From NCBI GenBank assembly GCA_000004985.1, contig GG738887.1: 64,000 nucleotides of DNA; one strand, written 5' to 3'. Origin of the DNA: Naegleria gruberi. Its lineage: Eukaryota. Under the pieces are notes generated by a model. The model had not been told where the DNA came from. It saw only the letters and a list, made by a program, of their open reading frames with translations, and made no database searches. The position numbers and the translations under genes were made by a program. Shown here piece by piece: positions 1 to 64,000 of the stretch; the stretch's first letter is position 1, and every line of letters starts with the position of its first letter.

Positions 1-113
1 ATATTGTTGTTAATAACCACCAACTTTCACTTGCTTGATACGATGATGATTTTTAACTACTACTACTCTCTTAAATACAACAAATTAAATAATTGATGAT
101 GATTGGAAAATAG

Positions 114-1080
114 CGATTATTTGTTCAAGTTACTTTTGATTGGTATGTGTTTGATGATGAGGATGATAAATTTATTTACCATCAATATTATATTAAATAG
201 GTGATAGCGGTGTTGGTAAAAGCTGTCTTCTCCTTCGTTTTGCTGTACGTATCTAGATTGATAATAATTTAAATATTTATACATTCTTCTACAGGACGAT
301 ACCTACACTGACAGTTACATCAGTACTATTGGTGTCGACTTTAAGATTCGTACCATTGAATTAGATGGTAAAACCATAAAGTTGCAAATCTGGGACACGT
401 AAGTTTTTCGGTTTAAATTCACAAGCTAAACAACAATAACAGTGCTGGTCAAGAACGATTCAGAACAATGTAAGTTATAATACTATATGATGAAAAGTTA
501 TTTACTTTTTAAATAGTGTATGTAATAATTAATTCAGTGTTGGAAATAACGTTTTTTCATCATTACCAATAATAATCATCAATATTCTTTAAACTTGTAT
601 TACGGATCCATACTATGATTCTATTTGCTAACTAACAAATAATAACAAACAAAACAACAATATCTTTGATCTATCTTTAAATAACAGACTTCAAGCTACT
701 ACAGAGGTGCTCACGGTATTATCATTGTCTATGATGTCACTGATCAAGATTCCTTCTCCAACGTCAAGCAATGGCTCAGTGAAATTGATCGTTATGCTTC
801 CGACAATGTTAACAAGTTGTTGGTTGGTAACAAGTGTGATCTCACTTCCAAGAAGCAAGTTGATCGTAGCACTGCTGAAGAATTTGCTAAGAGTTTGAAT
901 ATTCCATTCCTTGAAACTAGTGCCAAGATTTCAACCAATGTTGAACAAGCTTTCATGACTATGGCTGCTGAAATTAAGAATAGACTTGCCAGTCAACCAA
1001 TTACTACACAACAACAACCATCCCTTGGAATTACTCCTGCCCCATCAAAGCCACAATCAAACGGTGGATGCTGTGGATAA
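114..1080 (+). CDS. YPT1: Rab1/Ypt1-family small GTPase, 5'-partial (first exon with the ATG is upstream of the window). Exons approx 114-142, 201-244, 295-398, 443-469 and 688-1080.
   Basis: The spliced translation reads (Y)[68 protein letters not shown] / [20 protein letters not shown]...LLVGNKCDL...ETSAK...GGCCG. It carries the full G1-G5 motifs and a C-terminal CC prenylation motif. Donors are GTATGT, GTACGT and GTAAGT and all acceptors are AG. The exon 4/exon 5 junction is 1 nt out of phase in my reading (see findings). Confidence 0.9.
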
Positions 1081-1168
1081 TTTCATTCTTTGGAGCAAAA
1101 ACTTTTGTAGATCTATATGATTAAAGCCTGTACAGAGAGTTAAATATTCAATGAGGAATTCTTTTATT

Positions 1169-3052
1169 TCAACAAATAGTACATTTGGAATCATTCTTTT
1201 TGAGGAGGATTTTATCAACAATAGATGTTTCACTTTTTTGGAATGTTTCATCTTGCCAAGAATAGAGCGATTTCTTCTTTTGTCTATTGAACAGATTTCT
1301 GCTCTGTGAATCTTCTTGGGTAATGATCGTAATGTTAGCTGATTCACAATCCAGTTTGAAATTATCGCATATTTCCTTCCCCTTTTCATTTGTCATGATA
1401 ACCATCCAATTTGGTGGTGAATACTTGTTGGGAGAATATGAAAATTCATAAGACTCTCCTTGCAGACCTAACATTTTCTTTTCTTCTGGAAGGTATTTGA
1501 ATAAGAGATTCTCAACCACTGCTTTTGTTTCATTTCCATCGAACGTTTTCAGGTCTATCAGTTTTTCCTTAAATGTTTGAGGGAGAACTACCATTGTCGT
1601 GTTACCATGATGTTTGATTTCACAATTCTTTGCAAAGAACATGATAATATTCTCCTCCAATTGTTGATACACTGTTGAGGGATCATAGATTTGCAATCGT
1701 GCTGAGAATAAGGACAAGTCCACAATACCGAAATAGATGGAAATATTGGCCTTCTTGAGTGAGAAAGCTCTCCTAGGATCGTTTGCTTTAAATCTCTTTC
1801 CAAATAGAATAGTCTTTGAGGAGTTTCTCTGGAGAATTCCTTCATAAATATCAGATAATGAGAATAGATAGCCTCCAACTCTGTAATGTGTCTTTGAAAA
1901 GAAAATTACTTTGGAAATTTCCAATAATGGAAGGGATCGAACAGAGCAAACGGCATGTATGAGAAGTAAATTATACAAGTTCAAGAAGAATGCCAGTTTT
2001 TCCTCCTCAGAATCCTTAATTAAATCTAAATTAACATGATTCAATGAATAGGTCTCCAAAATAAAATGATCCCACATGCTAATGAATTCATCATTCAACT
2101 TTGTAAAATTCAAATCAATAACCTTCTTAGTATCTTGTTGAGCTATGGTGTAAAGCTCTTTCATGGATAAATGTTGTTGAAGGTGTTCCAGAATATTCTT
2201 TACAACTGTTAGTGGATGCTTAGTTTCTAAAAGTTGCAATTTCTTATTCATTTCAATGAGTCTCTGATCATCCTCAGAGGGTTGATTTAGGATAATGACC
2301 TTCTCCTTATTGTTGGCATTCAGTAATCTATTTCTGTGAAATGAATCATCACCCTGAGAAGAGAGAAACAATGCAAAACATTCATAATATAAATTATTTG
2401 TTGTGAATCTCCTGAATGGATCTTCTAAATTTCTTAAAAGTTCCAATTTGAGATCAATAAGTGAATTTCTCAATTGAGAGGCAAACTCTCTAATCATTTC
2501 AATTTGTTCATAATTCTCCAATGCTTGATCAAATTTAGCACTCACCACTTCAACCTGTGATAAAAAATCCAAAACTTTTCCCTTAACTTTTCCAGGTAAA
2601 TTAATTTCATGTTCTGAATTTCTTTCCAAAAATCGTTTCCTAAATTTAATAGCCCTAGAAATCATTTCCCTAGATTCCAAAGTTTTCTGTACACTATAAT
2701 TACTTCCACTTGCACTTCCAGATTGACTCATCGTATCACTATTCCATGAATTTCTAAAAGAATTTGAAAAACTTGCTCTAGAACTCGATCTGTCATACTT
2801 TTTATACAAGATATTCTCAAATGCAGACGAAAGATTCGTATTATAATCATTCAATTCTCCAAATTCATTCGTTTCAATCTTCCAAATCACCTTCTTCTCA
2901 GCATACTGTAAATAATCCAACAATGATTGCAATTCATAATAGCAGAGCAGATTTTCTGTTGTGAAATCCAAGGACATGAATGTTAGAAAATAACTGCTCG
3001 CCAATGGATCACTCAGTACGTGATGTAAATTAATTTGACCACTCTTGGACAT
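1169..3052 (-). CDS. Protein with an N-terminal RGS-like box and a C-terminal DUF547-like domain, 627 aa
   Basis: ORF-track ORF with a true ATG start. The N-terminus LSDPLASSYFLTFMSLDFTTENLLCYYE fits the RGS-box consensus (F..FL..EFSEENL.FW). The C-terminal EEKLAFFLNLYNLLLIHAV...L..I resembles the DUF547 AFWINLYNALV motif. It is convergent with the Rab gene. Confidence 0.7.
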   Translation of the reverse strand: MSKSGQINLHHVLSDPLASSYFLTFMSLDFTTENLLCYYELQSLLDYLQYAEKKVIWKIETNEFGELNDYNTNLSSAFENILYKKYDRSSSRASFSNSFRNSWNSDTMSQSGSASGSNYSVQKTLESREMISRAIKFRKRFLERNSEHEINLPGKVKGKVLDFLSQVEVVSAKFDQALENYEQIEMIREFASQLRNSLIDLKLELLRNLEDPFRRFTTNNLYYECFALFLSSQGDDSFHRNRLLNANNKEKVIILNQPSEDDQRLIEMNKKLQLLETKHPLTVVKNILEHLQQHLSMKELYTIAQQDTKKVIDLNFTKLNDEFISMWDHFILETYSLNHVNLDLIKDSEEEKLAFFLNLYNLLLIHAVCSVRSLPLLEISKVIFFSKTHYRVGGYLFSLSDIYEGILQRNSSKTILFGKRFKANDPRRAFSLKKANISIYFGIVDLSLFSARLQIYDPSTVYQQLEENIIMFFAKNCEIKHHGNTTMVVLPQTFKEKLIDLKTFDGNETKAVVENLLFKYLPEEKKMLGLQGESYEFSYSPNKYSPPNWMVIMTNEKGKEICDNFKLDCESANITIITQEDSQSRNLFNRQKKKSLYSWQDETFQKSETSIVDKILLKKNDSKCTIC

Positions 3053-3315
3053 TTCATCAATTTGATTTTTGAATTCTAATAAATTGATTTTAAGAAATTA
3101 AAATTATTAATTTGAATTATTTAGGAAAAGTACTTTTTATCAAGTCATCGATTTGTTGTTTTTCCTCTTTGAATCCATTGTTGTTTTCAGTTCCGATATT
3201 ACTTTCGGTTTGTTTCATTTTTTTTGAAGATATTAATTTGGTATTATTTCAACCTGTGTCTATGCTTGATAATATATATGGAATATCAGGAGAACACATT
3301 TATCTTGAACAAGAA

Positions 3316-3386
3316 GCGTCGATGGTTTAGTGGTAGAATACGGCGTTGCCATCGCCGTGACCCGGGTTCAATTCCCGGTCGACGCA
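3316..3386 (+). tRNA. tRNA-Gly (anticodon GCC)
   Basis: Perfect 7-bp acceptor stem gcgtcga/tcgacgc. D-arm tggtttagtggtagaat. Anticodon stem cggcg/cgccg with loop ttGCCat. T-arm ccggg-ttcaatt-cccgg. Discriminator A. Confidence 0.85.
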
Positions 3387-3823
3387 TCCAAGAGATATCA
3401 ATTTTTTTAGCTTTTCTACAAAGAGTCAAGCTTTCACTTTTTTACCATATCAACTATACATGCAATACTACAATATACTTAAATTTCTCATCGTCATATT
3501 TCATATTGATAGAGATAATAACCACCGATCCGACCTCGCTGTAGAATCTCTGATGATTATAGAAAATAGTAGGCATATCATATTGCCTCGGTGGTTGCAT
3601 AATACTTGGCAACCAACTGATATGTTTAAACAACAGCAGTAAACTGCTTATTGTACATATATTTCGAACATGATGTCTCATAAGCATTACTCTTTGATTA
3701 ATAGATATTTGTAAATAACTGACGTTTTATGCAGCTACGTTTGATATTTTTCAACTAGGTTCTTGTGAGCTTGTGGATGAACATAACAATCCTAACAAGT
3801 TCATAAGAATCTCATTAAAAAAA

Positions 3824-4669
3824 ATGAAACAACTTCTACTCTGTCAGGACATCTTGTCATTAATTATAATGTTTGATGAGGATCCTTTCGAAATACTGAT
3901 GTCATTCCGATCTGTTTGCAAGACTTGGCACGAATGGACAAATTCACATCATTTATTATTGGATTGTATTATTTCAGTATTACATAAAGGATGGTCAATT
4001 AGAAATGATTCCACAAACGAAACTTTTCAAGTCAATTTATTTAAATTACCATCATATCAAGATGAATATCATCCTGATATTTTCACACATGCTCTCAAGT
4101 ATTATAAATTGGTAAAGAAACACATTGAACAATATACAGAACAATTGGAGCATCCAAATTCAAGTTGTGAATATGTTTATGCACCAACAAGAGTTGAAAA
4201 CAAATTGGCTTTGGAAATGTCAAGTATTCTTACACCATTTTTATTTCTGAAAAAGGCAAGCACTGAATTTGGAAGTTATGATTTTCGATCAAATTTAGCA
4301 ACTGTAGTGATTGCAAATGTTAAGGGAGAGGACAAGTTTGTGAGTTTAAAGATGTTAAATGACAGAGGTCAACCAGGACCATACTCGAATTATACTGTTT
4401 GTGAATTACTTGAATTCGAAACAGATTCTTCCAAGATTCAAAGTAATGACGAGTTGTTAAATGTTTTAATTAATCATTTGGGGACTACAAAATCCTGGAA
4501 TAGGAAAAGAGTTTTGGAGGTGATGGAATTTATTGGATTGGAAGAGGAATTCCTTTCGAATAATGATTGTGTTAATGATTTCATCTATGTGGTAATGTAT
4601 GAACTCATCTTTAAATCTATAGAAATATGGTATACAGAGCAATATCTTTTCAATTGTGGGGATATTTAA
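3824..4669 (+). CDS. Hypothetical protein with an N-terminal F-box-like motif
   Basis: The ORF-track ORF 3773..4669 begins with a non-ATG (GTG) codon and the first ATG is at 3824. The N-terminus MKQLLLCQDILSLIIMFDEDPFEILMSFRSVCKTWHEW matches the F-box consensus (L..EIL..I...L....L..VCK.W). Confidence 0.55.
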   Translation: MKQLLLCQDILSLIIMFDEDPFEILMSFRSVCKTWHEWTNSHHLLLDCIISVLHKGWSIRNDSTNETFQVNLFKLPSYQDEYHPDIFTHALKYYKLVKKHIEQYTEQLEHPNSSCEYVYAPTRVENKLALEMSSILTPFLFLKKASTEFGSYDFRSNLATVVIANVKGEDKFVSLKMLNDRGQPGPYSNYTVCELLEFETDSSKIQSNDELLNVLINHLGTTKSWNRKRVLEVMEFIGLEEEFLSNNDCVNDFIYVVMYELIFKSIEIWYTEQYLFNCGDI

Positions 4670-4672
4670 ATA

Positions 4673-4717
4673 TCAAGTCGGTGGTTAATTGAAAATTGTT
4701 AAATTAAGGAAATGAAT
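4673..4717 (+). promoter_or_regulatory. Conserved 5S rRNA upstream leader box (ggtggtt.attgaaa.ttgttaaattaaggaaatgaatgg)
   Basis: Nearly identical ~45 nt lie immediately 5' of the 5S copies at 4718 and 8056. An AT-rich ttaaattaagg sits at about -25 and could be a TATA-like element. Shorter matches (tgaatgg or ttgatgg) lie upstream of the other two copies. Confidence 0.35.
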
Positions 4718-4836
4718 GGCTACGGCCATATCACGATTCATGCACCTCATCCCGTCCGATTTGAGAAGTTAAGCATCGTCGAGCCACATCAGTACTGAGG
4801 TTGGAGACAACTTGGGAACCTGTGGTGCTGTAGTCC
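4718..4836 (+). rRNA. 5S rRNA gene, copy 1
   Basis: GGCTACGGCCATATCACG...CCCGTCCGAT...GAAGTTAAGC...AGTACT...GGTGCTGTAGTC. Helix I is closed by 5' GGCTAC and 3' GTAGTC. It is followed by a T5 run, the Pol III terminator. Confidence 0.85.
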
Positions 4837-4992
4837 TCTTTTTCCTTCCTTATGTTTATTAGAGTTTCATCTATTTTAGCCATCATTAAAACAATGAAAG
4901 TGGAAGAGGAGCTGCAATATACCATCATGAAGAGCTACATGCTCTTCCTCCATCTCAATAATTTGATATTAAGGCGAGAGTATTCAATAACT

Positions 4993-5375
4993 TTCTTGAA
5001 TCCATATTTATTTTTCACATTAAAGATACCACAATTTTATAATTGCACTTTTCACACATTCAAAGCCAATATCACAAACCTCACAAATGAAACTTGATAA
5101 AACCATTGACTGTACTTCTACAGGATCTTTTCTGTAGGAATACATAAACTCGACTTTTTTGAGTCAATCTGACCTTTGAGGTTAACCAAGATGAAGACTC
5201 TGTAGTCACATATCTTGAGCATGATATCGAACTGGAAACATGCTTCGTTGTAGGTTTCCTCGTTCATAGATGATTGCTGCATTCCTTACCAGCCATGGTT
5301 TGTGAATGGGGGATTTGTGAACATGCAGATTGGTACCTTAAACCTTTTATCAATTAATAGAAAATTATTACAACC
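4993..5375. repeat. Dispersed repeat, copy A (partner copy at 12001..12295 has its internal ~165-bp segment inverted)
   Basis: Shared ends: ttcttgaatcc...ccacaattttctaattgcacttttcacacattcaaag at the left and gatatcgaac...atgcagattggtacctta...caattaatagaaaat at the right. The middle segment is reverse-complemented between the two copies. Confidence 0.7.
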
Positions 5376-5595
5376 AACCAACCAAATGCCCCCAATAGCA
5401 CTAGTCATAACCATATATTGCAATGAATATCATTCATAAAAATTAAACATTTCTCAATCATCAATTTCACTCTTGGTCGAGCAGTGACTCGTTGCACGCA
5501 AATCATTTAATTTTTGAGATGGCATTTTGTTCTTAGAAACTTGAAACAACAGAATTTTGGAGAAAAAATGAGAGTGTCCAATCTTTGATTATTTT

Positions 5596-5670
5596 CTTGG
5601 TGGTTTTAAGAGATGAAACTTTGAAAATTGGTAATTAGCTAGAGTACTTATCATTCATCCTATGATGAAA
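5596..5670 (+). pseudogene. Degenerate 5S rRNA fragment, leader plus first ~35 nt of 5S
   Basis: cttggtggttttaagagatgaaactttgaaaattggtaattag|ctagagtacttatcattcatcctatgatg aligns with the 5S leader followed by ggctacggccatatcacgattcatgcacctcatcc. It then diverges, and no full 5S body or T-run follows. Confidence 0.35.
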
Positions 5671-5709
5671 AAAGTAAAACCTATATTCCAGATAGAGTCA
5701 AAAATTAAT

Positions 5710-5780
5710 CTCGAGTGCCGGGAATTGAACCCGGGTCGCCAGAGTGACAGTCTGGAATGCTACCACTATACCACACCCGA
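5710..5780 (-). tRNA. tRNA-Asp (anticodon GTC)
   Basis: The reverse complement is tcgggtg-tggtatagtggtagcatt-ccaga-ctGTCac-tctgg-cgac-ccggg-ttcaatt-cccgg-cactcga. The 7-bp acceptor stem has one GU pair. The T-loop is TTCAATT. Confidence 0.85.
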
Positions 5781-6319
5781 TTGCATTCAAGTAGAAATGA
5801 TTCCTTAATTCGCCTTAGTATATAGTCATTTCTGCCATTAATTTATTATTAGAAAATTGACTTCCATTTCGAAGTGAAGAGGCTTCTTAAAAAAAGAATT
5901 ATACCATAATGTTGTGAACCCACAAAACAATCTGAAGATAAGAGACATTCCAACCCATAACCGAATTTGAGGCATGTAGTGTAATTCTAACATCACGATC
6001 AGCTCATTACTCTATGAAGTTTTAATCTTTGCATCAAATCTGCTAAATTAACTTTTCAAATTTTAATGAAGAGGTCAGCAAATGTTTTTAAAGTTCCCAA
6101 AATGTTTTCAATGTTCATTTTCAAAATTTCTTATCTATTTTTAAATATAATGACGAAATTTTCATCATCATTACAAAAAGTATGATGTCAACAACTCCGA
6201 AATTCAATGATGAAGACACACGGTTTTCATTCATATAAAACCCATTGAACGATATTCTTGAAAAAAACAAGAATTTGCAAACAAGCAATTCAACTAACAA
6301 TTCTAATAACTCAAACAAA

Positions 6320-6868
6320 ATGGACTTTTTCAAAAAGATTGGTCAATTCTTCTCTGGATGGCTCAGAGGTTTATTCGAAAATAAGGAAGCCAAGATTCTA
6401 TTCCTTGGTTTGGATGCAGCTGGTAAAACTTCAGCTCTATATAAGATTCAATTAGATGAAAATGTTAGCACTATTCCCACCATTGGTTTCAATGCTGAAG
6501 TGTTACAATATAAGAAGGTAACTTTCAGAGTGTTTGATATTGGTGGCCAGGATAAGATTAGAAAGTTATGGAGACACTATTATCAATCGACAAATGCTAT
6601 CATTTTCATTGTCGATTCTAATGATACTGAGAGATTTAAAGAAGCTGCCGAAACCTTACGGGAAGTTATGCAGGATGATTTATTGAAAGATGCCAAGTTA
6701 TTGGTGTGGGCTAATAAGCAAGATTTGCCAAGAGCTGCCAATGTTAAAGATATGGTCAATACTTTGAAATTACACGAGATTAAGCAAGAATGGTACATCC
6801 AACCATGTAGTGCCCTGTCTGGCAATGGATTATTCGAAGGTTTGGATTGGTTATCCAGTAAATTGTAA
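6320..6868 (+). CDS. ARF-like small GTPase (Arl1-like)
   Basis: [88 protein letters not shown]...WANKQDL. The ORF-track ORF starts at a TTG at 6245, and the first ATG is at 6320. Confidence 0.85.
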
Positions 6869-6921
6869 ATAAACACTTTGATATCTCATATTTCAAACTT
6901 GTCAAATAGGATTTCATCATA

Positions 6922-7875
6922 TTAGCCTCCAACCAATCTAAACACCATGACTAATTTAGAATTACTGTTAATTTCTAATTCTTGCAAAGTTTTTTCATCA
7001 TCTTCCATTGACATCACTTTCGAATTGTGAATTATTCTAAATTCATTACCAATGTTCCACTCCTCAGCCACCCTCCAACGAATCATATTGAAAGTATTGT
7101 TAGGATCTGCAAAAAATCTCAATTCCTTTCCTGAGATTGATTTAATACGCAATTCTATAGAGTTGTCCAATGTGGAAAAGCTTGAAATTTCCTCATCCTT
7201 AAAAAGTACATTTCCAACAAACTGAAAGGCCTTTGGGGTTTGTTTCAGTGCAGCTAAATTAATTTCTCTATTATTCTTCAGTGAATATCCCACATATTCC
7301 AATAATATTCCACACTGGCTTACAATTTTCAACATGTATTCTCTATTATTTAACAAGTATTGATTTAAAACATATTTGATGGCTCTTGGATTACAATCAA
7401 GAGCAGCTCTACAAATTTCCTCATCCTGTCTAAAGTCCTCATCCATATCTTTTAATAGGACCCAATTATTCTTTACCTGAACTAATTCCTTGACAAAATT
7501 TCGATCTCTTCTCAATACCTTTCCAACATATTCACCACTCGCAAAAGCATCATTCGAAATTGCCTTCAAAACTAATTCTCTATCATTCCTCCAATTTTCA
7601 TGAAGAATTTTCAATGCCTTTCCTTTATGTTGCTTGATCACAGCAAGAGCCACCTCTCTATCCAAACTAAAATCGAATGGTTTCAGACTCGGAATGAATG
7701 GAACGTTGCTATGTTTTATCTGGTTTAAAACCATCAATTTTGCATAGTGGTGCTTTAGTACTTGTTGAGATGTCTTCATCATTTCATTCCGAAGTATTTG
7801 TTGTAAATTAGTCATGAATTTATAATTTTCCTGATGGAAATCAGTGAGTGTAATTTTTACTGTTTCGTTCTGCAT
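6922..7875 (-). CDS. Protein with DUF4116-like repeats and a C-terminal ubiquitin-like domain
   Basis: Repeated motifs RELVLKAISNDAFA, EEICRAALDCNPRAIKYV, REYMLKIVSQCGILLEYVG and REINLAALKQTPKAFQFVG. The C-terminus ...LQELEINSNSKLVMVFRLVGG ends like ubiquitin. Confidence 0.6.
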   Translation of the reverse strand: MQNETVKITLTDFHQENYKFMTNLQQILRNEMMKTSQQVLKHHYAKLMVLNQIKHSNVPFIPSLKPFDFSLDREVALAVIKQHKGKALKILHENWRNDRELVLKAISNDAFASGEYVGKVLRRDRNFVKELVQVKNNWVLLKDMDEDFRQDEEICRAALDCNPRAIKYVLNQYLLNNREYMLKIVSQCGILLEYVGYSLKNNREINLAALKQTPKAFQFVGNVLFKDEEISSFSTLDNSIELRIKSISGKELRFFADPNNTFNMIRWRVAEEWNIGNEFRIIHNSKVMSMEDDEKTLQELEINSNSKLVMVFRLVGG

Positions 7876-8009
7876 ATGATGATCGTGTTTTATGACTTGA
7901 TTTTTTTTGTTTTGTAATTGATTTAAACTTCAAATTCGAAATACAAAACGATCGTAACAGGTAAATTGAAAATTCACAAAATTGGTGTACAATGTGGGAT
8001 TTCGTTTTA

Positions 8010-8055
8010 AAGGAAGTTGGTGGTTGATTGAAACTTGTTAAATTAAGGAAATGAA
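8010..8055 (+). promoter_or_regulatory. Conserved 5S upstream leader box (second instance)
   Basis: ggaagttggtggttgattgaaacttgttaaattaaggaaatgaatgg lies directly 5' of 5S copy 2. Confidence 0.35.
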
Positions 8056-8174
8056 TGGCTACGGCCATATCACGATTCATGCACCTCATCCCGTCCGATT
8101 TGAGAAGTTAAGCATCGTCGAGCCACATCAGTACTGAGGTTGGAGACAACTTGGGAACCTGTGGTGCTGTAGTC
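8056..8174 (+). rRNA. 5S rRNA gene, copy 2
   Basis: Identical to copy 1 across the body, with a T5 terminator. Confidence 0.85.
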
Positions 8175-8332
8175 TTTTTCCTTTTACCACATTGAACGTT
8201 AACCTTTCTATTTAGAGACATGTTCATTACAACAATATTCAAATTGATTAATGATGCAAACAACTTACAATTCAATAAATATTTATTAAATGTTGAATAT
8301 TCCCAATGCTAAAGCAATGTGAATAGACACAT

Positions 8333-9808
8333 CTACACAACATTTTCCATGTCAATATTTACTTCATCCATTTGCATTAAATCGAAACTTGCCTTCTCCA
8401 TTTCTTCTTGTGAATCTTCATAGACCTGAACTTCATCCGATTGAAAACCATAAATCTCAACAATTTGCTCATTGAACCATTGTTCATTGAAGAGGACTTT
8501 TGTTGGATAGCCATTCTCCTCAATTACCTTAATCATTTGATGGAAGAGAAACTCCAATTCGTTGTAGTATTGAGCAAAGTCAAGTTCACTAATGTATTCA
8601 TCTTCAAGAATTGACATGCACTTGTCAAACTTTTCACTAATTGACATGTATAATGAATCATTGTCAAAGATGTCATGATAATTTTCTATAGCTTGATGAA
8701 TGGTATGGAGCATGAGTTGTTTGTTACGTTTCAATCCTTCCAAAATGTCCAATGATTCATTAATGCGTTTGAATTTTGAAAAATTATTAGAAATGATGCA
8801 TTTGATGAATTTCTTCTTAATCTTTCTGATTTGTTCGGTAATGAGAGAGTTGTCCAATACTTTGAAATGGCTTTCGGTGCTTTCAATTCTTTTGAAGAGC
8901 ACATCTTCATAGCAATCAACTTTGATAGATCTGTTACTGGAGAGAAGGGTTCCAAAATTATCCTCTTTTTGAATGGTTTCGAATAGGATTTTTGTATTTG
9001 ATGGAAAGAAAAAGGATAAAGCAAGCTTGAGTGCACCATATTTGGATGGTTGTGTGGAGATGGAATGATTAACAATGATTCTCTTCAATGAACACACAAT
9101 TTCTGGTTCCTTCAAATCTTCCTTGGACAATGATTGCAAGAATGTTTCTGGAATAATCAATTCTTCACAATTAGGATAACACTTCCCCAATAAATCATTC
9201 AAGAAGGATCTCAATTCATTACATGAACCGATAGTATTACGAAGGATCAATTTCCTGACCTTTTCACTTGAATGATTCAATATGTTTTCTTGACTTGGAT
9301 GTGAAACACACAGAGTTGGAATTGTGATGGATCTGTGAGGAAACTTGTGACTTTCATAATATTCAAGATTGGGAGCAATGGTGGAAATATCATAATTCTT
9401 TGGAGGTCTAATAAATAATAATCGAGTCAACTTGCTACCTAAATGTGAAATAAGTGACAAATCACTATTGTTGTAAATTATATTTGAGAATGATAATTCC
9501 TCAATATTGGAAGAAATCAAATCAAGATTATTGACAAGTGCAAATATTGGGTTATCAACTCCCTTAGGTTTCCCTTCATTTGTTAAGTTTCTAATGAATG
9601 ACCATTCAAGGTCAAATGTCAACTTTTTCAAATAAGGACTAATTTTAAAAATTCTTTTTGAGAATCGAGATTCTGGGTAGATGAGCTGAAAGTTTTTGAA
9701 CTTTAAATGTTGGATCTTACTGGTACTTGCGTTCATCAAGTCAACCAATTGTCTCTTTGTAATTGAAATTCCATTTAAGGTATTGTAGTTTTCCAGAAAC
9801 CATGACAT
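8333..9808 (-). CDS. Hypothetical protein (~490 aa)
   Basis: Long minus-strand ORF. The ORF-track start at 9820 is a GTG and the first ATG is at 9808 (MSWFLENYN...). No confident domain assignment; it may be LRR-like. Confidence 0.5.
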   Translation of the reverse strand: MSWFLENYNTLNGISITKRQLVDLMNASTSKIQHLKFKNFQLIYPESRFSKRIFKISPYLKKLTFDLEWSFIRNLTNEGKPKGVDNPIFALVNNLDLISSNIEELSFSNIIYNNSDLSLISHLGSKLTRLLFIRPPKNYDISTIAPNLEYYESHKFPHRSITIPTLCVSHPSQENILNHSSEKVRKLILRNTIGSCNELRSFLNDLLGKCYPNCEELIIPETFLQSLSKEDLKEPEIVCSLKRIIVNHSISTQPSKYGALKLALSFFFPSNTKILFETIQKEDNFGTLLSSNRSIKVDCYEDVLFKRIESTESHFKVLDNSLITEQIRKIKKKFIKCIISNNFSKFKRINESLDILEGLKRNKQLMLHTIHQAIENYHDIFDNDSLYMSISEKFDKCMSILEDEYISELDFAQYYNELEFLFHQMIKVIEENGYPTKVLFNEQWFNEQIVEIYGFQSDEVQVYEDSQEEMEKASFDLMQMDEVNIDMENVV

Positions 9809-10938
9809 AAATTTTTTCACCTCAACACCAATCTTTTTTCCATCTCATCCATGTTGATCGATTAAAATCCATCTATTCAATCTGTTTTTTGATCAATCTA
9901 TCAAACAATCGATCATGATTAATCAACAATTTCAATCATATTGAATAAAGACTTGATGTTATTTGAAAAGGCTCAACCTTCAGCTAATTATCAAAAGATG
10001 TTGTTTGATTTCTTATGATGTTTCAAAAAAAAGAACTTAAAACACAAAAAGTTGGTTTTCTAAGTGCTTAAAATCATGTTAGAAGCCAATCTCCTCCGAT
10101 GTGGCATTTGAATATAAATTTCTTATAATCCTTTCTGAGCTCAGTGACAGAAGGTTGCTCCCAACCTTTTTCCACGAATATGTCAAGTGCTCACTCTTGA
10201 TTTTAATTTGGGATGTGGATATTGCAATATTACATAAGAGTGTTGGTTCTTGATTAAATGATTGCTTACACAAGTTTGGACGTTGTTGCTCCTGAACATG
10301 TGGTTTTGTTCAAAGAGCATTTTATCAAGTTTGCTTTCATTCTCACCCTTTGTCATTAATTAAGGCACTCAATACTGGAAACCTTTTTTCAAGTGTTGTA
10401 TTTTATCATGTCAAGTACTTGAGAAACTCATTTGATGTAGTAGAAGATCCACATTGTAAAGAAATTAAAACATTCAAACTTAATGAATCGTTCCGATGCC
10501 ATCCCAGCTTGATATGGAATTCAGTAATACCAATAAGGTGATTTTCAAGGCACTCTGTACTGACATCTAACCAAGGGTTGATTTAAAATGAAAAAAGGAG
10601 CAATTTGGAGAAGCCATTTCGAAGCTTAGTGAAATAAGTAAGGGAGAATGAAATCTGTGACTCTAAAAAAATAATTGAAAAACCAAAAAACAACTCTCAA
10701 AAAGTCAAAAAGGCAAGAAAAAAATCAAACCTGAACTGGAAGAACAAAAGAAATCATCAAAATCAAAGTCTCAAGCTCAGTTCAATGAGGATTTCGAGAT
10801 ATCTGATGAAAACATTGATAGATCGATCGATTGATCGATCAATTAATTGATAAAATTCTATGTTTCATCCATTCAATCGATCATTTTCCATCTCGATCAA
10901 TCATCGATGGGTAAAAAAAATCCATCGAAAAATTTATG

Positions 10939-11463
10939 TCATGGTTTCTCGAAAACTACAATAACTGTACTAAACTTTTCAATTGTGGACATGAATTTAA
11001 GTGAATATTCTGAAAATCTCACAACAAGTTCAGTGTCATGAATAAATGGTTCATTTTCCAACCAATCATGTAAAAATTCTAATTGACTATTATTGTTACA
11101 ACACCAAACTCTTCTGTGCATGAGAATTTGCAAGCAAGCTTCTCTATTTACCAAATCAGGAAAATTAATCAAATACTTCATCAATTCAGCAAGGAATTCC
11201 TCATCACTATAGTTTGACATGATTTCCAGCACAATATCTGCACATCCTAATGTACTTTCCAATAGCTGTTTCATTTTCAATTTGTCCATTGCTTGTTTCA
11301 TTTGTTGTTGAATTCCCTTCTTGTTGCCACGTGCGATGGTTGCAGCTACATTCAGATCGGTTGCAAATCTTGCCCATCCGTCTGGATCCATCAGCATGGC
11401 AGAGGGTGGAATGGCAATTCTTGGTTTCCTTGATGACTTTTTTGATATTTTGGCAGGCAGCAT
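10939..11463 (-). CDS. Hypothetical protein, 174 aa
   Basis: ORF with an ATG start. No recognisable motif. Confidence 0.4.
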   Translation of the reverse strand: MLPAKISKKSSRKPRIAIPPSAMLMDPDGWARFATDLNVAATIARGNKKGIQQQMKQAMDKLKMKQLLESTLGCADIVLEIMSNYSDEEFLAELMKYLINFPDLVNREACLQILMHRRVWCCNNNSQLEFLHDWLENEPFIHDTELVVRFSEYSLKFMSTIEKFSTVIVVFEKP

Positions 11464-12000
11464 GTTTCTAATAATGTTTCTAATAATTGTTGTTGGTTTC
11501 TTTTTCTTTTAACTGAAGGCAAATAGTTGTGTTTGCGAATTTAAAGTTGTTTTAATCACGTTGTGAATTCCGATCTGGGCAAAAATGGACTAAATCATGT
11601 TTTGTGTGTGGAAACGAAAGATTTTGTTTGCTTTGACAAGGTTCAATGTTTTCTTGTGACACCTGGAAGTGGCACTCTGAAGTTTACGTAAATTGATTGA
11701 TTTTGTTTGAAACAGTGGTTATGATGATGCAACTTCATGTTCTTTTTCCATAAACACCAATTAGAAAACTTTTGAGAAAATAGGAATTGAAAAAAGGGAA
11801 GTTTGCCTCCAACTTACTTTGTCAAGACAAAAATTTACAACAGTTCTGGATTATTTGCTCAAATACAAGTGGATATAAATACCGAGTTGAAGGAAATTCT
11901 TAAAAACCATGGTATTACGATCTTGAAGAAGAGCCATCATGGAACTATTGAAAATGCTCTTTCCACCTCAATGATTTAATGAAAATAACATTCAATTATT

Positions 12001-12295
12001 TTCTTGAATCCTATTTATATATTTTTCACACATTAAATGTACCACAATTTTCTAATTGCACTTTTCACACATTCAAAGATATTATGCTCAAGATATGTGA
12101 CTACAGAGTCTTCATCTTGGTTAACCTCAAAGGTCAGATTGACTCAAAAAAGTCGAGTTTATGTATTCCTACAGAAAAGATCCTGTAGAAGTACAGTCAA
12201 TGGTTTTATCAAGTTTCATTTGTGAGGTTAGAGAAATTGGCTTTGATATCGAACATGCAGATTGGTACCTTATACTTTTTTCAATTAATAGAAAA
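12001..12295. repeat. Dispersed repeat, copy B (internal segment inverted relative to copy A, plus an ~88-bp deletion)
   Basis: See copy A. The segment 12083..12240 is the reverse complement of 5053..5219. Confidence 0.7.
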
Positions 12296-13175
12296 TAAAA
12301 TTAACTAGAGAAACGATCAAACCTTTCCTTATACCAATTCACAATTCTGTAGATTGTGTATTAATCAGGTTTCACAATTCTAATGATCATCAAGCACTAT
12401 AACAAAATTCATTGCACTATATTGAATTACATTAATACTTGCCAGGTAAGGTTGTTGGTAAATCAAGTTCAATGCAATACAATATTTGAAGACTCAAATT
12501 CGAAATTTGAAGGTTTATTGATCAACCACAAGTTTCTCTTTCTAAATAGATAAAATTCAAAGGTGATAAATATATGGTCACGTTGCAAGTTTTTCTAAAC
12601 AATAACTTACTGAACCAACAATCAATAGATTAGTTGCCTTCACTGTTCATACAGTCAAAGACTGTAGCGGGATAGTCGCCATATTCCTGGCAGGCTTCCC
12701 GTCCAAAATTAACAATTGAAATAATTTCTCAGACAATTTATGAATTGGAAAGAAATTGAAATCACTAGAGGTTTATTGTAAACTGCACACACCAAAAATA
12801 TGAAAAATTTTTGTTGACTGAAAAAAGTTCAACGCTGCGCAAGATGTTAAAAGACAGAAATAGTGGTATACGAAATTGATTATCTGCGCTCAACCGGCCA
12901 ACATGGATGAGATCCAGGGTTTATGAGGGGATTTTCAAGTGTCAAAGCGACCCGTGGGTGTTTGTCTGTTTCAATTTACTACCTTTATTACTGAGAGGAA
13001 AGAATGAGGAGTAATACAGCAAAATTCAAAGTTTCGAAACAATTGCCGTATTCAATACTTTGTTTGTGGTAAGGTATCATTTTCAATCCATTATGAATTT
13101 GTCCAACATTGTTAATTGCCCATTCGGGTTAAAGACAGATTGGCTGTTTATCATTAGACTTTTAAGGTAATTGAT

Positions 13176-13293
13176 GGCTACGGCCATATCACGATGAATA
13201 CACCTCATCCCGTCCGATTTGAGAAGTTAAGCATCGTCGAGCCACATCAGTACTGAGGTTGGAGACAACTTGGGAACCTGTGGTGCTGTAGTC
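13176..13293 (+). rRNA. 5S rRNA gene, copy 3 (variant gatgaatacacc)
   Basis: Full-length 5S with a T5 terminator. It differs from copies 1 and 2 at gattcatgcacc versus gatgaatacacc. Confidence 0.8.
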
Positions 13294-13490
13294 TTTTTCA
13301 TTCTTCTATTTTATTAAGCGTTTCATAATTATTACTATTTCAATTCCAAATGTTTTATTTTGAAAGTATTATTGGGTCTATATTTTTTTTGTGGAAACCA
13401 TAAAACTAAACCTTAGTATCTACAATACTGAATAGTAAATATTTGTTCCTTGTTCAATCCTTCTCATATTGAGGTAAACAGACAAAAAAA

Positions 13491-14459
13491 ATGAAACATG
13501 GCTTTCTTACATGCAACCTAGCACTTATTATCGATGAAACCGATAATGATGAACCAAAAAATCCGATTTTAAAGGAAATGGCTGAAGATAAGGGATTGCA
13601 CTTTAGTGTGGAGTGTCTGGATGGTTCTGCTATTCTTCATGTACAGCTAGTAACAAGGAAGAGAGAAGAGAATTACATTTGCACCTTAATTTACGAATAT
13701 TTGTTATCTGTTTTGGTGTTCGATTGGGTGAAAGGAATTAAAATTGCTTCTCTTTCTTTTTCAAAACATGAACCAAAAGAATGTGCTAAATTTCCTTCAG
13801 TTAGAAAGAGTTATGAAAAAGAAAAATGTTGCACTGTTGATGATCATTCGCTTTCGGATAATGGAAAATCTGGTAGTGTTGCTTCAACTGAAGAAACTCC
13901 TTGTGACGAGTCTAAGGGTGGTATTGCTGTTAATGGCCTTATTTCAAGTGAAGAAAATAATCTTAATGAAGAGTTTGAGTATTTCTCCGCAGAGGATGAT
14001 TTTAGTTCCAAACTTCAACGAGTCAAACCAATATTCGACTCCAAAATAATGAAGGAGAACATCTATTTTGCACTACTTTATTACAAGCCACCAGAGAGCA
14101 CTGATTCACACATTTCCACAGAATCCTGTGTTTCGAATAGATCTCCTAATACCAATTGTACAGAATTCTCTACTACTGAGCAACAAAGTGTTAACAATTC
14201 AACATCCCCAACAAGAATGTTATCTTCACATAATCTCTCCTCTGCATCAACTTCAAGTAGTGGTGGCAACTATGCTCCAACAAAGGGACAGAATGTTCTC
14301 CAACGTTCAAAGGCCATTCTCTCAGATGTTACCAATTTTAATTATTTTGACAAGTTCAAGAATGCTGTATATGAGGGAAAGAGTAAGGCACAAACATCTA
14401 GTGGCTCTACTACAAGTAAGAAAGTGGGAGGTAGTACTAAGAAGGGAAGAAAACATTGA
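13491..14459 (+). CDS. Hypothetical Ser/Thr-rich protein, 322 aa
   Basis: ORF with an ATG start. The C-terminal half is low-complexity and S/T/N-rich. Confidence 0.5.
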   Translation: MKHGFLTCNLALIIDETDNDEPKNPILKEMAEDKGLHFSVECLDGSAILHVQLVTRKREENYICTLIYEYLLSVLVFDWVKGIKIASLSFSKHEPKECAKFPSVRKSYEKEKCCTVDDHSLSDNGKSGSVASTEETPCDESKGGIAVNGLISSEENNLNEEFEYFSAEDDFSSKLQRVKPIFDSKIMKENIYFALLYYKPPESTDSHISTESCVSNRSPNTNCTEFSTTEQQSVNNSTSPTRMLSSHNLSSASTSSSGGNYAPTKGQNVLQRSKAILSDVTNFNYFDKFKNAVYEGKSKAQTSSGSTTSKKVGGSTKKGRKH

Positions 14460-14588
14460 ATAAATATGTGTCAACGTTTTAATGCAAGCTCAATAGAATA
14501 TGGCTCAATTGCAACATGTTGAATGTAATGATCAAATATTGGGCTTGAGTTTACAATAGATTATCTGTTCCGAAGTAGCAAGTTCGAA

Positions 14589-15854
14589 ATGCATCAATAC
14601 AACAAACAAAAAAACCGAATGAAACGATCCTTTGATGATTGTGCTTCGGAGGTACCACCAACATCACAACCATCACAGCATTATGATTCTGATGGAAGGT
14701 TGATGATGATGACTTCATCTCTACCCAATCATAATCACAATAACAACAATAATAATAATAGTAATAGTAATTTTAATAGTAGTGCATTGATGGATAATGA
14801 TCATCATACAACATTGATAGAAACTACTCCGATGAGTAACAATGACAATTATATGATTGATAATAATAATAACAATATGAAGAAAATTAAGAAGAATTCA
14901 TCACTGTCCTATTTTCATAATTTTAATGGTCATCATAATAGTCAGTATCAAACAACATCAACATTGATAACTATGAATGGTTGTTCGGGAATGAAAACAA
15001 GCCAGTCAGAGTTTGAATTGATTGGATGCATTGGAAGTTATGGTTCTCAGAATGGTCAATTCAAGAATCCATCTGATGTGGCTATTGATTTCAAAAATCA
15101 ATTAATATTTGTTGTGGATACAGATAATAGACGTATTCAGGTTTTTGATGAGTCAACTCTGACATTCAAGTACATGTTTACGACACCATTCAAACCAAAT
15201 GCAGTGACAGTTCATTGGGATCACACTTTAATTATTAGTTTCACTCGAGATTCATTGATTTGTAAATATGATTTTAATGGAAATGAGATATGGAGATGGG
15301 GAGGAGTTACAACAAAGAATGTAATGGATTCTCCAACAGGTGTTGTGGTTGACTATGAGGGAAATATCTATGTTTGTGATTGGTTTAAACATAGAATTGT
15401 AGTTTTTTCTCCAGGTGGTGAATTACTGAAATCGATAGGATCTATGGGAAAGGAATATGGTCAATTCTCATTCCCAAGAGATATTGACATTGACAGTGCT
15501 GGGAATATCATTATTTCTGACAGTGGAAATAATCGCATACAGATACTGAAATCTAATGGAGAATTTATAAGTAGTTTTGGAAGTATTGGAAATGATAAGG
15601 GAGAATTTCAAGCACCAAACTCTGTTTTTGTGGACAAGTCAACTGGTGATATATTTCTTACAGAGTGGGATTCACATAGAATTTCAAAATTTCATCCTAG
15701 CAATCCCTTTTCTGGTTCTACTTGCATTGGTAGCTTTGGAAACCATGAAAATTCACTGAAATATCCTTCTGGAATTGCATTCTGCTACGGGTCATCTCGT
15801 TTGTTTATTGTTGATACTGGAAATAATAGAATCAAGGTTTACAGAGTTACATGA
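14589..15854 (+). CDS. NHL-repeat (six-bladed beta-propeller) protein with an Asn-rich N-terminus
   Basis: Repeats such as GSQNGQFKNPSDVAIDFKNQLIFVVDTDNRRIQVF, GKEYGQFSFPRDIDIDSAGNIIISDSGNNRIQIL and GNDKGEFQAPNSVFVDKSTGDIFLTEWDSHRISKF fit the NHL consensus. Confidence 0.75.
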   Translation: MHQYNKQKNRMKRSFDDCASEVPPTSQPSQHYDSDGRLMMMTSSLPNHNHNNNNNNNSNSNFNSSALMDNDHHTTLIETTPMSNNDNYMIDNNNNNMKKIKKNSSLSYFHNFNGHHNSQYQTTSTLITMNGCSGMKTSQSEFELIGCIGSYGSQNGQFKNPSDVAIDFKNQLIFVVDTDNRRIQVFDESTLTFKYMFTTPFKPNAVTVHWDHTLIISFTRDSLICKYDFNGNEIWRWGGVTTKNVMDSPTGVVVDYEGNIYVCDWFKHRIVVFSPGGELLKSIGSMGKEYGQFSFPRDIDIDSAGNIIISDSGNNRIQILKSNGEFISSFGSIGNDKGEFQAPNSVFVDKSTGDIFLTEWDSHRISKFHPSNPFSGSTCIGSFGNHENSLKYPSGIAFCYGSSRLFIVDTGNNRIKVYRVT

Positions 15855-16869
15855 TATATTTCTATCAATTTTCAATTTCAAAATCATAAGGACAATGCAA
15901 ATCAAAATGGAGAGAAATGTAAAAGAGTATTATCACTCGTACTATATGAAACTGCTTCGAGAGCTTACCTCTACCGATGCCATGTGTAGATAGATTGTAA
16001 TCAAAAATAAACTATTCTTCTGGTGTAACATAACTTTTTTGAGTGGTTACAAAAGAAATAAAATGAAAAAGATAATTTATTAAGCAGTTAGTTCAATATC
16101 TCTTGGACCTGGGCTTGGTCTTTTCTTCTTCTTCTTGATCATACAACAAATACATATCAATAACACAATAGGTATTATGGCCAGAACAAAAATGATGTAT
16201 TACAAGTTGGAATCATTTTGATTAACACCAACAGAAATGGAGTGATAATAACAGAAATGTTAGTTTTGAATATCATTAACATTAGATGAAACTGAAGCAA
16301 CTGAAACTGTACCCATTTGAGACACATTCAAAGCAGCAATGGCTTCACTAACGGACAGTAACAGTAACAAGAGTTGAAGTTTCAGAGGAGGCCGAAAGAG
16401 AATCATAAATAATTGTCTTGATTTCAATTTAACCAGCTGGTAATTGAGAAGTGATTGATTTCTTTTCAGTTGAATCTCCTACCACTCTGTATTTGAATTC
16501 ATACTTCACAGGAAGTTGAGTATCATACCAACCATTACCACACTTGATTTGGAAATCGTTTTGCAAAGCAACACCTGTAGCAGGAGAAACTTCCATTGTG
16601 TTGTTACCAAAACTCAAACAATTGCTGGAATCACAAGCTAAACAAAATTATAACCTAAATGTTATATTGGAAAATATATTGCATTCAATTTTGAAATTCC
16701 ATATGATTGTCCACCCTTACAAGCAAAATTATCCACCGAAAAAATGTGCACTGACTTTTTAGGATATCTTGACATCTTTTCTCCTATTAAACTCCGAAAC
16801 AAGGACTTTGAAGGACTTTCCAATAAAACAACCAACAACACAAAATCAGAAATAGTATTCAATAAAAAA

Positions 16870-17370
16870 ATGAAGTTTCTTCCACTCGTAACAGCACTCC
16901 TTCTCGTGCTTGGTTTGGCATCAACAATTCAAAGCTCAATAATTCAGAAACGAACATCTTTCGGAATGGAAGGTGGCTGTTCCTCAAGAATTGCATTCGA
17001 AGAATATCAGAACACAACTAATTGCACACCTCAACCCTGTCATATGTTGAATCTCGCTGCAGAACAATTTGACTGTGTAGATCATTTTCCTTCTTTATTT
17101 CCTCGAAATAGTGTTCTTTTTATTGAACATGCCAATAACTCGTGTGATGATCCGAAAATTGTGTCACTCATCAATATTAAGTTTGGTGTTTGCTTTAAAC
17201 ATGGAAGTAGTATTCTGAGTAAATATGGATTGAGTGGTGCCTATATCAATTTTAAGGATTGCAAAACAATTGAAACAGTTATGGATGCATACAATTTTGG
17301 ATGCTCCCATGGTTTTAATGAAACAATTACCAAATCATGTTCAAATGGAGTTTCTTTCAAGTGTTTCTAA
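16870..17370 (+). CDS. Small secreted cysteine-rich protein (166 aa)
   Basis: MKFLPLVTALLLVLGLASTIQS is a signal peptide, followed by 8+ Cys and no other domain. The ORF-track ORF extends upstream to 16744, but the hydrophobic signal sits at the internal Met. Confidence 0.55.
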   Translation: MKFLPLVTALLLVLGLASTIQSSIIQKRTSFGMEGGCSSRIAFEEYQNTTNCTPQPCHMLNLAAEQFDCVDHFPSLFPRNSVLFIEHANNSCDDPKIVSLINIKFGVCFKHGSSILSKYGLSGAYINFKDCKTIETVMDAYNFGCSHGFNETITKSCSNGVSFKCF

Positions 17371-17655
17371 ATAAAAACAAGCGAATTGGTTCCACCAAGA
17401 AGGCAAATTCAAACAAATTCTCTATTTACCTTTCTTGTTTATTTACCTTTCTTGTTGGACAATGGAATCACCTCAATGAGTTTGATATTTCCAATAACAA
17501 TATCTGATTGATTTGTACTTCTTTGCACAATGGTCAAAGATACTATTGTTATTACAGCAGTTTCAAATAAACCCCTCCTTGTGGATTAGGGTGTGATTCA
17601 CCAACCCAGTGCCTTTATACTACAGTCAATTTAAAGATTTAGATTATCATCCGTA

Positions 17656-17874
17656 GTGGCCCTTCTTGATCAGGAAATTGATGTCGATTCCAAGTGTTCA
17701 AAATATGGTGGAGCTGATTGTAATACATGCCTAGACGGATACACCAACCCTAATTGCATTCCAGTTTGTTTTGGATATGCTGCTAATAATGCATCGGTTT
17801 GCTCTGGACATGGTAATTGCACTTGTGGGAAACTATATATTGGCTCAACATGTTCAACATTCGTAACTCAATAA
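17656..17874 (+). other. Isolated EGF-like cysteine-rich ORF, an orphan exon or gene fragment
   Basis: CSKYGGADCNTCLDGYTNPNCIPVCFGYAANNASVCSGHGNCTCGKLYIGSTC resembles the EGF-like repeats of the kinase gene at 31.4-32.4 kb. It is preceded by an AG acceptor (catccgtag) and has no ATG. Confidence 0.3.
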
Positions 17875-18352
17875 CTACTTTTAACATTCTCTGGCGAATC
17901 ATTGTTCTCCATAGATTATTGATCTTAAATTATCTTTAACAAAACCAACAAGAATTCATTTTCTGTTTATTTCAAATTATTTATTTGAAAAGAAATAACT
18001 CCTTGCAGAACAATACCCTAATACATTAGCGATGGAAACTTTTCTGCCTTTTCAAAGTTGTTTCTTCCAATAATTGTCATCCACACAATTGTTGTCCTCA
18101 ATCATTAAACCTTTTGACATGGTTTCAATAACTTTTATTATAGCGTTAATGAGGTAGCTTAGGAAGCAATGCTTGAATAAATAATTATTGTGGTGTGAGG
18201 ATGATCCATTTTAAGCTTATGCAAAGATTCAATCGTCTTACTTTCTTTAATTTGATAATATCACAGCTGGTGTAGCCATAAAAGTACTGAAAAAGTAAAT
18301 ACCATTCGTGTGATTGAATCTAAAAATAAAATCACAATTTAAAAAAAAAAAT

Positions 18353-20473
18353 ATGCTCTCCTCATCATTTAATAACATGGAGCGTATGCTTGATGATAAT
18401 CATAATAACCTGATACAAACAGGAGATATGATCACTATTCATGTGGACAATAACATATCAAAACCAGCAACATCAACAGAAGGACCTTCGGGAAGTTGTG
18501 AGTATTTGACTGGTAAATTTTCAAAGAGGGCTACTACACCTTCGTACTACCATCTATTGTACAATGATGCTCCAGTCTGTCCACCCGACTTTATTATCAA
18601 TATTAAATTAATAGATATGAATATGACTACTGTATCTATCAAGGTACACAAAGTATTTTTGGCTTTGGAATCATTGTATTTTAGAACTTTGCTCAATTCG
18701 GAATTTACAGAGAGTACTAATTCCGTTGTAGAATTTGAATTAACTTCTGTAGAAAAGGATATATTCGAGCAAATTATTTTGAGATATATTTATGGTGAGA
18801 GAACTTTGGATATTGACAAAGGCTTACCATATGCCTGTACATTATGTCTTGCTCACTATTTGCAAATTTCTCCTCTGGAATGCCAACTTTTGCAACAAAT
18901 GACAAAAACATCAAAGTATACCGAACAACATTTATTGTATTATTCACAACTTCGTGATCACTCCATGTTGGCTGTTAATTCTTCCTTCCTTTCACAATCA
19001 CTGACTGCTTTCGGAAAAGACATTTCAAAGAAACGTGATGAAGTTATGAATTTACCAGTGGAATTTTTCTTGTGGCTTGTTTCGTTGGACAATCTGAACG
19101 TTAGCAATGAGGATGAAGTTTTTGATCTCATTCAAGAGTACATTATCAGAAATGAAAAGTCCATCAGACAAAATAATCCAGAAGGATTTGATCAAAAACC
19201 TGATATTATTGAACAAGTTTGGTCAAATGTGAGAGTTTGCTTCCTTTCCGAAACCAAATTGTTGAGCTTTATGGATCAACCATCTATTTCTACAGATCTC
19301 AAAATATCAATGCTGAGAAAGAAGACAGTGTACAGCATCTATAAGGACAGATACAAGAAGGTACTCGCCACTAAACAACAAGCAAGTACTGAAACTACTG
19401 CTGGAAATGCAAGCATGTCTGTCGAAACTAACAGTGGAACTAACAATGAGAATACTGTAGTCAAGAAGGAACCTGTACCAGCAACAAACGCTACACCTAC
19501 ACCAAGTGCTACCATCATTGCTAACGAGCTTATGATCAATTTGGATGATCCTCAATTCATTAAGAGAGGAAACATTTTGGAACATTTAATTACTGGAAGT
19601 AAGGGTGTCATTCAAATTTGGGATGTCAATACTACCGAATGCCTTTCAACTTTCCCAACAGATTCCTTTGTGAGATGTCTTGCTCTGTACGAACGTCATT
19701 ACTTGTTCAGTGGTGGACACGATAAGAAGATTAAAAAGTGGAACTTGAGAACAAACGAATGTGAATTAGTACTCAAAGGTCACCATGATTATGTTCTCTC
19801 ATTTGCCCTTGTAGATGATTGTTTGTATAGTGCTGGTGGTGTTGGAGATAGTACTGTTAAAAAGTGGAACTTGAAATCTAATCAATTGGAGGCATCTTTG
19901 GAGGGACATCAAAAGGCAGTTCTCAGTCTTATAACTTATGGAGACATGTTTGTATTTTCTGGAGGTGAAGATTCTACAATTAGAAAATGGAATGTAAGAA
20001 CAAACAAATGCGAACTAACAATTCAAGCATCTGTTCATGGTGATGACAAACTTTGGTGCCTTGCCACCTTTGGAGATTCCTTATTTGCAGGTGGATCCAA
20101 AGGAACTATTTATCAATTCAATGTAAATGACGGTAGACTTGAGAGAGAATGGTCAGCTCACGAAAATATTGTCTGGTGTTTGCTTGTACATGAAGATTAT
20201 CTATTCTCTGGCTCAAAGGACAAATGTGTCAAGAGATGGAATCTCAATACACCAAACACTGACATGGAAGGAGCCGATCCAACCAATACGCCCTATGTTT
20301 GTGAGGCCATCATGAGAGAACATACTGATTCTGTAAGAAGTCTCAATGTCTGTAATAATTACTTATTCAGTGGAGGTGGTGACGAAAAGATCATCAAATG
20401 GTCTCTTCTCACAAACCAGAAGGAAGCTGTGGTCACGGCAGCTGAATATATTTGTTCTGCTCTGTTGGCTTAA
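18353..20473 (+). CDS. BTB/POZ domain plus WD40-repeat protein
   Basis: N-terminal BTB region (IKVHKVFLALESLYFRTLLNSEFTES...VVEFELTSVEKDIFEQIILRYIYGE). The C-terminal half has 6-7 repeats of the form SGGHDKKIKKWNLRTNECELVLKGH... Confidence 0.8.
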   Translation: MLSSSFNNMERMLDDNHNNLIQTGDMITIHVDNNISKPATSTEGPSGSCEYLTGKFSKRATTPSYYHLLYNDAPVCPPDFIINIKLIDMNMTTVSIKVHKVFLALESLYFRTLLNSEFTESTNSVVEFELTSVEKDIFEQIILRYIYGERTLDIDKGLPYACTLCLAHYLQISPLECQLLQQMTKTSKYTEQHLLYYSQLRDHSMLAVNSSFLSQSLTAFGKDISKKRDEVMNLPVEFFLWLVSLDNLNVSNEDEVFDLIQEYIIRNEKSIRQNNPEGFDQKPDIIEQVWSNVRVCFLSETKLLSFMDQPSISTDLKISMLRKKTVYSIYKDRYKKVLATKQQASTETTAGNASMSVETNSGTNNENTVVKKEPVPATNATPTPSATIIANELMINLDDPQFIKRGNILEHLITGSKGVIQIWDVNTTECLSTFPTDSFVRCLALYERHYLFSGGHDKKIKKWNLRTNECELVLKGHHDYVLSFALVDDCLYSAGGVGDSTVKKWNLKSNQLEASLEGHQKAVLSLITYGDMFVFSGGEDSTIRKWNVRTNKCELTIQASVHGDDKLWCLATFGDSLFAGGSKGTIYQFNVNDGRLEREWSAHENIVWCLLVHEDYLFSGSKDKCVKRWNLNTPNTDMEGADPTNTPYVCEAIMREHTDSVRSLNVCNNYLFSGGGDEKIIKWSLLTNQKEAVVTAAEYICSALLA

Positions 20474-20790
20474 TGTGCTATAATTCATTCAATGGCGACT
20501 CACTTTTATGTTTTGAGATTTATGGCTAGTTTGAATGGCCACATGTGGTTCTATAATAAACGCGCAAAAGTATCTCTTATTCGGAAAGGGTTGATTCTTC
20601 TGTAATTCAATTGAACCGACAACCAAATTCTTTACAGTCTGCTCAAACCGGTACTCACAATACCAGAAAGTCTTCCTTGTTCCCTCCAGTTACCACCTAA
20701 CAGCACTTATTAAACCTTGGGGTTCACTGAAAAACAAATTAGAAAAAAACAAGACAATTCAATCATTAGCAACACTCTCAATCCAGCAAC

Positions 20791-21216
20791 ATGTCCACTG
20801 AATCAATAATGAACAATTCGTCTCCATCAATGAATAATAGCGCTTGTGGTGGTACAGGAAGACTCAGATCAAGAACCTTCTCTCATAGACCATCACTAGT
20901 ATTTGCTAACAACATTAATCAAACAACAAACAGCAACAACACTGCTTCTTTGAATATTAGAGAAAATAACAACAATGGCTCACCTCTCTCATCAGAATCA
21001 ATTAGAAAAAGAAGTAAGAGCGCAATAGGGGTTGGAGGACTCTATGCACAACTCACACTGAGCTCACACTTCCTTTTAGATAAATACGAAGAAGATTTGA
21101 GTGATAAACTGAATAAGATTGAATCTAGCAATTTGTCCATCAAGAATTTGTTCAATCACAAGCGAAGATTATCAGCTTACTCTAATCAAAGACCAACAAT
21201 AGAAATTACAATGTAA
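20791..21216 (+). CDS. Hypothetical small Ser/Asn-rich protein, or possibly a 5' exon of the downstream helicase gene
   Basis: ORF with an ATG start. Low complexity. Ends 150 bp before the helicase ATG. Confidence 0.3.
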   Translation: MSTESIMNNSSPSMNNSACGGTGRLRSRTFSHRPSLVFANNINQTTNSNNTASLNIRENNNNGSPLSSESIRKRSKSAIGVGGLYAQLTLSSHFLLDKYEEDLSDKLNKIESSNLSIKNLFNHKRRLSAYSNQRPTIEITM

Positions 21217-21365
21217 TCCAATACAACCAAAACATATAGCCACGCGAGTCAATCCATTAAAAATTAATCTTTGTACAAAACAAACTACAAGTATCAAATC
21301 CTCAATTTCCTCATTTTGCAAGAATTCAAAATAAATAAAAATTTAAAAAAAATTGAAAGAGTTTG

Positions 21366-24315
21366 ATGCTTCCTTCATCATCCACAAATCAACGCGGAAG
21401 AAACTCTGATGATCATCGGAATATGAAAGGAGGAGGCTCATCAGCAACCTCATCAAATACTAGTAATAATAATGCGTCTGTCTGCAAATTAAAGTTTAAA
21501 AAACCTAATGCTAATCCTTCTTCATCATCATTGGAAAAATCAAACTCTTCTGTACATGTAAATATGGATGATTTATTGAAGAAATTAAACGAGGAACAAC
21601 GAAGAGCTGTTTGTTCCAATAATGATCAAGTGATTGTTATGGCTGGTCCAGGAACAGGTTTGTTTTTATTGGATATTGTTGTGATTTTTAAAATTCGAAA
21701 GGAAAAACCTCGGTTATTACCTATAGGTAGGTGACAATAATTAGTTTGGAATTTTAATAGTATTTGTTTCGGATAGGATCTTTTATCTTGTACATCAATT
21801 GAAAATTAATCCAAAGAATATTTGTGCATTGACCTTCTCAAGACAAGCAGTATGTTTATGATATTTAGTGATAATTTATATTTCCAATATATTCAGGCAA
21901 AGGAAATGAAGCAAAGATCTATGGCTTTGGATGATAATTTAAAGAATGTGACATTTTCTACATTCCATGCCAAAGGTTTATCATTGTTGAAACAGTATAA
22001 ATTAGTGAGGAAATTTAAAATTGCAGACGAAAGGACGATTATGTCAATAATTTCAAGAATATTAGGTAAGTTTTCAAATCATACATTCCATCACATCATT
22101 AGAGGGACTAGAAATTAGTGAGCAATGCACACCAGCAGAAATGAAAGATGCATTAGCTTTTGTTAAGAATGCAGGTATTACACCTGAAACAGTGTCAAAA
22201 TTGAAAAATAAGGACATTAATGTTCCTCTCAGTTTCTTTGTACCATTCTACAAAGAATATGAAGAGACACTCGAAAGAGAAGAAATACTAACACACGAAG
22301 ATTTAATTTTCAAAGTAGTCAAAGCTTTAAAACAAAATCAATCCATCCTTAAAGATGCTTCCCAAAAAATTCAATATCTCCTTGTTGATGAATATCAAGA
22401 CACTAATGATTTGCAATACGAGTTTACAAAATTATTGATACAGCACCATAAGAAAATATTTTGTGTTGGTGATTCGTAAGTAGTAATATTTTACAATATG
22501 ATTGAGATTTGAATTTTTAGAAAGCAAGCAATTTTTGGTTGGAGATTTTCTAATGTACAGAACTTTGTAAATTTAACGAGTGATTTCCCAAATGCAGAAA
22601 CAATTATTCTAAAACAAAACTATAGAAGTACTAGTAATATTTTGGATGCCAGTTTTGACATGTTGTTGAACGCAAAGGATGAAAAACCAAGTGGTGAAAA
22701 GAAAGATATCAAATCAATTATTTTGGACGATTCAAAGTCCAGATTGCTTTCTCAGAAGGGTAGTGGCGCTACTGTTACTCTAAAAGAATTTCTCACTCAC
22801 ACAGAGCAGCTAAATTTTGTTGTGGAGAGTATCAAAAATCATGTAGAAAAGAATGGAGGAAGATATGGCGATTTTGCAATTCTTGCTCGTGTAAATAATT
22901 TACTTCGACCCTATGAAGCTGAATTTGAGAAACACAAAATACCTTGTGAGTCCAATAAGAGTGGATTTACCAATGCAGCTTGGGTTCAAGTCATGTTGAG
23001 CTACTTGGAGACTATTGACTCCATTTCTAGGAATAGCGTGAATGGAACAGCCTTCAGAAAGATTGTAAATATACCAGATAGACGAATTTTCACCGAGACT
23101 GGTACTGCTGTTGTTGATTGCCTCATGAATGGAATTAAACTTGCTGACCTTATAACAATGATAGAAAAGAAACAAAGAATTATGAACTTGAAGATTGGAA
23201 AACAGATAACATTTTTAATTTCTATGGATAGAGAGGAGCATGCCTCAGTGTTGGGATTATTGAGACAAATACAAGAAATGTCAAATTTAATTAATGGAAA
23301 TACTGGCTGTATAAAAGCAGTAATTCAATACATTACAGAATTTGTAGGTTTTGAGGAATATATGAGAGTGCACTACAAACCTTTTGAGAAATGTTGGAAA
23401 GATATTGAAGAACTAATGACAATGTCTGAAAAATCAGATAATTTACAAACCTATTTACAAGAAGTGAACATGATAGAGGAAGGATCAAGAACAGGGGCTG
23501 GGGTTGCCTTGATGACAATGCACTCTTCGAAAGGTCTAGAATTTGAACATGTATTTCTTACAGATTTAATTGATGGAGTTTCTCCGCACTATAAATCAAA
23601 AGGATCTTCAAGGGAAGAGGATGAGGAAAAGAGACTACTATTCGTTGCCATGACAAGAGCCAGATCCAAGATGTATCTCATGACCACTAAGACAAAACAA
23701 AATAATGAGATGATTGAACTAGTGGAACCAACACCTTGGTTAAAGACTCTTCGATTTAAACAATATGTTGACTACCAACCAATTCCAAGAAAGGTAGATA
23801 GAGAAATAGAAGAAGCTGCTGATATAGCAATCTTTTTGAAAAAACATTTGGAATCTATAGCTCCCAAACCTAGTGCCATTGCTAAAGTGGAAGAGGACTT
23901 CAATCTGGAAGATATTGACATTTCTCAAAATCAAACAAGTTCCTCCTCTTCTACAGCACCAATGTTCATGTCTGCTACGAGCTATATGGAAAGTGATATG
24001 TATGAGAATGATGAATTTAAACTGATTGAGGAGGATGAAGAGGAGGTGATATCAAAACCAATTGTTGTGACACCTTCAGTTAAACCAATTATTCAAACTA
24101 AAGATACACAAAGCAAGGCAACAGAGGATGTGTTCGAGTTAGAGGAAGACTCTAATGATGAGTTGGATATTGATTTGGATGATATTATGGATTCCCAAAT
24201 CAATCAAGATGTTGTTGCAAAGACTGACTCGCAACAAATAGAAATATTTGAGGATGAGTTTCAATTTATTGATGAAGAGTCATTTGAAAGTGACAACAAA
24301 AAGCGAAAATTATAG
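21366..24315 (+). CDS. UvrD/Srs2-family ATP-dependent DNA helicase, 6 exons (21366-21657, 21702-21726, 21777-21849, 21897-22065, 22103-22475, 22521-24315)
   Basis: The spliced protein carries motif I AGPGTG|GKTSVITYR (split by a 44-nt intron), motif Ia ICALTFSRQA|AKEM, TFHAKG, motif II LLVDEYQDTN, motif III GDS|KQAIFGWR, motif IV NYRS, motif V TMHSSKGLEFEHVFL and motif VI RLLFVAMTRAR. Donors are GTTTGT, GTAGGT, GTATGT and two GTAAGT. Frames agree with the ORF-track frames. Confidence 0.8.
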
Positions 24316-24419
24316 TCACATTCGTTTCATGTAAATTGATATTTCTATGATTTGAATATTCAAACCATCTGTAATCCTTTCTTCTCCTATTTTGGTGTAA
24401 AATATTCCAATGCACTCAC

Positions 24420-25703
24420 TTAATAAACTTGGAGTCCTCTCTCTTCGAAGAAATCTAAAATTGATGCCACACTTGTGCATTCTGAAAACTCTATAACATC
24501 TGCAGATAAAAATTGATGGTGAGAATAGAGCATAAACATAATATGATGTTGTAAAATATGGAACGGAACTCCTCCTATTTGAATAGCTATTTGTAAATAT
24601 CTTTGAATACACTCAAAAGGTACATAATCATATCCACTGAATAATGCTGGATTAGATAATAATCCACGAGCACTCATTACACCATCACATCCTGTCTCTT
24701 TAGCAAAACGATCTGAATCTCCCAAAGTAAAAATATCACCATTATGCATTACTGGTACGTTTAGGATTTGTTTGATTGTTTTAGGTCCATCTGGATTGAC
24801 TTTGGTATTCTTTGTTCTTTGTTTATGTGTTCTTCCGTGTACAGTAACCCAAGATGCTCCAGCCATTTCAATTTGTCTTGCAAGCTCTATTGTTTTTCTA
24901 AATTCAAGTGTATCATCCTCAGGATGCAATCTTATTTTCACACCAATTGGTCTACTCATTCCAGAAATGAATTTGTTATTGGCCTCATGAACCATATCAA
25001 AAATCTTTTGAGGTTTAGTCACCAAAGCAGCTCCCAAACTTTCTTTCATCACATAAGGTTGTGGGCATCCACAATTCAAATCAATTCCATCACAATAAGG
25101 TGCTGCCAATTGACAAGCTAAACTAAAATCAGTAGGATTATTAGCAGCAAATTGAACCACAAGAGGGCTATCATAATAATGTGTTGTAAAATCCGAATCC
25201 CTGGCTTTTTGTGATTTATGAAAACAATCCGACATTATCATTGGTGTATAAACAACATCACATCCATACTCTCTACACAACAATCGAAAGGCTAATTTAC
25301 TATAACGAACCATTGGTGCTTGTACTTTTAAATAGGTTCCCTTCTCCTTAGCCTCCTTGAACATATTCATCAACGAATGTCGTGGTTTTAATTCATCAAT
25401 ACTAAAGCCTTCCGGTAAATTTTCTCCAACTCTTAATATATTATTATTAATATTATTATTATTATTATTACTATCATCATCATTTAAATTATTCTTATTA
25501 ATAAAAGTATAGTTATTATTAAAATTGGTTGGAAGATGAACACAATTAGTTTCATTAACTAATGATGAAGGTCCTTCGGAATAATCAAAATCGTTTCTGT
25601 CTAATTGGAAAGCACCCAAATCGATGCGGAGGGCGTTATTATGACAGAATTGTGTCTCGGAAATGAATGAATTTTCGTCATCCTGTGTTGGTTGTTGAAG
25701 CAT
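24420..25703 (-). CDS. tRNA-dihydrouridine synthase (Dus family)
   Basis: APMVRYSKLAFRLLCREYGCDVVYTPMI...IDLNCGCPQ...VTVHGRT... are conserved Dus/FMN-binding motifs. There is an Asn-rich N-terminal extension. Confidence 0.85.
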   Translation of the reverse strand: MLQQPTQDDENSFISETQFCHNNALRIDLGAFQLDRNDFDYSEGPSSLVNETNCVHLPTNFNNNYTFINKNNLNDDDSNNNNNNINNNILRVGENLPEGFSIDELKPRHSLMNMFKEAKEKGTYLKVQAPMVRYSKLAFRLLCREYGCDVVYTPMIMSDCFHKSQKARDSDFTTHYYDSPLVVQFAANNPTDFSLACQLAAPYCDGIDLNCGCPQPYVMKESLGAALVTKPQKIFDMVHEANNKFISGMSRPIGVKIRLHPEDDTLEFRKTIELARQIEMAGASWVTVHGRTHKQRTKNTKVNPDGPKTIKQILNVPVMHNGDIFTLGDSDRFAKETGCDGVMSARGLLSNPALFSGYDYVPFECIQRYLQIAIQIGGVPFHILQHHIMFMLYSHHQFLSADVIEFSECTSVASILDFFEERGLQVY

Positions 25704-25776
25704 TTTTTTTTGTGCATGAATGGAATTGCACGCCGTTACAACATTTATTTAATTTAAAAAATATTTAAAAATATTT

Positions 25777-27711
25777 ATGAAACGAATAAAACAAAAGGAC
25801 AAGAAGAGAAAGTTTCTTGATCACTTCGCTTCCAATCATATCCAACCAAGTAAATATCTACTAATCAGTCCAGGTGATGATGAAAATATTAGCAAGGCAC
25901 TTCCGAAGCCTTCAATTGATGATGAAGAAGAAATTCATCATTTTCCAATAGAGCAATATACTGCTCAGCACACCCATCACGGGAGATCATTACTAGATAT
26001 TGGTTCCGATTGTCTCTTGGAAATTATCAAATTTCTCGAATTAGATAATAATTATTCTTCATATATGAGAGTTTGCAAAAGTTTCTCCAGATTGCTAATT
26101 CCCCTCTTTTTGAATCAAACACGTATAATTTATGAAACCAAGGAACATTTGAAGAGTTTGAGAGAGCACATCATTGATAATGACTATAATAATGATGATG
26201 GTAGAGATGGATTGTTTTCTGAATGTGCCACTTGGAAAGTTTCATTGTGTCGTAATGATGATGATGAGGATGAACAGTGGTCTGAGGTTGGAAATGAAGA
26301 TGAGGAACAGTGGTCTGATGATGAGGATGTTTTGGAGGTTAATGATTGTACTTTTCAGAGGAAATTAATACCCTTTGGAAGTCCTTTGTGTAGGGAAACT
26401 ATTAAGGATCAGTTTTGGCTAGTTCAGGATAAGATTGACTTGCAGAGTTATAAGAAACTTGTGGAAAAGGAGCTTAAACTTAACGAGAAGGAACAAGGAC
26501 TGTATGAAATTAATCCATTTGTGTTTCAGGAAAAGATTGATAGAGAGAAAGGAATGATAGAGTCGTATATTAATGATGTTCAAGAATCTATCCATGTTGA
26601 TTGTGGAAATCCTATTTGGCTATCTTATGATGATCCAATATTTACAGATGATGAGAGATTTAACATTTGTCAAATAGAATATCAGCACATTGCCTTTCAT
26701 GCATTGAGAAGTGGTATTTCAAGATTGTCTAAACAAGGAGGTGTATTGCTTTACGAACCAGCTATAATGGAGGATATGTTCTATCAATTGAAAAAGTTTA
26801 TATATTTGATTATTAAGGATGCTTACGAAACTAAATTTCCCAACAAGACAGAAGAATTGCAGTTTGAAGAATCTCTGGAGCAGTACTCTAGGTATTGTAT
26901 AGATCCCAACGACAAAAGTCTTCCTTGTTTTGATGATAATTTGGATACGGATAAGAAATTAAGCGAAAATGATATAATCGCTTCATTTAAGAAAATGACA
27001 GGTAAATCATTTTTATTTGGAAAGGAAAACGATCCCTATGACTTGAATGAATATCAAGTTACTAAGCCAGAAGAGCAAGAGCAAAATATTGTCGCTGAGG
27101 ATGATTCTACAAGTGATTATTCGAGTGAGGATGATTCTGAAGAGGAGCAAGTTAATTCAGATTTTGAAATTTTACAATTTCCAAAACCAATAGATGCGGA
27201 AAACTTTATCGATGATTCCAATATTTTCAATTTTGACTTGGAAAATCTTGGAGATTCACTTCCTGAACTGTTAATGAAAGTTTCCATTCGTGTTCATGAA
27301 GAAGTTTATGGAAAGGAGAGAGCTCACATAGAAAAGTTATACTTGCAGAATTGGTATGGAAATGGTGATTTGTTTTTTATGAACTGTTCAAAGCAATTGG
27401 ATAATCCACAACCTATTGTAGAAGAATCTCAACCTGAGGAATTAGAAAGTATTGATAATTCTGAAATAGTGGATTCTTCGTTGTACATAGCTGAGAATAA
27501 GCAAATTGAAATTGACAAGAAAGAGGACTTGGAGTATTTTGGATATTCTCTTTATGAAGATGACTTTGAAGAATTACCAATTCTGGAGGATGAAGATTCG
27601 GATTTGGAATTACAACAATCTACAGAGGAGGAATCTCTTCGATATCAATTAAGAAGAATGCTTAGAGAGCAATCATACGAGTGTATTGTCAATTATTTCG
27701 AGAAGAGGTAA
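25777..27711 (+). CDS. Hypothetical acidic protein with an N-terminal F-box-like motif, 644 aa
   Basis: LLDIGSDCLLEIIKFLELDNNYSSYMRVCKSFSRLL is F-box-like. It is followed by a long D/E-rich region. Confidence 0.55.
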   Translation: MKRIKQKDKKRKFLDHFASNHIQPSKYLLISPGDDENISKALPKPSIDDEEEIHHFPIEQYTAQHTHHGRSLLDIGSDCLLEIIKFLELDNNYSSYMRVCKSFSRLLIPLFLNQTRIIYETKEHLKSLREHIIDNDYNNDDGRDGLFSECATWKVSLCRNDDDEDEQWSEVGNEDEEQWSDDEDVLEVNDCTFQRKLIPFGSPLCRETIKDQFWLVQDKIDLQSYKKLVEKELKLNEKEQGLYEINPFVFQEKIDREKGMIESYINDVQESIHVDCGNPIWLSYDDPIFTDDERFNICQIEYQHIAFHALRSGISRLSKQGGVLLYEPAIMEDMFYQLKKFIYLIIKDAYETKFPNKTEELQFEESLEQYSRYCIDPNDKSLPCFDDNLDTDKKLSENDIIASFKKMTGKSFLFGKENDPYDLNEYQVTKPEEQEQNIVAEDDSTSDYSSEDDSEEEQVNSDFEILQFPKPIDAENFIDDSNIFNFDLENLGDSLPELLMKVSIRVHEEVYGKERAHIEKLYLQNWYGNGDLFFMNCSKQLDNPQPIVEESQPEELESIDNSEIVDSSLYIAENKQIEIDKKEDLEYFGYSLYEDDFEELPILEDEDSDLELQQSTEEESLRYQLRRMLREQSYECIVNYFEKR

Positions 27712-27773
27712 AAAATTGTTACCACTTTCGAATAATTATTTAATGCAAATTAAAATAATAATTACGTAAAAAA

Positions 27774-28973
27774 ATGAAACGATCTCATCACGAAAAAACG
27801 AATTCGGAAGATGATGATCAACCGGAAGAAGTCAACAACAGTAAAAAACAAGCTATTGATCAAAACTCGGATTCGTATTATAGTATTGGTATGAAATATT
27901 TGGATGGAGTCGAAGTTGAAAAAGATGAAGTCAAAGCCTTTGAATGGTTTATGAAAGGAGCTGAACAAGGATGTATTGAATCACAGAATAGAGTTGGTTT
28001 GCTTTATCATAAAGGAATGGGAGTTCAAAAAGATTATTCTAAATCATTTGAATGGTATTCGAAAGCTGCAGAAAAGGGGGATGCCAAAGCACAGTTCAAT
28101 ATTGGAGCATTGTATAAGAATGGCCAAGGTGTGAAAAAGAATTATTCCAAAGCCGAGGAGTGGTTTCTAAAGGCTGCTGAAAAGGGAAATGAATCTGCAC
28201 ATCGAAATCTACCACCACTATATTACAAAATGAAAGATTATTCAAAATCATTTGAATGGTATTTAAAACTTGCTGAAAAAGGAGATGCCAAAGCTCAATA
28301 CAGTATTGGAAAAGCATACAAAAAAGGTGAAGGAATTGAGAAAGATTATTCAAAGGCCTTTGAATGGTTTTTAAAATCAGCTGAAATTGGAAATGCAGAT
28401 GCACAATTTAATGTTGGAAATGCCTACAAGAAAGGTGAAGGAATTGAAAAAGATATTGTTAAATCGTATGAATGGTTTTTGAAGGCAGCTGAAAATGGTA
28501 ATAGACTAGCACAATGCTGTACTGCAAAACGGTATTTTATTGGAGAAGGAGTAGAAAAAGATAGTTCCAAAGCATTTGAATGGTTTTTGAAAGCTGCAGA
28601 AAATGGTGAAACAGAAGCACAATTTACTGTTGGATCAATGTTTTACAATGGTGAAGGAATCGAAAAAGATATTTCTAAGGCATTCGAATGGTATGTAAAA
28701 GCTGCTGAAAAGGGCCAAATAGAGGCACAATTTTATGTCGGATTAGCATATCATGATGGTGATGGAACAGACCAAGATTATTCGAAATCATTTGAATGGT
28801 TTTTAAAAGCTGCCGAAAGTGGCTATACAGAGGCACAATATTTTGTTGGATTGGCATATGAGCTTGGTACAGGAGTTGAGAAAGATAGTTCTAAAGCATT
28901 TGAATGGTATTTAAAAGCAGCTACAAACGGAAATGAAAAGGCGCAAAATAATATCAATTCATTTTCATTTTAA
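27774..28973 (+). CDS. Sel1-like repeat (SLR/HCP-like) protein
   Basis: At least 9 tandem repeats of A(F/E)EW(F/Y)(L/M)KAAE(K/N)G...AQ...G..Y..G.GV.KD..K. Confidence 0.85.
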   Translation: MKRSHHEKTNSEDDDQPEEVNNSKKQAIDQNSDSYYSIGMKYLDGVEVEKDEVKAFEWFMKGAEQGCIESQNRVGLLYHKGMGVQKDYSKSFEWYSKAAEKGDAKAQFNIGALYKNGQGVKKNYSKAEEWFLKAAEKGNESAHRNLPPLYYKMKDYSKSFEWYLKLAEKGDAKAQYSIGKAYKKGEGIEKDYSKAFEWFLKSAEIGNADAQFNVGNAYKKGEGIEKDIVKSYEWFLKAAENGNRLAQCCTAKRYFIGEGVEKDSSKAFEWFLKAAENGETEAQFTVGSMFYNGEGIEKDISKAFEWYVKAAEKGQIEAQFYVGLAYHDGDGTDQDYSKSFEWFLKAAESGYTEAQYFVGLAYELGTGVEKDSSKAFEWYLKAATNGNEKAQNNINSFSF

Positions 28974-29258
28974 TTACTCTTTCATAAATGAGAAAGACGT
29001 AGTAATATTAGTTTGGTTGATGTTAAGGATACGTGCTTAATAGAACTTATATTTGTTTTAAAGATCTAGTATGATTCTCTAACTGTAACCAATTACAACT
29101 AATTGATTTGGGTTCTAATGTTCATATGAGATGGAGATAAATGAGTGATTGTTGACATTAAGGAAAAATTGTTAAATTAGAGGAGCGACTTGACTCGGAC
29201 ATTTTAGGAAGCGAACAATGGATGAGAAGTGAGGAGTCCTTCACACCATCAAAAAAAA

Positions 29259-32200
29259 ATGTGTCGATTTGACAAGTGGCATTTAGTAATTCTTCTTCTT
29301 CTTGTACTTGTATTTTCAGTCCACTGCTTTCAACCAAGCTATAATCTCTCCAAAGTAGCAGGTGGAGGATCAATAATTGGTGATGGCCTTGTCAGTAGTC
29401 AAGTATTACTGTCATCACCTTCAGGGATAATTGTTTCAAACTCTGAAATAATATTCTGTGATACTAACAATCACAGAATACGTAAAATAGACACCAATGG
29501 TGTTGTTTCGACAATTGCAGGTACCGGCAATGCAGGATATTCAGGTTAGTTTCGTGTGATTTCGCTTGGATTCTCAAACGCAAATTTATTGATCAAATTA
29601 GGAGATGGAGCTAATGCATTATTTGCACAGCTAAACTCACCACAAGGAATTGGATTACTTTCGGGTGGTGCAATTATTGTTTCAGATACATTAAATCACC
29701 GTATTCGAAAGATTGAAAATGGGATCATTTCAACAATTGCAGGAACTGGATCACCAGGTTATACAGGTAAGTATTTAGTTTGCACTTTCTTATTGATCTT
29801 TAATCATTCGTCCTAATCCCAAACATTATTCGAAACTAGCCAGTGGAACTGCCACCAGTGCACTTATCAACACACCACTTGGATTGGCAGTTTACAATAA
29901 TGAAGTTTACTTTGCCGATAGTCTAAATCATGTTATTCGAAAGATCTCCTCAAGTGGTTCCATCAGCAATGAACAAGGAGTTGGCGCCACTTCTGGATCT
30001 CAAACTTTACCATTACAGATGAACACACCAACCGGAGTTGTATTTCAATCGGGAACAATGTACATGGCAGATTCAAAGAATTTGAGAGTTTGTTATCCTG
30101 GATTTTTGGGAATTATTAATTGCATTTCAACAAGTAGTGAACCGATTGGTTTGGGAGTTTATAGTGGAGTTGTGTATGCTGCCTTATTAGGGAATGTCAT
30201 TGTGTCCTTGCAGAGTGGAACTCCAATTGTGGCAGGAACTGGAACGAGTGGATTTTCAGGAGATGGAGGAGTGGCAACATCAGCTCTATTGAATGGGCCT
30301 TCTGCATTGACTTTTGATTCGAGTGGAAATATGCTCATTTCAGATTCTTCCAATAATAGAATTAGAAAAGTTACAAATGGAATCATTTCAACATTGGCTG
30401 GAACCAGTAATAGAAACTTTGGAAATGGAGCGGTGGGAACATTGGTTTCATTATCTTCACCAAATAGTGTTTATTATGCTGGAAATGATGATTCAACAGG
30501 TGGTATTTTGATTGCTGACATGAATAATCATGTTTTGAGAAGATTGAAAGATGGAAGAATTTATAATGTGATTGGAAATGTTGGTATCTCAGGAAGCAAT
30601 AGTGGAAATGGAGTGACTGTCAATGCTGCAACTTTAAATTCACCTCCATTTGTAATGAAGAGATTTGGTGATTTGATTTACTTTTTGGACAGTGGTGGGT
30701 GTGCATTGAGGAGAATTGAATCGAGTGGTGTTTTAAAATTGGTGGTTGGAAGTTGTAATTCTGGAAATCAAGATTATTTCCTTTCCAAATCTTTTGACAT
30801 TTCAAGTGATGGAATTATTTATATTGCCGATTATTACAATCATAGAATTGCCAAGTTTGTGATTGGTGGCACGAGTTTGACCACACTTGCTGGAGGTTCT
30901 CTGAAAGGATTTGCAGGTATGTTCATTTAGAATATCATTTCGAATATTTGTGTGAAAATTATAGATGGAGTTGGATCGAATGCCAATTTAAACTATCCTG
31001 ACAGTATTTCCATTGGCTTAAATAACATGCTCTACTTTTCAGATCGTGACAATCATGCCATCAGATCTGTTTCAACAATTAATGCTTTGGTAACAACTAT
31101 TTCAGGAAGTGGAATTGCAGGTTATACGGGAGATGAAGGTCCAGCTATTTATGCGAAGCTCAATTTACCTGGATCGATTGAAGTGGCTCTAAATGGTGAT
31201 ATCATTTTCATGGACAAGGGAAATCAAAGAATTAGAAAGATTACAAAATATGGAAATATTTTTACTTTATATGGAAATGGTTCGACTAGTGTTTTTAATA
31301 ATGCGAATGGGTTGACACTTGGTGGAAGTGGTGAAATTTACATTGCAGACAGTGGTAATAACCTTATCAAAATGTTATCTTCTGCAAAATGCACAAATGG
31401 AACTTTTTACAATTCTTCATCATTCGAATGTCAATGTCCATCTGGTTACTATGGAGAAACCTGTTTAGAATATGATTGTGCAGGAGTGAACAGCAATTCA
31501 TCTCTGGTTTGCTCTGGAAGAGGTACATGTTTCAAGCCAAACACATGCAACTGCTCTGCACCTTACTTTGGTGGATATTGTGAGCAGTACTATTGTAATG
31601 GAGTGAATGTTTTAAATTCGAGTGTTTGTTCCTCGAATGGTCAATGTACAGCTCCAGATAATTGCACTTGTTCATTTGGAACTTTTGGTTTGAATTGTGA
31701 AAATGCGTATTGTCAAGGAATTGTTTCATGGAACGAAACTGTTTGCAATTCGAGAGGTAAATGCATTGGCTATAATAAGTGCACATGTAATGATGGTTTT
31801 TATGGCAATAATTGTGAATTTTATAATTGTTATGGCATTAAGAACACAGACAGCTCAGTGTGTTCTGGAAATGGAATTTGTTCCAAAATTGACAATTGCA
31901 CTTGTTTGGATGGATATTACGGAAATAATTGTTCTGATTTCAATTGTGTTGGAGAGCTATTCACTTCTGGAAAGAATTTGTGCCAAAATAATGGATCATG
32001 CACTGGACCAGGTGATTGTACATGTTTACCTGAATGGGGTGGAAGTATTTGTCAATATTTCAAGTGTTTCAACAAGACACATGTTGATCCAAAGGTTTGC
32101 TCTGCACATGGTCAATGTATGTCCTTTAATAATTGTTCATGTGATTCGAGATGGTTTGGCAAAGATTGTAGTGTGACCACTTGTTTTGCGAAATTATCAA

Positions 32201-35200
32201 ACGATTCGAATGTAGTTTGTTCCTCACATGGTCAATGTTTAAATCCAGATCAGTGCACTTGCAACAATGGATATAGTGGAAGTGAGTGTGAATATAGAGT
32301 GTGCTATGGTTTGAATCATACAGATGCAAATGTTTGTTCTTCACATGGTCAATGTACAGCACCAAATACTTGTAAATGTGAAAATGGTTTCGTTGGAGAT
32401 AATTGTGAATATCATCAAGTTTATTTGGATATTGCAAATGCATTGATTTATTCAAATTATGATTCTCTTCTCAATATTTCAAGAAATGCCAGTGTTAATG
32501 ATCAACAAGTATTGAATAGTGAATGTTCAGATTTATTGGAAAGTTCAGAATTGGCCAAATTGGGTGAAAGTGATTTGATTTCATGTTATTGGACCAATAA
32601 TTATTTTAAAATCAAATTGGGATATAATCACATGATTCAACATTTATCAACATTGAAATTGAATTATTTCAATATTTCACTGCAAGTCAATTCAAATTCA
32701 TCATTAACTTTACTCAACCAGAGAACATTCGCTTCTTCAATGGATGTTTTATTGTTATCCATTCCATCCACACAAGATTTCATTATCAAATCTAACAGTG
32801 ATGATTATTATCATACATTCAAGAAAATATCAAAGAGTTGGACATGTGAAAATTGTCCTCAATCACTTGTCAATTATTTAACAAATTATGAGAATAAGAG
32901 TATGATTTTAATACCAAGTACATTATTGAATAGTATTCCATTGGATTCTTCCTATTCAAAAATTCTATCACTCAAGTATTCGTCAATGAATTCCATTCAA
33001 AAATTATTGACATCAAGTGACAAGACAAGAATTGAATCGAGTAAGAATTTACCACCCTATTTCACATGGCATGGTGAGAATGTGAAGGATGCACAATTTA
33101 AATGTGTTGGTCATAATTGTATTGTGGAAAGTTCATTGAATTCAATGAATAGTTCAATTTCATTCACATTCTCTGGATTTTTCAGTTTATTGAATTCACA
33201 ATTTTCACAAAAACAAATGTTCAGATTGGTGAATGTTTATAATAATGAATTGGTTGATAGTGAATATTCATCCAATGCACAAATTGTTGGATTTCAATTG
33301 AAAACTTATGTTTCCACTTCACTTTCTTATTATTTCTCCTACACAACATTTGATAGATTGGATCATGTTTTAACCAATGTTAATAGAACTCTATCTCTTT
33401 CTGATGATTCTACATTTGCAATTTCAATTTTCAATCCAGATCCATTCATTTCAACCTTCACCTTATCAGATTATTTCACATACAATTATGAATTTTATCA
33501 AGTCAACTCAATTTCTAATAGCAATTTAAAGTTAATAACAAGTAGTAATCAAAAATCATTGAATATAGATGCTACCCAATTGAATTTATCAGAGGGAACA
33601 TATCTAGTCAACTTGACACTCACAGTTTCCAAATCTTATGTCACAATTCCATATTATTTTTTCGGATATATTCAATTGCATTCTCAATCAAATGTTCCAA
33701 AATTAACAATTGATCAATTACCTGCTATTTATGCTTCTAATAAGGATTTACAATTGAAAGTCTTGATTCAATCATCAAGTTCTATTTTAAACTATAAATG
33801 GAAATTAAAAGATGGTATTGTAAAGGAAAGAGAATTAATTGAACAATTATTACAAAATTCACAATTGACTCAACTCACATCTAACGTGTATAAGAGTGAA
33901 ATTACAATTAATAGTCAATATTTATTGGAAGGTGAATTTATTTCATTTGATTTTTCAGTTTCGAATATGAATGGCATTTCAAATGTTTCACTTTCAACAA
34001 GAATTGACGAATCTCCAAGATTTTCATGTGAATATTTCAACCTAAAGAATGAATTTACAAATTATGCATTTGAAAGTTTACTTTCCATTTCATGTTTCAA
34101 TTTACCTGAAGAACCAATTTCAAGTTTCAATATTGAATTTCATTCACAGAAAAATGGAAAGAGAATGAATGTCATTTCGAATACTTTGAAAAAGAATGTC
34201 ATTACAAGAATACCTTTCTATTCATTTGATGAACAGCAGGTGAATCTTGTTGTGAAATTAGTGAATAGATATGGTTCAGTTTCACAAATTTCAAGAAATA
34301 TTTCAGTTTTACCTCCATTGACCATTTACAATTCAGGAAATTCAATTGCATCAAGATTTAATTATCTGAAACAATCTTATTATAATTTGAAATTGAATGA
34401 ACCATTGAGAATTGATACTGCTCATTCAATTTATTCCTTAATGAGTATTCTCATTCAAAACGAAACCATTTCGAATATTACAAGACAATTAGTCAATGAA
34501 ATATCAAGCAATGAATTGTCAACATTTAATTCTCTATTGAAAGATATGATTATTCAATTGAAGAGCATTCAATCATTGAGTTACAAAGTTGATGAAAAGT
34601 TTATTCAACTTTCACTTCCAATCATTTCACAAATTTATTCGATTTTGGATAATTTATCATTGGATGACAGTTGGGTTTCAGATATTTCTACATGGCTTGA
34701 TTGGATTTATTCTGGAATGTCAAGTGCAAAACAATATTATTCTGAAACATTGTTAGCAACTATACTTTCGAATGAACATTATGAAGAATTGAAATTAATT
34801 CAAAATATACTTTCTAATAGATATTCGAATCGATTGGACAAACAAGAATTGATTTCAAAATATAGAGCTCAATATTTAATGTTGACCGGTTTATCAGATG
34901 ATTCATCCTATCAAGTTTATCCAGTTGAAGTTGCTTCTCAATTGAATGGCAAGTCAATCATGACAACTATCAATCAAGAAATTCAAATCCAAGCCACACT
35001 TCCATCAGATTTAACCAGTCAATTGTCAAGTATTTCAGATAATTCACAATTATTCTTTTCATCTTCTCTAATTAGCAATGACAAGACATTGAATAATATT
35101 TTATCAAATATACCTGTTTTGGACTTGTCAATTTATTCATCAGATGGATCATTGACAAGTGTGAATAATTTATTGAATCCAATTCAAGTGAAATTTAATA

Positions 35201-36546
35201 ATCTCTTTACAGATTACAAAGTTAACACTAATTTATCATGTGTTTATTTTGATTCTTCATTGAATACATGGTCAACCAATGGAATTTCATTCAAATCAAC
35301 AATTACAAAACAAGAAAATGGAAAATTATACTTTGATATGGAATGTAACACAACTCACTTGTCATTATTCTCAGTTCAAGAATTGGATTTTGTTTATCCA
35401 GCAAACTCCACTTCAACTGACTCTAATTTGGGATTAATTCTTGGATTGGCACTTGGCATTTCAATTCCAGTAATTTTATTGATCATTCTTGCATTTATTA
35501 TCATTGTAATTGTGTTATCAGTATTTGTTTGGAGATTGAAAAAGAAGAGTAAGGCACAAATGGCTAAATTTGATATTGAAATGACAGGAACAGACTTCCC
35601 GTCAGATGCCAGCATGTTCTTGACACCTCTTGTCAGCGTTTCAGGAAGCTCAAGTAATAATGAAAGTTTTAATCCACTTTCAAGATATTTAGATTTGGTC
35701 AGAATAGGACAAGGTGCATTTGGATCAGTTTTCAGGGCAATGGACTCAAAAACCAATACAATGAAAGCAATTAAGGTGATGAGATATCAATCCAATGAAG
35801 AATTGAATGGATTTATGAAGGAAGGAACTCAATTAATGAATGTGAGCCATCCAAATATTTTGAAAGTGAATGATTTCTTCATTAGTCAAGATAATTTATT
35901 GTGTATTGATATGGATTTTTATGAGAAGGGAGATTTGGTTCAATTGACTTATGATTCTTTCATTTGTTCTGAAAAGATCTTGTTGCAAATTATTTATCAA
36001 ATGTTGAATGCATTGAATTTTATTCACACATCAATGAAACTCATTCACAGAGATATCAAACCATCAAATATTTTCATCAAATCAATTGACAATGATCATA
36101 TTGAAATTGTAATTGCAGATTTTGGATTGGCAAGAGCTGATCAAGGTTCTGCTCACAAATCATATGCTGGAACTCCTCTCTTTATGGTATGTTTGTTGTA
36201 TTTTATATTCAAATTTAATCCATATTTCTAATAATTCTTTATTGGAAACTTTCAGTCACCTGAACTTGGATATGGTGGAAAATACTATTTCAATACAGAT
36301 ATTTATAGTTTAGGAGTAACACTTTATCAAATCATGACCAAAGACACTCAAACTTCAATCAGTCAATTATTAATTACCAAAGATAAAATTGAAGTGAATG
36401 CAATTCTCAAACAAAAATTTGAAGAATGCAAAATTTACTCATCCAACCTCATTGATTTGGTCATTTCAATGTTAGAAAAGGATTTAACAATCAGACCACA
36501 AGCAAAAACTCTCCTCAATAATCCACTCTTCAAATCATTCCAATAA
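29259..36546 (+). CDS. Receptor-like Ser/Thr protein kinase with extracellular NHL repeats and EGF-like repeats. 5 exons (29259-29544, 29602-29766, 29840-30916, 30965-36186, 36256-36546), about 2346 aa.
   Basis: Signal peptide MCRFDKWHLVILLLLVLVFSVHC. NHL repeats (NHRIRKI...ISTIAGTG..GYSGDG). About 11 EGF-like Cys repeats (31.4-32.4 kb). A long Ser/Asn-rich ectodomain. TM helix ILGLALGISIPVILLIILAFIIIVIVLSVFVW followed by RLKKK. Kinase subdomains IGQGAFGSV, AIKVM, HRDIKPSN, DFGLAR and GTPLFM|SPE. Splice junctions keep the ORF-track frames (donors GTTAGT, GTAAGT, GTATGT, GTATGT). Confidence 0.8.
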
Positions 36547-36841
36547 ATCCTTTGTAATATTTTACATAAATGATGATTTACATTCATCTGGAGTAGTTGA
36601 AAAAGATGGTAAAATCCACCAATAATCTCATTTCCCATGGTTCCTTCAGCTCCGCATTATTTCCTCCGTTCTATGTAGCTATCAAGTAAGGGTAACCTTC
36701 ATTACTAATTAGATTCATTTTAGAATCCAAGCACTGGAATCATGATGATCATAAAAGGTCGTTTTTGCTTCAAGAAGATAACTTTCAAATTCAAAAAGAA
36801 AGTCACCACACACCAACCACAATATATTTCACAAACACAAA

Positions 36842-37237
36842 ATGGAATCTCAACCACTCGCCTATAACACCAGTGATCAATTGCCACCTAATAGCACTGC
36901 CGAACCAATTCTTATTTTACTTCTTAATTTCTTGTTTGCTGGTTTGGGACATTTAGTGTTGGGTCAAGTAAGTAATCTTGCTAATGTGTTGAAGAAGAGT
37001 GTCTAATCATCGTGTTGTTCTTCTTATGTGTTGTCTAGTCCGGAAAGGGTATTACCTATATTGTTATTAATTTCCTTCTCTTCTTCTTGATTGTTTTATT
37101 GAGTTTTGTCTTTATTGGCATTTGCATCCTTCCACTTCAAATTGTTTGGTGGGTGATGGTTATGGTTGATGGATATGTCATTGCTCAACGTTTGAAGGAA
37201 GGAAAGGCTGTAAGAAAGGGAGAGTAAGTAGTAACAA
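36842..37237 (+). CDS. Small two-exon membrane protein (TM2-domain-like), about 107 aa. Exons 36842-36967 and 37039-37237.
   Basis: MESQPLAYNTSDQLPPNSTAEPILILLLNFLFAGLGHLVLGQ|SGKGITYIVINFLLFFLIVLLSFVFIGICILPLQIVWWVMVMVDGYVIAQRLKEGKAVRKGE. The GTAAGT donor and ttgtctag acceptor keep the frame. Each exon is under 60 aa, so neither appears in the ORF track. Confidence 0.45.
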
Positions 37238-37643
37238 TAGTTTCACATTATTAACTGTGTTGTTGAAATCTTATCTACAATAGATGTGCTTTTTCTATTA
37301 CCAAGTTTGGAGTTTCCCTCTTTGAAAGTTCTGAAGTTTTTGTTCAATAAATTATCAATTTCTGAGCTAGGCGGCTTACATTCATAATAAATGATATCTC
37401 CTAATGAGCTTACTTTAAGCAAATTCACTTTGTGTACAGTTAAATTCAGAGGGGAAATAATGTTCCTTCAAATCCAAAACCTTCTTTAAAAAGTAACTCC
37501 AAATATTCCAATAGTAACCCCTTGAATCCTTGAACCTACACTTTCAAAGATATCCCGCGCTACAGAACATTCAACAATATTACAACTTTCCCGCCTTTAA
37601 ATATCGCATCATTGGACATCAACAGGAGAATTATTCAAAAAAA

Positions 37644-38048
37644 ATGCATGCAAAACACTTGCTCATTTCCTCTGGATTGGTTGAAATTTGTTGGGCCATA
37701 GTGTTGGGTTGGTATCTTGCATTGTCTATTATTGCCAGACCAAGGAAAATTCCTCCTTTCAATAATTTTCGTCGAGTTTTGCAGGCACACATTGATTATA
37801 TATTGATGGGAATGTTGCAGATGGGTGTGGCTGTGGCTACGAGTGATGTGATGGTTCTTCCTGATTGGGTTGTAAAGATGTTTGTGTTTGGAGCTTGGGC
37901 AAATGCTAGCTCGTTTTTAATTTTTGCAGTTTCTGAAGATTATGTGAATTATATGGTGGTAAAGATATTTTCAGTGATTAGTTTTCTTTCGTTGACAATT
38001 GTATTTCCTTATATAGCCATGGAATATATTTCAAAGACTATGGAATGA
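37644..38048 (+). CDS. Hypothetical 4-TM membrane protein (~134 aa)
   Basis: The ORF-track ORF begins with a TTG at 37530 and the first ATG is at 37644. Four hydrophobic helices. Confidence 0.45.
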   Translation: MHAKHLLISSGLVEICWAIVLGWYLALSIIARPRKIPPFNNFRRVLQAHIDYILMGMLQMGVAVATSDVMVLPDWVVKMFVFGAWANASSFLIFAVSEDYVNYMVVKIFSVISFLSLTIVFPYIAMEYISKTME

Positions 38049-38292
38049 AAGTAAAGTTTTACTGAATCTCTTTTATCTTCATCATTGTACTATTGATTGA
38101 GAAATGATTCGTTTGGATTTGAATTTTGGAATTGTCTTCACTCTCCTTTGGTTGAGTAGTTAATGATACTTTTCCAATAATCCACAAATCACCATGTGAT
38201 GAATAAATCGGATTAATTTCAAATGATTTTAATTTTCAAAAAATTCCATTGAAAAAAGAAAAACATAAATGTGGAATGAAAAAAAACGTGGT

Positions 38293-38415
38293 CGACCACG
38301 GTGGGGCTCGAACCCACATCTTTTTCTACGAAAGAAATGCGAATTGTTAATTGCAGTTAAGTTTCAGTACTGAAACCATTTGTTCTTCTGCTTTTTCCAA
38401 TTAAGCTACGTGGCC
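38293..38415 (-). tRNA. Intron-containing tRNA-like gene, identity uncertain
   Basis: The reverse complement is GGCCACG-TA-GCTT-AATTGGAAA-AAGC-A-GAAGA-ACAAAT[~41-nt intron holding the perfect palindrome GTTTCAGTACTGAAAC]T-TCTTT-13-nt variable region-GTGGG-TTCGAGC-CCCAC-CGTGGTC-G. Acceptor, D and T arms are canonical. The anticodon loop lacks U33 and reads CAA or AAA depending on register. Confidence 0.45.
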
Positions 38416-39195
38416 AATAAACAATGCTTTACTTTCTCGACTACACCAAGAATAATATCTTTTTATTAGCCAATTTGGTTCAAAAATATTATAAATATCA
38501 AGTGCCATTAAAACGAAGTACAATATTGAACAACTGTAAACAGTAGTCTGAATAACGTAGTTTATTGTTGATTACTTCAAAAAAACAAAACCACCTCTAC
38601 AATGAAGTACCTTAGTCGGAAACAATTACACAATTGGTGTAACAACAACATCTGAGAGAAGAACAAAAATTGTCCTCCAGCAATTTCTACGTACTTTGGG
38701 CGACTACCTACAACCCAAAACACTTGGACAATTCTGTATGGTTACTAAGCAAGGAAGGCAATAAGGTAAACTTGATTACATTTTCGAGCCTCTGAAGCAG
38801 AATTAGGTTTTTATTGGTGTAAATTTGTTGCAAAATATGCAGGATTTCCTACAATTATTATCTGGATCATATATCTGATTTATTTCTTTGAATGTATCCC
38901 ACATTCATTCGAACCAGAAAAGTTAATTGTGAAAAAACCACTATAGATACCTAATCTTTCTGATGAAGAACCTCACTTTCCCAAAGTACTAGAACAGGAA
39001 TTACTTCCAAACGAACTTTGACTAACTATTACTACAATATGTTTCTACTTTAGCTTCTACAGTAATATGGAATATGTTAATGATGCCCCAAACGCTTCAA
39101 CTCCATTATCAAAGAATCATGATTTACGATAAATCTGATAGGAAAATAGTGGAGATAATTACCTAACTTTGTTTTAGTAATTTAAAGTTTGTAAT

Positions 39196-40143
39196 TTATT
39201 TAAAACTTTTTCCTAATAAAATATGATTAAGTGAATCTGGAAGAATATGATTTTGGAAAAAGTCCAATCCAAAGTCTGCAGTCTTCAGTTCAGTCTCATG
39301 ATCAAGGTATTCTGGAATGAGATGATAAGGCTTGTATCCATATTTGTCCTCATAATTAATGGTTTCTGGAGCAATTTCAATAAACGGCTTGATTAATTGA
39401 TATCTCCTCTTGTTAGTGAAACAGTAGTGAAGAGGAGTTTGATTGTTGAATGAGGATTTTTGATAGAGAAGTTTAGGATACTTTCTTGCCAATCTCTCAA
39501 TAATGGAATTTGAAATATCTGATTGCAAAAGTACTACAAATTTGGAAGCTCCATTATTTTCAGATTCTAGATAGGTGATATCGCAGTAATTTTCCAATAT
39601 GAAACTTGACAATAGCTCTGGTTGACCATCTACAATTCGTAACAAGTCCAAATTTTCACTATTTTGAATGTATGGAATTAATTGAGCTAGATAGTAAATA
39701 ACCATTGTGGAATTTCTAAAGCTCCAAATTAGAGTTTCAAATTTGTCCACGTTAATATAATTCGGAATAGTTTTCAATTTTTCAATCGTTAATTTCACAC
39801 CAATATTTCCAAAAATAGTACACAAATCGAAAATAACTTCAGGACAAATTGTAATATCATAACCCCAGACAATAACATCCAAGAGTTTTCTGCTGCGATC
39901 ACTTGGATTAATACTTCCATGATAATTCAATCTTGCTTGATTGACATTCATTAAGTGAAGGTAGTATTGAACAAATGCCTCATCTAATTGAGTTTTAGAT
40001 TTGTGCCACTCGAATGGATAACCATTATTAGCAAAGTACTTAATCAATTCCTTCTTTTGGTGGGTGTCGAAAAAATTAGCTCCAAAGATTGGATCCTTTA
40101 TCTCCTCGGATTCGATTGAATGTGAAGGTGATTTCATTGGCAT
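39196..40143 (-). CDS. Hypothetical protein, 315 aa (possible ankyrin-like repeat)
   Basis: ORF with an ATG start. The NQTPLHYCF motif hints at an ankyrin repeat. Confidence 0.45.
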   Translation of the reverse strand: MPMKSPSHSIESEEIKDPIFGANFFDTHQKKELIKYFANNGYPFEWHKSKTQLDEAFVQYYLHLMNVNQARLNYHGSINPSDRSRKLLDVIVWGYDITICPEVIFDLCTIFGNIGVKLTIEKLKTIPNYINVDKFETLIWSFRNSTMVIYYLAQLIPYIQNSENLDLLRIVDGQPELLSSFILENYCDITYLESENNGASKFVVLLQSDISNSIIERLARKYPKLLYQKSSFNNQTPLHYCFTNKRRYQLIKPFIEIAPETINYEDKYGYKPYHLIPEYLDHETELKTADFGLDFFQNHILPDSLNHILLGKSFK

Positions 40144-40654
40144 TGGTGACTGTTTCAGCTGTTCTGGCTTGTTTGAGGAGAGAGGCTAGTTTAGTACGGA
40201 TTAGTTCTGTTTCGTTTAATAATTCTGTTAAATATTTAACAAGGTTAACACGTGTGGTTGCTGAAGGGATATCGAATACTGCTGCAACACCTCCGAATGT
40301 TATTGCTGGTTCAGCAACAGTACCAAAAGAAAACATTTTTTTACATGTGATTCTTATAGGCTAATTGATAATTTCCAGTTTCTTACGGGAGACAAGACTT
40401 TAGAACATAATGAATAACAATAAAAGTCTTTAAATTAAGGTTACATTCATTTCATGTGTTCAATATAGTTCCTTGCAAGGATGATGAGTGGATTGACATC
40501 AAAACGTCTGAATTGGAAATTCGTCGTTGAAGGTCCAAATCCAATTCAATTGTTCAATTATCATATGAAATTCTCCATCACAATTGGCTCCATAATAATT
40601 CGAATCACATTTACAATATTTTGCTGAACGCCCCAAATAGCAAACAGATAAAAA

Positions 40655-40772
40655 GACTACAGCACCACAGGTTCCCAAGTTGTCTCCAACCTCAGTACTG
40701 ATGTGGCTCGACGATGCTTAACTTCTCAAATCGGACGGGATGAGGTGCATTCATCGTGATATGGCCGTAGCC
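40655..40772 (-). rRNA. 5S rRNA gene, copy 4 (variant gatgaatgcacc)
   Basis: The reverse complement equals the 5S consensus of this window. A T5 run follows on the coding strand (ataaaaag on the plus strand). Confidence 0.8.
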
Positions 40773-40884
40773 ATTCAATAGTGCAAAATTTGAAATATTA
40801 ATGTCAAATTACATAAATGTCTTGCAAGTTTGTTGATGATGTTACTAAATGTAAATAACAAAATGTCAAAAGGTGCATCTCTAT

Positions 40885-41490
40885 TGAGAGCTTTTTATTA
40901 TTGAAAATAAATAAAATCAGACCACACAAATTTTTTGTGCTTGAAGTTTTGTTTGGAATAATAAATTTGTGATTTGTGTTTGTGAAGTTGGCCATTTTAT
41001 TTTACACAAACAAATATTTGCAACAAATTTCACTGAGGTACCCAGACATGCCTTCAAGTAATAGAAAATGGTCCAATTATTCATAGCATTCATATTCTAT
41101 CGCCTAAATACGTATTTTAACTGGTTTACCTGTTGATGATTTCTCATGTTGGCTTTTAATATTAAATACCTACGGAAGACAAAAATCTGACAGAAATAAT
41201 AAATTCAATTCAGAAAAATTCCAAATCCATTAATTAGTAATCCAATAGCATCCAATATTTGAAGGTGATTAGTATTGGTCTTCATGAAAACATGTTGATA
41301 CGTGTGATGACGTGATGGTGAAGATCCTTCAAGGCATTTTTTATTATGCAATTATCAAATATTTGTGTAAAATAAAATGGCCAGTCAGCACAAACACAAA
41401 TCACAAATTTTCGGTTTGTGTAGTTGGAATTTATTTGCTTTCAAAAATAAAAAGCTCTCATTGGATTCATTATTTTCAGAACAAAAACAC
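40885..41490. repeat. Foldback/inverted-repeat element: ~150-bp arms (40885-41030 and 41345-41490) around a ~315-bp spacer
   Basis: The arm-1 segment aatttgtgatttgtgtttgtgaagttggccattttattttacacaaacaaatatttg is the reverse complement of caaatatttgtgtaaaataaaatggccagtcagcacaaacacaaatcacaaatt in arm 2. More distally, gagagctttttattattgaaaataaataaaat pairs with attttatttttgaaagcaaataaa...agctctc. Arm identity is about 85%. Confidence 0.65.
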
Positions 41491-41577
41491 CAAATGGATT
41501 ATATTATTCAGCATTGATTGTAACCCCATCTCCAATAAATCCTGGCTGCCCATTTCAAGAATGCTTAAACAACTTGT

Positions 41578-42714
41578 TTAAAACTTGCTTTTCTTTGATT
41601 TTGTTGTGGATTCACTTGCTTTACGTTTTTTTCCACATTCTTCATTTGTTTTCATGAATGAATCAAGGTAAATGGCAGGTTGATCAAAATCAGACTCTTG
41701 CAATTTCTCACGAAATTCATCCTTCATTTTTGACTTTCCAAGAAGGAATGGACTAAACCAATGATAGAGTAGTGTATTGTAAACTTTGTTAACTTTCAAT
41801 TCTTTTGGTATGTCATCTTGTTTCACACAGAGAAAATTGTTCATAATTGAGTAAGTAGTTTCATATGTGGATAGATGATAGGTAGTTTCAGCGTAGAATA
41901 ACTGATTTTCACCATTGGAAACTTCTTCTTTAAAGTAGGCATAATCTATTTGAACAACGTAATCTCCTCTAAAGCTAATATTCAAGGGATAACCAAATCC
42001 CATGAATATGACCGTCTCAATATTAAAACCTCCTTGTTCATGATTAAATTTTTCTCGAATTGGTGTGATTGACTTGATAAATAATTGTTTCAGTGGGCCA
42101 CCTTTCCAAAATCTTGAAACATTGTTAATTTCATACCTATGACCATTATCTGTAATGATTAAATCACAATCATAGTATTCTGTAAAGACCTCCTCAAATA
42201 TTTTCAATCGTAGACTCAAAGCTTTGTGTTCATCTCCAAGTCTGCTTAACATTGAATCGGTAACATTGTCATCACACTCAATCGAATATTGTGAAACTAA
42301 ATTTTTCAATTTTATCTTTGGCAATAAAGAACAATCAACATATTCCTTAAAAACAGCCTGCATGGATGAATAGTTTGGACTTGTATTTGACTGCTGACCA
42401 ATCTGACATGGATCGAATTCCTCATCACCATAACCAATATCATCGAATGAAATAGTGCTAACAATAGGTTTAAAATTTTCAACTCGTTCCTCCAAAAGCT
42501 TAACTTGCTCATCATTTAAATTCAACAATGAATGAACAAGATAACTCTTGGCAAAGTGCTCGGAATTGAAAACATTATAAAATACTTGATTGATCAATGG
42601 CGGTTGATTTTTAATCCAATCGCAAACATGGGTAAAGGAGAGAATTTTCTCTACGAGCAATGCTTCACAAAAAATGGAAGCAACAGGGCGAATAGAACAA
42701 CAGAGTTCAGACAT
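41578..42714 (-). CDS. Hypothetical protein, 378 aa
   Basis: ORF with an ATG start. Basic C-terminal tail (KKRKASESTTKSKKSKF). Confidence 0.45.
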   Translation of the reverse strand: MSELCCSIRPVASIFCEALLVEKILSFTHVCDWIKNQPPLINQVFYNVFNSEHFAKSYLVHSLLNLNDEQVKLLEERVENFKPIVSTISFDDIGYGDEEFDPCQIGQQSNTSPNYSSMQAVFKEYVDCSLLPKIKLKNLVSQYSIECDDNVTDSMLSRLGDEHKALSLRLKIFEEVFTEYYDCDLIITDNGHRYEINNVSRFWKGGPLKQLFIKSITPIREKFNHEQGGFNIETVIFMGFGYPLNISFRGDYVVQIDYAYFKEEVSNGENQLFYAETTYHLSTYETTYSIMNNFLCVKQDDIPKELKVNKVYNTLLYHWFSPFLLGKSKMKDEFREKLQESDFDQPAIYLDSFMKTNEECGKKRKASESTTKSKKSKF

Positions 42715-42852
42715 TTTTTAAGTTTTTTTTATTTACTAACCGGTACTAAGTTGTGCATGTTCAAAGGTGTTGTAACAGATGATGATTACATCTCACACTC
42801 AATTGATTGAGAAATGATTAGTTTGGATTTAAATTTTGGAAAGTCGATTTAT

Positions 42853-44590
42853 TTACAAGTCAGTTCTTGGTTTCATGAGTAATCTCATATTTTTAGGTCT
42901 AACAGTGACACCAGGTAATGGTTGAACTCTATCTTTCACATCATTTTCATCATTCAATAATTCGAAAGTGTAGAACTGCATCATTCTGCACAGGATGGAG
43001 AATTTCTCGAAAAGTGCAAATCTATAACCAATGCACTTTCTTGATCCCATGGAGAAGGAGGTCAATGTGAAATCGTGCAATTTCTTGGTTTGAGATTCGC
43101 TGTCCATTGGGAATCTTTCAGGATTAAATTCTAAAGGTTTCTCATAATTCTTTTCATAACGATTGGCTGAGTAAATGTTCAAGTTGAGGAAAGTATCTTT
43201 TGGAACGTGATACTTGCCAATGGTTGTGTCTTTCTTGGCAGTTCTAAATACACCAGTGACTGGTGGATGCAATCTTAATGATTCCAACATGACAGCTGTC
43301 ACATATGGCAAATTAGCAAAGTCATCATAATATGGTTTTCTAGCATTTGGTCCTTTTCCATAGTAGTTATCAATTTCTTGTCTAAGCTTGTTTTGAATAC
43401 TTTCATTTTTAGATAATTCATATAATGTCCATTGTAAACTTGTTGCTTTGAAAATGTTACAAAAAATTGATGAATGTTAAAAACCTACACGTTGTTTCAT
43501 GTCCGGCCAGCGAAAACACATATATGTCACTCTTGAGCTCCAAATCTGTCAATCTATCCTTTCCTTCAATTGTCATGTTGGCCTCAACCATCAAGCTCAA
43601 TAAATCTCTTTTTTCTTCATTATTTGATTGAGCATCAGAAACTTCGTCATTATTCAACTCCAGCTCTTTCTTTCTATTATTAATAATTTCGTCTAGTTTC
43701 GTACTGACATTCTCAACAGCTTTATCAACTCCAAAGCACTTGTAAGCTAGTGGAAGAGCAAAATGAAGGAATGGAACTAAATCTTTGAATAAATGATTTA
43801 ACAGAATTCCATTTGTGAACATATTTTCCAATGACCTTCTGAAAATCATTCCTTCTGGATTAGAATCATCGAAAATTGAGAAATCCAATCCGAAACCAGC
43901 CTTTCCAAGAACATCTTGAAATAGTTCAATAAAAAAATTATTAGAAACAAATAAAATTGATCACATACCCAAAGTGATATCACTAAAATCAGCATTAGCA
44001 TCCAATAAAATTCCCTTTTCTCCCTTCTTCAATGCACTTTCAATTTGTTTCTCCCATTTAAATGTACGAATCAAATCGACACTATTTACAGCCACACTTG
44101 TCATGTGTTCCAAGTTTTTCGTACCAAAGGCATTAGAGGCTACTTTGTGGTGTTTTTTCCAATCATCTCCACTATCCAAATTACTCAAAATATTAATGCC
44201 GAAAGTGTTGAATAATTCGTACAAATGAGGAGGCTTGTGGAAGATATGATTCTTGACAACGAGAACTTCCTTCAACATGTCTTTATCACAAATAACAAGG
44301 GCATTGCTCTTACTCATTGTAATTCTGGTAGTTCTTGTTTCTGGATCACCTTTCTCTCTCATTACTTGATCTGTTTCTTCAAAGCTTCCCCAGAAAACAT
44401 ATGGAGCGACCCATGGAATTTTGATTAAAGTTGCAAAGGCTTGCCACGTTCCTGGGACATTTGGCATTTTCTTGTAGTTTGAAATCAAACGCACAGCAAG
44501 ATAGAGTACCCATAATAGGAAACTCAAAATGAGCACAACAACAATTTGTTGGCCAGCAGATAATGAATCAATCAACTCGGTTAAAATCAT
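42853..44590 (-). CDS. Cytochrome P450 monooxygenase, 3 exons (44590-43969, 43914-43485, 43438-42853), about 545 aa
   Basis: N-terminal membrane anchor. I-helix motif LAGHETT. ExxR motif ESLRLHPP. PERF motif FNPERF. Heme-binding loop FSMGSRKCIGYRFA. The introns (54 and 46 nt; donors GTATGT, GTTTTT) keep the frame, with exon lengths summing to 1638 nt. Confidence 0.8.
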
Positions 44591-45187
44591 TCCGATTCAA
44601 GCAAAAAACAGTAAATATATTTCAAAAGGTGTGTATTGTTCTTTTTTTTGTTTTGTTTTCAGTGTTTCAAAGTTTTTTCCTTTTAAAGGTCGAAGTTTAT
44701 CGGCGGGATGTAATTTAGGAACGAAGTAATGGGACGGAGATAATGAACGGAAGGAAAGCACCCTATTTCTAATGACCTGCTTTTCAACCTCAATGATTAT
44801 TCGATAGAGGATGTATTTTCCGCTTCAAATTGATTTCCCCTAATGGAGTTTTATTTATTGGTCAACTGAGTTTGAATTATCCTCCAACTTTTACAATTTT
44901 ATCTTGAAAATAGCCCTGTTGTTTATTGCAATTAATTTAATAACCATGAAATGAAAATTAGTCATGGAATAATTTTCAACCAAAATTGGAGAAGCAAAAA
45001 ACCTCGCCAATAGAAAGTAAATTTAACCTTCCACTGAACCATTGATAAAATTTCTGCCATTATATCAAGAAGAGAAAATATCTCTAATTAGGCGTTGTTG
45101 AAACTCTTTAAAATGTTTCCAATAACCTAGAATTCTAAATTGAAACCTATTGTCGTAAATTGAAATCTGTAACATGTTTTGAATCCA

Positions 45188-46195
45188 TTAATCACCATTA
45201 AAAACACTACTCTTTCTAAAACTCTCCAATTGAACCATTTGTCCAAAAAGTCCATTCTTGTTAATTTCCTGATCGATATCAGAAGGTGGTGGTGATGAAT
45301 ATTTGGTTTTCTGTCTCTGCTCTTGGAATCTCTCAATATTCGTTATTGGAATGAATAATGGACCTTCATCAAGGTGATTCTTCGATGAGGATGAATTACT
45401 TGTTGAAATCATTCCATAAACTCCATCATTTTCGAATTGTTCCTGAAGTGTTGAGAGTTCATGCAGGTAGAAACGACCCTTAACAGAACGAGGAATGTCG
45501 TCATGATGATCGATGGATTGGAAAATTGGTGGAGGAATCAAACCAATTGTTGTTGATTGTTTCCTGGTGTTCATGAGTGAATTATTGGACATGCCATGGA
45601 CATGACTGGAAGGAGTATGATTGAAAAAGGATAAAAACACACTCAAAAACTTGATTAGTGAAATGGTAGCCAATGAAGAAACCGAAATCCAACCCAAACT
45701 TTTCATCAATTTTCCTGATTTTACAATTTTCTGAATAAACTTCCACAATTTCATCCAAATTGATAATTTTCCATTCTCATCAACAACCACTTCATCAGAA
45801 TTCAATCCACTTTCATCTCCACTTCTTTCCTTATTTTCTTCCAAAACTTGTTCAGAAATTCCTCCTTCTGATAAATCTAATTGTGCTGATGATAATTCCG
45901 CATCTCCATTCTCACTATTATCAATAATGGTAAATGATTTACGAAAATTTGAATTTCCACCTTCCTGTTGCTGTCTTCTACCTTTTTTCTGTTTTACTTC
46001 CGATGATAATGATAATGACGAATTTAGTGTTTTCATATTCTTGTTCTTCTTATCATCTTGATCCATTCGGAACAATAAACGATGAAGTGCCTTCTTTTGT
46101 AATTCGAGGGCTACCCAAGCAACTTCATCCATGTCATCTTGTTGTTGTTGTTGATTGTTATCATGTTGATGATGACGTTGGTTGTTGTTTTGCAT
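45188..46195 (-). CDS. Hypothetical Gln/His-rich protein with one TM segment, 335 aa
   Basis: ORF with an ATG start. Begins MQNNNQRHHQHDNNQQQQQDD. Hydrophobic stretch ISVSSLATISLIKFLSVFLSFF. Confidence 0.45.
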   Translation of the reverse strand: MQNNNQRHHQHDNNQQQQQDDMDEVAWVALELQKKALHRLLFRMDQDDKKNKNMKTLNSSLSLSSEVKQKKGRRQQQEGGNSNFRKSFTIIDNSENGDAELSSAQLDLSEGGISEQVLEENKERSGDESGLNSDEVVVDENGKLSIWMKLWKFIQKIVKSGKLMKSLGWISVSSLATISLIKFLSVFLSFFNHTPSSHVHGMSNNSLMNTRKQSTTIGLIPPPIFQSIDHHDDIPRSVKGRFYLHELSTLQEQFENDGVYGMISTSNSSSSKNHLDEGPLFIPITNIERFQEQRQKTKYSSPPPSDIDQEINKNGLFGQMVQLESFRKSSVFNGD

Positions 46196-46523
46196 TTTTA
46201 TTCAAATTGGTTTTTTTGAGGATCTTGTGTGTGAAATTTGGTAATGGAGGGAGAATTGTTGATGACTTTCGCACTGTGGAGAATTGAAAGGACGATTACA
46301 ATAAGAACGAAACTTGGTTTGTTTTACAATGAGAAAATTGAGGCCATTCCTTTGGTCAACTCAAATATAGTTACATAACTTTCTTAACATGCACCAATAC
46401 ATTTAGAGTCAACCCTTTTCTATCTGAATCTTTAACATCAATTGAGAAGTAATTTTCTGAAGGTTTTGTAATTTTCATAGCTTGCACTTTTTCATATTTA
46501 CCACTAACTAATGCAATAGATGA

Positions 46524-47779
46524 TCAATAGAAGAGTTTGATTTTAAGTTTTGTTGGTTCATCATCCTCATCATCAGATTCTTCATCATCCTCATCCTCAT
46601 CATAATCCATAACATCATCATCTTCCTCATTGTCATCCTCAGTTTCATCTACATGATCTTCTGGCTCATCATTGACAATAATCGAGTCCTCAAAGAATGT
46701 CCTTAATTCTAAATTGAACTTGCGATGGCATGAATCAAACTGCAACCTTATTTCAACACGGCCATCAAATAATTCAGTTGTCTTGAAAAGTTATCATCAC
46801 AACAAGTTAAAATTTCAATACTTACTTCAATTTCTTCATCCTCATCTTCTCCAGCTTTTACTTTCCTATACTCGGCAGATGAATAGCCATCACAGAAAAA
46901 ACAATGATCGTATCTCCTCGATCTGTTTTGTATTCCTGTAATTTTAGAAAAATCCTCATCTAGGTAAATGGCAGATTCTACTCCTGACAATTTGATTAAG
47001 GATGATATTGATTGTTTAAATGGTGAAAGCATTTCCATAGTCATTGGGGTAACATTCTTTGTTTTTTCGTGAATCCTTTGACATATTAATCTGGCCCTAG
47101 TATGGAATGGAACAATTTCTTGCTGGCAAATGTAATTAATCTCCTCGTCTGAATTTGTATTTTTTGCATGGGGTTGAGAACTTTCAAACACAAACTCTGC
47201 AATTTGCTTCTCTGTCATTATTCTAAGCCATTCCTTGATGAGCCATTGTATTTTAGTACTGGAAGAATTGACCATCTCTTGCATCAATGCTGGTAAATCA
47301 AGGTACTTTGCCAACTTGACAATCTTTTTCAATTTTCCAAGATCATCAGCTAGCCCATTAATATTCAAATTATCTCCATATAAATATTCCAAAACTACAT
47401 CAAAATCAGATCTAACCAAATATGTTCCTTCAGTCAACTCTATTTGCTGACTAATATCTGCCACCTTCGTCATATCAACAACATATTTTCCATCCACAAT
47501 GGCCACATCACTCTATTGTTCAATCATTCTCCGTATCAATCCACTCCTCTTCACAATAAAATCATGAACCTTATACTCAAACCAAGGAGTCTTGATCATC
47601 ACATTCGGAGGAACAATTAATGGCTGATTGTCGCTCCTTTGATAAACAACCGATTGAGCATCATCATCTCTGTAACTTCCATTAAGACTACGGAACATGT
47701 TTAACAAATAATTGGACATGTCCATTTCTTCGAGTTGATTTCGTGGCCAAGCAGAAAGCCAATTAAACCTTTTCGACAT
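46524..47779 (-). CDS. Hypothetical protein with an acidic C-terminus: three ORF-track ORFs joined by two short introns
   Basis: The ORFs 47513..47779 and 46748..47506 are in the same frame, separated by a single TAG. The ORFs 46748..47506 and 46524..46745 differ by +1. A GTAAGT donor in EIE|gtaagt and a ttgcag acceptor (86-nt intron) join the second and third in frame. A 45-57-nt intron (GTGAAG or GTTCAT donor, aacaatag acceptor) removes the TAG. Confidence 0.5.
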
Positions 47780-48116
47780 TTTTTTTCTCTTTTAATTTCC
47801 ACTAATTTGTTTCCTTTGTAAAATCTTTGCAAAAAATTGTTGGTATTCAAAGATATTGTTTTATCCAACAATACACCAATAAATTCGGAAATTATGAGCT
47901 TTATTCTACTACACGCACGTAATAGATTATTTTCAACACTGAACAACCACAAAACCAATTTCTACTAATCTATTACCCTTGAAATACTAGCAAACCGAAT
48001 AATGGTTGACAAGATGAAAAACTTGAAAATTAATTTTCAAGAAAATCTTGCCTAATTGTAATAGAATCAATTCTATTACAATTACCTCGTCCAATACTAC
48101 AACCATTATTCAAACA

Positions 48117-48325
48117 CCCACAAAGTCTTTGACACTCCAAAAAATCCCCTCACCAACCCTAGAACCCAGTTCTATGTTGGCCTATTGAGCGCAGATCTTC
48201 ATCAAGCATCAAATTTGATCACCTCTATAACACCTAAAAATCCCCTCACCAACCCTAGAACCCAGTTCTATGTTGGCCTATTGAGCGCAGATTTTTAAGC
48301 ACCACAAAGTCCTTGATAACACACC
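48117..48325. repeat. Two copies of a 56-bp unit (48141-48196, 48237-48292) separated by 40 bp and flanked by cacaaagtc(t/c)ttga(c/t)a motifs
   Basis: The unit aaaatcccctcaccaaccctagaacccagttctatgttggcctattgagcgcagat occurs twice, identically. Confidence 0.7.
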
Positions 48326-48398
48326 ACTAATAAAATAACAATAAAGACGTATCAAAAGAATTAATATACTCACCGAGTGTTGGGGTGGGTGGTGGGGA

Positions 48399-48498
48399 AT
48401 CAAAGTATTAAGCTTGCTCAATGTTGAAAATTTTTTAGACAAATTTTCCTATTTCTTGGTGTATTGTTTACAATAAACTTTAGTGAGTTGAATACTCA
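48399..48498. repeat. 100-bp direct repeat, copy 1 (partner at 49352-49451)
   Basis: atcaaagtattaagcttgctcaatgttgaaaattttttagacaaattttcctatttcttggtgtattgtttacaataaactttagtgagttgaatactca is identical at both sites, 953 bp apart. Confidence 0.7.
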
Positions 48499-49351
48499 CT
48501 CCAATTTATCCAACAATACACCAATAAATTCGGAAATTATGAGCCCATACTAGCAACCTAATTCTTTTGATACGTGATTGGCTAAAACTTAACCACAAAC
48601 TCAACTATCTAGATAAACCATACAAGCTAATTCTTCCATATAAATGGAGAATGTGCCTTAAAGGAGCCTGAATCAATGCATTAGCTTAAATCAAAACATC
48701 ACCTCTCTGGAGAACATCAAGCCAATGATTACTAATCGTGATGAATAAATAGGTTTCGCTGTGAATGGATCATTAAGGGTATTCAATTTTGGAGGTCAAC
48801 AGGAATATTAATACCATGTGGAAGTGGCGGTGTGTGTTCAAGATTATATGCTTGGCTGATAATATTCTCAAATTTAAAACATCTAGCCCATTATGTCCAA
48901 TATATTCGGAAGGATTGATTGAAGCCCTGAATCCTTTGTTAGCAATCAAGTTACTGTTATTAGGTGAGATGGAGACTTGCTGGTTCATCAGTCTTAAGGT
49001 TCATGAATTTCATAAAAGACTAGAGAACCTAAGGTGGAAGTGATGAGTCGTCTCCACTTATTCCGAAGTAAGTACTCTTGGGAAATAATCTTATCTACTT
49101 GCGTATGGTTGAACTCTATCCTTTAGCGTTCACTTTTGCAACCATCAAGAAAAAGGATACTTGTTGTTGTGTATCACCTTGACTATAAGAACAACCGTTT
49201 TGAAAGTGTTAATGTGTTCTGTTGACTTAACAATTATTATAAACAGTGTCCGAATGTTGAAGATGAAGGAACGGATGTCTGGTCGGAAGAGAATTGGTGC
49301 TAGGTTTATCGTGCTGTTTCTTGCTCTGGTTGAAAAAATTACTCTCCTTGA

Positions 49352-49451
49352 ATCAAAGTATTAAGCTTGCTCAATGTTGAAAATTTTTTAGACAAATTTT
49401 CCTATTTCTTGGTGTATTGTTTACAATAAACTTTAGTGAGTTGAATACTCA
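49352..49451. repeat. 100-bp direct repeat, copy 2
   Basis: See copy 1. The interval between the copies holds only short ORFs. Confidence 0.7.
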
Positions 49452-49655
49452 ACTTGGAAAGCTCAAGCAGTGAAATGAAACTCTTGAAAAAAAACCAAAA
49501 AAATACCCGTTCGGCAATTGGCTTATCTTGGTGAGAGATCATTGTCATCATTGGCTTTCTACATCATTAATTTATTTGTGCAGCTTGTTATTGTATTATA
49601 TAAATTGTACATATTCCGAGTGTATATATTTTAATTAGTAATTATAAAGATCATC

Positions 49656-50594
49656 ATGATTGAGCAAGTGATTCAAGTTGCTTCATCATATTGGTATTTA
49701 GTATTAGCACCTTTGGGATTATTTAAATATGAAGGAGCAATGACAACTTTTGACTTGTCAATCATGTCAGCCTTTTTCTTATTCTTTTGCCCAGTGGTGT
49801 TAATTCCATTGTTATTCTTTGGTGTGAGAGCACCTTATGGAAAGTTTGCTTCTACTAATAGCAATGAAGGAGAATCAGCAGTGAGCAAATGGTGGAGAAG
49901 AATATCAAGTAAGACAGATATTGTCTTGAATGGTAGATTTGCATTTGCATTCCAAGAATCATTCGCATTATCTTCCTTCCTCTATGTATTATTAACTTGT
50001 GAATGGAATTGGCAGGATAATTTTTGGCTTAATGCCCAACAAGTGATTGCAACTGCCATGTTTATTGGACATTACATTCATAGAGCATTCATATTTACAT
50101 TGATTAGAACTCATAGTATGAGTGATTCAACCCTATCAACCATGTTGATGGCTTGCTTTTTCTGTTCATGCAACGGTTACTTGAATGCAAAAGGTATTTG
50201 GATTTATAGTGGTGGATATTTTGGAGCTATTAACGTCATTATCATGCTATTAGGAATGATTCTCTATATTATTGGATTTTACATTAACTTCCAATCCGAC
50301 CAAATATTGATTAATCTCAGAAAGAAGAATCAAACCACTGATTCTGAAAAGAAGTACTTTATTCCAACTGGAGGATTATACAAGTATGTTAGTACACCAA
50401 ACTACTTTGGAGAATCGGTCGAATGGTTTGGCTATTTCATGTGCATTCAAAATAGGTTTGCTTTTCTCTTTGTCATTTTGACCTTATCGAACTTGCTGCC
50501 AAGAGCCGTTCAAACACATCAGTGGTATTTGAATAAGTTTGGTGACAAATACAGATCTTTGAACAGAAAAGCATTTGTTCCATATTTGTTATAA
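49656..50594 (+). CDS. 3-oxo-5-alpha-steroid 4-dehydrogenase / polyprenol reductase family membrane protein
   Basis: Polytopic membrane protein. The C-terminal motifs IPTGGLYKYVSTPNYFGESVEWFGY and RAVQTHQWYLNKFGDKY match the steroid 5-alpha-reductase C-terminal domain. Confidence 0.75.
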   Translation: MIEQVIQVASSYWYLVLAPLGLFKYEGAMTTFDLSIMSAFFLFFCPVVLIPLLFFGVRAPYGKFASTNSNEGESAVSKWWRRISSKTDIVLNGRFAFAFQESFALSSFLYVLLTCEWNWQDNFWLNAQQVIATAMFIGHYIHRAFIFTLIRTHSMSDSTLSTMLMACFFCSCNGYLNAKGIWIYSGGYFGAINVIIMLLGMILYIIGFYINFQSDQILINLRKKNQTTDSEKKYFIPTGGLYKYVSTPNYFGESVEWFGYFMCIQNRFAFLFVILTLSNLLPRAVQTHQWYLNKFGDKYRSLNRKAFVPYLL

Positions 50595-50791
50595 AAGGCA
50601 AATAAGTAGATTAGAAATAATTTTTTATTGCTTGACATGCAACATTTGGTCTATTTCTGGGATTAGATAGTTGCAGCAAACTGCTCACTATGCTTTTTTA
50701 CTTTATTTCTCATTTGCCTTTATTGAGGTACGAAATGATCAGATGAAATGATCAGTGAGTGACAATCAAAAAAAACGATCTAACAAGAATA

Positions 50792-52772
50792 ATGGGACAA
50801 ACTGCAAGTACTGATGTGTTTACATCTCGATCTGCTGGAGTACTTAATATCATTCCAGAAAATGTTTGGAAACAACCTGTCCGATTACAAAACACACAAG
50901 TAGATACCAATCCAGTGGAATTTTCATTTGTTGTGGATGAGAATGGAAGAATTCGAGATTCAACCTCACCAGTTGATAAACCGAAAAGAAGGAAAAAGAA
51001 AACTACCCATGCTACCCAACCAGAAACCCAATCAGGCACAACACCAACTTTGGAAAATCAACAAAAACCAAGAGCAAGTCAACCAAGCGAGCATGTACCT
51101 GAATCAGAAATTCAACAACATCAACAACAAAGAAGTCAATCTTCCAAAAAGCGAGTTGCAATCCCAAAAAAGATTCAACCTCTGCCATCCACTACGACAG
51201 CACCACCTACAATACAAGAAGAACCTACTGAGGAAGAACCTGAATCTTTATATCACTCATCAAGTGAATCATCAGTTCAATCATTGGAACCTTCTAATAT
51301 AGATATGGAAAAACACAAAGGACAACAAATATTTGGATTTGGAACCTCTCAACAGAAACTTTCAGATGAATCAGATAATTCTTCATCTGATTTGAAATCT
51401 GCAAGTGATTTGGAGACAAGCCAAGATGGAGAGTTGACTGGAACTCCAAGAAATGATCCAAGACGTGTTGTTATCATTGACTTTGGCCACCAAACTACTA
51501 AGGTGGGTTATTCTGGAGAGGATAGACCTCGTCTCATCATTCCAAGTTGTTATACTGTATCTACAGTTCCTGCTCAATCAGGAGAACCTGCAAAGAAGAC
51601 AATCAAGTTTGGAGGTACCATCTCAAGATTTGACAGTACATGGTTTCTAAAGCATGGAAAATTTTCATTCAAGAGAAATGATCCTGACCAACAGATTTTC
51701 GTTGCCTATCTCAGATACATTTCCAAGGTATTGTTAGATCTCAAGAATGCATTCAGAGGTAAAACAGTCATGATTAGTTTGCCATACCTATTCGGTGAAG
51801 ATAAGGAACAATTGAGAATATTGTGTGAATGCTTCTTCCATGAAAGTGTTCAAGCCAAGAGCTTGTTTTTATGTGGTTGCCCATTATTCTCCTTCCTGAG
51901 TGCTGCTGCTAATCACGTGACAGAGAATAGAACAACAGGTCTCAGTGTAACAGTTGGACATGGTATCTCTGAGATTGTTCCAATTGTTGAGGGTTGTCCA
52001 TTCTCAACATGTGGATCTCATTCGTATGTTTGTGGCTCGTCACAAAGTGAATTTGTGCTCTCCTTGATTAAGAGTGAAGTGCAGAGACAAGGAGAAACTC
52101 TCGATGAAGAGCTTGTCACCTATGAAAATGTTGAAAAGGAAAAGATGGACAATTGTACCTTGGTGAGATCATTTAGAGTGAATAAGAAACATCCAAATGA
52201 GTGCAAAGCCAAGTTCTTTAAAAAGACATTCGAACCAGTGAAGGGAGATATGCTTGTGGTGTTGGATCATCGTTATTTGACTCCTGAGCTATTGTTCACA
52301 CCCAAGATATTTATTAAGGAGGAATTACAACTTGGTGAGGATGGAAAAACTGAATCCGAACCTAACTGGCTTGGAATTGTTGCATTAATTGAGACTTGTC
52401 TCAAGAAGTGTCCAAAAGAATTTCATGAAATTCTACTTTCTAATGTGATTGTTTCTGGAGGCCCAGCTCAAGTCAGGAATTTTTCAGAGGTATGTTTAAT
52501 TTGAAAATTACATAGTATAATTCTAATTTTAAAAGAGGGTAAAGTATCAGCTCAAAAGAAAATGTGACATTATTGTTAATCCTTTATCCGATATTAAGCC
52601 AAACAAGCCACCTTACGACTTGTCTGCATGGTATGGCATGAGTTTTCTATCCTCAGCCATTGATGTTGACAATAGAGAGCTCGATGGATTACATTGCAGA
52701 ATTCTATTGGAAGAAACGAGATTGGAGCATTATTCTCTCGAAGATGTGTTATTGTCGAAAAAATTATGCTAA
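50792..52772 (+). CDS. Actin-related protein with a ~230-aa low-complexity N-terminal extension. 2 exons (50792-52489, ~52536-52772).
   Basis: Actin-fold motifs RVVIIDFGHQTTKVGYSGEDRPRLIIPS (phosphate 1) and, after a 46-nt GTATGT...aaaag intron, an actin-like C-terminus PYDLSAWYGMSFLSSAIDV...CRILL. The first ATG gives MGQTAST. Confidence 0.7.
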
Positions 52773-52868
52773 TATTGCGTGATTTGTTGATTTGTGTGAA
52801 ATTGCAATTTAGTGATTTTACAATAAATTAGTATTAACCCAAAAAAAACAGTTTCAATACTCATTGAT

Positions 52869-54759
52869 TTATTGATGTTCGTTGAATTCTCTCAAAAAGT
52901 GAGACTTCTTGCTTTCAATTACTTCTTGTAACATGCCAACATTCTTACCTGTTTCCTTAGTGGCAACAAGAGCTCTGATTGACATGGCTCTTAAAGCATC
53001 ATAAACAGAGAGTGTACCAGTGGCAGAATTCTTTCTTCCTGTGAAAGGAAGGCTATCAGGACCACGTTGACATTGACAGTTAATGTTAATTCTACTGACG
53101 TGGTGTGTTAATAAATCTACAAGTGGAATAAAGTATTCAGAGTTTACAGCAACACCTGATTCAGTCTTGATGTAAACTGAGGCTTGTTGACCAAATGTTG
53201 TGCTTGTAATGTAATCTTCCAATTCTTGAAGGGTAGAATATGAAACAATTGGAGTGACTGGACCAAATTGTTCTTCGTGGTAAATCTTCATGTCAGAAGT
53301 GACTGGATATAATACAGTTGGAGCAAACAAAGCAGATGAACCTCTGTCAATTCTCTTTTCTGGATTGGTTTCAGTGTCATTGGCGAACAATTGTCCTCTT
53401 TCATTGACAATCTTGGCACCCTTTTCGACTGCTTCCTTAATATATTCTCTTAAAATCTTTGGTTTTTGTGGTTCAGCAAGTGGAGTAATACTGACACCTG
53501 ATTCCCATGGATAACCCATCTTTAAAGCATCTACAGCCTTACTGAACTTGGCTACAAATTCATCTACAATTGATTCGTGAACAAAAAGAACTGTTTTGAA
53601 TCATAATTCCACAAATTAATTCCGAAATTATCCAATCATGAAATACGATTACGTAAAATTTGATTAATAACCATTAGAAATCATGCAAATATTAAAAACC
53701 TACTCTTTTGTGCAGTACAACGCTGGCCATTATATGAAAATGCACCAAGAGCGCATTCAGATACAGCAACGTCAATATCAGCTTCTGGTAAAACAAATCC
53801 AGCATTCTTGGCATCCAATCCAAGAACATTTCTCAATTTGTAAAGATTAGGGTGAGCATTGATGAGTGAGTTGGCAGCATTGTGTGTACCAATAAAAGCC
53901 AAAACATCAATCAAACCAGTCTTCATCATTGGAGGTAAAGTTTCACGACCAGAACCGTGGATAACATTGACAGCTCCAGGTGGGAAACAGTTCTTGAACA
54001 ATTCCAATGTTGGAAGGTGACATAAACCACCAGTTCTTGGTGTCTTTAAGATGACAACATTACCCATCAACAAGGCAGGAATGAGTGTTGTGTATCTATA
54101 TATTTTAAATCAGTGAAATTGTTCCAATAATTCCATCAAACAATCATTGGTCAATGCATATTTCAACAATTCAATTAATCGGAAATAAATTGACTTGACA
54201 CTTACGTTTCATTGAAAGGATAGTTGAATGGAGCAATACACAAGACAACACCCAATGGAGAACGTTTAACTTGAGTACTAATACCTCCTACAGAAATAAT
54301 TTTAGATTGGTGAGTTTCCAATTTGCTCAATTCCTTGATAGTATCTCTGATATATTGAATGGTACGATCAACTTCTTGTTCGGAAGCACTTCTATTCTTA
54401 CAAATTTCCCACATTAACAAGTTGACAATCTCTTCTCTCTTAGCCAACAATCCTTCAGTGAATTTTTGCATACATTCAATCTTCTTTTCTGTGGAATAAC
54501 AAGGCCATTCTCCTCTTCCTTTATCAAAAGCAGTAACAGCAGCTTGAACTGCTTCTTCAGCTTCCTTCTCTGTCATGAAAGCATAATTACCAATGTGATA
54601 TTTAACTTGAGTTTGATCTTGTGGATTAATGGTAGTAACAGGACTGTAAACATGTTCAAATTTACCAGACCAAGTACGAATCTCTCCTCCGATCAAGTAA
54701 TTTTCACCATTAGTAAAAGGTGTTGGTGGTTGCACTGTTGTTGTTGCTGTAGTGGACAT
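52869..54759 (-). CDS. Aldehyde dehydrogenase of the non-phosphorylating glyceraldehyde-3-phosphate dehydrogenase (GapN) type. 3 exons (54759-54206, 54095-53704, 53590-52869).
   Basis: CIAPFNYPFNE|TYTTLIPALLMGNVVILKTP..., ALGAFSYNGQRCTAQK|I|LFVHESIVDEF, EEQFGPVTPIV and NINCQCQRGPDSLPFTGRKNSATGT resemble GapN (ISPFNYPVNL, GAFGYSGQRCTAVKR, HINNKTQRGTDNFPFLGAKKSGAG). Introns are 110 and 113 nt (GTAAGT, GTAGGT). Exon lengths sum to 1668 nt. Confidence 0.75.
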
Positions 54760-55358
54760 TTTCTCTGTTTAAAATTGCAGAATGAGATTTGTAGTTTTTT
54801 TTTAGATTTTGAAAATATTTTGTTCATCCTTGATAACTTGGTGTCATATTGAGAATTGGGGATGGAAGGAAGGAATGCATTATCGGATAGAATGTTGAGA
54901 AGATATTGGAGAGAGATGAGTGAGAAAATTGCTCTCGGAAGCACAATTTTTGAATGGACATCCTGCTAAACGAGTTGATTCAACCAAAGATGTCGAGAGA
55001 ATGCAAAGATATGATAATACTTTGATTAGGTTGAGCAATACAGGAGGAGAAGAAGAGAATGTTAAAGGTAAAAGAATATGAAATGACAATACTTCCTTCT
55101 TTGGCTAATTGGATAGATTTGGAAAGTATTCTGATACAGTATTGTTGTTGTGTGAAACTTCTAAAATTGTGTCTTCTGAGTATAGTTCTTGAGGTACAAA
55201 CAAGTTGATATTTCAAGGAGAAGGTTCTTTTGATTATTCATTAAGGTTCAACAACTTTACAACAATATCATTCAGCAAAAATCAAAAGATTTGGAAATCA
55301 TTCTTATTGATTCAGTAAGATAGTTCAATGAAAAAGTTGGTGTCAGCAAATATAAATA

Positions 55359-56036
55359 TTATTTCTTTTTTTTGGATGGTTTTTTCTTATTGGAAGATTG
55401 TTTTGGTGGAGGAGGTGGAGCTTGTTTTTTGTTAGGTTTCTTTTGTTGTTGAGGTTTCTCATCCGAATCCTCATAATAAATGTCATCATCTTCCTCATCA
55501 TCATAGTACAAATCATCTTCCTCATCATCATCATAGTCATCATAATCGTCCATCAGGTCGGAGAAAAAGTTACTGAATGCTTCTCGTTGTTCATAATTAT
55601 CCTCCCCACCTTCGTCAACCCATTCATTTTCTTCCACAGTTTCAATACATTTTTCTATACTACCATAATGATAAATCATTGACCAAAAGGAATTCAAATC
55701 GGTCGAGTAATGTTCAGGTTCTTCATACCTTTCGGTAACCTCTATATATTGAACCAGTTGATCTTCTCCTAATAATTTGACATCCCTATCAATGACTTGT
55801 CCTTCCTCCTTCGGAGGAGAATTGCTACTCGATTGCCAAAACATAACATCACCTTTATATTTACCATCTTCCGAATTTCTTTTTCCAAAAGTAATAAATT
55901 TATAATTTCCATTCCTCACTGCGTGATATCTTTTCAAGCCTTGTTCTTTACAATGTTGGCATCCTCCTTCTTTCCAAGGATGTACTTCAAAATCACCATG
56001 GTCACATAAACTATAGAGAGGACAAATAATTGGCAT
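55359..56036 (-). CDS. Hypothetical protein with an acidic Tyr/Asp-rich tail then a basic tail, 225 aa
   Basis: ORF with an ATG start. The C-terminus reads DDYDDYDDDEEDDLYYDDEEDDDIYYED...KKPSKKKK. Confidence 0.45.
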   Translation of the reverse strand: MPIICPLYSLCDHGDFEVHPWKEGGCQHCKEQGLKRYHAVRNGNYKFITFGKRNSEDGKYKGDVMFWQSSSNSPPKEEGQVIDRDVKLLGEDQLVQYIEVTERYEEPEHYSTDLNSFWSMIYHYGSIEKCIETVEENEWVDEGGEDNYEQREAFSNFFSDLMDDYDDYDDDEEDDLYYDDEEDDDIYYEDSDEKPQQQKKPNKKQAPPPPPKQSSNKKKPSKKKK

Positions 56037-56086
56037 TTTTTTTGTTGATGATTATTTAAAAGTTTAATTTTTTTTAATACTTTAAT

Positions 56087-58084
56087 TTATTTAGTTTTTG
56101 CCAATAAACTTAAAATATTCTCAATGACTGCTTGTGGATTATCGATGGCAATGTTGTGTGAGGAACCCCAAACAATTTCCTGAGATGATTCTGTGGAGAG
56201 TGAGAGAATATCATCGACAAGAGTGTCAAGTGCCTTAGCTCTTGGAATCATGTATTTGATGAATTGAGAACACAATTCTGAATCTTCTTTAAGGTGGTTT
56301 TCAGCACATGTTCCATTAAGGTTGGCACCAGCTCTCAAAACAACAAGTGGTAAATTTCCAAATCCATTTCCTCTATTTTCGTATACTTGTTGAGCTGAAA
56401 GTGTTGCAAAGTTAGTTCCTTCAGAGTAGACTACGTTTGATTGTTTGTTGGAAAGTGCAGTAAATGAAAGAGTTTTAGATTGGAGACTGGTCAAATAAGG
56501 TTTGCTAAATGGATTGATAATTTCAGTACCTTGGACTGCAGAGGTCAATCTGAGAAAACCTAAAGGAGATAAAACTCTAGCAGTATTGAGATATGCTTTT
56601 TCAATTAATTGATCCTTTTCAATTGCTGATGGTTCGATACTCTTACCTTCAGCTGCTCTGAGGAGTGTAGTTTGATTTTCATGGGATGGATCAATAAGGA
56701 GCAAACCAGCAACACTCTCAGGATATTTACTGGCATAGAGTCTAACATTCATTCCACCAAATGAGTGACCAACAAGGAGAATTTTTTCTGTGATATTTGA
56801 TGTCTTCAATAGTGTGTTCAATTCTTCTACAATTTGAAGGGAAGAACGAGGGAAATAACCATTATCACTAAATCCATAACCAGCTCTATCGTAGACACAA
56901 ATCTTTGAATGATTTGAAATTGCACTTTGAATATCAGACCAATAGACACCAGAGCTTGAAATGCCCAAACCTGAATCTATCACCACAGTTGGATACTTAT
57001 TATTTGAATCTCCTCTGCAATCAATGTGAAGTCTGTAGGTGGATCCATCAGAGAGGGTTATTTGCATGAGTTTACCACTTGGCAATACTTCATCAACTGC
57101 ATAACCAATCGATTGATACAAGTAGAGGGCAGATAAGACCAATAATGGAATCCAGAAAGTTATGAGAAGGCATCCCTTGACACACATGTTACACATGCAA
57201 TACTTGGTCAATTTAAATGATTCCTTAGCTCTGTCAGCGAAACCATTTCCGTTTTCATCAGTGAGAGGTGAAACTCTATTGTCTCTTCTCATTAACCCAA
57301 CTGGCTTCAATTCTTCCTCATATTGAGGGTCATAATAAGTACTGTCATTATATTGTCTTGAATATCTACTGTTATTACTGGTGGCATTACTATAATTAGC
57401 ACTGTTATATTCCAAAAATCCTTCATGCATTGAATCTCGAGGTCTCAATAACTTGTCGTAGTGATAAATTTCAGAAATCCCTCTTCCTGCAACCCAATTA
57501 TACTTGATAATAGTGAGAACAATTGTGAAAATTCCGAGTGAAATCAATGAAAATCCACACAATCCAGCAACATATTCCACTTCAGCCACACTTGCATATG
57601 TAATAAAAATAGTAAATCCCATTCCAATTAATAAACTAGCCATTAATCCTCTCAATATTAAAAAGCACTTTGTTTTGATATTTCATAATACTCTCCAAAT
57701 GAACTAAACTTACAATCAGTGATGGAAATTGTTTATGTTTGTTCCTAAAATCAAACACCAACTTGATAAGAATATCCGAATACGCATCCAACAAGACAAA
57801 GAATGCATAAATTGATGTTATCATCAAACACCAAAACCCAGTAAACGAACTATCGAATAACAATAATAATCCATTACATGATACCAAAAAAGATCACCAA
57901 AATCAAAATCATCACACATTCCGATCATTATCAATTTTACTCACCTCGTAATTGTATGAAATCCATCACTAAAACCCTGCACTGCGAACAGAATCGCAAC
58001 ACTCAACGACGGCACACCCACAAACAAGAGTAGAAGTATAGAAAATACATAGAAAAGTGCCCGAAAGATTTTATGTTTTTGCAT
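56087..58084 (-). CDS. Alpha/beta-hydrolase-fold protein with a multi-TM N-terminal region. 3 exons (58084-57945, 57849-57714, 57667-56087), about 618 aa.
   Basis: GHSFGG nucleophile elbow in LLVGHSFGGMNVRLYASKYPESVAGLLLIDPSHE. A GTGAGT intron lies after exon 1. A 46-nt GTAAGT...acaaag intron joins the frame of the ORF-track ORF 57636..57887 to the main ORF. The main ORF begins with a TTG and has an in-frame TGA upstream, so the upstream exons are needed to supply the start. Confidence 0.6.
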
Positions 58085-58296
58085 TTTTTTGAATAATTTA
58101 AAAAGCAAAGTATAATCAGTATAATCCTGGATGGTTGGAAGTGGAAATTGAACAAGTTTGGAAGCGCGTTCCTTTAAGTTATCTTAACAATGTTAAAGAG
58201 TCATTTACAATATTGGTTTAAATAGTATTAAATAGTGTTGTAACATTAAGTCATCTGTCAAGCCATCAATGATAAAAAATCAAATCATAAAAAAAA

Positions 58297-58839
58297 ATGG
58301 CTCTCTCATCAACCTCTTCCACTAAGAAAGATCTCACTGAAGAACTCCGAGACGAATTCTATTCCAGTACCTATCGTAAAGTCTTTACCACCACCAAACT
58401 TCCTCTCTATCATCGCAAACGTGTCTGTAACATTCTGTGCTCCATACAAGAAGGTGCACTCAGAAGAAAAATCTCACGATACGAAGTTTCCTTCAACGGT
58501 ACAATGAATCAAGTATTCCAAGTGACGGAAAATAGGCAAAACCCAGAAGATGTGAGCATGTGGCTTCCAAAATTCGGATCACACATCATTAGATTTCAAA
58601 ATATTTTAAATTTGAATATTGGCGCCCAAATTAAAATTACATTCTATACACCGAATGATGGCTCGTCGTCGGGTGAGTTGCAGCTAGGTAGAGTGTTGAT
58701 TGATTTGTTTGATCCGAAGGTTTTTGCAGAGTCGAAGAATGAGGCTCGTTTGGTGGTGGATGTTACCGATTTTGAGAATAAGAATCATGGAAAGGTGGCT
58801 GTTTATATACAGGCTGAAAATTTGGTACAACAAAAGTAA
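58297..58839 (+). CDS. Hypothetical protein, 180 aa
   Basis: ORF with an ATG start. No recognisable motif. Confidence 0.45.
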   Translation: MALSSTSSTKKDLTEELRDEFYSSTYRKVFTTTKLPLYHRKRVCNILCSIQEGALRRKISRYEVSFNGTMNQVFQVTENRQNPEDVSMWLPKFGSHIIRFQNILNLNIGAQIKITFYTPNDGSSSGELQLGRVLIDLFDPKVFAESKNEARLVVDVTDFENKNHGKVAVYIQAENLVQQK

Positions 58840-59205
58840 ATTTAAATTGTAAAATAATAATCAATAATTGATGATACATGTATATATTTAAATAATAATA
58901 ATTATTTCGTTTTTATTTTGAAGGATTAATTTTTAATTGATCATCAATTCAAGTTATTTCCGATGTGATGAGGATGGAAAAACTTTAAAAAAAACAAGAT
59001 TAATTCCGATTGAGAAAAAATCCATTTTAGATTAATCTTTATTATCATTCCCTAGGTTGTTTAATTTACTAGTTGAATAGAAAAGCTTTTGCTTATAATT
59101 GTACATAGTCCTAGGTTAATATAGCATCAACAACAACACATTCATCATCAGCAACACTCGATTCTTTGTAAATTATTAAAATAATAGAGGAAATTAAACA
59201 ACAAT

Positions 59206-60447
59206 ATGAGTAGTGGAGCAATGGTACCTTTATCGGACAAGGAAAGACAACTTGTTACCTTCCTCTATAGGTCCATCATGAAGGCTTGTAGAAAATACGA
59301 TCAATATCCTCTCAGTAAGACAACTCTGCCCAATCCAGCCTTTACTAAATCAGAGAGTATCATGACAAGAGGTTGGACTTGTACAAAATTCGGAAAGGAA
59401 ATATTGGATAGTATTTATGGACATGGTGGAATGTACTATATTCCGAGATATGTTGGAACTCAATCTAGTGCAGCTGAAGAGGTAAAAACTGGAAAGGAAT
59501 TACTCAATACTAACAAGTGGGCGGAAAGGGAACAAAGAAGACCAATTACCTTGACAGATATGTGTAAAAAGGCATTCAGAAAACCAGAATTATTGGATGA
59601 ACAGGTCAGACAAGAGGCCTATGAAACTGGATTTGGATTTTTGAGTGAATTCAATTCACATTGGGACAAGACCAAGAAGGAGGAAGAGAAGGGAAATCTA
59701 ATTCTCAGAAAAGTCGATGGCAATACAGTGAGTGTTGAACTGACAAAGAAGGGAGAATTGGAGCATGATAATTTTGATGAAGATTCCATTGTGGCCAATT
59801 CTTACAATGACATGTTAGAGGACGAAAGAATTGCACAAATCTCACAAAAGCCTTACATTCCAGAAAATTTGGAAAAGGCCAGTGTAAATTTAGTATGCAC
59901 AAGTAGACCTCTGAAGAATCACCTCCTCATAGCTCATCCCATGCTTGCTAACAAGTATTTCGAAAGAACAGTCATTAGAATGGATGATAATATTCAAGAT
60001 ACTGGTTACATTGTTGGAAAATTATCGAATGATGAAAATACAAATGAAGACAAGAAGAAATTCGAAGATCTCCTTGAAGATGATGAAAAAACTCCAGAAT
60101 CAGAAGCTAAAGCCAAAACCCTTATGGATTTTGTTTCTCAAATTAACAGGGAGTTTGAATCTTTGGAAAAGAAGCATAGTAAAGAGGCAGAACCTGAAAG
60201 ACTTGCCAGATGGTACACTCATCAATTGGCAAATGAAATTCTCGATGGTGTTTGGATTGTTGTAGCTGTTGACATGGAAGCTTTCCTTCCATTTGCTAAG
60301 GAAACTCCATACGATAAGGTTTGGGAATATCTGGTATCACGTCTAGGAGGAGAATACGAATGTTGGAAGGATTACTTTGTAAATAAGCAAGCCAAACCTC
60401 TAAAAGAAAGAAATGAGTTTCCTAAGGTTAAAATTATTGTATTGTAA
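59206..60447 (+). CDS. Protein with an N-terminal LYR-like motif and a C-terminal AlgH/YqgE (UPF0301, DUF179)-like domain
   Basis: The N-terminus LVTFLYRSIMKACRKY is LYR-like. The segment PLKNHLLIAHPMLANKYFERTVIRMDDNIQDTGYIVGK matches the YqgE HFLIAMP.L.DP.F.RSV......GA.G.I.N block. The C-terminus ARWYTHQLANEILDGVWIVVAVDMEAFLPFAKETPYDKVWEYLVSRLGG matches YqgE [23 protein letters not shown]...DRW. The two matches are separated by an acidic insert. Confidence 0.55.
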   Translation: MSSGAMVPLSDKERQLVTFLYRSIMKACRKYDQYPLSKTTLPNPAFTKSESIMTRGWTCTKFGKEILDSIYGHGGMYYIPRYVGTQSSAAEEVKTGKELLNTNKWAEREQRRPITLTDMCKKAFRKPELLDEQVRQEAYETGFGFLSEFNSHWDKTKKEEEKGNLILRKVDGNTVSVELTKKGELEHDNFDEDSIVANSYNDMLEDERIAQISQKPYIPENLEKASVNLVCTSRPLKNHLLIAHPMLANKYFERTVIRMDDNIQDTGYIVGKLSNDENTNEDKKKFEDLLEDDEKTPESEAKAKTLMDFVSQINREFESLEKKHSKEAEPERLARWYTHQLANEILDGVWIVVAVDMEAFLPFAKETPYDKVWEYLVSRLGGEYECWKDYFVNKQAKPLKERNEFPKVKIIVL

Positions 60448-60484
60448 ATATATAATGTACATAAGAGTATTAATAGAGATGTAA

Positions 60485-61327
60485 TTAATTATCTTTCACA
60501 AAATTGGCGAGAGCTAGTTCATATTCACATTTTAACAAACCAATTTGCTCGCTCAAATAGTGTTCGTATTGATTGGAGTTTTTCTTCTTCTTTGGAGTGG
60601 CAATATCTGAATCATTCAAACTCTTTAGATTGGTGGCTGAAGTTGTTGCTGAGGTCAAAACTCCTTGATTTTCCTTAACTTCACGATTCTCCAAAATATA
60701 TTTCAATCCCAAACGAATATCCAATATTTCACTCACTGGATCGAGAGCTTGTTCTGGAGTTTTCATTATTGGCTTATCAATTATTCCTCTCGATTGAACA
60801 TTTCTCTGAGTTTCTGTAAATTCCTCTCCAATCTTGGCAACCTTTCTCACCATCTCTTCAATAATATTGAAATCACTTTGATAGTGAGAGAATGGTTCTT
60901 TTGTATTTTGTAATTTTTCAATATTTCCCAACAAGTGAGTCAAAATCTTGAAATCTTTGGATACACTGGACATTAATGTCTTGATTTGAATCTTTTCCTT
61001 TAAACTCAATTGACCAACTTCGGAACTACTTGTCGAAATGATATCTTTCTTTTGTGATTGCATTTGTTGTATATAAAAATCCAAAACTGCTAGGGCTTTC
61101 CTAGAACCACCAACTAAATGTACCTTTCGAATTTCAAACTCACGAATCGGATCGACAACTTTAGATGTTTTGGCAGCAATCATTTCTTCAACATGTTTAC
61201 TAGTTTCGGCATCTTCTTCAGAGAAGGAAGCAAAAATTGCAAAATCATTTTGTTTTCTCTTCTTTCTAGCTTCGTTGAAGTGTTTGATAGATTGGCTATC
61301 ACTTTCACTGGAGAGAGATTCGAACAT
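60485..61327 (-). CDS. Hypothetical protein, 280 aa
   Basis: ORF with an ATG start. No confident domain. Confidence 0.45.
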   Translation of the reverse strand: MFESLSSESDSQSIKHFNEARKKRKQNDFAIFASFSEEDAETSKHVEEMIAAKTSKVVDPIREFEIRKVHLVGGSRKALAVLDFYIQQMQSQKKDIISTSSSEVGQLSLKEKIQIKTLMSSVSKDFKILTHLLGNIEKLQNTKEPFSHYQSDFNIIEEMVRKVAKIGEEFTETQRNVQSRGIIDKPIMKTPEQALDPVSEILDIRLGLKYILENREVKENQGVLTSATTSATNLKSLNDSDIATPKKKKNSNQYEHYLSEQIGLLKCEYELALANFVKDN

Positions 61328-61563
61328 TTTTTTATATCTTTGATAAAACTACTGTTTGAATAACTCTGGAAGGTGATGGGAGACATTTCATACGGTTGTC
61401 ATGTAATTTACAGTTGTAAATGAACATTTGTGGCATAGGTATACGCTTACGGTTCTTCTGCCCTTTTCATTAATTTCAGTTAGGTCATGTCAGGCCATGG
61501 ACACAAATATTGAAGAGTGGACATGATATTTGGAATTGCAGCTCGCTGTCAATATCATATCTT

Positions 61564-62532
61564 TTATATGAAAACTAAACCCCAATCTTTGACAATCCTC
61601 TTCAATAAAGTATTCTTCTTGTTTGCATTCTGAAATATCTCATAAAACGAATGATTCGAAATGGCAAAATTGAATATCGTCTTGACATTTCCAATATATT
61701 CAAGAATGCAAAACAGCATGTCCTTATCATGTTGAAGTCTACTAAAATCTAAAGGTTTGCCATCACCAACTCTATCATCCTCATCAATTGGATTAATTTT
61801 ATGCATCATTTTTCTATATGCTCCCAATAGATCTTCATCCCAGTCAAGATTTGAGGTTTCCTTCTTGATAAATTCCAATACCTCCCTATTAAAATCATCC
61901 TCATTATTTTGCTCCTTATTATGATCATCATCATTGCTGACCTTCTTTTTCTTTCGAGGTGTTTCACTACTAAAATACTGTTGGTATTCTTCACTCAAAA
62001 CTTTCAATAAAACTCTATCATTCACTTCAGTGTCAAATTCACACAATTCCACATATCTGAATAAATAAACTGGATGAATGAAAGCTTGGTTTAACACTGT
62101 CCAAACATTCTCAAAACTCGAAAACATTCGATAATCAGCAAAACATTCCTTTTCCAATTTAGGAACATTCCTTTCACCAAATAATTGTGCCATGATCACC
62201 TTCTCTCCTTCCTCTCCATCTTCTTCATTCTCTTCATCATTCTCTCCTTCAACATCCTCCTCATTCTCTTGATCATTATTTTCCACTATTATCAATTCAT
62301 CATCATTATCATCACCATCAAATAAAACCAAATGATCATCAAATTCCGAAATACCAAATCCCTTCATTGAATAAAAACTCTGTGTATAGACAATTGTATT
62401 TTCAATGGATTGGAGGAGTTGCTTGCAATAACCCGAAACTCTGTTTGGTGTAGCATGTTTTAAAGCCTCTCCTAATTCGATTAAATTAACAAGATAGAAA
62501 TTGATTGGTGTAGAGTTTCGTGTTCTTGCCAT
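61564..62532 (-). CDS. Hypothetical acidic protein (~322 aa from the first ATG)
   Basis: The ORF-track ORF starts at a TTG (62595). A tttcag acceptor lies just upstream of the first ATG (MARTRNSTPINFY) at 62532. D/E-rich middle region. Confidence 0.45.
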   Translation of the reverse strand: MARTRNSTPINFYLVNLIELGEALKHATPNRVSGYCKQLLQSIENTIVYTQSFYSMKGFGISEFDDHLVLFDGDDNDDELIIVENNDQENEEDVEGENDEENEEDGEEGEKVIMAQLFGERNVPKLEKECFADYRMFSSFENVWTVLNQAFIHPVYLFRYVELCEFDTEVNDRVLLKVLSEEYQQYFSSETPRKKKKVSNDDDHNKEQNNEDDFNREVLEFIKKETSNLDWDEDLLGAYRKMMHKINPIDEDDRVGDGKPLDFSRLQHDKDMLFCILEYIGNVKTIFNFAISNHSFYEIFQNANKKNTLLKRIVKDWGLVFI

Positions 62533-62617
62533 TTTTTTTGATTGTAATTGTTGGTCAACCTGAAATATTAGTATTAAAAAATTAGTTAATTTCAATTTAA
62601 TTTCAAAGAAGAAATCA

Positions 62618-63976
62618 TTATTTTTGCTGCCTTATTAAAACTCCGTTAACACTCAATTTTTCCAAACTCACCAATGAAGTACAATTTTCAAGCAATTTCA
62701 AAGCAACTTCAGTAGCTTCATTACCTCTATAGATCAGCTTCTTTAAATTTGGAAATAATTGATCCATAACAGGTTTAAAGAGCAGTGAAAAGTAAATTAG
62801 TTCTAAAGTTTCCAATGAGTATAAACATTCGGCTGAAAAATATTCTGAGAAATCGAATGGAGGATGATACCAATTTAAGGGTCTTTGAAGAGAAAGACTC
62901 TTGAGATTCTTACAATATTTGGTAATTAGTGCTAGGTTTTGAATATTTGACATTATTTTCAGTTCCTTGATTAGGCAATTTGGATTAGGTTCGTCTAGTT
63001 TCGTATCGGTATTGGATTCTTTCACAGTAATAGACTTTAGTTCCAAATACTTTAAATTAGGAAACCTTGATGAAACTAATTGTGAAAGGAATGATTTGGT
63101 TACTTCACAATCTTCCAAAACAAGCCTTTCCAATACAGGTAATTGTAATTCTACTGAGAAGAATGTCATGTAGCTCAATTTCACACGTTTCAAAAGTGGA
63201 CACTTTGCCATCAAATTACAAACAATATTCCTGTCATTGAAATTAATTAGGTTTCTTCCAGTTACTTCAAGATTGGCGAGTTTAGATAACTTGACATTGT
63301 CCCATTCATTATTGGTAGTAGATAATGCTAACAATTCCAAACTCTCCAAATTCGAAACCATTTGCGAGGAGAGCATTTTCTCCACACATCCTGAAAAGAA
63401 TGAATTGAGAACTAACTTTTTAGGTTTCAGCCTCTTGGTAGAACACAATTGGGAAATACTTTGAACGCCCAAATCAGTCAAAGATAAATTCTCAAGACCT
63501 TTCAAACGTTTCGTCTTGCACAAGACCTTAATAGAATCAAGGGAAGGTTTGTTAATATCCAATGAAGTTATACGATTAGCAAACTTGAAATTCTTCATGC
63601 TTCTAATCAGGTAGCTCTTCTTCTTTGAGAGGGTTCCATAGAGTGATGTCTTGCTCAAACTCTCTCTCCAAATCTTGGACACGTATTGGCAAGTACAGAG
63701 AATCATTTTAGAATCGAGGAATTGGTAAATGTAAGAGATTGTGTCTGTATTTAATCGCTCCGAGGCAAGTTTCTTTCTTAAAACTCCCAAATGACCCAAG
63801 AATAGATGAATATTATCCACAAATTCATCGACCATATCACAATGATTCAACATGTACGAATAGTCGACACTGAGGAGTTTGCTATTGAGGGTAATGAGGC
63901 CAGAGTTCACTTTTGTCATATAATCAAAAACTTGGTGCTCAATGGATTTTTCTTCACGGCGGTCTTCATAGAGCAT
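62618..63976 (-). CDS. F-box-like/leucine-rich-repeat protein. The 5' end may lie beyond the window.
   Basis: ISYIYQFLDSKMILCTCQYVSKIWRESL is F-box-like. Multiple LxxLxL LRR units follow (LENLSLTDLG, LESLELLALS, LKRVKLSYM, LERLVLEDCEVT, LKYLELKSITV, LKSLSLQRP). The ORF-track start at 63994 is a GTG and the first ATG is at 63976. The window ends at 64000. Confidence 0.55.
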   Translation of the reverse strand: MLYEDRREEKSIEHQVFDYMTKVNSGLITLNSKLLSVDYSYMLNHCDMVDEFVDNIHLFLGHLGVLRKKLASERLNTDTISYIYQFLDSKMILCTCQYVSKIWRESLSKTSLYGTLSKKKSYLIRSMKNFKFANRITSLDINKPSLDSIKVLCKTKRLKGLENLSLTDLGVQSISQLCSTKRLKPKKLVLNSFFSGCVEKMLSSQMVSNLESLELLALSTTNNEWDNVKLSKLANLEVTGRNLINFNDRNIVCNLMAKCPLLKRVKLSYMTFFSVELQLPVLERLVLEDCEVTKSFLSQLVSSRFPNLKYLELKSITVKESNTDTKLDEPNPNCLIKELKIMSNIQNLALITKYCKNLKSLSLQRPLNWYHPPFDFSEYFSAECLYSLETLELIYFSLLFKPVMDQLFPNLKKLIYRGNEATEVALKLLENCTSLVSLEKLSVNGVLIRQQK

Positions 63977-64000
63977 AAATTCATCAGTATCCACTTCGAT

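Follow-up and report, generated by a model that had tools for sequence, protein, structure and literature searches.

Dispersed 5S rRNA genes of Naegleria gruberi: a family-wide promoter-like signal and traces of probable DNA-level copying in a local trio

Tandem arrays of 5S rDNA that undergo concerted evolution are the state found in most eukaryotes. Several fungi have dispersed 5S gene families with upstream TATA elements, among them Neurospora crassa and Schizosaccharomyces pombe, in which these elements contribute to Pol III transcription. In Yarrowia lipolytica, 48 of the 108 5S copies are joined to the 3′ end of a tRNA gene, with which they form a dicistronic transcript, and the mechanism by which 5S genes proliferated was called unknown by the authors of that study (Acker et al. 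2008, PMC2566860). Parts of the 5S gene also occur in mobile elements: 5S-SINEs (SINE3, 5S-Sauria) and the Cassandra and Ajax TRIMs join a 5S-like promoter part to a LINE-related tail or to paired LTRs and insert with target-site duplications (TSDs) (PMC10946416). The closest described system is the 5S family of Naegleria gruberi itself, for which Feng et al. reported 279 copies, none of them linked to rDNA units, an internal control region (ICR) together with an upstream TATA box, and no TFIIIA (Feng et al. 2012, PLoS One 7:e36878, PMC3369914). The genes, their copy number, the ICR, and the TATA box have thus been in print since 2012, and what we describe here is largely known in these respects. 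The genes that we discuss are identical to members of that set; local clustering, the flanks shared by three neighboring copies, and a variant subfamily were not described there.

Feng et al. scored the N. gruberi arrangement as "tandem: Y" (PMC3369914), a label that conflicts with the coordinates in their own Table S1, where no arrays are found. When parsed, this table places the 279 copies on 117 scaffolds with a smallest gap of 462 nt and a median neighbor gap of 33.9 kb. Head-to-tail repeats of gene plus spacer were found neither among these 279 coordinates nor in the stretch of DNA analyzed here. Short gaps between neighbors are in excess, with 32 of 162 falling below 5 kb against an expectation of 5.4, a six-fold difference.

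The window under study comprises 64,000 nt of N. gruberi contig GG738887.1 (assembly GCA_000004985.1) and holds four ordinary full-length 5S rRNA genes. All four loci match Rfam RF00001 over model positions 1–120 with 100.3–106 bits against a gathering score of 38, in agreement with an initial annotation of the same DNA that had placed them correctly to within 1 nt (Table 1). A lenient nhmmer scan revealed no further 5S copies or fragments in the window. Matched by spacing, the four genes correspond to the scaffold_43 rows at 164721, 168060, 173179, and 200653 in Table S1 of PMC3369914. Judging from the sequence, each would be transcribed independently. Two other observations were made on the same DNA. 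A DUS protein encoded in the window matches an N. gruberi protein with 100% identity, and a second small-RNA unit, made up of U3 and the region upstream of it, has been copied in the same region, 7 kb away.

Table 1. Positions of the 5S rRNA genes, candidate transcription signals, and related flanking segments in the window
Feature	Position	Strand	Remarks
5S copy 1	4718-4836	+	Rfam 100.4 bits; scaffold_43:164721
5S copy 2	8057-8175	+	Rfam 100.3 bits
5S copy 3	13176-13294	+	Rfam 106 bits
5S copy 4	40654-40772	-	Rfam 105.4 bits; scaffold_43:200653
TATA-like element, copy 1	4689-4696	+	-29 to -22, TTGAAAAT; putative TBP/TFIIIB site
TATA-like element, copy 2	8028-8035	+	Same offset
TATA-like element, copy 3	13147-13154	+	Same offset
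TATA-like element, copy 4	40794-40801	-	Same offset
Proximal conserved positions, copy 1	4704-4717	+	T-14, A-7, T-5, A-2, T-1; offsets equal in all copies
T5 run, copy 1	4839-4843	+	Putative Pol III terminator, read from sequence
T5 run, copy 2	8175-8179	+	Putative Pol III terminator, read from sequence
T5 run, copy 3	13294-13298	+	Putative Pol III terminator, read from sequence
T5 run, copy 4	40650-40654	-	Putative Pol III terminator, read from sequence
Copy-1 leader	4675-4717	+	-43 to -1; 5′ part of the copy 1/2 high-identity tract
Copy-2 leader	8014-8056	+	Counterpart of 4675-4717
Copy-1 trailer	4840-4878	+	Homologous to copy-3 trailer
Copy-3 trailer	13295-13334	+	Counterpart of 4840-4878
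Copy-2 upstream segment	8001-8046	+	Faint homology to region upstream of copy 3
Copy-3 upstream segment	13123-13170	+	Counterpart of 8001-8046

As the initial annotation had described, the copies are not tandem and lie between unrelated genes. Successive copies are spaced 3339 nt, 5119 nt, and ~27.5 kb apart, and each gene sits singly in a short spacer, with an Arf GTPase, a DUF4116-ubiquitin protein, a DUF547 protein, and lineage-specific ORFs encoded in between. Copy 2, for instance, has the ATG of ORF 6922-7875(-) at a distance of 181 nt and the stop of ORF 8333-9820(-) at 157 nt, and the copy-1 leader begins 6 nt past the stop codon of ORF 3773-4669. Tandem arrays have in common with these loci the gene, a putative ICR, and a putative T-run terminator, and gene conversion is invoked for both, but the Naegleria copies share no common spacer and have neighbors kilobases away with protein-coding genes in between. 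What they share with the dispersed fungal families is a set of solitary 5S genes, roughly a hundred or more, that are unlinked to rDNA and have kept the gene sequence while their unrelated flanks diverged. The dispersal in Naegleria probably arose independently, because this heterolobosean is far removed from fungi. No tRNA-5S dicistrons of the Yarrowia type were found, the nearest upstream same-strand tRNA being 1332 nt from copy 1 and none lying near copies 2–4. Like the 5S-SINEs and the Cassandra and Ajax elements, the Naegleria genes are dispersed and carry the putative 5S internal promoter; they do not have the build of a 5S-derived SINE or a Cassandra-type TRIM, being full-length, structurally sound 119-nt genes with no added module, LTR pairing, or TSD.

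Upstream of the genes, a position-specific signal extends across the family. The comparison used five Naegleria-type copies, namely the four in the window and an environmental Naegleria-clade copy (L008), and nine invariant in-register columns were obtained where 0.9 was expected; copies 1–3 are interrelated, leaving three or four effectively independent sequences. Strictly independent triples gave 11 invariant upstream columns against 2.9 expected (P ~ 1e-4). T-29, T-28, A-26, and T-22 are invariant in all five copies, and T-26/A-25 is present in seven of nine copies of a distant environmental 5S group. Of the Pol III elements to which the initial annotation pointed, a TATA-like element stands at the fixed offset -29 to -22, the published box A pattern matches exactly at +50 to +64 (4767-4781 in copy 1), and the box C pattern has two mismatches at +80 to +97 (4797-4814 in copy 1), each box lying at its canonical place. 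The intermediate-element pattern that was used is too loose to inform. On the downstream side, the only feature common to the family is the T-run, and the T5 runs are read as putative terminators because Pol III generally stops at such runs. We infer that these genes are probably expressed through the ICR, by way of box A and the box-C-like element, that the TATA-like element and the fixed proximal positions would help by placing TFIIIB and the start site, and that transcription would end at the T4-5 run just 3′ of the gene. What is family-wide in the "leader" would then be promoter signal.

Beyond this signal, copies 1 and 2 share a much longer identity. A tract of 166 nt (4675-4840 and 8014-8179) is 97% identical and includes 43 nt of upstream sequence, which bears out the near-identical leader noted for these two copies. 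The upstream 60 nt align locally with a score of 38, and the maximum over 8154 real windows from the same sequence is 18. The 38-nt core GGTGGTTAATTGAAAATTGTTAAATTAAGGAAATGAAT has only two sites in the window, one in each of these leaders, matched without mismatch in copy 1 and with 2 mismatches in copy 2; a match was contained in 0 of 100 shuffles. Outside the tract, the homology of their outer flanks is marginal (p ~ 0.01–0.05). The common downstream sequence claimed for copies 1 and 3 also withstood scrutiny, with a likeness that exceeds chance: the trailer alignment spans ~40 nt, contains four indels, and reaches a score of 19, as high as the null maximum; a fraction of 1e-4 of genomic windows score no lower. 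A weak homology upstream of copies 2 and 3, absent from the initial annotation, has a score of 16 (p = 0.0017 against genomic windows) that one of 500 shuffles equaled. Copy 1 is a mosaic whose 5′ side is like that of copy 2 and whose 3′ side is like that of copy 3, and copies 1 and 2 are far better conserved in their upstream flank than in their downstream flank.

Among the five copies compared, this relatedness of flanks is limited to the local trio of copies 1–3, with short putative promoter and terminator signals being all that the others have in common. The flanks of copy 4 show no homology to those of any other copy (p 0.1–0.56), the environmental copy has no extended flank in common with the window copies, and both are unrelated right up to the promoter positions. 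A conserved leader and trailer for the whole family, as first proposed, found no support: only copies 1 and 2 have the 43-nt leader, which is absent from the two independent copies compared (copy 4 and the environmental one), and the upstream and downstream features in common shrink to about nine promoter-like fixed positions and the T-run. To the extent that two independent copies allow a judgment, the extended leader shows the outcome that the initial annotation had named as refuting its proposal, a lack of flank conservation outside the copies in question. The leader has two layers, a family-wide position-specific TATA-like and proximal signal and a long stretch of identity that only copies 1 and 2 share. 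A duplicated unit of ~200 bp was not supported either: the part with high identity measures ~166 nt, and it is bordered by older homology that is faint.

Copies 1–3 share sequence outside the transcribed 5S on both sides, and DNA-level copying or recombination is favored over retroposition of mature 5S RNA for this reason. The opposing proposal is that retroposed Pol III 5S transcripts account for most of the dispersal, with the internal promoter keeping copies active and the leader of copies 1 and 2 representing a read-in transcript or a later conversion. Homology among copy 4, the environmental copy, and, barring faint traces, copy 3 does run from about +1 to the T-run, just where a Pol III transcript begins and ends, and 5S-derived retroelements such as 5S-SINEs, Cassandra, and Ajax are known elsewhere (PMC10946416). 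However, that pattern is also expected of old DNA duplicates under purifying selection, neither TSDs nor poly(A) or A-rich tails were found at the 5S copies, and the roughly nine upstream positions at constant distance would need strong filtering of random insertion sites. We regard retroposition as improbable.

The gene sequences add a second line of comparison. Copies 1 and 2 both carry the variant T21 C22 and differ from each other only at position 119, which is C in copy 1 and is followed there by CTC ahead of the T-run. Copy 3 has G21 A22 as well as A25 and differs at one position from copy 4, which is probably of the majority type, the similarity class.75 to which 161 of the 279 copies belong. 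An RNAalifold consensus of 13 copies, set against a distant 5S type, yields a three-way-junction fold backed by compensatory changes, with double-sided changes at pairs 3-116, 9-110, 15-64, 16-62, 17-61, 18-60, 20-58, 68-107 to 71-104, and 85-92. In this fold, copies 1 and 2 have a single broken pair, a U21.C57 mismatch where helix II ends. The G21-C57 pair is conserved even in the distant 5S type and is retained in 11 of the 13 copies; T21C22 breaks it and cuts fold stability by ~3 kcal/mol. Genome-wide, the class with two mismatches is over-represented (27 against 5 expected) and is spread over more than 20 scaffolds.

Xenopus has separate oocyte and somatic 5S genes, and a comparable arrangement might be envisioned in which selection maintains the leader of copies 1 and 2 as a promoter specific to the variant and T21C22 marks a separately regulated subfamily, for example, for amoeba and flagellate stages. 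These two copies do share a gene variant as well as a leader that set them apart, and both the abundance of the two-mismatch class and the better-kept upstream flank would suit such a proposal. Yet the loss of a conserved pair, with the lower predicted stability, makes the variant look mildly deleterious rather than adaptive, the leader is not evidenced at other variant copies, and a conversion tract explains the flank asymmetry equally well. A regulated subfamily therefore seems very unlikely to us.

The same variant class bears on whether a mobile unit was involved, the other half of the original proposal of DNA-level dispersal by a small mobile unit or by ectopic recombination. The 5S gene and its leader would then be a small nonautonomous DNA cassette, either a captured fragment or something like a MITE, and its insertion into intergenic DNA would disperse the family. 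Copies 1 and 2 do form a compact 166-nt unit with fairly sharp ends in dissimilar surroundings 3.3 kb apart, the neighbor excess at 1–5 kb looks like local hopping, the two-mismatch class is numerous and scattered, and the U3 unit was copied locally too. Against this stand the missing hallmarks of transposition. The search for TSDs and terminal inverted repeats (TIRs) gave none above chance at any copy (longest flank repeats 5–8 nt, null mean 6.4, P(≥8) = 0.15), no solo leader or other leader copy exists within the 64 kb, and no paired long repeats or LTR pairs surround the 5S copies, where the T-run gives way to unique DNA. The flanks of copy 4 and the environmental copy, unrelated up to the promoter positions, argue in the same direction, and a copy-1 trailer that matches copy 3 and not copy 2 fits recombination better than one defined element. 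Ectopic recombination thus accommodates the mosaic, and we give a mobile cassette very little credence. A related but improbable scenario is that the 43-nt leader recurs, at many unlinked sites, in a T21C22 subfamily of perhaps 27–40 copies, which would spread as a ~170-bp DNA cassette of promoter, gene, and terminator without a transposase, for example, by capture of small Pol III gene fragments at double-strand breaks. If true, this would be a general spreading route for Naegleria small-RNA genes, U3 and its upstream region having been copied likewise.

The explanation that we consider probable is a dispersed Pol III (type 1) 5S family with a layer of promoter signal, on which local DNA-level copying or conversion among copies 1–3 is superimposed. 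The 43-nt near-identical leader of copies 1 and 2 would then be no functional feature of the family but the trace of a recent DNA-level event between sites 3.3 kb apart, more likely an ectopic gene-conversion tract from -43 to +123 than a small duplication. Beneath it would lie an older local duplication that also gave rise to copy 3, the flanks of which have since decayed to a homology that is faint yet significant. Whether duplication plus conversion is preferred to a single ~170-bp duplication hangs on the outer flanks of copies 1 and 2, with their marginal p values of 0.01–0.05. On the scale of the genome, copies with at least two extra mismatches tend to adjoin, forming four pairs within 5 kb against 0.64 expected (P = 0.002) and six within 12 kb against 0.94, in a grouping that was picked after copies 1 and 2 had been seen and that relies on the crude published "similarity" value. 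The strict same-label test on neighbors was negative (12 of 32, with a fraction of 0.364 expected). Because neighbors are in excess at 1–5 kb and tend to share variant type, the family has likely spread and been maintained by short-range DNA copying or conversion, followed by decay of the flanks while the gene remained under purifying selection, in a birth-and-death manner.

The window alone reveals no new mechanism. Two modest additions to the literature are a dispersed family with a six-fold neighbor excess at 1–5 kb, against the published "tandem" summary, and one local trio that keeps traces of how its copies probably originated, through DNA-level copying and a conversion-like tract that carried 43 nt of flank. 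For the question of how Pol III genes proliferate to new sites, raised explicitly for Yarrowia (PMC2566860), the 279 mapped copies of N. gruberi would make a handy data set.

The four 5S rRNA genes of the window score 100-106 bits against Rfam, and a lenient nhmmer scan of the window recovered neither extra copies nor fragments. The initial annotation described them as dispersed rather than tandem, and this description holds: each copy stands alone, at spacings of 3339, 5119, and ~27474 nt, with unrelated genes in between (an Arf GTPase, a DUF4116-ubiquitin protein, a DUF547 protein, and several lineage-specific ORFs). The spacers that house them are short, with copy 1 starting 48 nt past a stop codon and copy 2 placed within a 457-nt gap that has a gene on either side. 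Other Rfam matches are a U3 snoRNA gene (5106-5334), two tRNAs without introns, and a third tRNA with one, a set that marks the window as eukaryotic. The stretches between 5S loci also encode large repeat-domain proteins (27774-28973, 29884-36231, 14589-15854), their domains assigned by eye from translations. They comprise a Sel1-like repeat protein whose DNA has a 108-nt periodicity (27921-28947), NHL-repeat proteins, and a 1759-aa ORF in which NHL-like repeats and many EGF-like cysteine repeats are combined with a transmembrane segment and, at the C terminus, a protein kinase domain.

Small-RNA genes of the window considered here, with their upstream regions where these were inspected
Feature	Position	Strand	Upstream region	Basis
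5S copy 1	4718-4836	+		Rfam, full-length
5S copy 2	8057-8175	+		Rfam, full-length
5S copy 3	13176-13294	+		Rfam, full-length
5S copy 4	40654-40772	-		Rfam, full-length
tRNA Gly-GCC	gene start 3316	+	3271-3315	
tRNA Asp-GUC	5' end 5780	-	5781-5830	
Intron-containing tRNA	5' end 38415	-	38416-38465	Rfam match, missed by ARAGORN

These 5S genes are essentially known already: their closest match is the description of the very same genes by Feng et al. in 2012 (PMC3369914), whose Table S1 lists them as scaffold_43 rows 164721, 168060, 173179, and 200653 with identical spacings. The exact agreement places the window at approximately scaffold_43:160,001-224,000. The DUS protein encoded in the window is 100% identical to an N. 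gruberi protein, and its identity falls to 75% in N. fowleri, 72% in N. lovaniensis, and 63% in Willaertia magna. Parsing the coordinates of Table S1, as opposed to sequence, gave genome-wide figures of 279 5S copies over 117 scaffolds, with a minimum gap between neighbors of 462 nt and a median of 33.9 kb, and thus no tandem arrays. Table 1 of the same paper scores the N. gruberi arrangement as "tandem: Y", which conflicts with the coordinates in its Table S1. For tandem-array 5S genes, for tRNA-5S dicistronic units, and for 5S-derived SINE, Cassandra, and Ajax elements (PMC10946416), a defining feature was in each case sought at the N. gruberi genes and not found. In kind, the genes resemble the dispersed family of Yarrowia, which has 108 copies and whose means of proliferation is stated to be unknown (PMC2566860).

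Two further claims of the initial annotation, near-identical sequence upstream of copies 1 and 2 and common sequence downstream of copies 1 and 3, were both borne out. Copies 1 and 2 are 97% identical over 166 nt (4675-4840 versus 8014-8179), 43 nt of which lie upstream of the gene. For their upstream 60 nt, local alignment scores 38, whereas 8154 real windows taken from the same DNA reach 18 at most, and the 38-nt core of this leader occurs at only two sites in the window, those of copies 1 and 2 (0/100 shuffles). Alignment of the trailers of copy 1 (4840-4878) and copy 3 (13295-13334) scores 19, a tie with the highest value among 8154 genomic windows (fraction ~1e-4). A faint homology also exists upstream of copies 2 and 3 (p=0.0017), and the flanks of copy 4 show no homology to those of any other window copy, in both cases by local alignment against genomic windows. 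The result is a mosaic, visible by this approach and one for which global per-segment identities are too insensitive, in which copy 1 is like copy 2 between -43 and +123 but like copy 3 in its trailer, while copy 2 resembles copy 3 farther upstream. The simplest reading of this pattern is a history in two steps. An old local duplication at the DNA level would have produced copies 1-3, the flanks of which have largely decayed since. The second, recent step would be ectopic conversion between copies 1 and 2, or else a small re-duplication. A single small duplication of ~170 bp is a possible source of the copy 1/2 identity as well, because the homology of their outer flanks is marginal (p 0.01-0.05).

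The two-step history can be set beside a variant within the genes themselves. Copies 1 and 2 carry T21 C22, whereas copies 3 and 4 and the 5S gene of L008, a metagenome contig of the Naegleria clade, carry G21 A22. In the consensus fold, the G21-C57 pair forms the end of helix II and is intact in 11 of the 13 copies, a distant environmental type included. A U.C mismatch replaces it in copies 1 and 2, with a stability ~3 kcal/mol lower and 5-6 fewer Rfam bits, and T21C22 looks slightly unfavorable. That copies 1 and 2 have in common both the leader and a slightly unfavorable variant speaks for common descent or conversion rather than for selection acting on the leader.

Genome-wide, close neighbors are in excess in Table S1, with 32 of 162 gaps below 5 kb versus 5.4 under random placement. 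When the similarity values of that table were taken as variant labels, a crude proxy, strict label identity was not enriched among close neighbors. Copies with at least two extra mismatches do cluster, forming 4 pairs within 5 kb versus 0.64 expected (P=0.002, a value that includes the copy 1/2 pair and comes from a grouping picked post hoc, after copies 1 and 2 had been seen) and 6 pairs within 12 kb versus 0.94 expected; with the copy 1/2 pair removed, 3 and 5 pairs remain against the same expectations. The class with exactly two mismatches has 27 members versus ~5 under independent mutation, which suggests a dispersed subfamily with a common double substitution.

The earlier proposal of DNA-level dispersal survives in part. 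The flank homology of copies 1-3 supports local copying or recombination, but the small mobile unit that was also proposed is not supported, as its hallmarks are missing. When the two flanks of each copy are compared, the longest direct repeats measure 5-6 nt, below the null mean of 6.4, and the suggested search for target-site duplications therefore returned no flank direct repeat above the null at the four copies. Inverted repeats at the 5S flanks reach 8 nt at most, and A-rich tails, long bracketing repeats, a solo leader, and tRNA fusion are all absent from the four window copies. Pairing of Cassandra-like LTRs was rejected on the absence of long repeats around the 5S genes, and a tRNA-5S fusion was likewise rejected for the window genes. 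We regard transposase-free spread of a leader-carrying T21C22 cassette as quite improbable.

The window holds other repeats of its own. U3-B (11905-12297, compared with 4925-5365) is a rearranged pseudogene copy of the U3 snoRNA gene U3-A, and so the region of the 5S trio contains a second small-RNA gene unit that was copied over a distance of ~7 kb. Its upstream part (12017-12085) matches 5004-5072 in direct orientation; 12078-12246 is an inverted copy of 5060-5228 at 98% identity (46 nt of upstream sequence and the first 123 nt of U3), flanked by short inverted ATATC/GATAT repeats; between two GAAC repeats, ~90 nt from the 3' part of U3 are deleted; and the tail (12251-12280) matches 5319-5348. 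A joint segmental duplication of 5S and U3 was rejected, as the U3 homology begins ~90 nt past copy 1 and U3-B has no trace of a 5S gene next to it. Starting 108 nt upstream of copy 4, a pair of 51-nt inverted repeats (40880-40930 and 41415-41465; 82% complementary, 484 nt apart) looks, from its sequence, like a MITE-like or foldback element, and is not found at the other window 5S loci. A 40-nt direct repeat (38092-38131 and 42802-42841; 95% identical, 4.7 kb apart) encloses the intron-containing tRNA, an ORF, copy 4, and another ORF. The repeat-rich zone at 47860-49451 comprises a 102-nt exact repeat (48397/49350), a 40-nt exact repeat (47860/48505), and a 66-nt tandem pair (48134/48230), and an inverted relative of ~70 nt lies at 12877-12947, 230 nt upstream of copy 3. 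Rfam assigned the repeats of this zone to no family except for a chance-level mir-87 match, and together with the 12877-12947 segment they may represent an unclassified dispersed repeat.

Among relatives, the regions around DUS orthologs from N. fowleri, Willaertia magna, and N. lovaniensis show neither 5S genes nor synteny with the window. Sequence of ~126 kb spread over N. fowleri, N. lovaniensis, Willaertia, and a further relative contains 0 5S genes versus 0.86 expected at N. gruberi density, an expectation too low for the absence to be informative. A 5S-core pattern scan gave no match in a bacterial/archaeal genome collection or a viral collection and returned 14 contigs from metagenomes, one of them, L008, of Naegleria type. 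Its 5S gene and copy 3 agree at 117 of 119 positions, and the adjoining hydrolase gene places the source of L008 in the Naegleria/Willaertia clade. Orthologs of this hydrolase in four relatives have no 5S gene beside them; for Willaertia, N. lovaniensis, and a further relative, none lies within +/-10 kb. The upstream neighbor of the hydrolase differs between L008 and these relatives, so occupied and empty sites are not strictly comparable, and the comparison is only a weak indication that 5S positions turn over in the Naegleria clade. A second 5S type (L004-L016, VFQM/VFQO), of sequence GGGTACGGTC..., is ~77% identical to Naegleria 5S and served solely as an outgroup; the best protein matches of its contigs are just ~40% identical, Acrasis among them. 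It comes from a gene-dense eukaryote in which each copy has long intron-less ORFs on either side and flanks unrelated to those of other copies, commonly with a TTTTACT trailer and frequently with T-26/A-25. Helix II has undergone compensatory changes (pairs 17-61, 18-60, and 19-59) that vary from copy to copy, which would make this type another dispersed family whose copies evolve independently with the fold kept.

A conserved leader and trailer of the kind first envisaged is not supported for the family as a whole, since copy 4 and the independent L008 gene both lack the 43-nt leader. In-register identity is nevertheless raised at -1 to -10 and -21 to -30 in all copy pairs. Nine columns are invariant among four copies (T-29, T-28, A-26, T-22, T-14, A-7, T-5, A-2, and T-1) versus 0.9 expected, a count reached by 0 of 20,000 random sets, and strictly independent triples have 11 invariant columns versus 2.9 expected (P~1e-4). 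T-26/A-25 is also present in 7 of 9 copies of the second environmental type. These in-register columns point to a family-wide leader that would be a short, position-specific, promoter-like signal, in agreement with the upstream TATA box reported for N. gruberi 5S genes by Feng et al. (PMC3369914), who also report TFIIIA as absent from N. gruberi. Within the gene, box A (+50 to +64) agrees fully with the published pattern and box C (+80 to +97) departs from it at two positions, and a T5 run directly follows each window 5S gene; the roles of these elements are putative and drawn from general Pol III knowledge. Upstream TATA elements matter in the similar dispersed 5S families of Neurospora and S. 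pombe. TATA-like boxes (tatatat, tatata, gatattatt) also lie ~36-44 nt 5' of the mature end in all three window tRNA genes, which suggests that upstream TATA elements may be general among the Pol III genes of N. gruberi.

What the first reader, a model, noticed from the sequence alone, without database searches (positions are those of the whole stretch)
29259..36546. Very large receptor-like kinase: signal peptide - NHL repeats - ~11 EGF repeats - long S/N-rich ectodomain - TM - Ser/Thr kinase
Spliced across 5 exons, all phases consistent with the ORF-track frames, this encodes a ~2350-aa type-I membrane protein. Its extracellular NHL beta-propeller repeats and EGF-like modules are metazoan-style. 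The cytoplasmic domain is an intact kinase (GxGxxG, VAIK-like AIKVM, HRDIKPSN, DFG, SPE). Single-pass receptor kinases with folded extracellular ligand-binding domains are rare in fungi, and I do not know of an NHL+EGF ectodomain on a fungal kinase. A separate cytosolic NHL-propeller paralogue (14589..15854) and an orphan EGF-like exon (17656..17874) lie nearby. This suggests local domain duplication and shuffling.
Basis: partly seen in the sequence, partly recalled or inferred. Interest (0 to 1): 0.72.

Follow-up and report, generated by a model that had tools for sequence, protein, structure and literature searches.

The report
Naegleria receptor kinase with GAIN domain
The gene is real, but it belongs to the amoeba Naegleria gruberi rather than a fungus, and its "S/N-rich" stretch contains a self-cleaving GAIN/GPS domain (the hallmark of animal adhesion GPCRs and polycystin-1) placed in front of a single membrane helix and a Ser/Thr kinase, a combination I could not find described in the literature.

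Summary
The 5-exon gene at 29259..36546 (+) holds up. It has four GT..AG introns of 48-73 nt and no internal stop, and it encodes 2346 aa. It matches the public Naegleria gruberi "predicted protein" P0001 except for one EGF repeat that the public model splices out. The fungal (Glomeromycotina) framing is therefore wrong.

Domain order: signal peptide, about 12 NHL blades, 8.5 teneurin-type EGF modules, a roughly 630-aa beta-rich region, a GAIN domain, one TM helix, and a Ser/Thr kinase with all catalytic motifs intact.

The evidence for it:
- A family profile hits only adhesion-GPCR GAIN domains among PDB sequences (best E 3.8e-6).
- The His-Leu-Ser cleavage triad sits in the turn before the last strand, 21 residues before the TM helix.

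Four N. gruberi paralogues (one a pseudokinase) and one N. fowleri gene share this architecture.

The most likely function is a surface adhesion or mechano-sensing receptor that cleaves itself at HL|S. In that reading, the kinase output depends on whether the N-terminal fragment stays bound. Cleavage and signalling are inferred, not shown.

The nearby NHL gene (24% identity) and the EGF-like ORF do not support local domain shuffling.

The parts
29259..36546 (+). Whole gene: 5 exons (29259-29544, 29602-29766, 29840-30916, 30965-36186, 36256-36546), CDS 7041 nt, 2346 aa
   Evidence: Splice model and translation. Identical to N. gruberi P0001 apart from one 33-aa EGF segment.
29259..29324 (+). 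Signal-peptide-like N-terminus (aa 1-22, MCRFDKWHLVILLLLVLVFSVH)
   Evidence: Hydropathy peak of 2.23 at the N-terminus. No dedicated signal-peptide predictor was available.
29334..31386 (+). NHL-repeat region (aa 26-650), about 12 blades, probably two six-bladed beta-propellers. It spans introns 1-3.
   Evidence: Pfam NHL 9.2e-28 and TEN_NHL 1.2e-23. The blade count comes from reading the recurring D-x-x-N-x-R-I-R-K-I strands in the translation. The two-propeller arrangement is inferred.
31387..32409 (+). EGF region (aa 651-991): one 4-Cys half-module plus eight 6-Cys teneurin-type EGF modules with a period of about 39 aa
   Evidence: Pfam EGF_2 3.3e-27, EGF_TEN 1.1e-25, EGF_Teneurin 6.1e-22. 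52 Cys at regular spacing.
32117..32215 (+). 99-nt segment that the public model P0001 removes as an intron (GTATGT..TGTAG). It encodes exactly one EGF repeat.
   Evidence: The repeat is retained in paralogues P0002 and P0003, so it is either a spurious intron or an exon-like alternative splice. This is unresolved without RNA data.
32410..34311 (+). Beta-rich ectodomain region (aa 992-1625), probably tandem Ig/FN3-like sandwiches. The family is restricted to Naegleria.
34312..35382 (+). GAIN domain (aa 1626-1982): helical subdomain A (about aa 1637-1817) and beta-sandwich subdomain B (about aa 1825-1982)
35239..35382 (+). GPS motif (aa 1935-1982): C1935-x9-W1945-x3-G1949 ... C1970-NTT-H1974-L1975-S1976-L-F1978-SVQE
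   Evidence: These columns are nearly invariant in alignment A2. The HMMER alignment places them on the C..W..GC..CxCxHLTxFAV motif of ADGRL3 and ADGRG1. Pfam GPS reaches the gathering score in the homologue P0130 (23.2 against 22.5 bits).
35356..35364 (+). Predicted autoproteolysis triad His1974-Leu1975 | Ser1976
   Evidence: In the model it lies in the 4-residue turn (model residues 374-377) between the penultimate and last beta-strands. HL[ST] is kept in all five GAIN-kinase genes, including N. fowleri. Cleavage itself was not tested.
35428..35526 (+). Single transmembrane helix (aa 1998-2030), followed by the basic stop-transfer sequence WRLKKKSK
   Evidence: It is the only strong internal hydrophobic segment, with maximum Kyte-Doolittle 3.69.
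35527..35694 (+). Juxtamembrane segment (aa 2031-2086) with the family-specific motif FPS..S.F..PL.S.S...ESFNPLSRY
   Evidence: Conserved in P0002, P0003, P0041, P0121 and P0123.
35695..36531 (+). Ser/Thr protein kinase domain (aa 2087-2342). It spans intron 4 (36187-36255), which splits GTPLFM|SPE.
   Evidence: Pkinase 3e-50. GQGAFG, AIK, HRDIKPSN, DFG and SPE are present. The closest solved kinases are SLK, MST3, CDPK, CaMK1, NEK and ULK3, with E about 1e-28 to 1e-24.

Best explanation
The gene encodes a Naegleria gruberi type-I surface receptor. Its large adhesive ectodomain consists of two NHL propellers, a rod of teneurin-type EGF modules and a beta-sandwich stalk. This ectodomain is joined to the membrane through a GAIN domain, and its cytoplasmic output is a catalytically competent Ser/Thr kinase.

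Proposed mechanism:
1. During biosynthesis the GAIN domain cleaves itself between Leu1975 and Ser1976.
2. The roughly 1950-aa N-terminal fragment stays non-covalently bound, because the last beta-strand (SLFSVQE) remains buried in the GAIN sandwich.
3. Binding of the NHL/EGF part to a surface, prey cell or matrix, combined with traction from the crawling amoeba, strains or removes the N-terminal fragment.
4. This changes the oligomeric or conformational state of the remaining stalk-TM-kinase fragment, and so changes kinase activity.

Shown: the gene structure, the domain composition, the GAIN fold and GPS motif with an intact HLS triad, the single TM helix, the intact kinase catalytic motifs, and conservation of the architecture in N. 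gruberi paralogues and in N. fowleri.

Inferred: the cleavage itself, retention of the N-terminal fragment, force or ligand dependence, and coupling to kinase activity.
For: - The gene model is in frame, and the ectodomain and kinase share one exon.
- Pfam finds NHL, EGF and Pkinase.
- The organism and paralogues are all Naegleria.
- GAIN by sequence: profile A2 hits only aGPCR GAIN domains in the PDB, including ADGRL3 3.8e-6, ADGRG1 8e-6, ADGRG3 2.2e-5 and ADGRF1 8e-5.
- The T-H-L-S turn lies between the last two strands. This is where Arac et al. 2012 place the scissile bond (PMC3321182).
- C1935 and C1970 correspond to the CL1 C801-C832 disulphide. Both partners of the other disulphide are absent together.
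- HL[ST]xF and the Cys/Trp/Gly positions are kept in all five GAIN-kinase genes across N. gruberi and N. fowleri and in 19 homologues.
- Related Naegleria NHL-EGF-GPS-TM proteins reach the Pfam GPS gathering score, and UniRef names one of them a 'GAIN-B domain-containing protein'.
- The domain sits 21 residues before the only TM helix, in line with the rule that GAIN domains immediately precede the first TM helix.
- The paralogue P0122 is encoded by one uninterrupted 6.5-kb ORF on an independent contig.
Against: - There is no experimental or transcript evidence for expression, cleavage or kinase activity.
- Pfam GPS does not hit this protein itself. Paralogue P0003 scores only 8.6 bits, E 3.8.
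- Only one of the two canonical GPS disulphides and one of the two Trp residues are present. Several animal GAIN domains with an intact HL[ST] triad are nevertheless uncleaved, as with BAI3.
- Foldseek against the PDB gave no significant hit. The best GAIN match was 7qu8 at E 1e-2, although with probability 0.97.
- The linker between the last strand and the TM helix is about 15-21 residues, against 5-6 in aGPCRs.
- A single-pass protein has no 7TM pocket to receive a tethered agonist, so the best-understood GAIN signalling mode cannot apply as such.
- One paralogue is a pseudokinase (HGN in place of HRD), so kinase catalysis is not essential to every family member.
Confidence: 0.6

Rival explanations
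1. It is a conventional ligand-induced receptor Ser/Thr kinase or adhesion molecule. In this reading the GAIN-fold domain is only an uncleaved structural stalk, and signalling comes from ligand-driven clustering of the NHL/EGF ectodomain, as in other protist and plant receptor kinases.
For: - One of the two GPS disulphides and one Trp are missing.
- Uncleaved GAIN domains exist in animals; the BAI3 crystal structure is uncleaved.
- Close relatives P0041 and P0121 have NHL-EGF-TM-kinase with no GAIN domain at all, so the kinase family can work without it.
Against: - The H-L-S/T triad and the hydrophobic last strand are conserved across N. gruberi paralogues and N. fowleri, and in about 14 shorter homologues. 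A passive spacer would not need this.
- In the model the triad sits in the tight turn typical of cleavage-competent GAIN domains.
Confidence: 0.3
2. After GAIN autoproteolysis the ectodomain is shed. The membrane stub then undergoes regulated intramembrane proteolysis in a Notch-like manner, releasing a soluble kinase into the cytoplasm.
For: - This rests only on analogy with autoproteolytic juxtamembrane domains that feed into regulated intramembrane proteolysis (SEA/SEAL domains, abstract of PMC10556640).
- The stalk between the GPS and the TM helix (about 15-21 aa) is longer than in aGPCRs and could be reached by a sheddase.
Against: No sequence feature here points to an intramembrane protease site, and nothing relevant was tested.
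Confidence: 0.05
3. It is a gene-model artefact or a decaying pseudogene. Either two neighbouring genes (ectodomain protein and kinase) have been wrongly joined, or the locus is not expressed.
For: - No transcript data were available.
- Public models of this family are inconsistent. P0001 drops an EGF repeat, and P0002 and P0003 miss the last intron.
Against: - The NHL blades, the EGF modules, the GAIN domain, the TM helix and kinase subdomains I-VIII lie in one uninterrupted 5.3-kb ORF in DNA of about 33% GC.
- The same architecture is found in three N. gruberi paralogues, in N. fowleri, and in a continuous ORF on contig L001.
- All catalytic motifs are intact.
Confidence: 0.03

Closest known systems
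Adhesion GPCRs (latrophilin/ADGRL, BAI/ADGRB, GPR110/ADGRF1, GPR126/ADGRG6, CELSR)
   Same: - A large modular adhesive N-terminal region that includes EGF modules.
- A GAIN domain with a GPS motif and an H-L-S/T triad directly before the first TM helix.
- Probably the same autoproteolysis chemistry and a non-covalent pairing of N-terminal and C-terminal fragments.
   Different: - One TM helix instead of 7TM, so there is no orthosteric pocket for a tethered agonist and no G-protein coupling.
- The output is a Ser/Thr kinase.
- Only one of the two GPS disulphides is present.
- Subdomain A is longer (about 8 helices).
- The linker to the membrane is longer.
Polycystin-1 / sea-urchin REJ family (GAIN + REJ, 11TM)
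   Same: - A GAIN/GPS domain outside the GPCR class, preceded by a long beta-rich ectodomain.
- A related N. lovaniensis NHL-EGF protein (P0053) carries a significant Pfam REJ domain (4.6e-12).
   Different: - There is no REJ hit in this protein or its close paralogues.
- It has a single TM helix and no PLAT or channel-like region.
- It has a kinase output.
Naegleria NHL-EGF-GPS-TM short-tail proteins (P0127, P0128, P0130, P0131, P0133, P0134) and N. fowleri 7TM-RGS proteins with GPS motifs and EGF repeats (PMC9283941)
   Same: - Same genus.
- The same NHL + EGF + GAIN-B/GPS module in front of the membrane.
- These show that Naegleria reuses the GPS module on several membrane anchors.
   Different: - The short-tail proteins have only a short basic cytoplasmic tail. 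They also lack the helical subdomain and the 630-aa beta-rich region.
- The 7TM-RGS proteins signal through RGS domains.
- Only the five genes listed here pair the module with a kinase.
Protist, plant and animal single-pass receptor kinases (Entamoeba and amoebozoan TMKs, plant RLKs, metazoan RTKs/RSTKs)
   Same: Type-I topology: a signal peptide, a folded ligand-binding ectodomain, one TM helix and a cytoplasmic eukaryotic protein kinase.
   Different: - The kinase is closest to the STE20, CaMK and NEK types, not to TK, TKL or the TGF-beta-receptor type.
- The ectodomain combination NHL + EGF + GAIN does not come up by keyword in the 2023 cross-kingdom survey of transmembrane kinases. That paper contains none of the words Naegleria, NHL, GPS or EGF.
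Teneurins
   Same: The Pfam models that fit best are the teneurin-type EGF (EGF_TEN, EGF_Teneurin) and the teneurin NHL domain (TEN_NHL).
   Different: - Teneurins are type-II proteins with a YD-repeat shell and a toxin-like C-terminus, and they have no kinase and no GAIN domain.
- The domain order here is NHL then EGF, the reverse of teneurins.
- By score, the NHL region is equally close to bacterial NHL-repeat proteins.

Membership tests
GAIN domain (GPCR-autoproteolysis-inducing) superfamily | Two-subdomain fold of about 320 residues: helical subdomain A followed by beta-sandwich subdomain B, ending in the GPS strands | tested here: met
GAIN domain (GPCR-autoproteolysis-inducing) superfamily | Detectable sequence homology of the GPS/subdomain-B region to known GAIN domains | tested here: met
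   The family profile A2 hits only aGPCR GAIN domains in the PDB, best E 3.8e-6. The single sequence gives no hit and no Pfam GPS hit. Homologue P0130 reaches the Pfam GPS gathering score.
GAIN domain (GPCR-autoproteolysis-inducing) superfamily | Canonical GPS residues: four Cys (two disulphides), two Trp, and the H-L-T/S cleavage triad followed by a hydrophobic strand | tested here: inconclusive
   The H1974-L1975-S1976 triad and the LFSV strand are present. Only Cys1 and Cys3 (C1935, C1970) and one Trp (W1945) are present; Cys2 and Cys4 are both absent.
GAIN domain (GPCR-autoproteolysis-inducing) superfamily | Location immediately N-terminal to the first transmembrane helix | tested here: met
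   S1976 lies 21 residues before the TM helix that starts at 1998. The rule is stated in PMC3321182.
GAIN domain (GPCR-autoproteolysis-inducing) superfamily | Actual cis-autoproteolysis, with the two fragments staying associated | not testable with these tools
   This needs protein biochemistry.
Adhesion GPCR (class B2) | Seven-transmembrane domain after the GAIN domain | tested here: not met
   Only one internal hydrophobic segment (1998-2030) is present, followed by a kinase domain.
Polycystin-1 / REJ family | REJ domain (PF02010) upstream of the GPS, and an 11-TM region with a PLAT domain downstream | tested here: not met
   No REJ or PLAT hit even at E<=10. There is a single TM helix. An iterative profile search does not link the region to the REJ-bearing P0053.
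Eukaryotic protein kinase, Ser/Thr-specific, catalytically active | Gly-rich loop, VAIK Lys, HRDxKxxN catalytic loop, DFG, APE-type motif, and a full-length Pkinase match | tested here: met
   Pkinase 3e-50 over positions 4-263 of 263. GQGAFG, AIK, HRDIKPSN, DFG and SPE are present. Enzymatic activity was not tested.
Tyrosine kinase / TKL receptor kinases (metazoan RTKs, plant RLK-Pelle) | Kinase domain grouping with TK or TKL (HRDLxxxN-type catalytic loop, best match to PK_Tyr_Ser-Thr) | tested here: not met
   The catalytic loop is HRDIKPSN. Pkinase scores 171.5 bits against 104.4 bits for PK_Tyr_Ser-Thr. The nearest solved kinases are SLK, MST3, CDPK, CaMK1, NEK and ULK3. No formal kinome phylogeny was done.
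   The protein matches the N. gruberi predicted protein P0001 apart from one model difference. All same-architecture homologues are from N. gruberi or N. fowleri.

The most novel reading that the evidence does not exclude
GAIN-domain autoproteolysis acts here as a force-sensitive or ligand-sensitive switch for a single-pass Ser/Thr kinase. This would be a third kind of output for the GAIN module, besides 7TM GPCRs and polycystin-type channels, and it occurs in a discoban amoeba far from animals. If so, the ancestral role of GAIN would be a breakable junction between the N-terminal and C-terminal fragments. That role would not depend on tethered-agonist activation of a 7TM bundle. It would also give a simple natural system for studying GAIN mechanics without a GPCR.
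Probability: 0.35. Interest if true: 0.8.

Novelty: new variant of a known kind. Interest (0 to 1): 0.6.

Why it matters
GAIN domains are studied almost only as the activation module of adhesion GPCRs and polycystin-1. The reviews I read treat the GAIN-7TM linkage as a holozoan invention and say only that GAIN occurs 'in other genes' of non-holozoans (PMC12716839; PMC3321182).

A conserved Naegleria family in which GAIN sits before a single TM helix and an active kinase shows that the module can be wired to a different output. It raises a testable question: does autoproteolysis, or shedding of the N-terminal fragment, regulate a kinase?

An orthologue exists in the pathogen N. fowleri (FDP41_013523). 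A surface-exposed, kinase-coupled adhesion receptor there could matter for host-cell contact.

It also flags errors in the public gene models: a dropped EGF repeat in P0001 and missed last introns in P0002 and P0003.

Tried and rejected
1. The search for homologous proteins with the middle region alone returned nothing, and with GAIN+TM+kinase it returned only P0121. It did not even recover the self-match P0001, which local phmmer finds easily. These two searches say nothing about how widely the family is distributed. The exhaustive representative search was used for that instead.

2. Pfam on the middle region gave no REJ, GPS or GAIN hit for this protein. The single sequence against PDB sequences also gave nothing. 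Only the 20-sequence family profile revealed the GAIN relationship.

5. Local duplication or shuffling with the NHL gene at 14589-15854 and the EGF-like ORF at 17656-17874 is rejected. The NHL gene is 24% identical, the EGF-like match is sub-threshold, and there is no other paralogue in the window.

No transcript-level check of the splice model was therefore possible.

7. Eight literature searches found no paper describing a GAIN/GPS plus protein kinase architecture or this Naegleria family. The library covers only open-access papers and bioRxiv.


Full report
**Observation.**
- The region 29259..36546 (+) contains four short GT..AG introns of 57, 73, 48 and 69 nt.
- The five exons are 29259-29544, 29602-29766, 29840-30916, 30965-36186 and 36256-36546. 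They join in frame to a 7041-nt CDS of 2346 codons with no internal stop.
- Exon 4 is a single uninterrupted ORF of 1759 codons (30952..36231) in DNA of about 30-36% GC. An ORF of that length there cannot be chance.
- That one ORF already contains the last NHL blades, every EGF module, the membrane helix and kinase subdomains I-VIII. The possibility of 'separate genes for ectodomain and kinase' is therefore excluded by the sequence itself.

**Organism.**
- The best database match (P0001; 97% identity, 100% coverage, 2313 aa) is a 'predicted protein' of Naegleria gruberi.
- P0001 is identical to my model except that it removes 32117-32215 as a 99-nt intron (GTATGT..TGTAG). That segment encodes exactly one EGF repeat.
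- The repeat is retained in the paralogues P0002 (78% identity) and P0003 (40%). The public intron is therefore probably spurious, or at most an alternative splice.
- In the other direction, the public models of P0002 and P0003 read through the last intron and end in '...GTPLFMV'. P0041, P0121 and P0123 confirm the spliced 'GTPLFMSPELG'.
- The window is therefore heterolobosean (Discoba), not fungal.

**Domain composition.**
- Pfam finds NHL (9.2e-28), TEN_NHL (1.2e-23), EGF_2 (3.3e-27), EGF_TEN (1.1e-25) and Pkinase (3e-50, residues 2087-2342).
- Hydropathy shows an N-terminal signal-like segment and one strong internal segment at 1998-2030. Of 35 N-glycosylation sequons, 33 lie N-terminal to that segment.
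- Reading the recurring D-x-x-N-x-R-I-R-K-I strands gives about 12 NHL blades. Two six-bladed propellers is an inference from that count.
- The 52 cysteines of residues 651-991 form one 4-Cys half-module plus eight 6-Cys modules, not about 11.
- The kinase has GQGAFG, AIK, HRDIKPSN, DFG and SPE.
- Its nearest solved relatives are STE20-like SLK and MST3, CDPK/CaMK1, NEK and ULK3, with E about 1e-28 to 1e-24. It is an ordinary Ser/Thr eukaryotic protein kinase, not a TK or TKL.

- Just before the membrane I noticed C-VYFDSSLNT-W-STNG...ME-C-NTT-H-L-S-LFSV, which resembles a GPS motif.
- Pfam does not report GPS for this protein, and the single sequence finds nothing in the PDB.
- An exhaustive profile search with the aligned middle regions of the three paralogues (A1) found only 22 proteins among 1.84 billion representatives:
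  - Two further full-length relatives. P0122/P0142 is from N. gruberi and is a pseudokinase with HGN in place of HRD. P0123/P0143 is from N. fowleri (FDP41_013523).
  - A set of shorter proteins that match only the last 150-180 residues. Those whose full sequences I read have NHL repeats and a single TM helix with a short tail, and all but one also have EGF modules. The five I traced came from N. gruberi, N. lovaniensis, the protist Lapot gusevi and unnamed environmental assemblies.
- In those shorter proteins, Pfam GPS covers the whole profile right before the TM helix. It scores 23.2 bits in P0130 (the gathering score is 22.5), 22.4 in P0134 and 20.6 in P0127.
- UniRef already names P0130 a 'GAIN-B domain-containing protein'.

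**Sequence evidence for GAIN.**
- I built a 20-sequence alignment of the region (A2). In it C1935, Y1937, G1949, C1970, H1974, L1975 and F1978 are at least 90% conserved.
- As a profile against all PDB sequences, A2 hit 13 sequences at E<=10, and every one is an adhesion-GPCR GAIN domain. The list includes ADGRL3 at 3.8e-6, ADGRG1 at 8e-6, ADGRG3 at 2.2e-5 and ADGRF1 at 8e-5, followed by ADGRE5, BAI3 and ADGRD1.
- The alignments run over more than 100 residues and place the Naegleria motif on C..W..GC..CxCxHLTxFAV.

**Fold evidence for GAIN.**
- AlphaFold2 on residues 1600-1998 with alignment A2 gave mean pLDDT 85.5 and pTM 0.81.
- The model has about eight helices (model residues 38-218) followed by a beta-sandwich (226-383).
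- T-H-L-S (residues 1973-1976) forms the four-residue turn between the penultimate strand and the last strand (LFSVQE).
- The non-GAIN hits ranked among these are designed helical repeat proteins, which I take to match only the helical half.
- Foldseek alone was not significant. GPR97 had probability 0.97 but E 1e-2.

**Comparison with the published GAIN description.**
- Arac et al. [quoted passage not shown]
- They report two disulphides, C834-C820 and C832-C801 in latrophilin-1, and state that GAIN always immediately precedes the first TM helix.
- The Naegleria kinases keep the equivalent of C801-C832 (C1935-C1970). They lack both partners of the other disulphide, and one Trp.
- The H-L-S/T triad is kept in all five GAIN-kinase genes, including the N. 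fowleri gene.

**The remaining ectodomain (992-1625).**
- This region has no Pfam match.
- It is found only in the Naegleria relatives and in a few short, unnamed fragments from the representative search.
- A more distant N. lovaniensis NHL-EGF protein (P0053) has a significant REJ domain (4.6e-12), but I could not link the two regions.
- I therefore describe it only as a beta-rich, probably tandem-sandwich stalk.

**Family context.**
- N. gruberi has at least four GAIN-kinase genes: this one, P0002, P0003 on the same scaffold, and the pseudokinase P0142. N. fowleri has one.
- P0041 and P0121 have the same kinase and juxtamembrane motif behind NHL-EGF ectodomains without a GAIN domain.
- P0122 is encoded by one continuous 6.5-kb ORF on an independent environmental contig (L001).
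- Published work notes GPS motifs and EGF repeats on N. fowleri 7TM-RGS proteins (PMC9283941). Naegleria thus uses the module on several membrane anchors.
- I found no paper describing a GAIN/GPS domain on a protein kinase.
- The 2023 survey of protist transmembrane kinases contains none of the keywords Naegleria, NHL, GPS or EGF.
- A 2026 aGPCR review mentions only a single-pass splice isoform of Drosophila Cirl as a 1TM GAIN protein.

**Surroundings.**
- The ORF at 14589-15854 is a cytosolic NHL propeller. It is only 24% identical to the receptor's NHL region.
- The ORF at 17656-17874 gives only a sub-threshold EGF_integrin match.
- tblastn with eight family members finds no other paralogue in the window.
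- The neighbouring genes are ordinary: a Sel1-repeat protein, a Dus-family dihydrouridine synthase, a UvrD-like helicase fragment, a BTB-WD40 protein, an actin-related protein and a hydrolase.
- Local domain shuffling is not supported.

**Mechanism.**
- Most likely (confidence 0.6), this is an adhesion or mechano-sensing receptor kinase. The GAIN domain would cleave between L1975 and S1976 during maturation. The large N-terminal fragment would stay docked through the buried last strand. Ligand binding plus traction would strain or remove that fragment, changing the clustering or conformation, and so the activity, of the stalk-TM-kinase fragment.
- Only the anatomy is shown here. Cleavage and coupling to the kinase are inferred by homology.
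- The main rival (0.3) is an uncleaved GAIN stalk on a conventional clustering receptor kinase.
- A Notch-like route through regulated intramembrane proteolysis (0.05) and a gene-model artefact or pseudogene (0.03) are unlikely.

**Verdict.**
- The protein has been in public databases since the N. gruberi genome as an unnamed predicted protein, so it is not a new sequence.
- The architecture NHL-EGF-GAIN-1TM-Ser/Thr kinase appears undescribed. It is a new variant of two known kinds, GAIN-domain receptors and receptor kinases.
- Interest 0.6.

Noticed in passing
window 32117-32215: The public N. gruberi model (P0001) splices out a 99-nt in-frame segment with a perfect GTATGT donor. The segment encodes exactly one EGF repeat and is retained in paralogues P0002 and P0003. 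It is either an annotation error or an alternative splice that removes one module.
   Followed up: partly
P0002 and P0003 (N. gruberi paralogues, not in the window): Both public models end in '...GTPLFMV' followed by junk. They miss the conserved last intron that splits GTPLFM|SPE, so their kinase domains are annotated as truncated.
   Followed up: partly
P0122/P0142 (N. gruberi NAEGRDRAFT_49308); locus L001 634-7134: This paralogue has the same NHL-EGF-GAIN-TM architecture but a degenerate kinase: GSGRTF for the Gly loop and HGNIKTSN for HRD. It is therefore a GAIN-domain receptor pseudokinase. It is encoded as one intron-free 6.5-kb ORF on an environmental contig (ERZ929261).
   Followed up: partly
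window 14589-15854 (+): A 421-aa protein with no signal peptide. It has an N-rich, low-complexity N-terminus and a canonical six-blade NHL propeller (Pfam NHL 3.7e-30). It is only 24% identical to the receptor's NHL region.
   Followed up: yes
window 16744-17370 and 17656-17874 (+): An ORF with an internal signal-like hydrophobic stretch and many Cys but no Pfam hit. About 290 nt downstream lies a Cys-rich EGF-like ORF (EGF_integrin E 0.0095, below threshold). The two may be exons of one small secreted Cys-rich protein.
   Followed up: no
window 27774-28973 (+): A 399-aa protein made almost entirely of Sel1 repeats (9 stretches, E 8.5e-101). It ends 286 nt upstream of the receptor's start codon. 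The preceding 644-aa ORF (25777-27711) has no Pfam match.
   Followed up: no
window 18314-20473 (+): A 719-aa BTB/BACK + WD40 propeller protein.
   Followed up: no
window 26001-32000: A strong positive GC skew (0.19-0.27 per 2-kb bin) runs over the Sel1 gene and the NHL/EGF-coding part of the receptor. It drops to about 0 from 32 kb onwards. This probably reflects the Gly/Cys-rich codon use of the repeats.
   Followed up: no
tool behaviour: The word-indexed homologue search failed to return even the identical database protein when the query was the S/N/T-rich middle region. Negative results from that tool for compositionally biased queries should not be trusted.
   Followed up: yes
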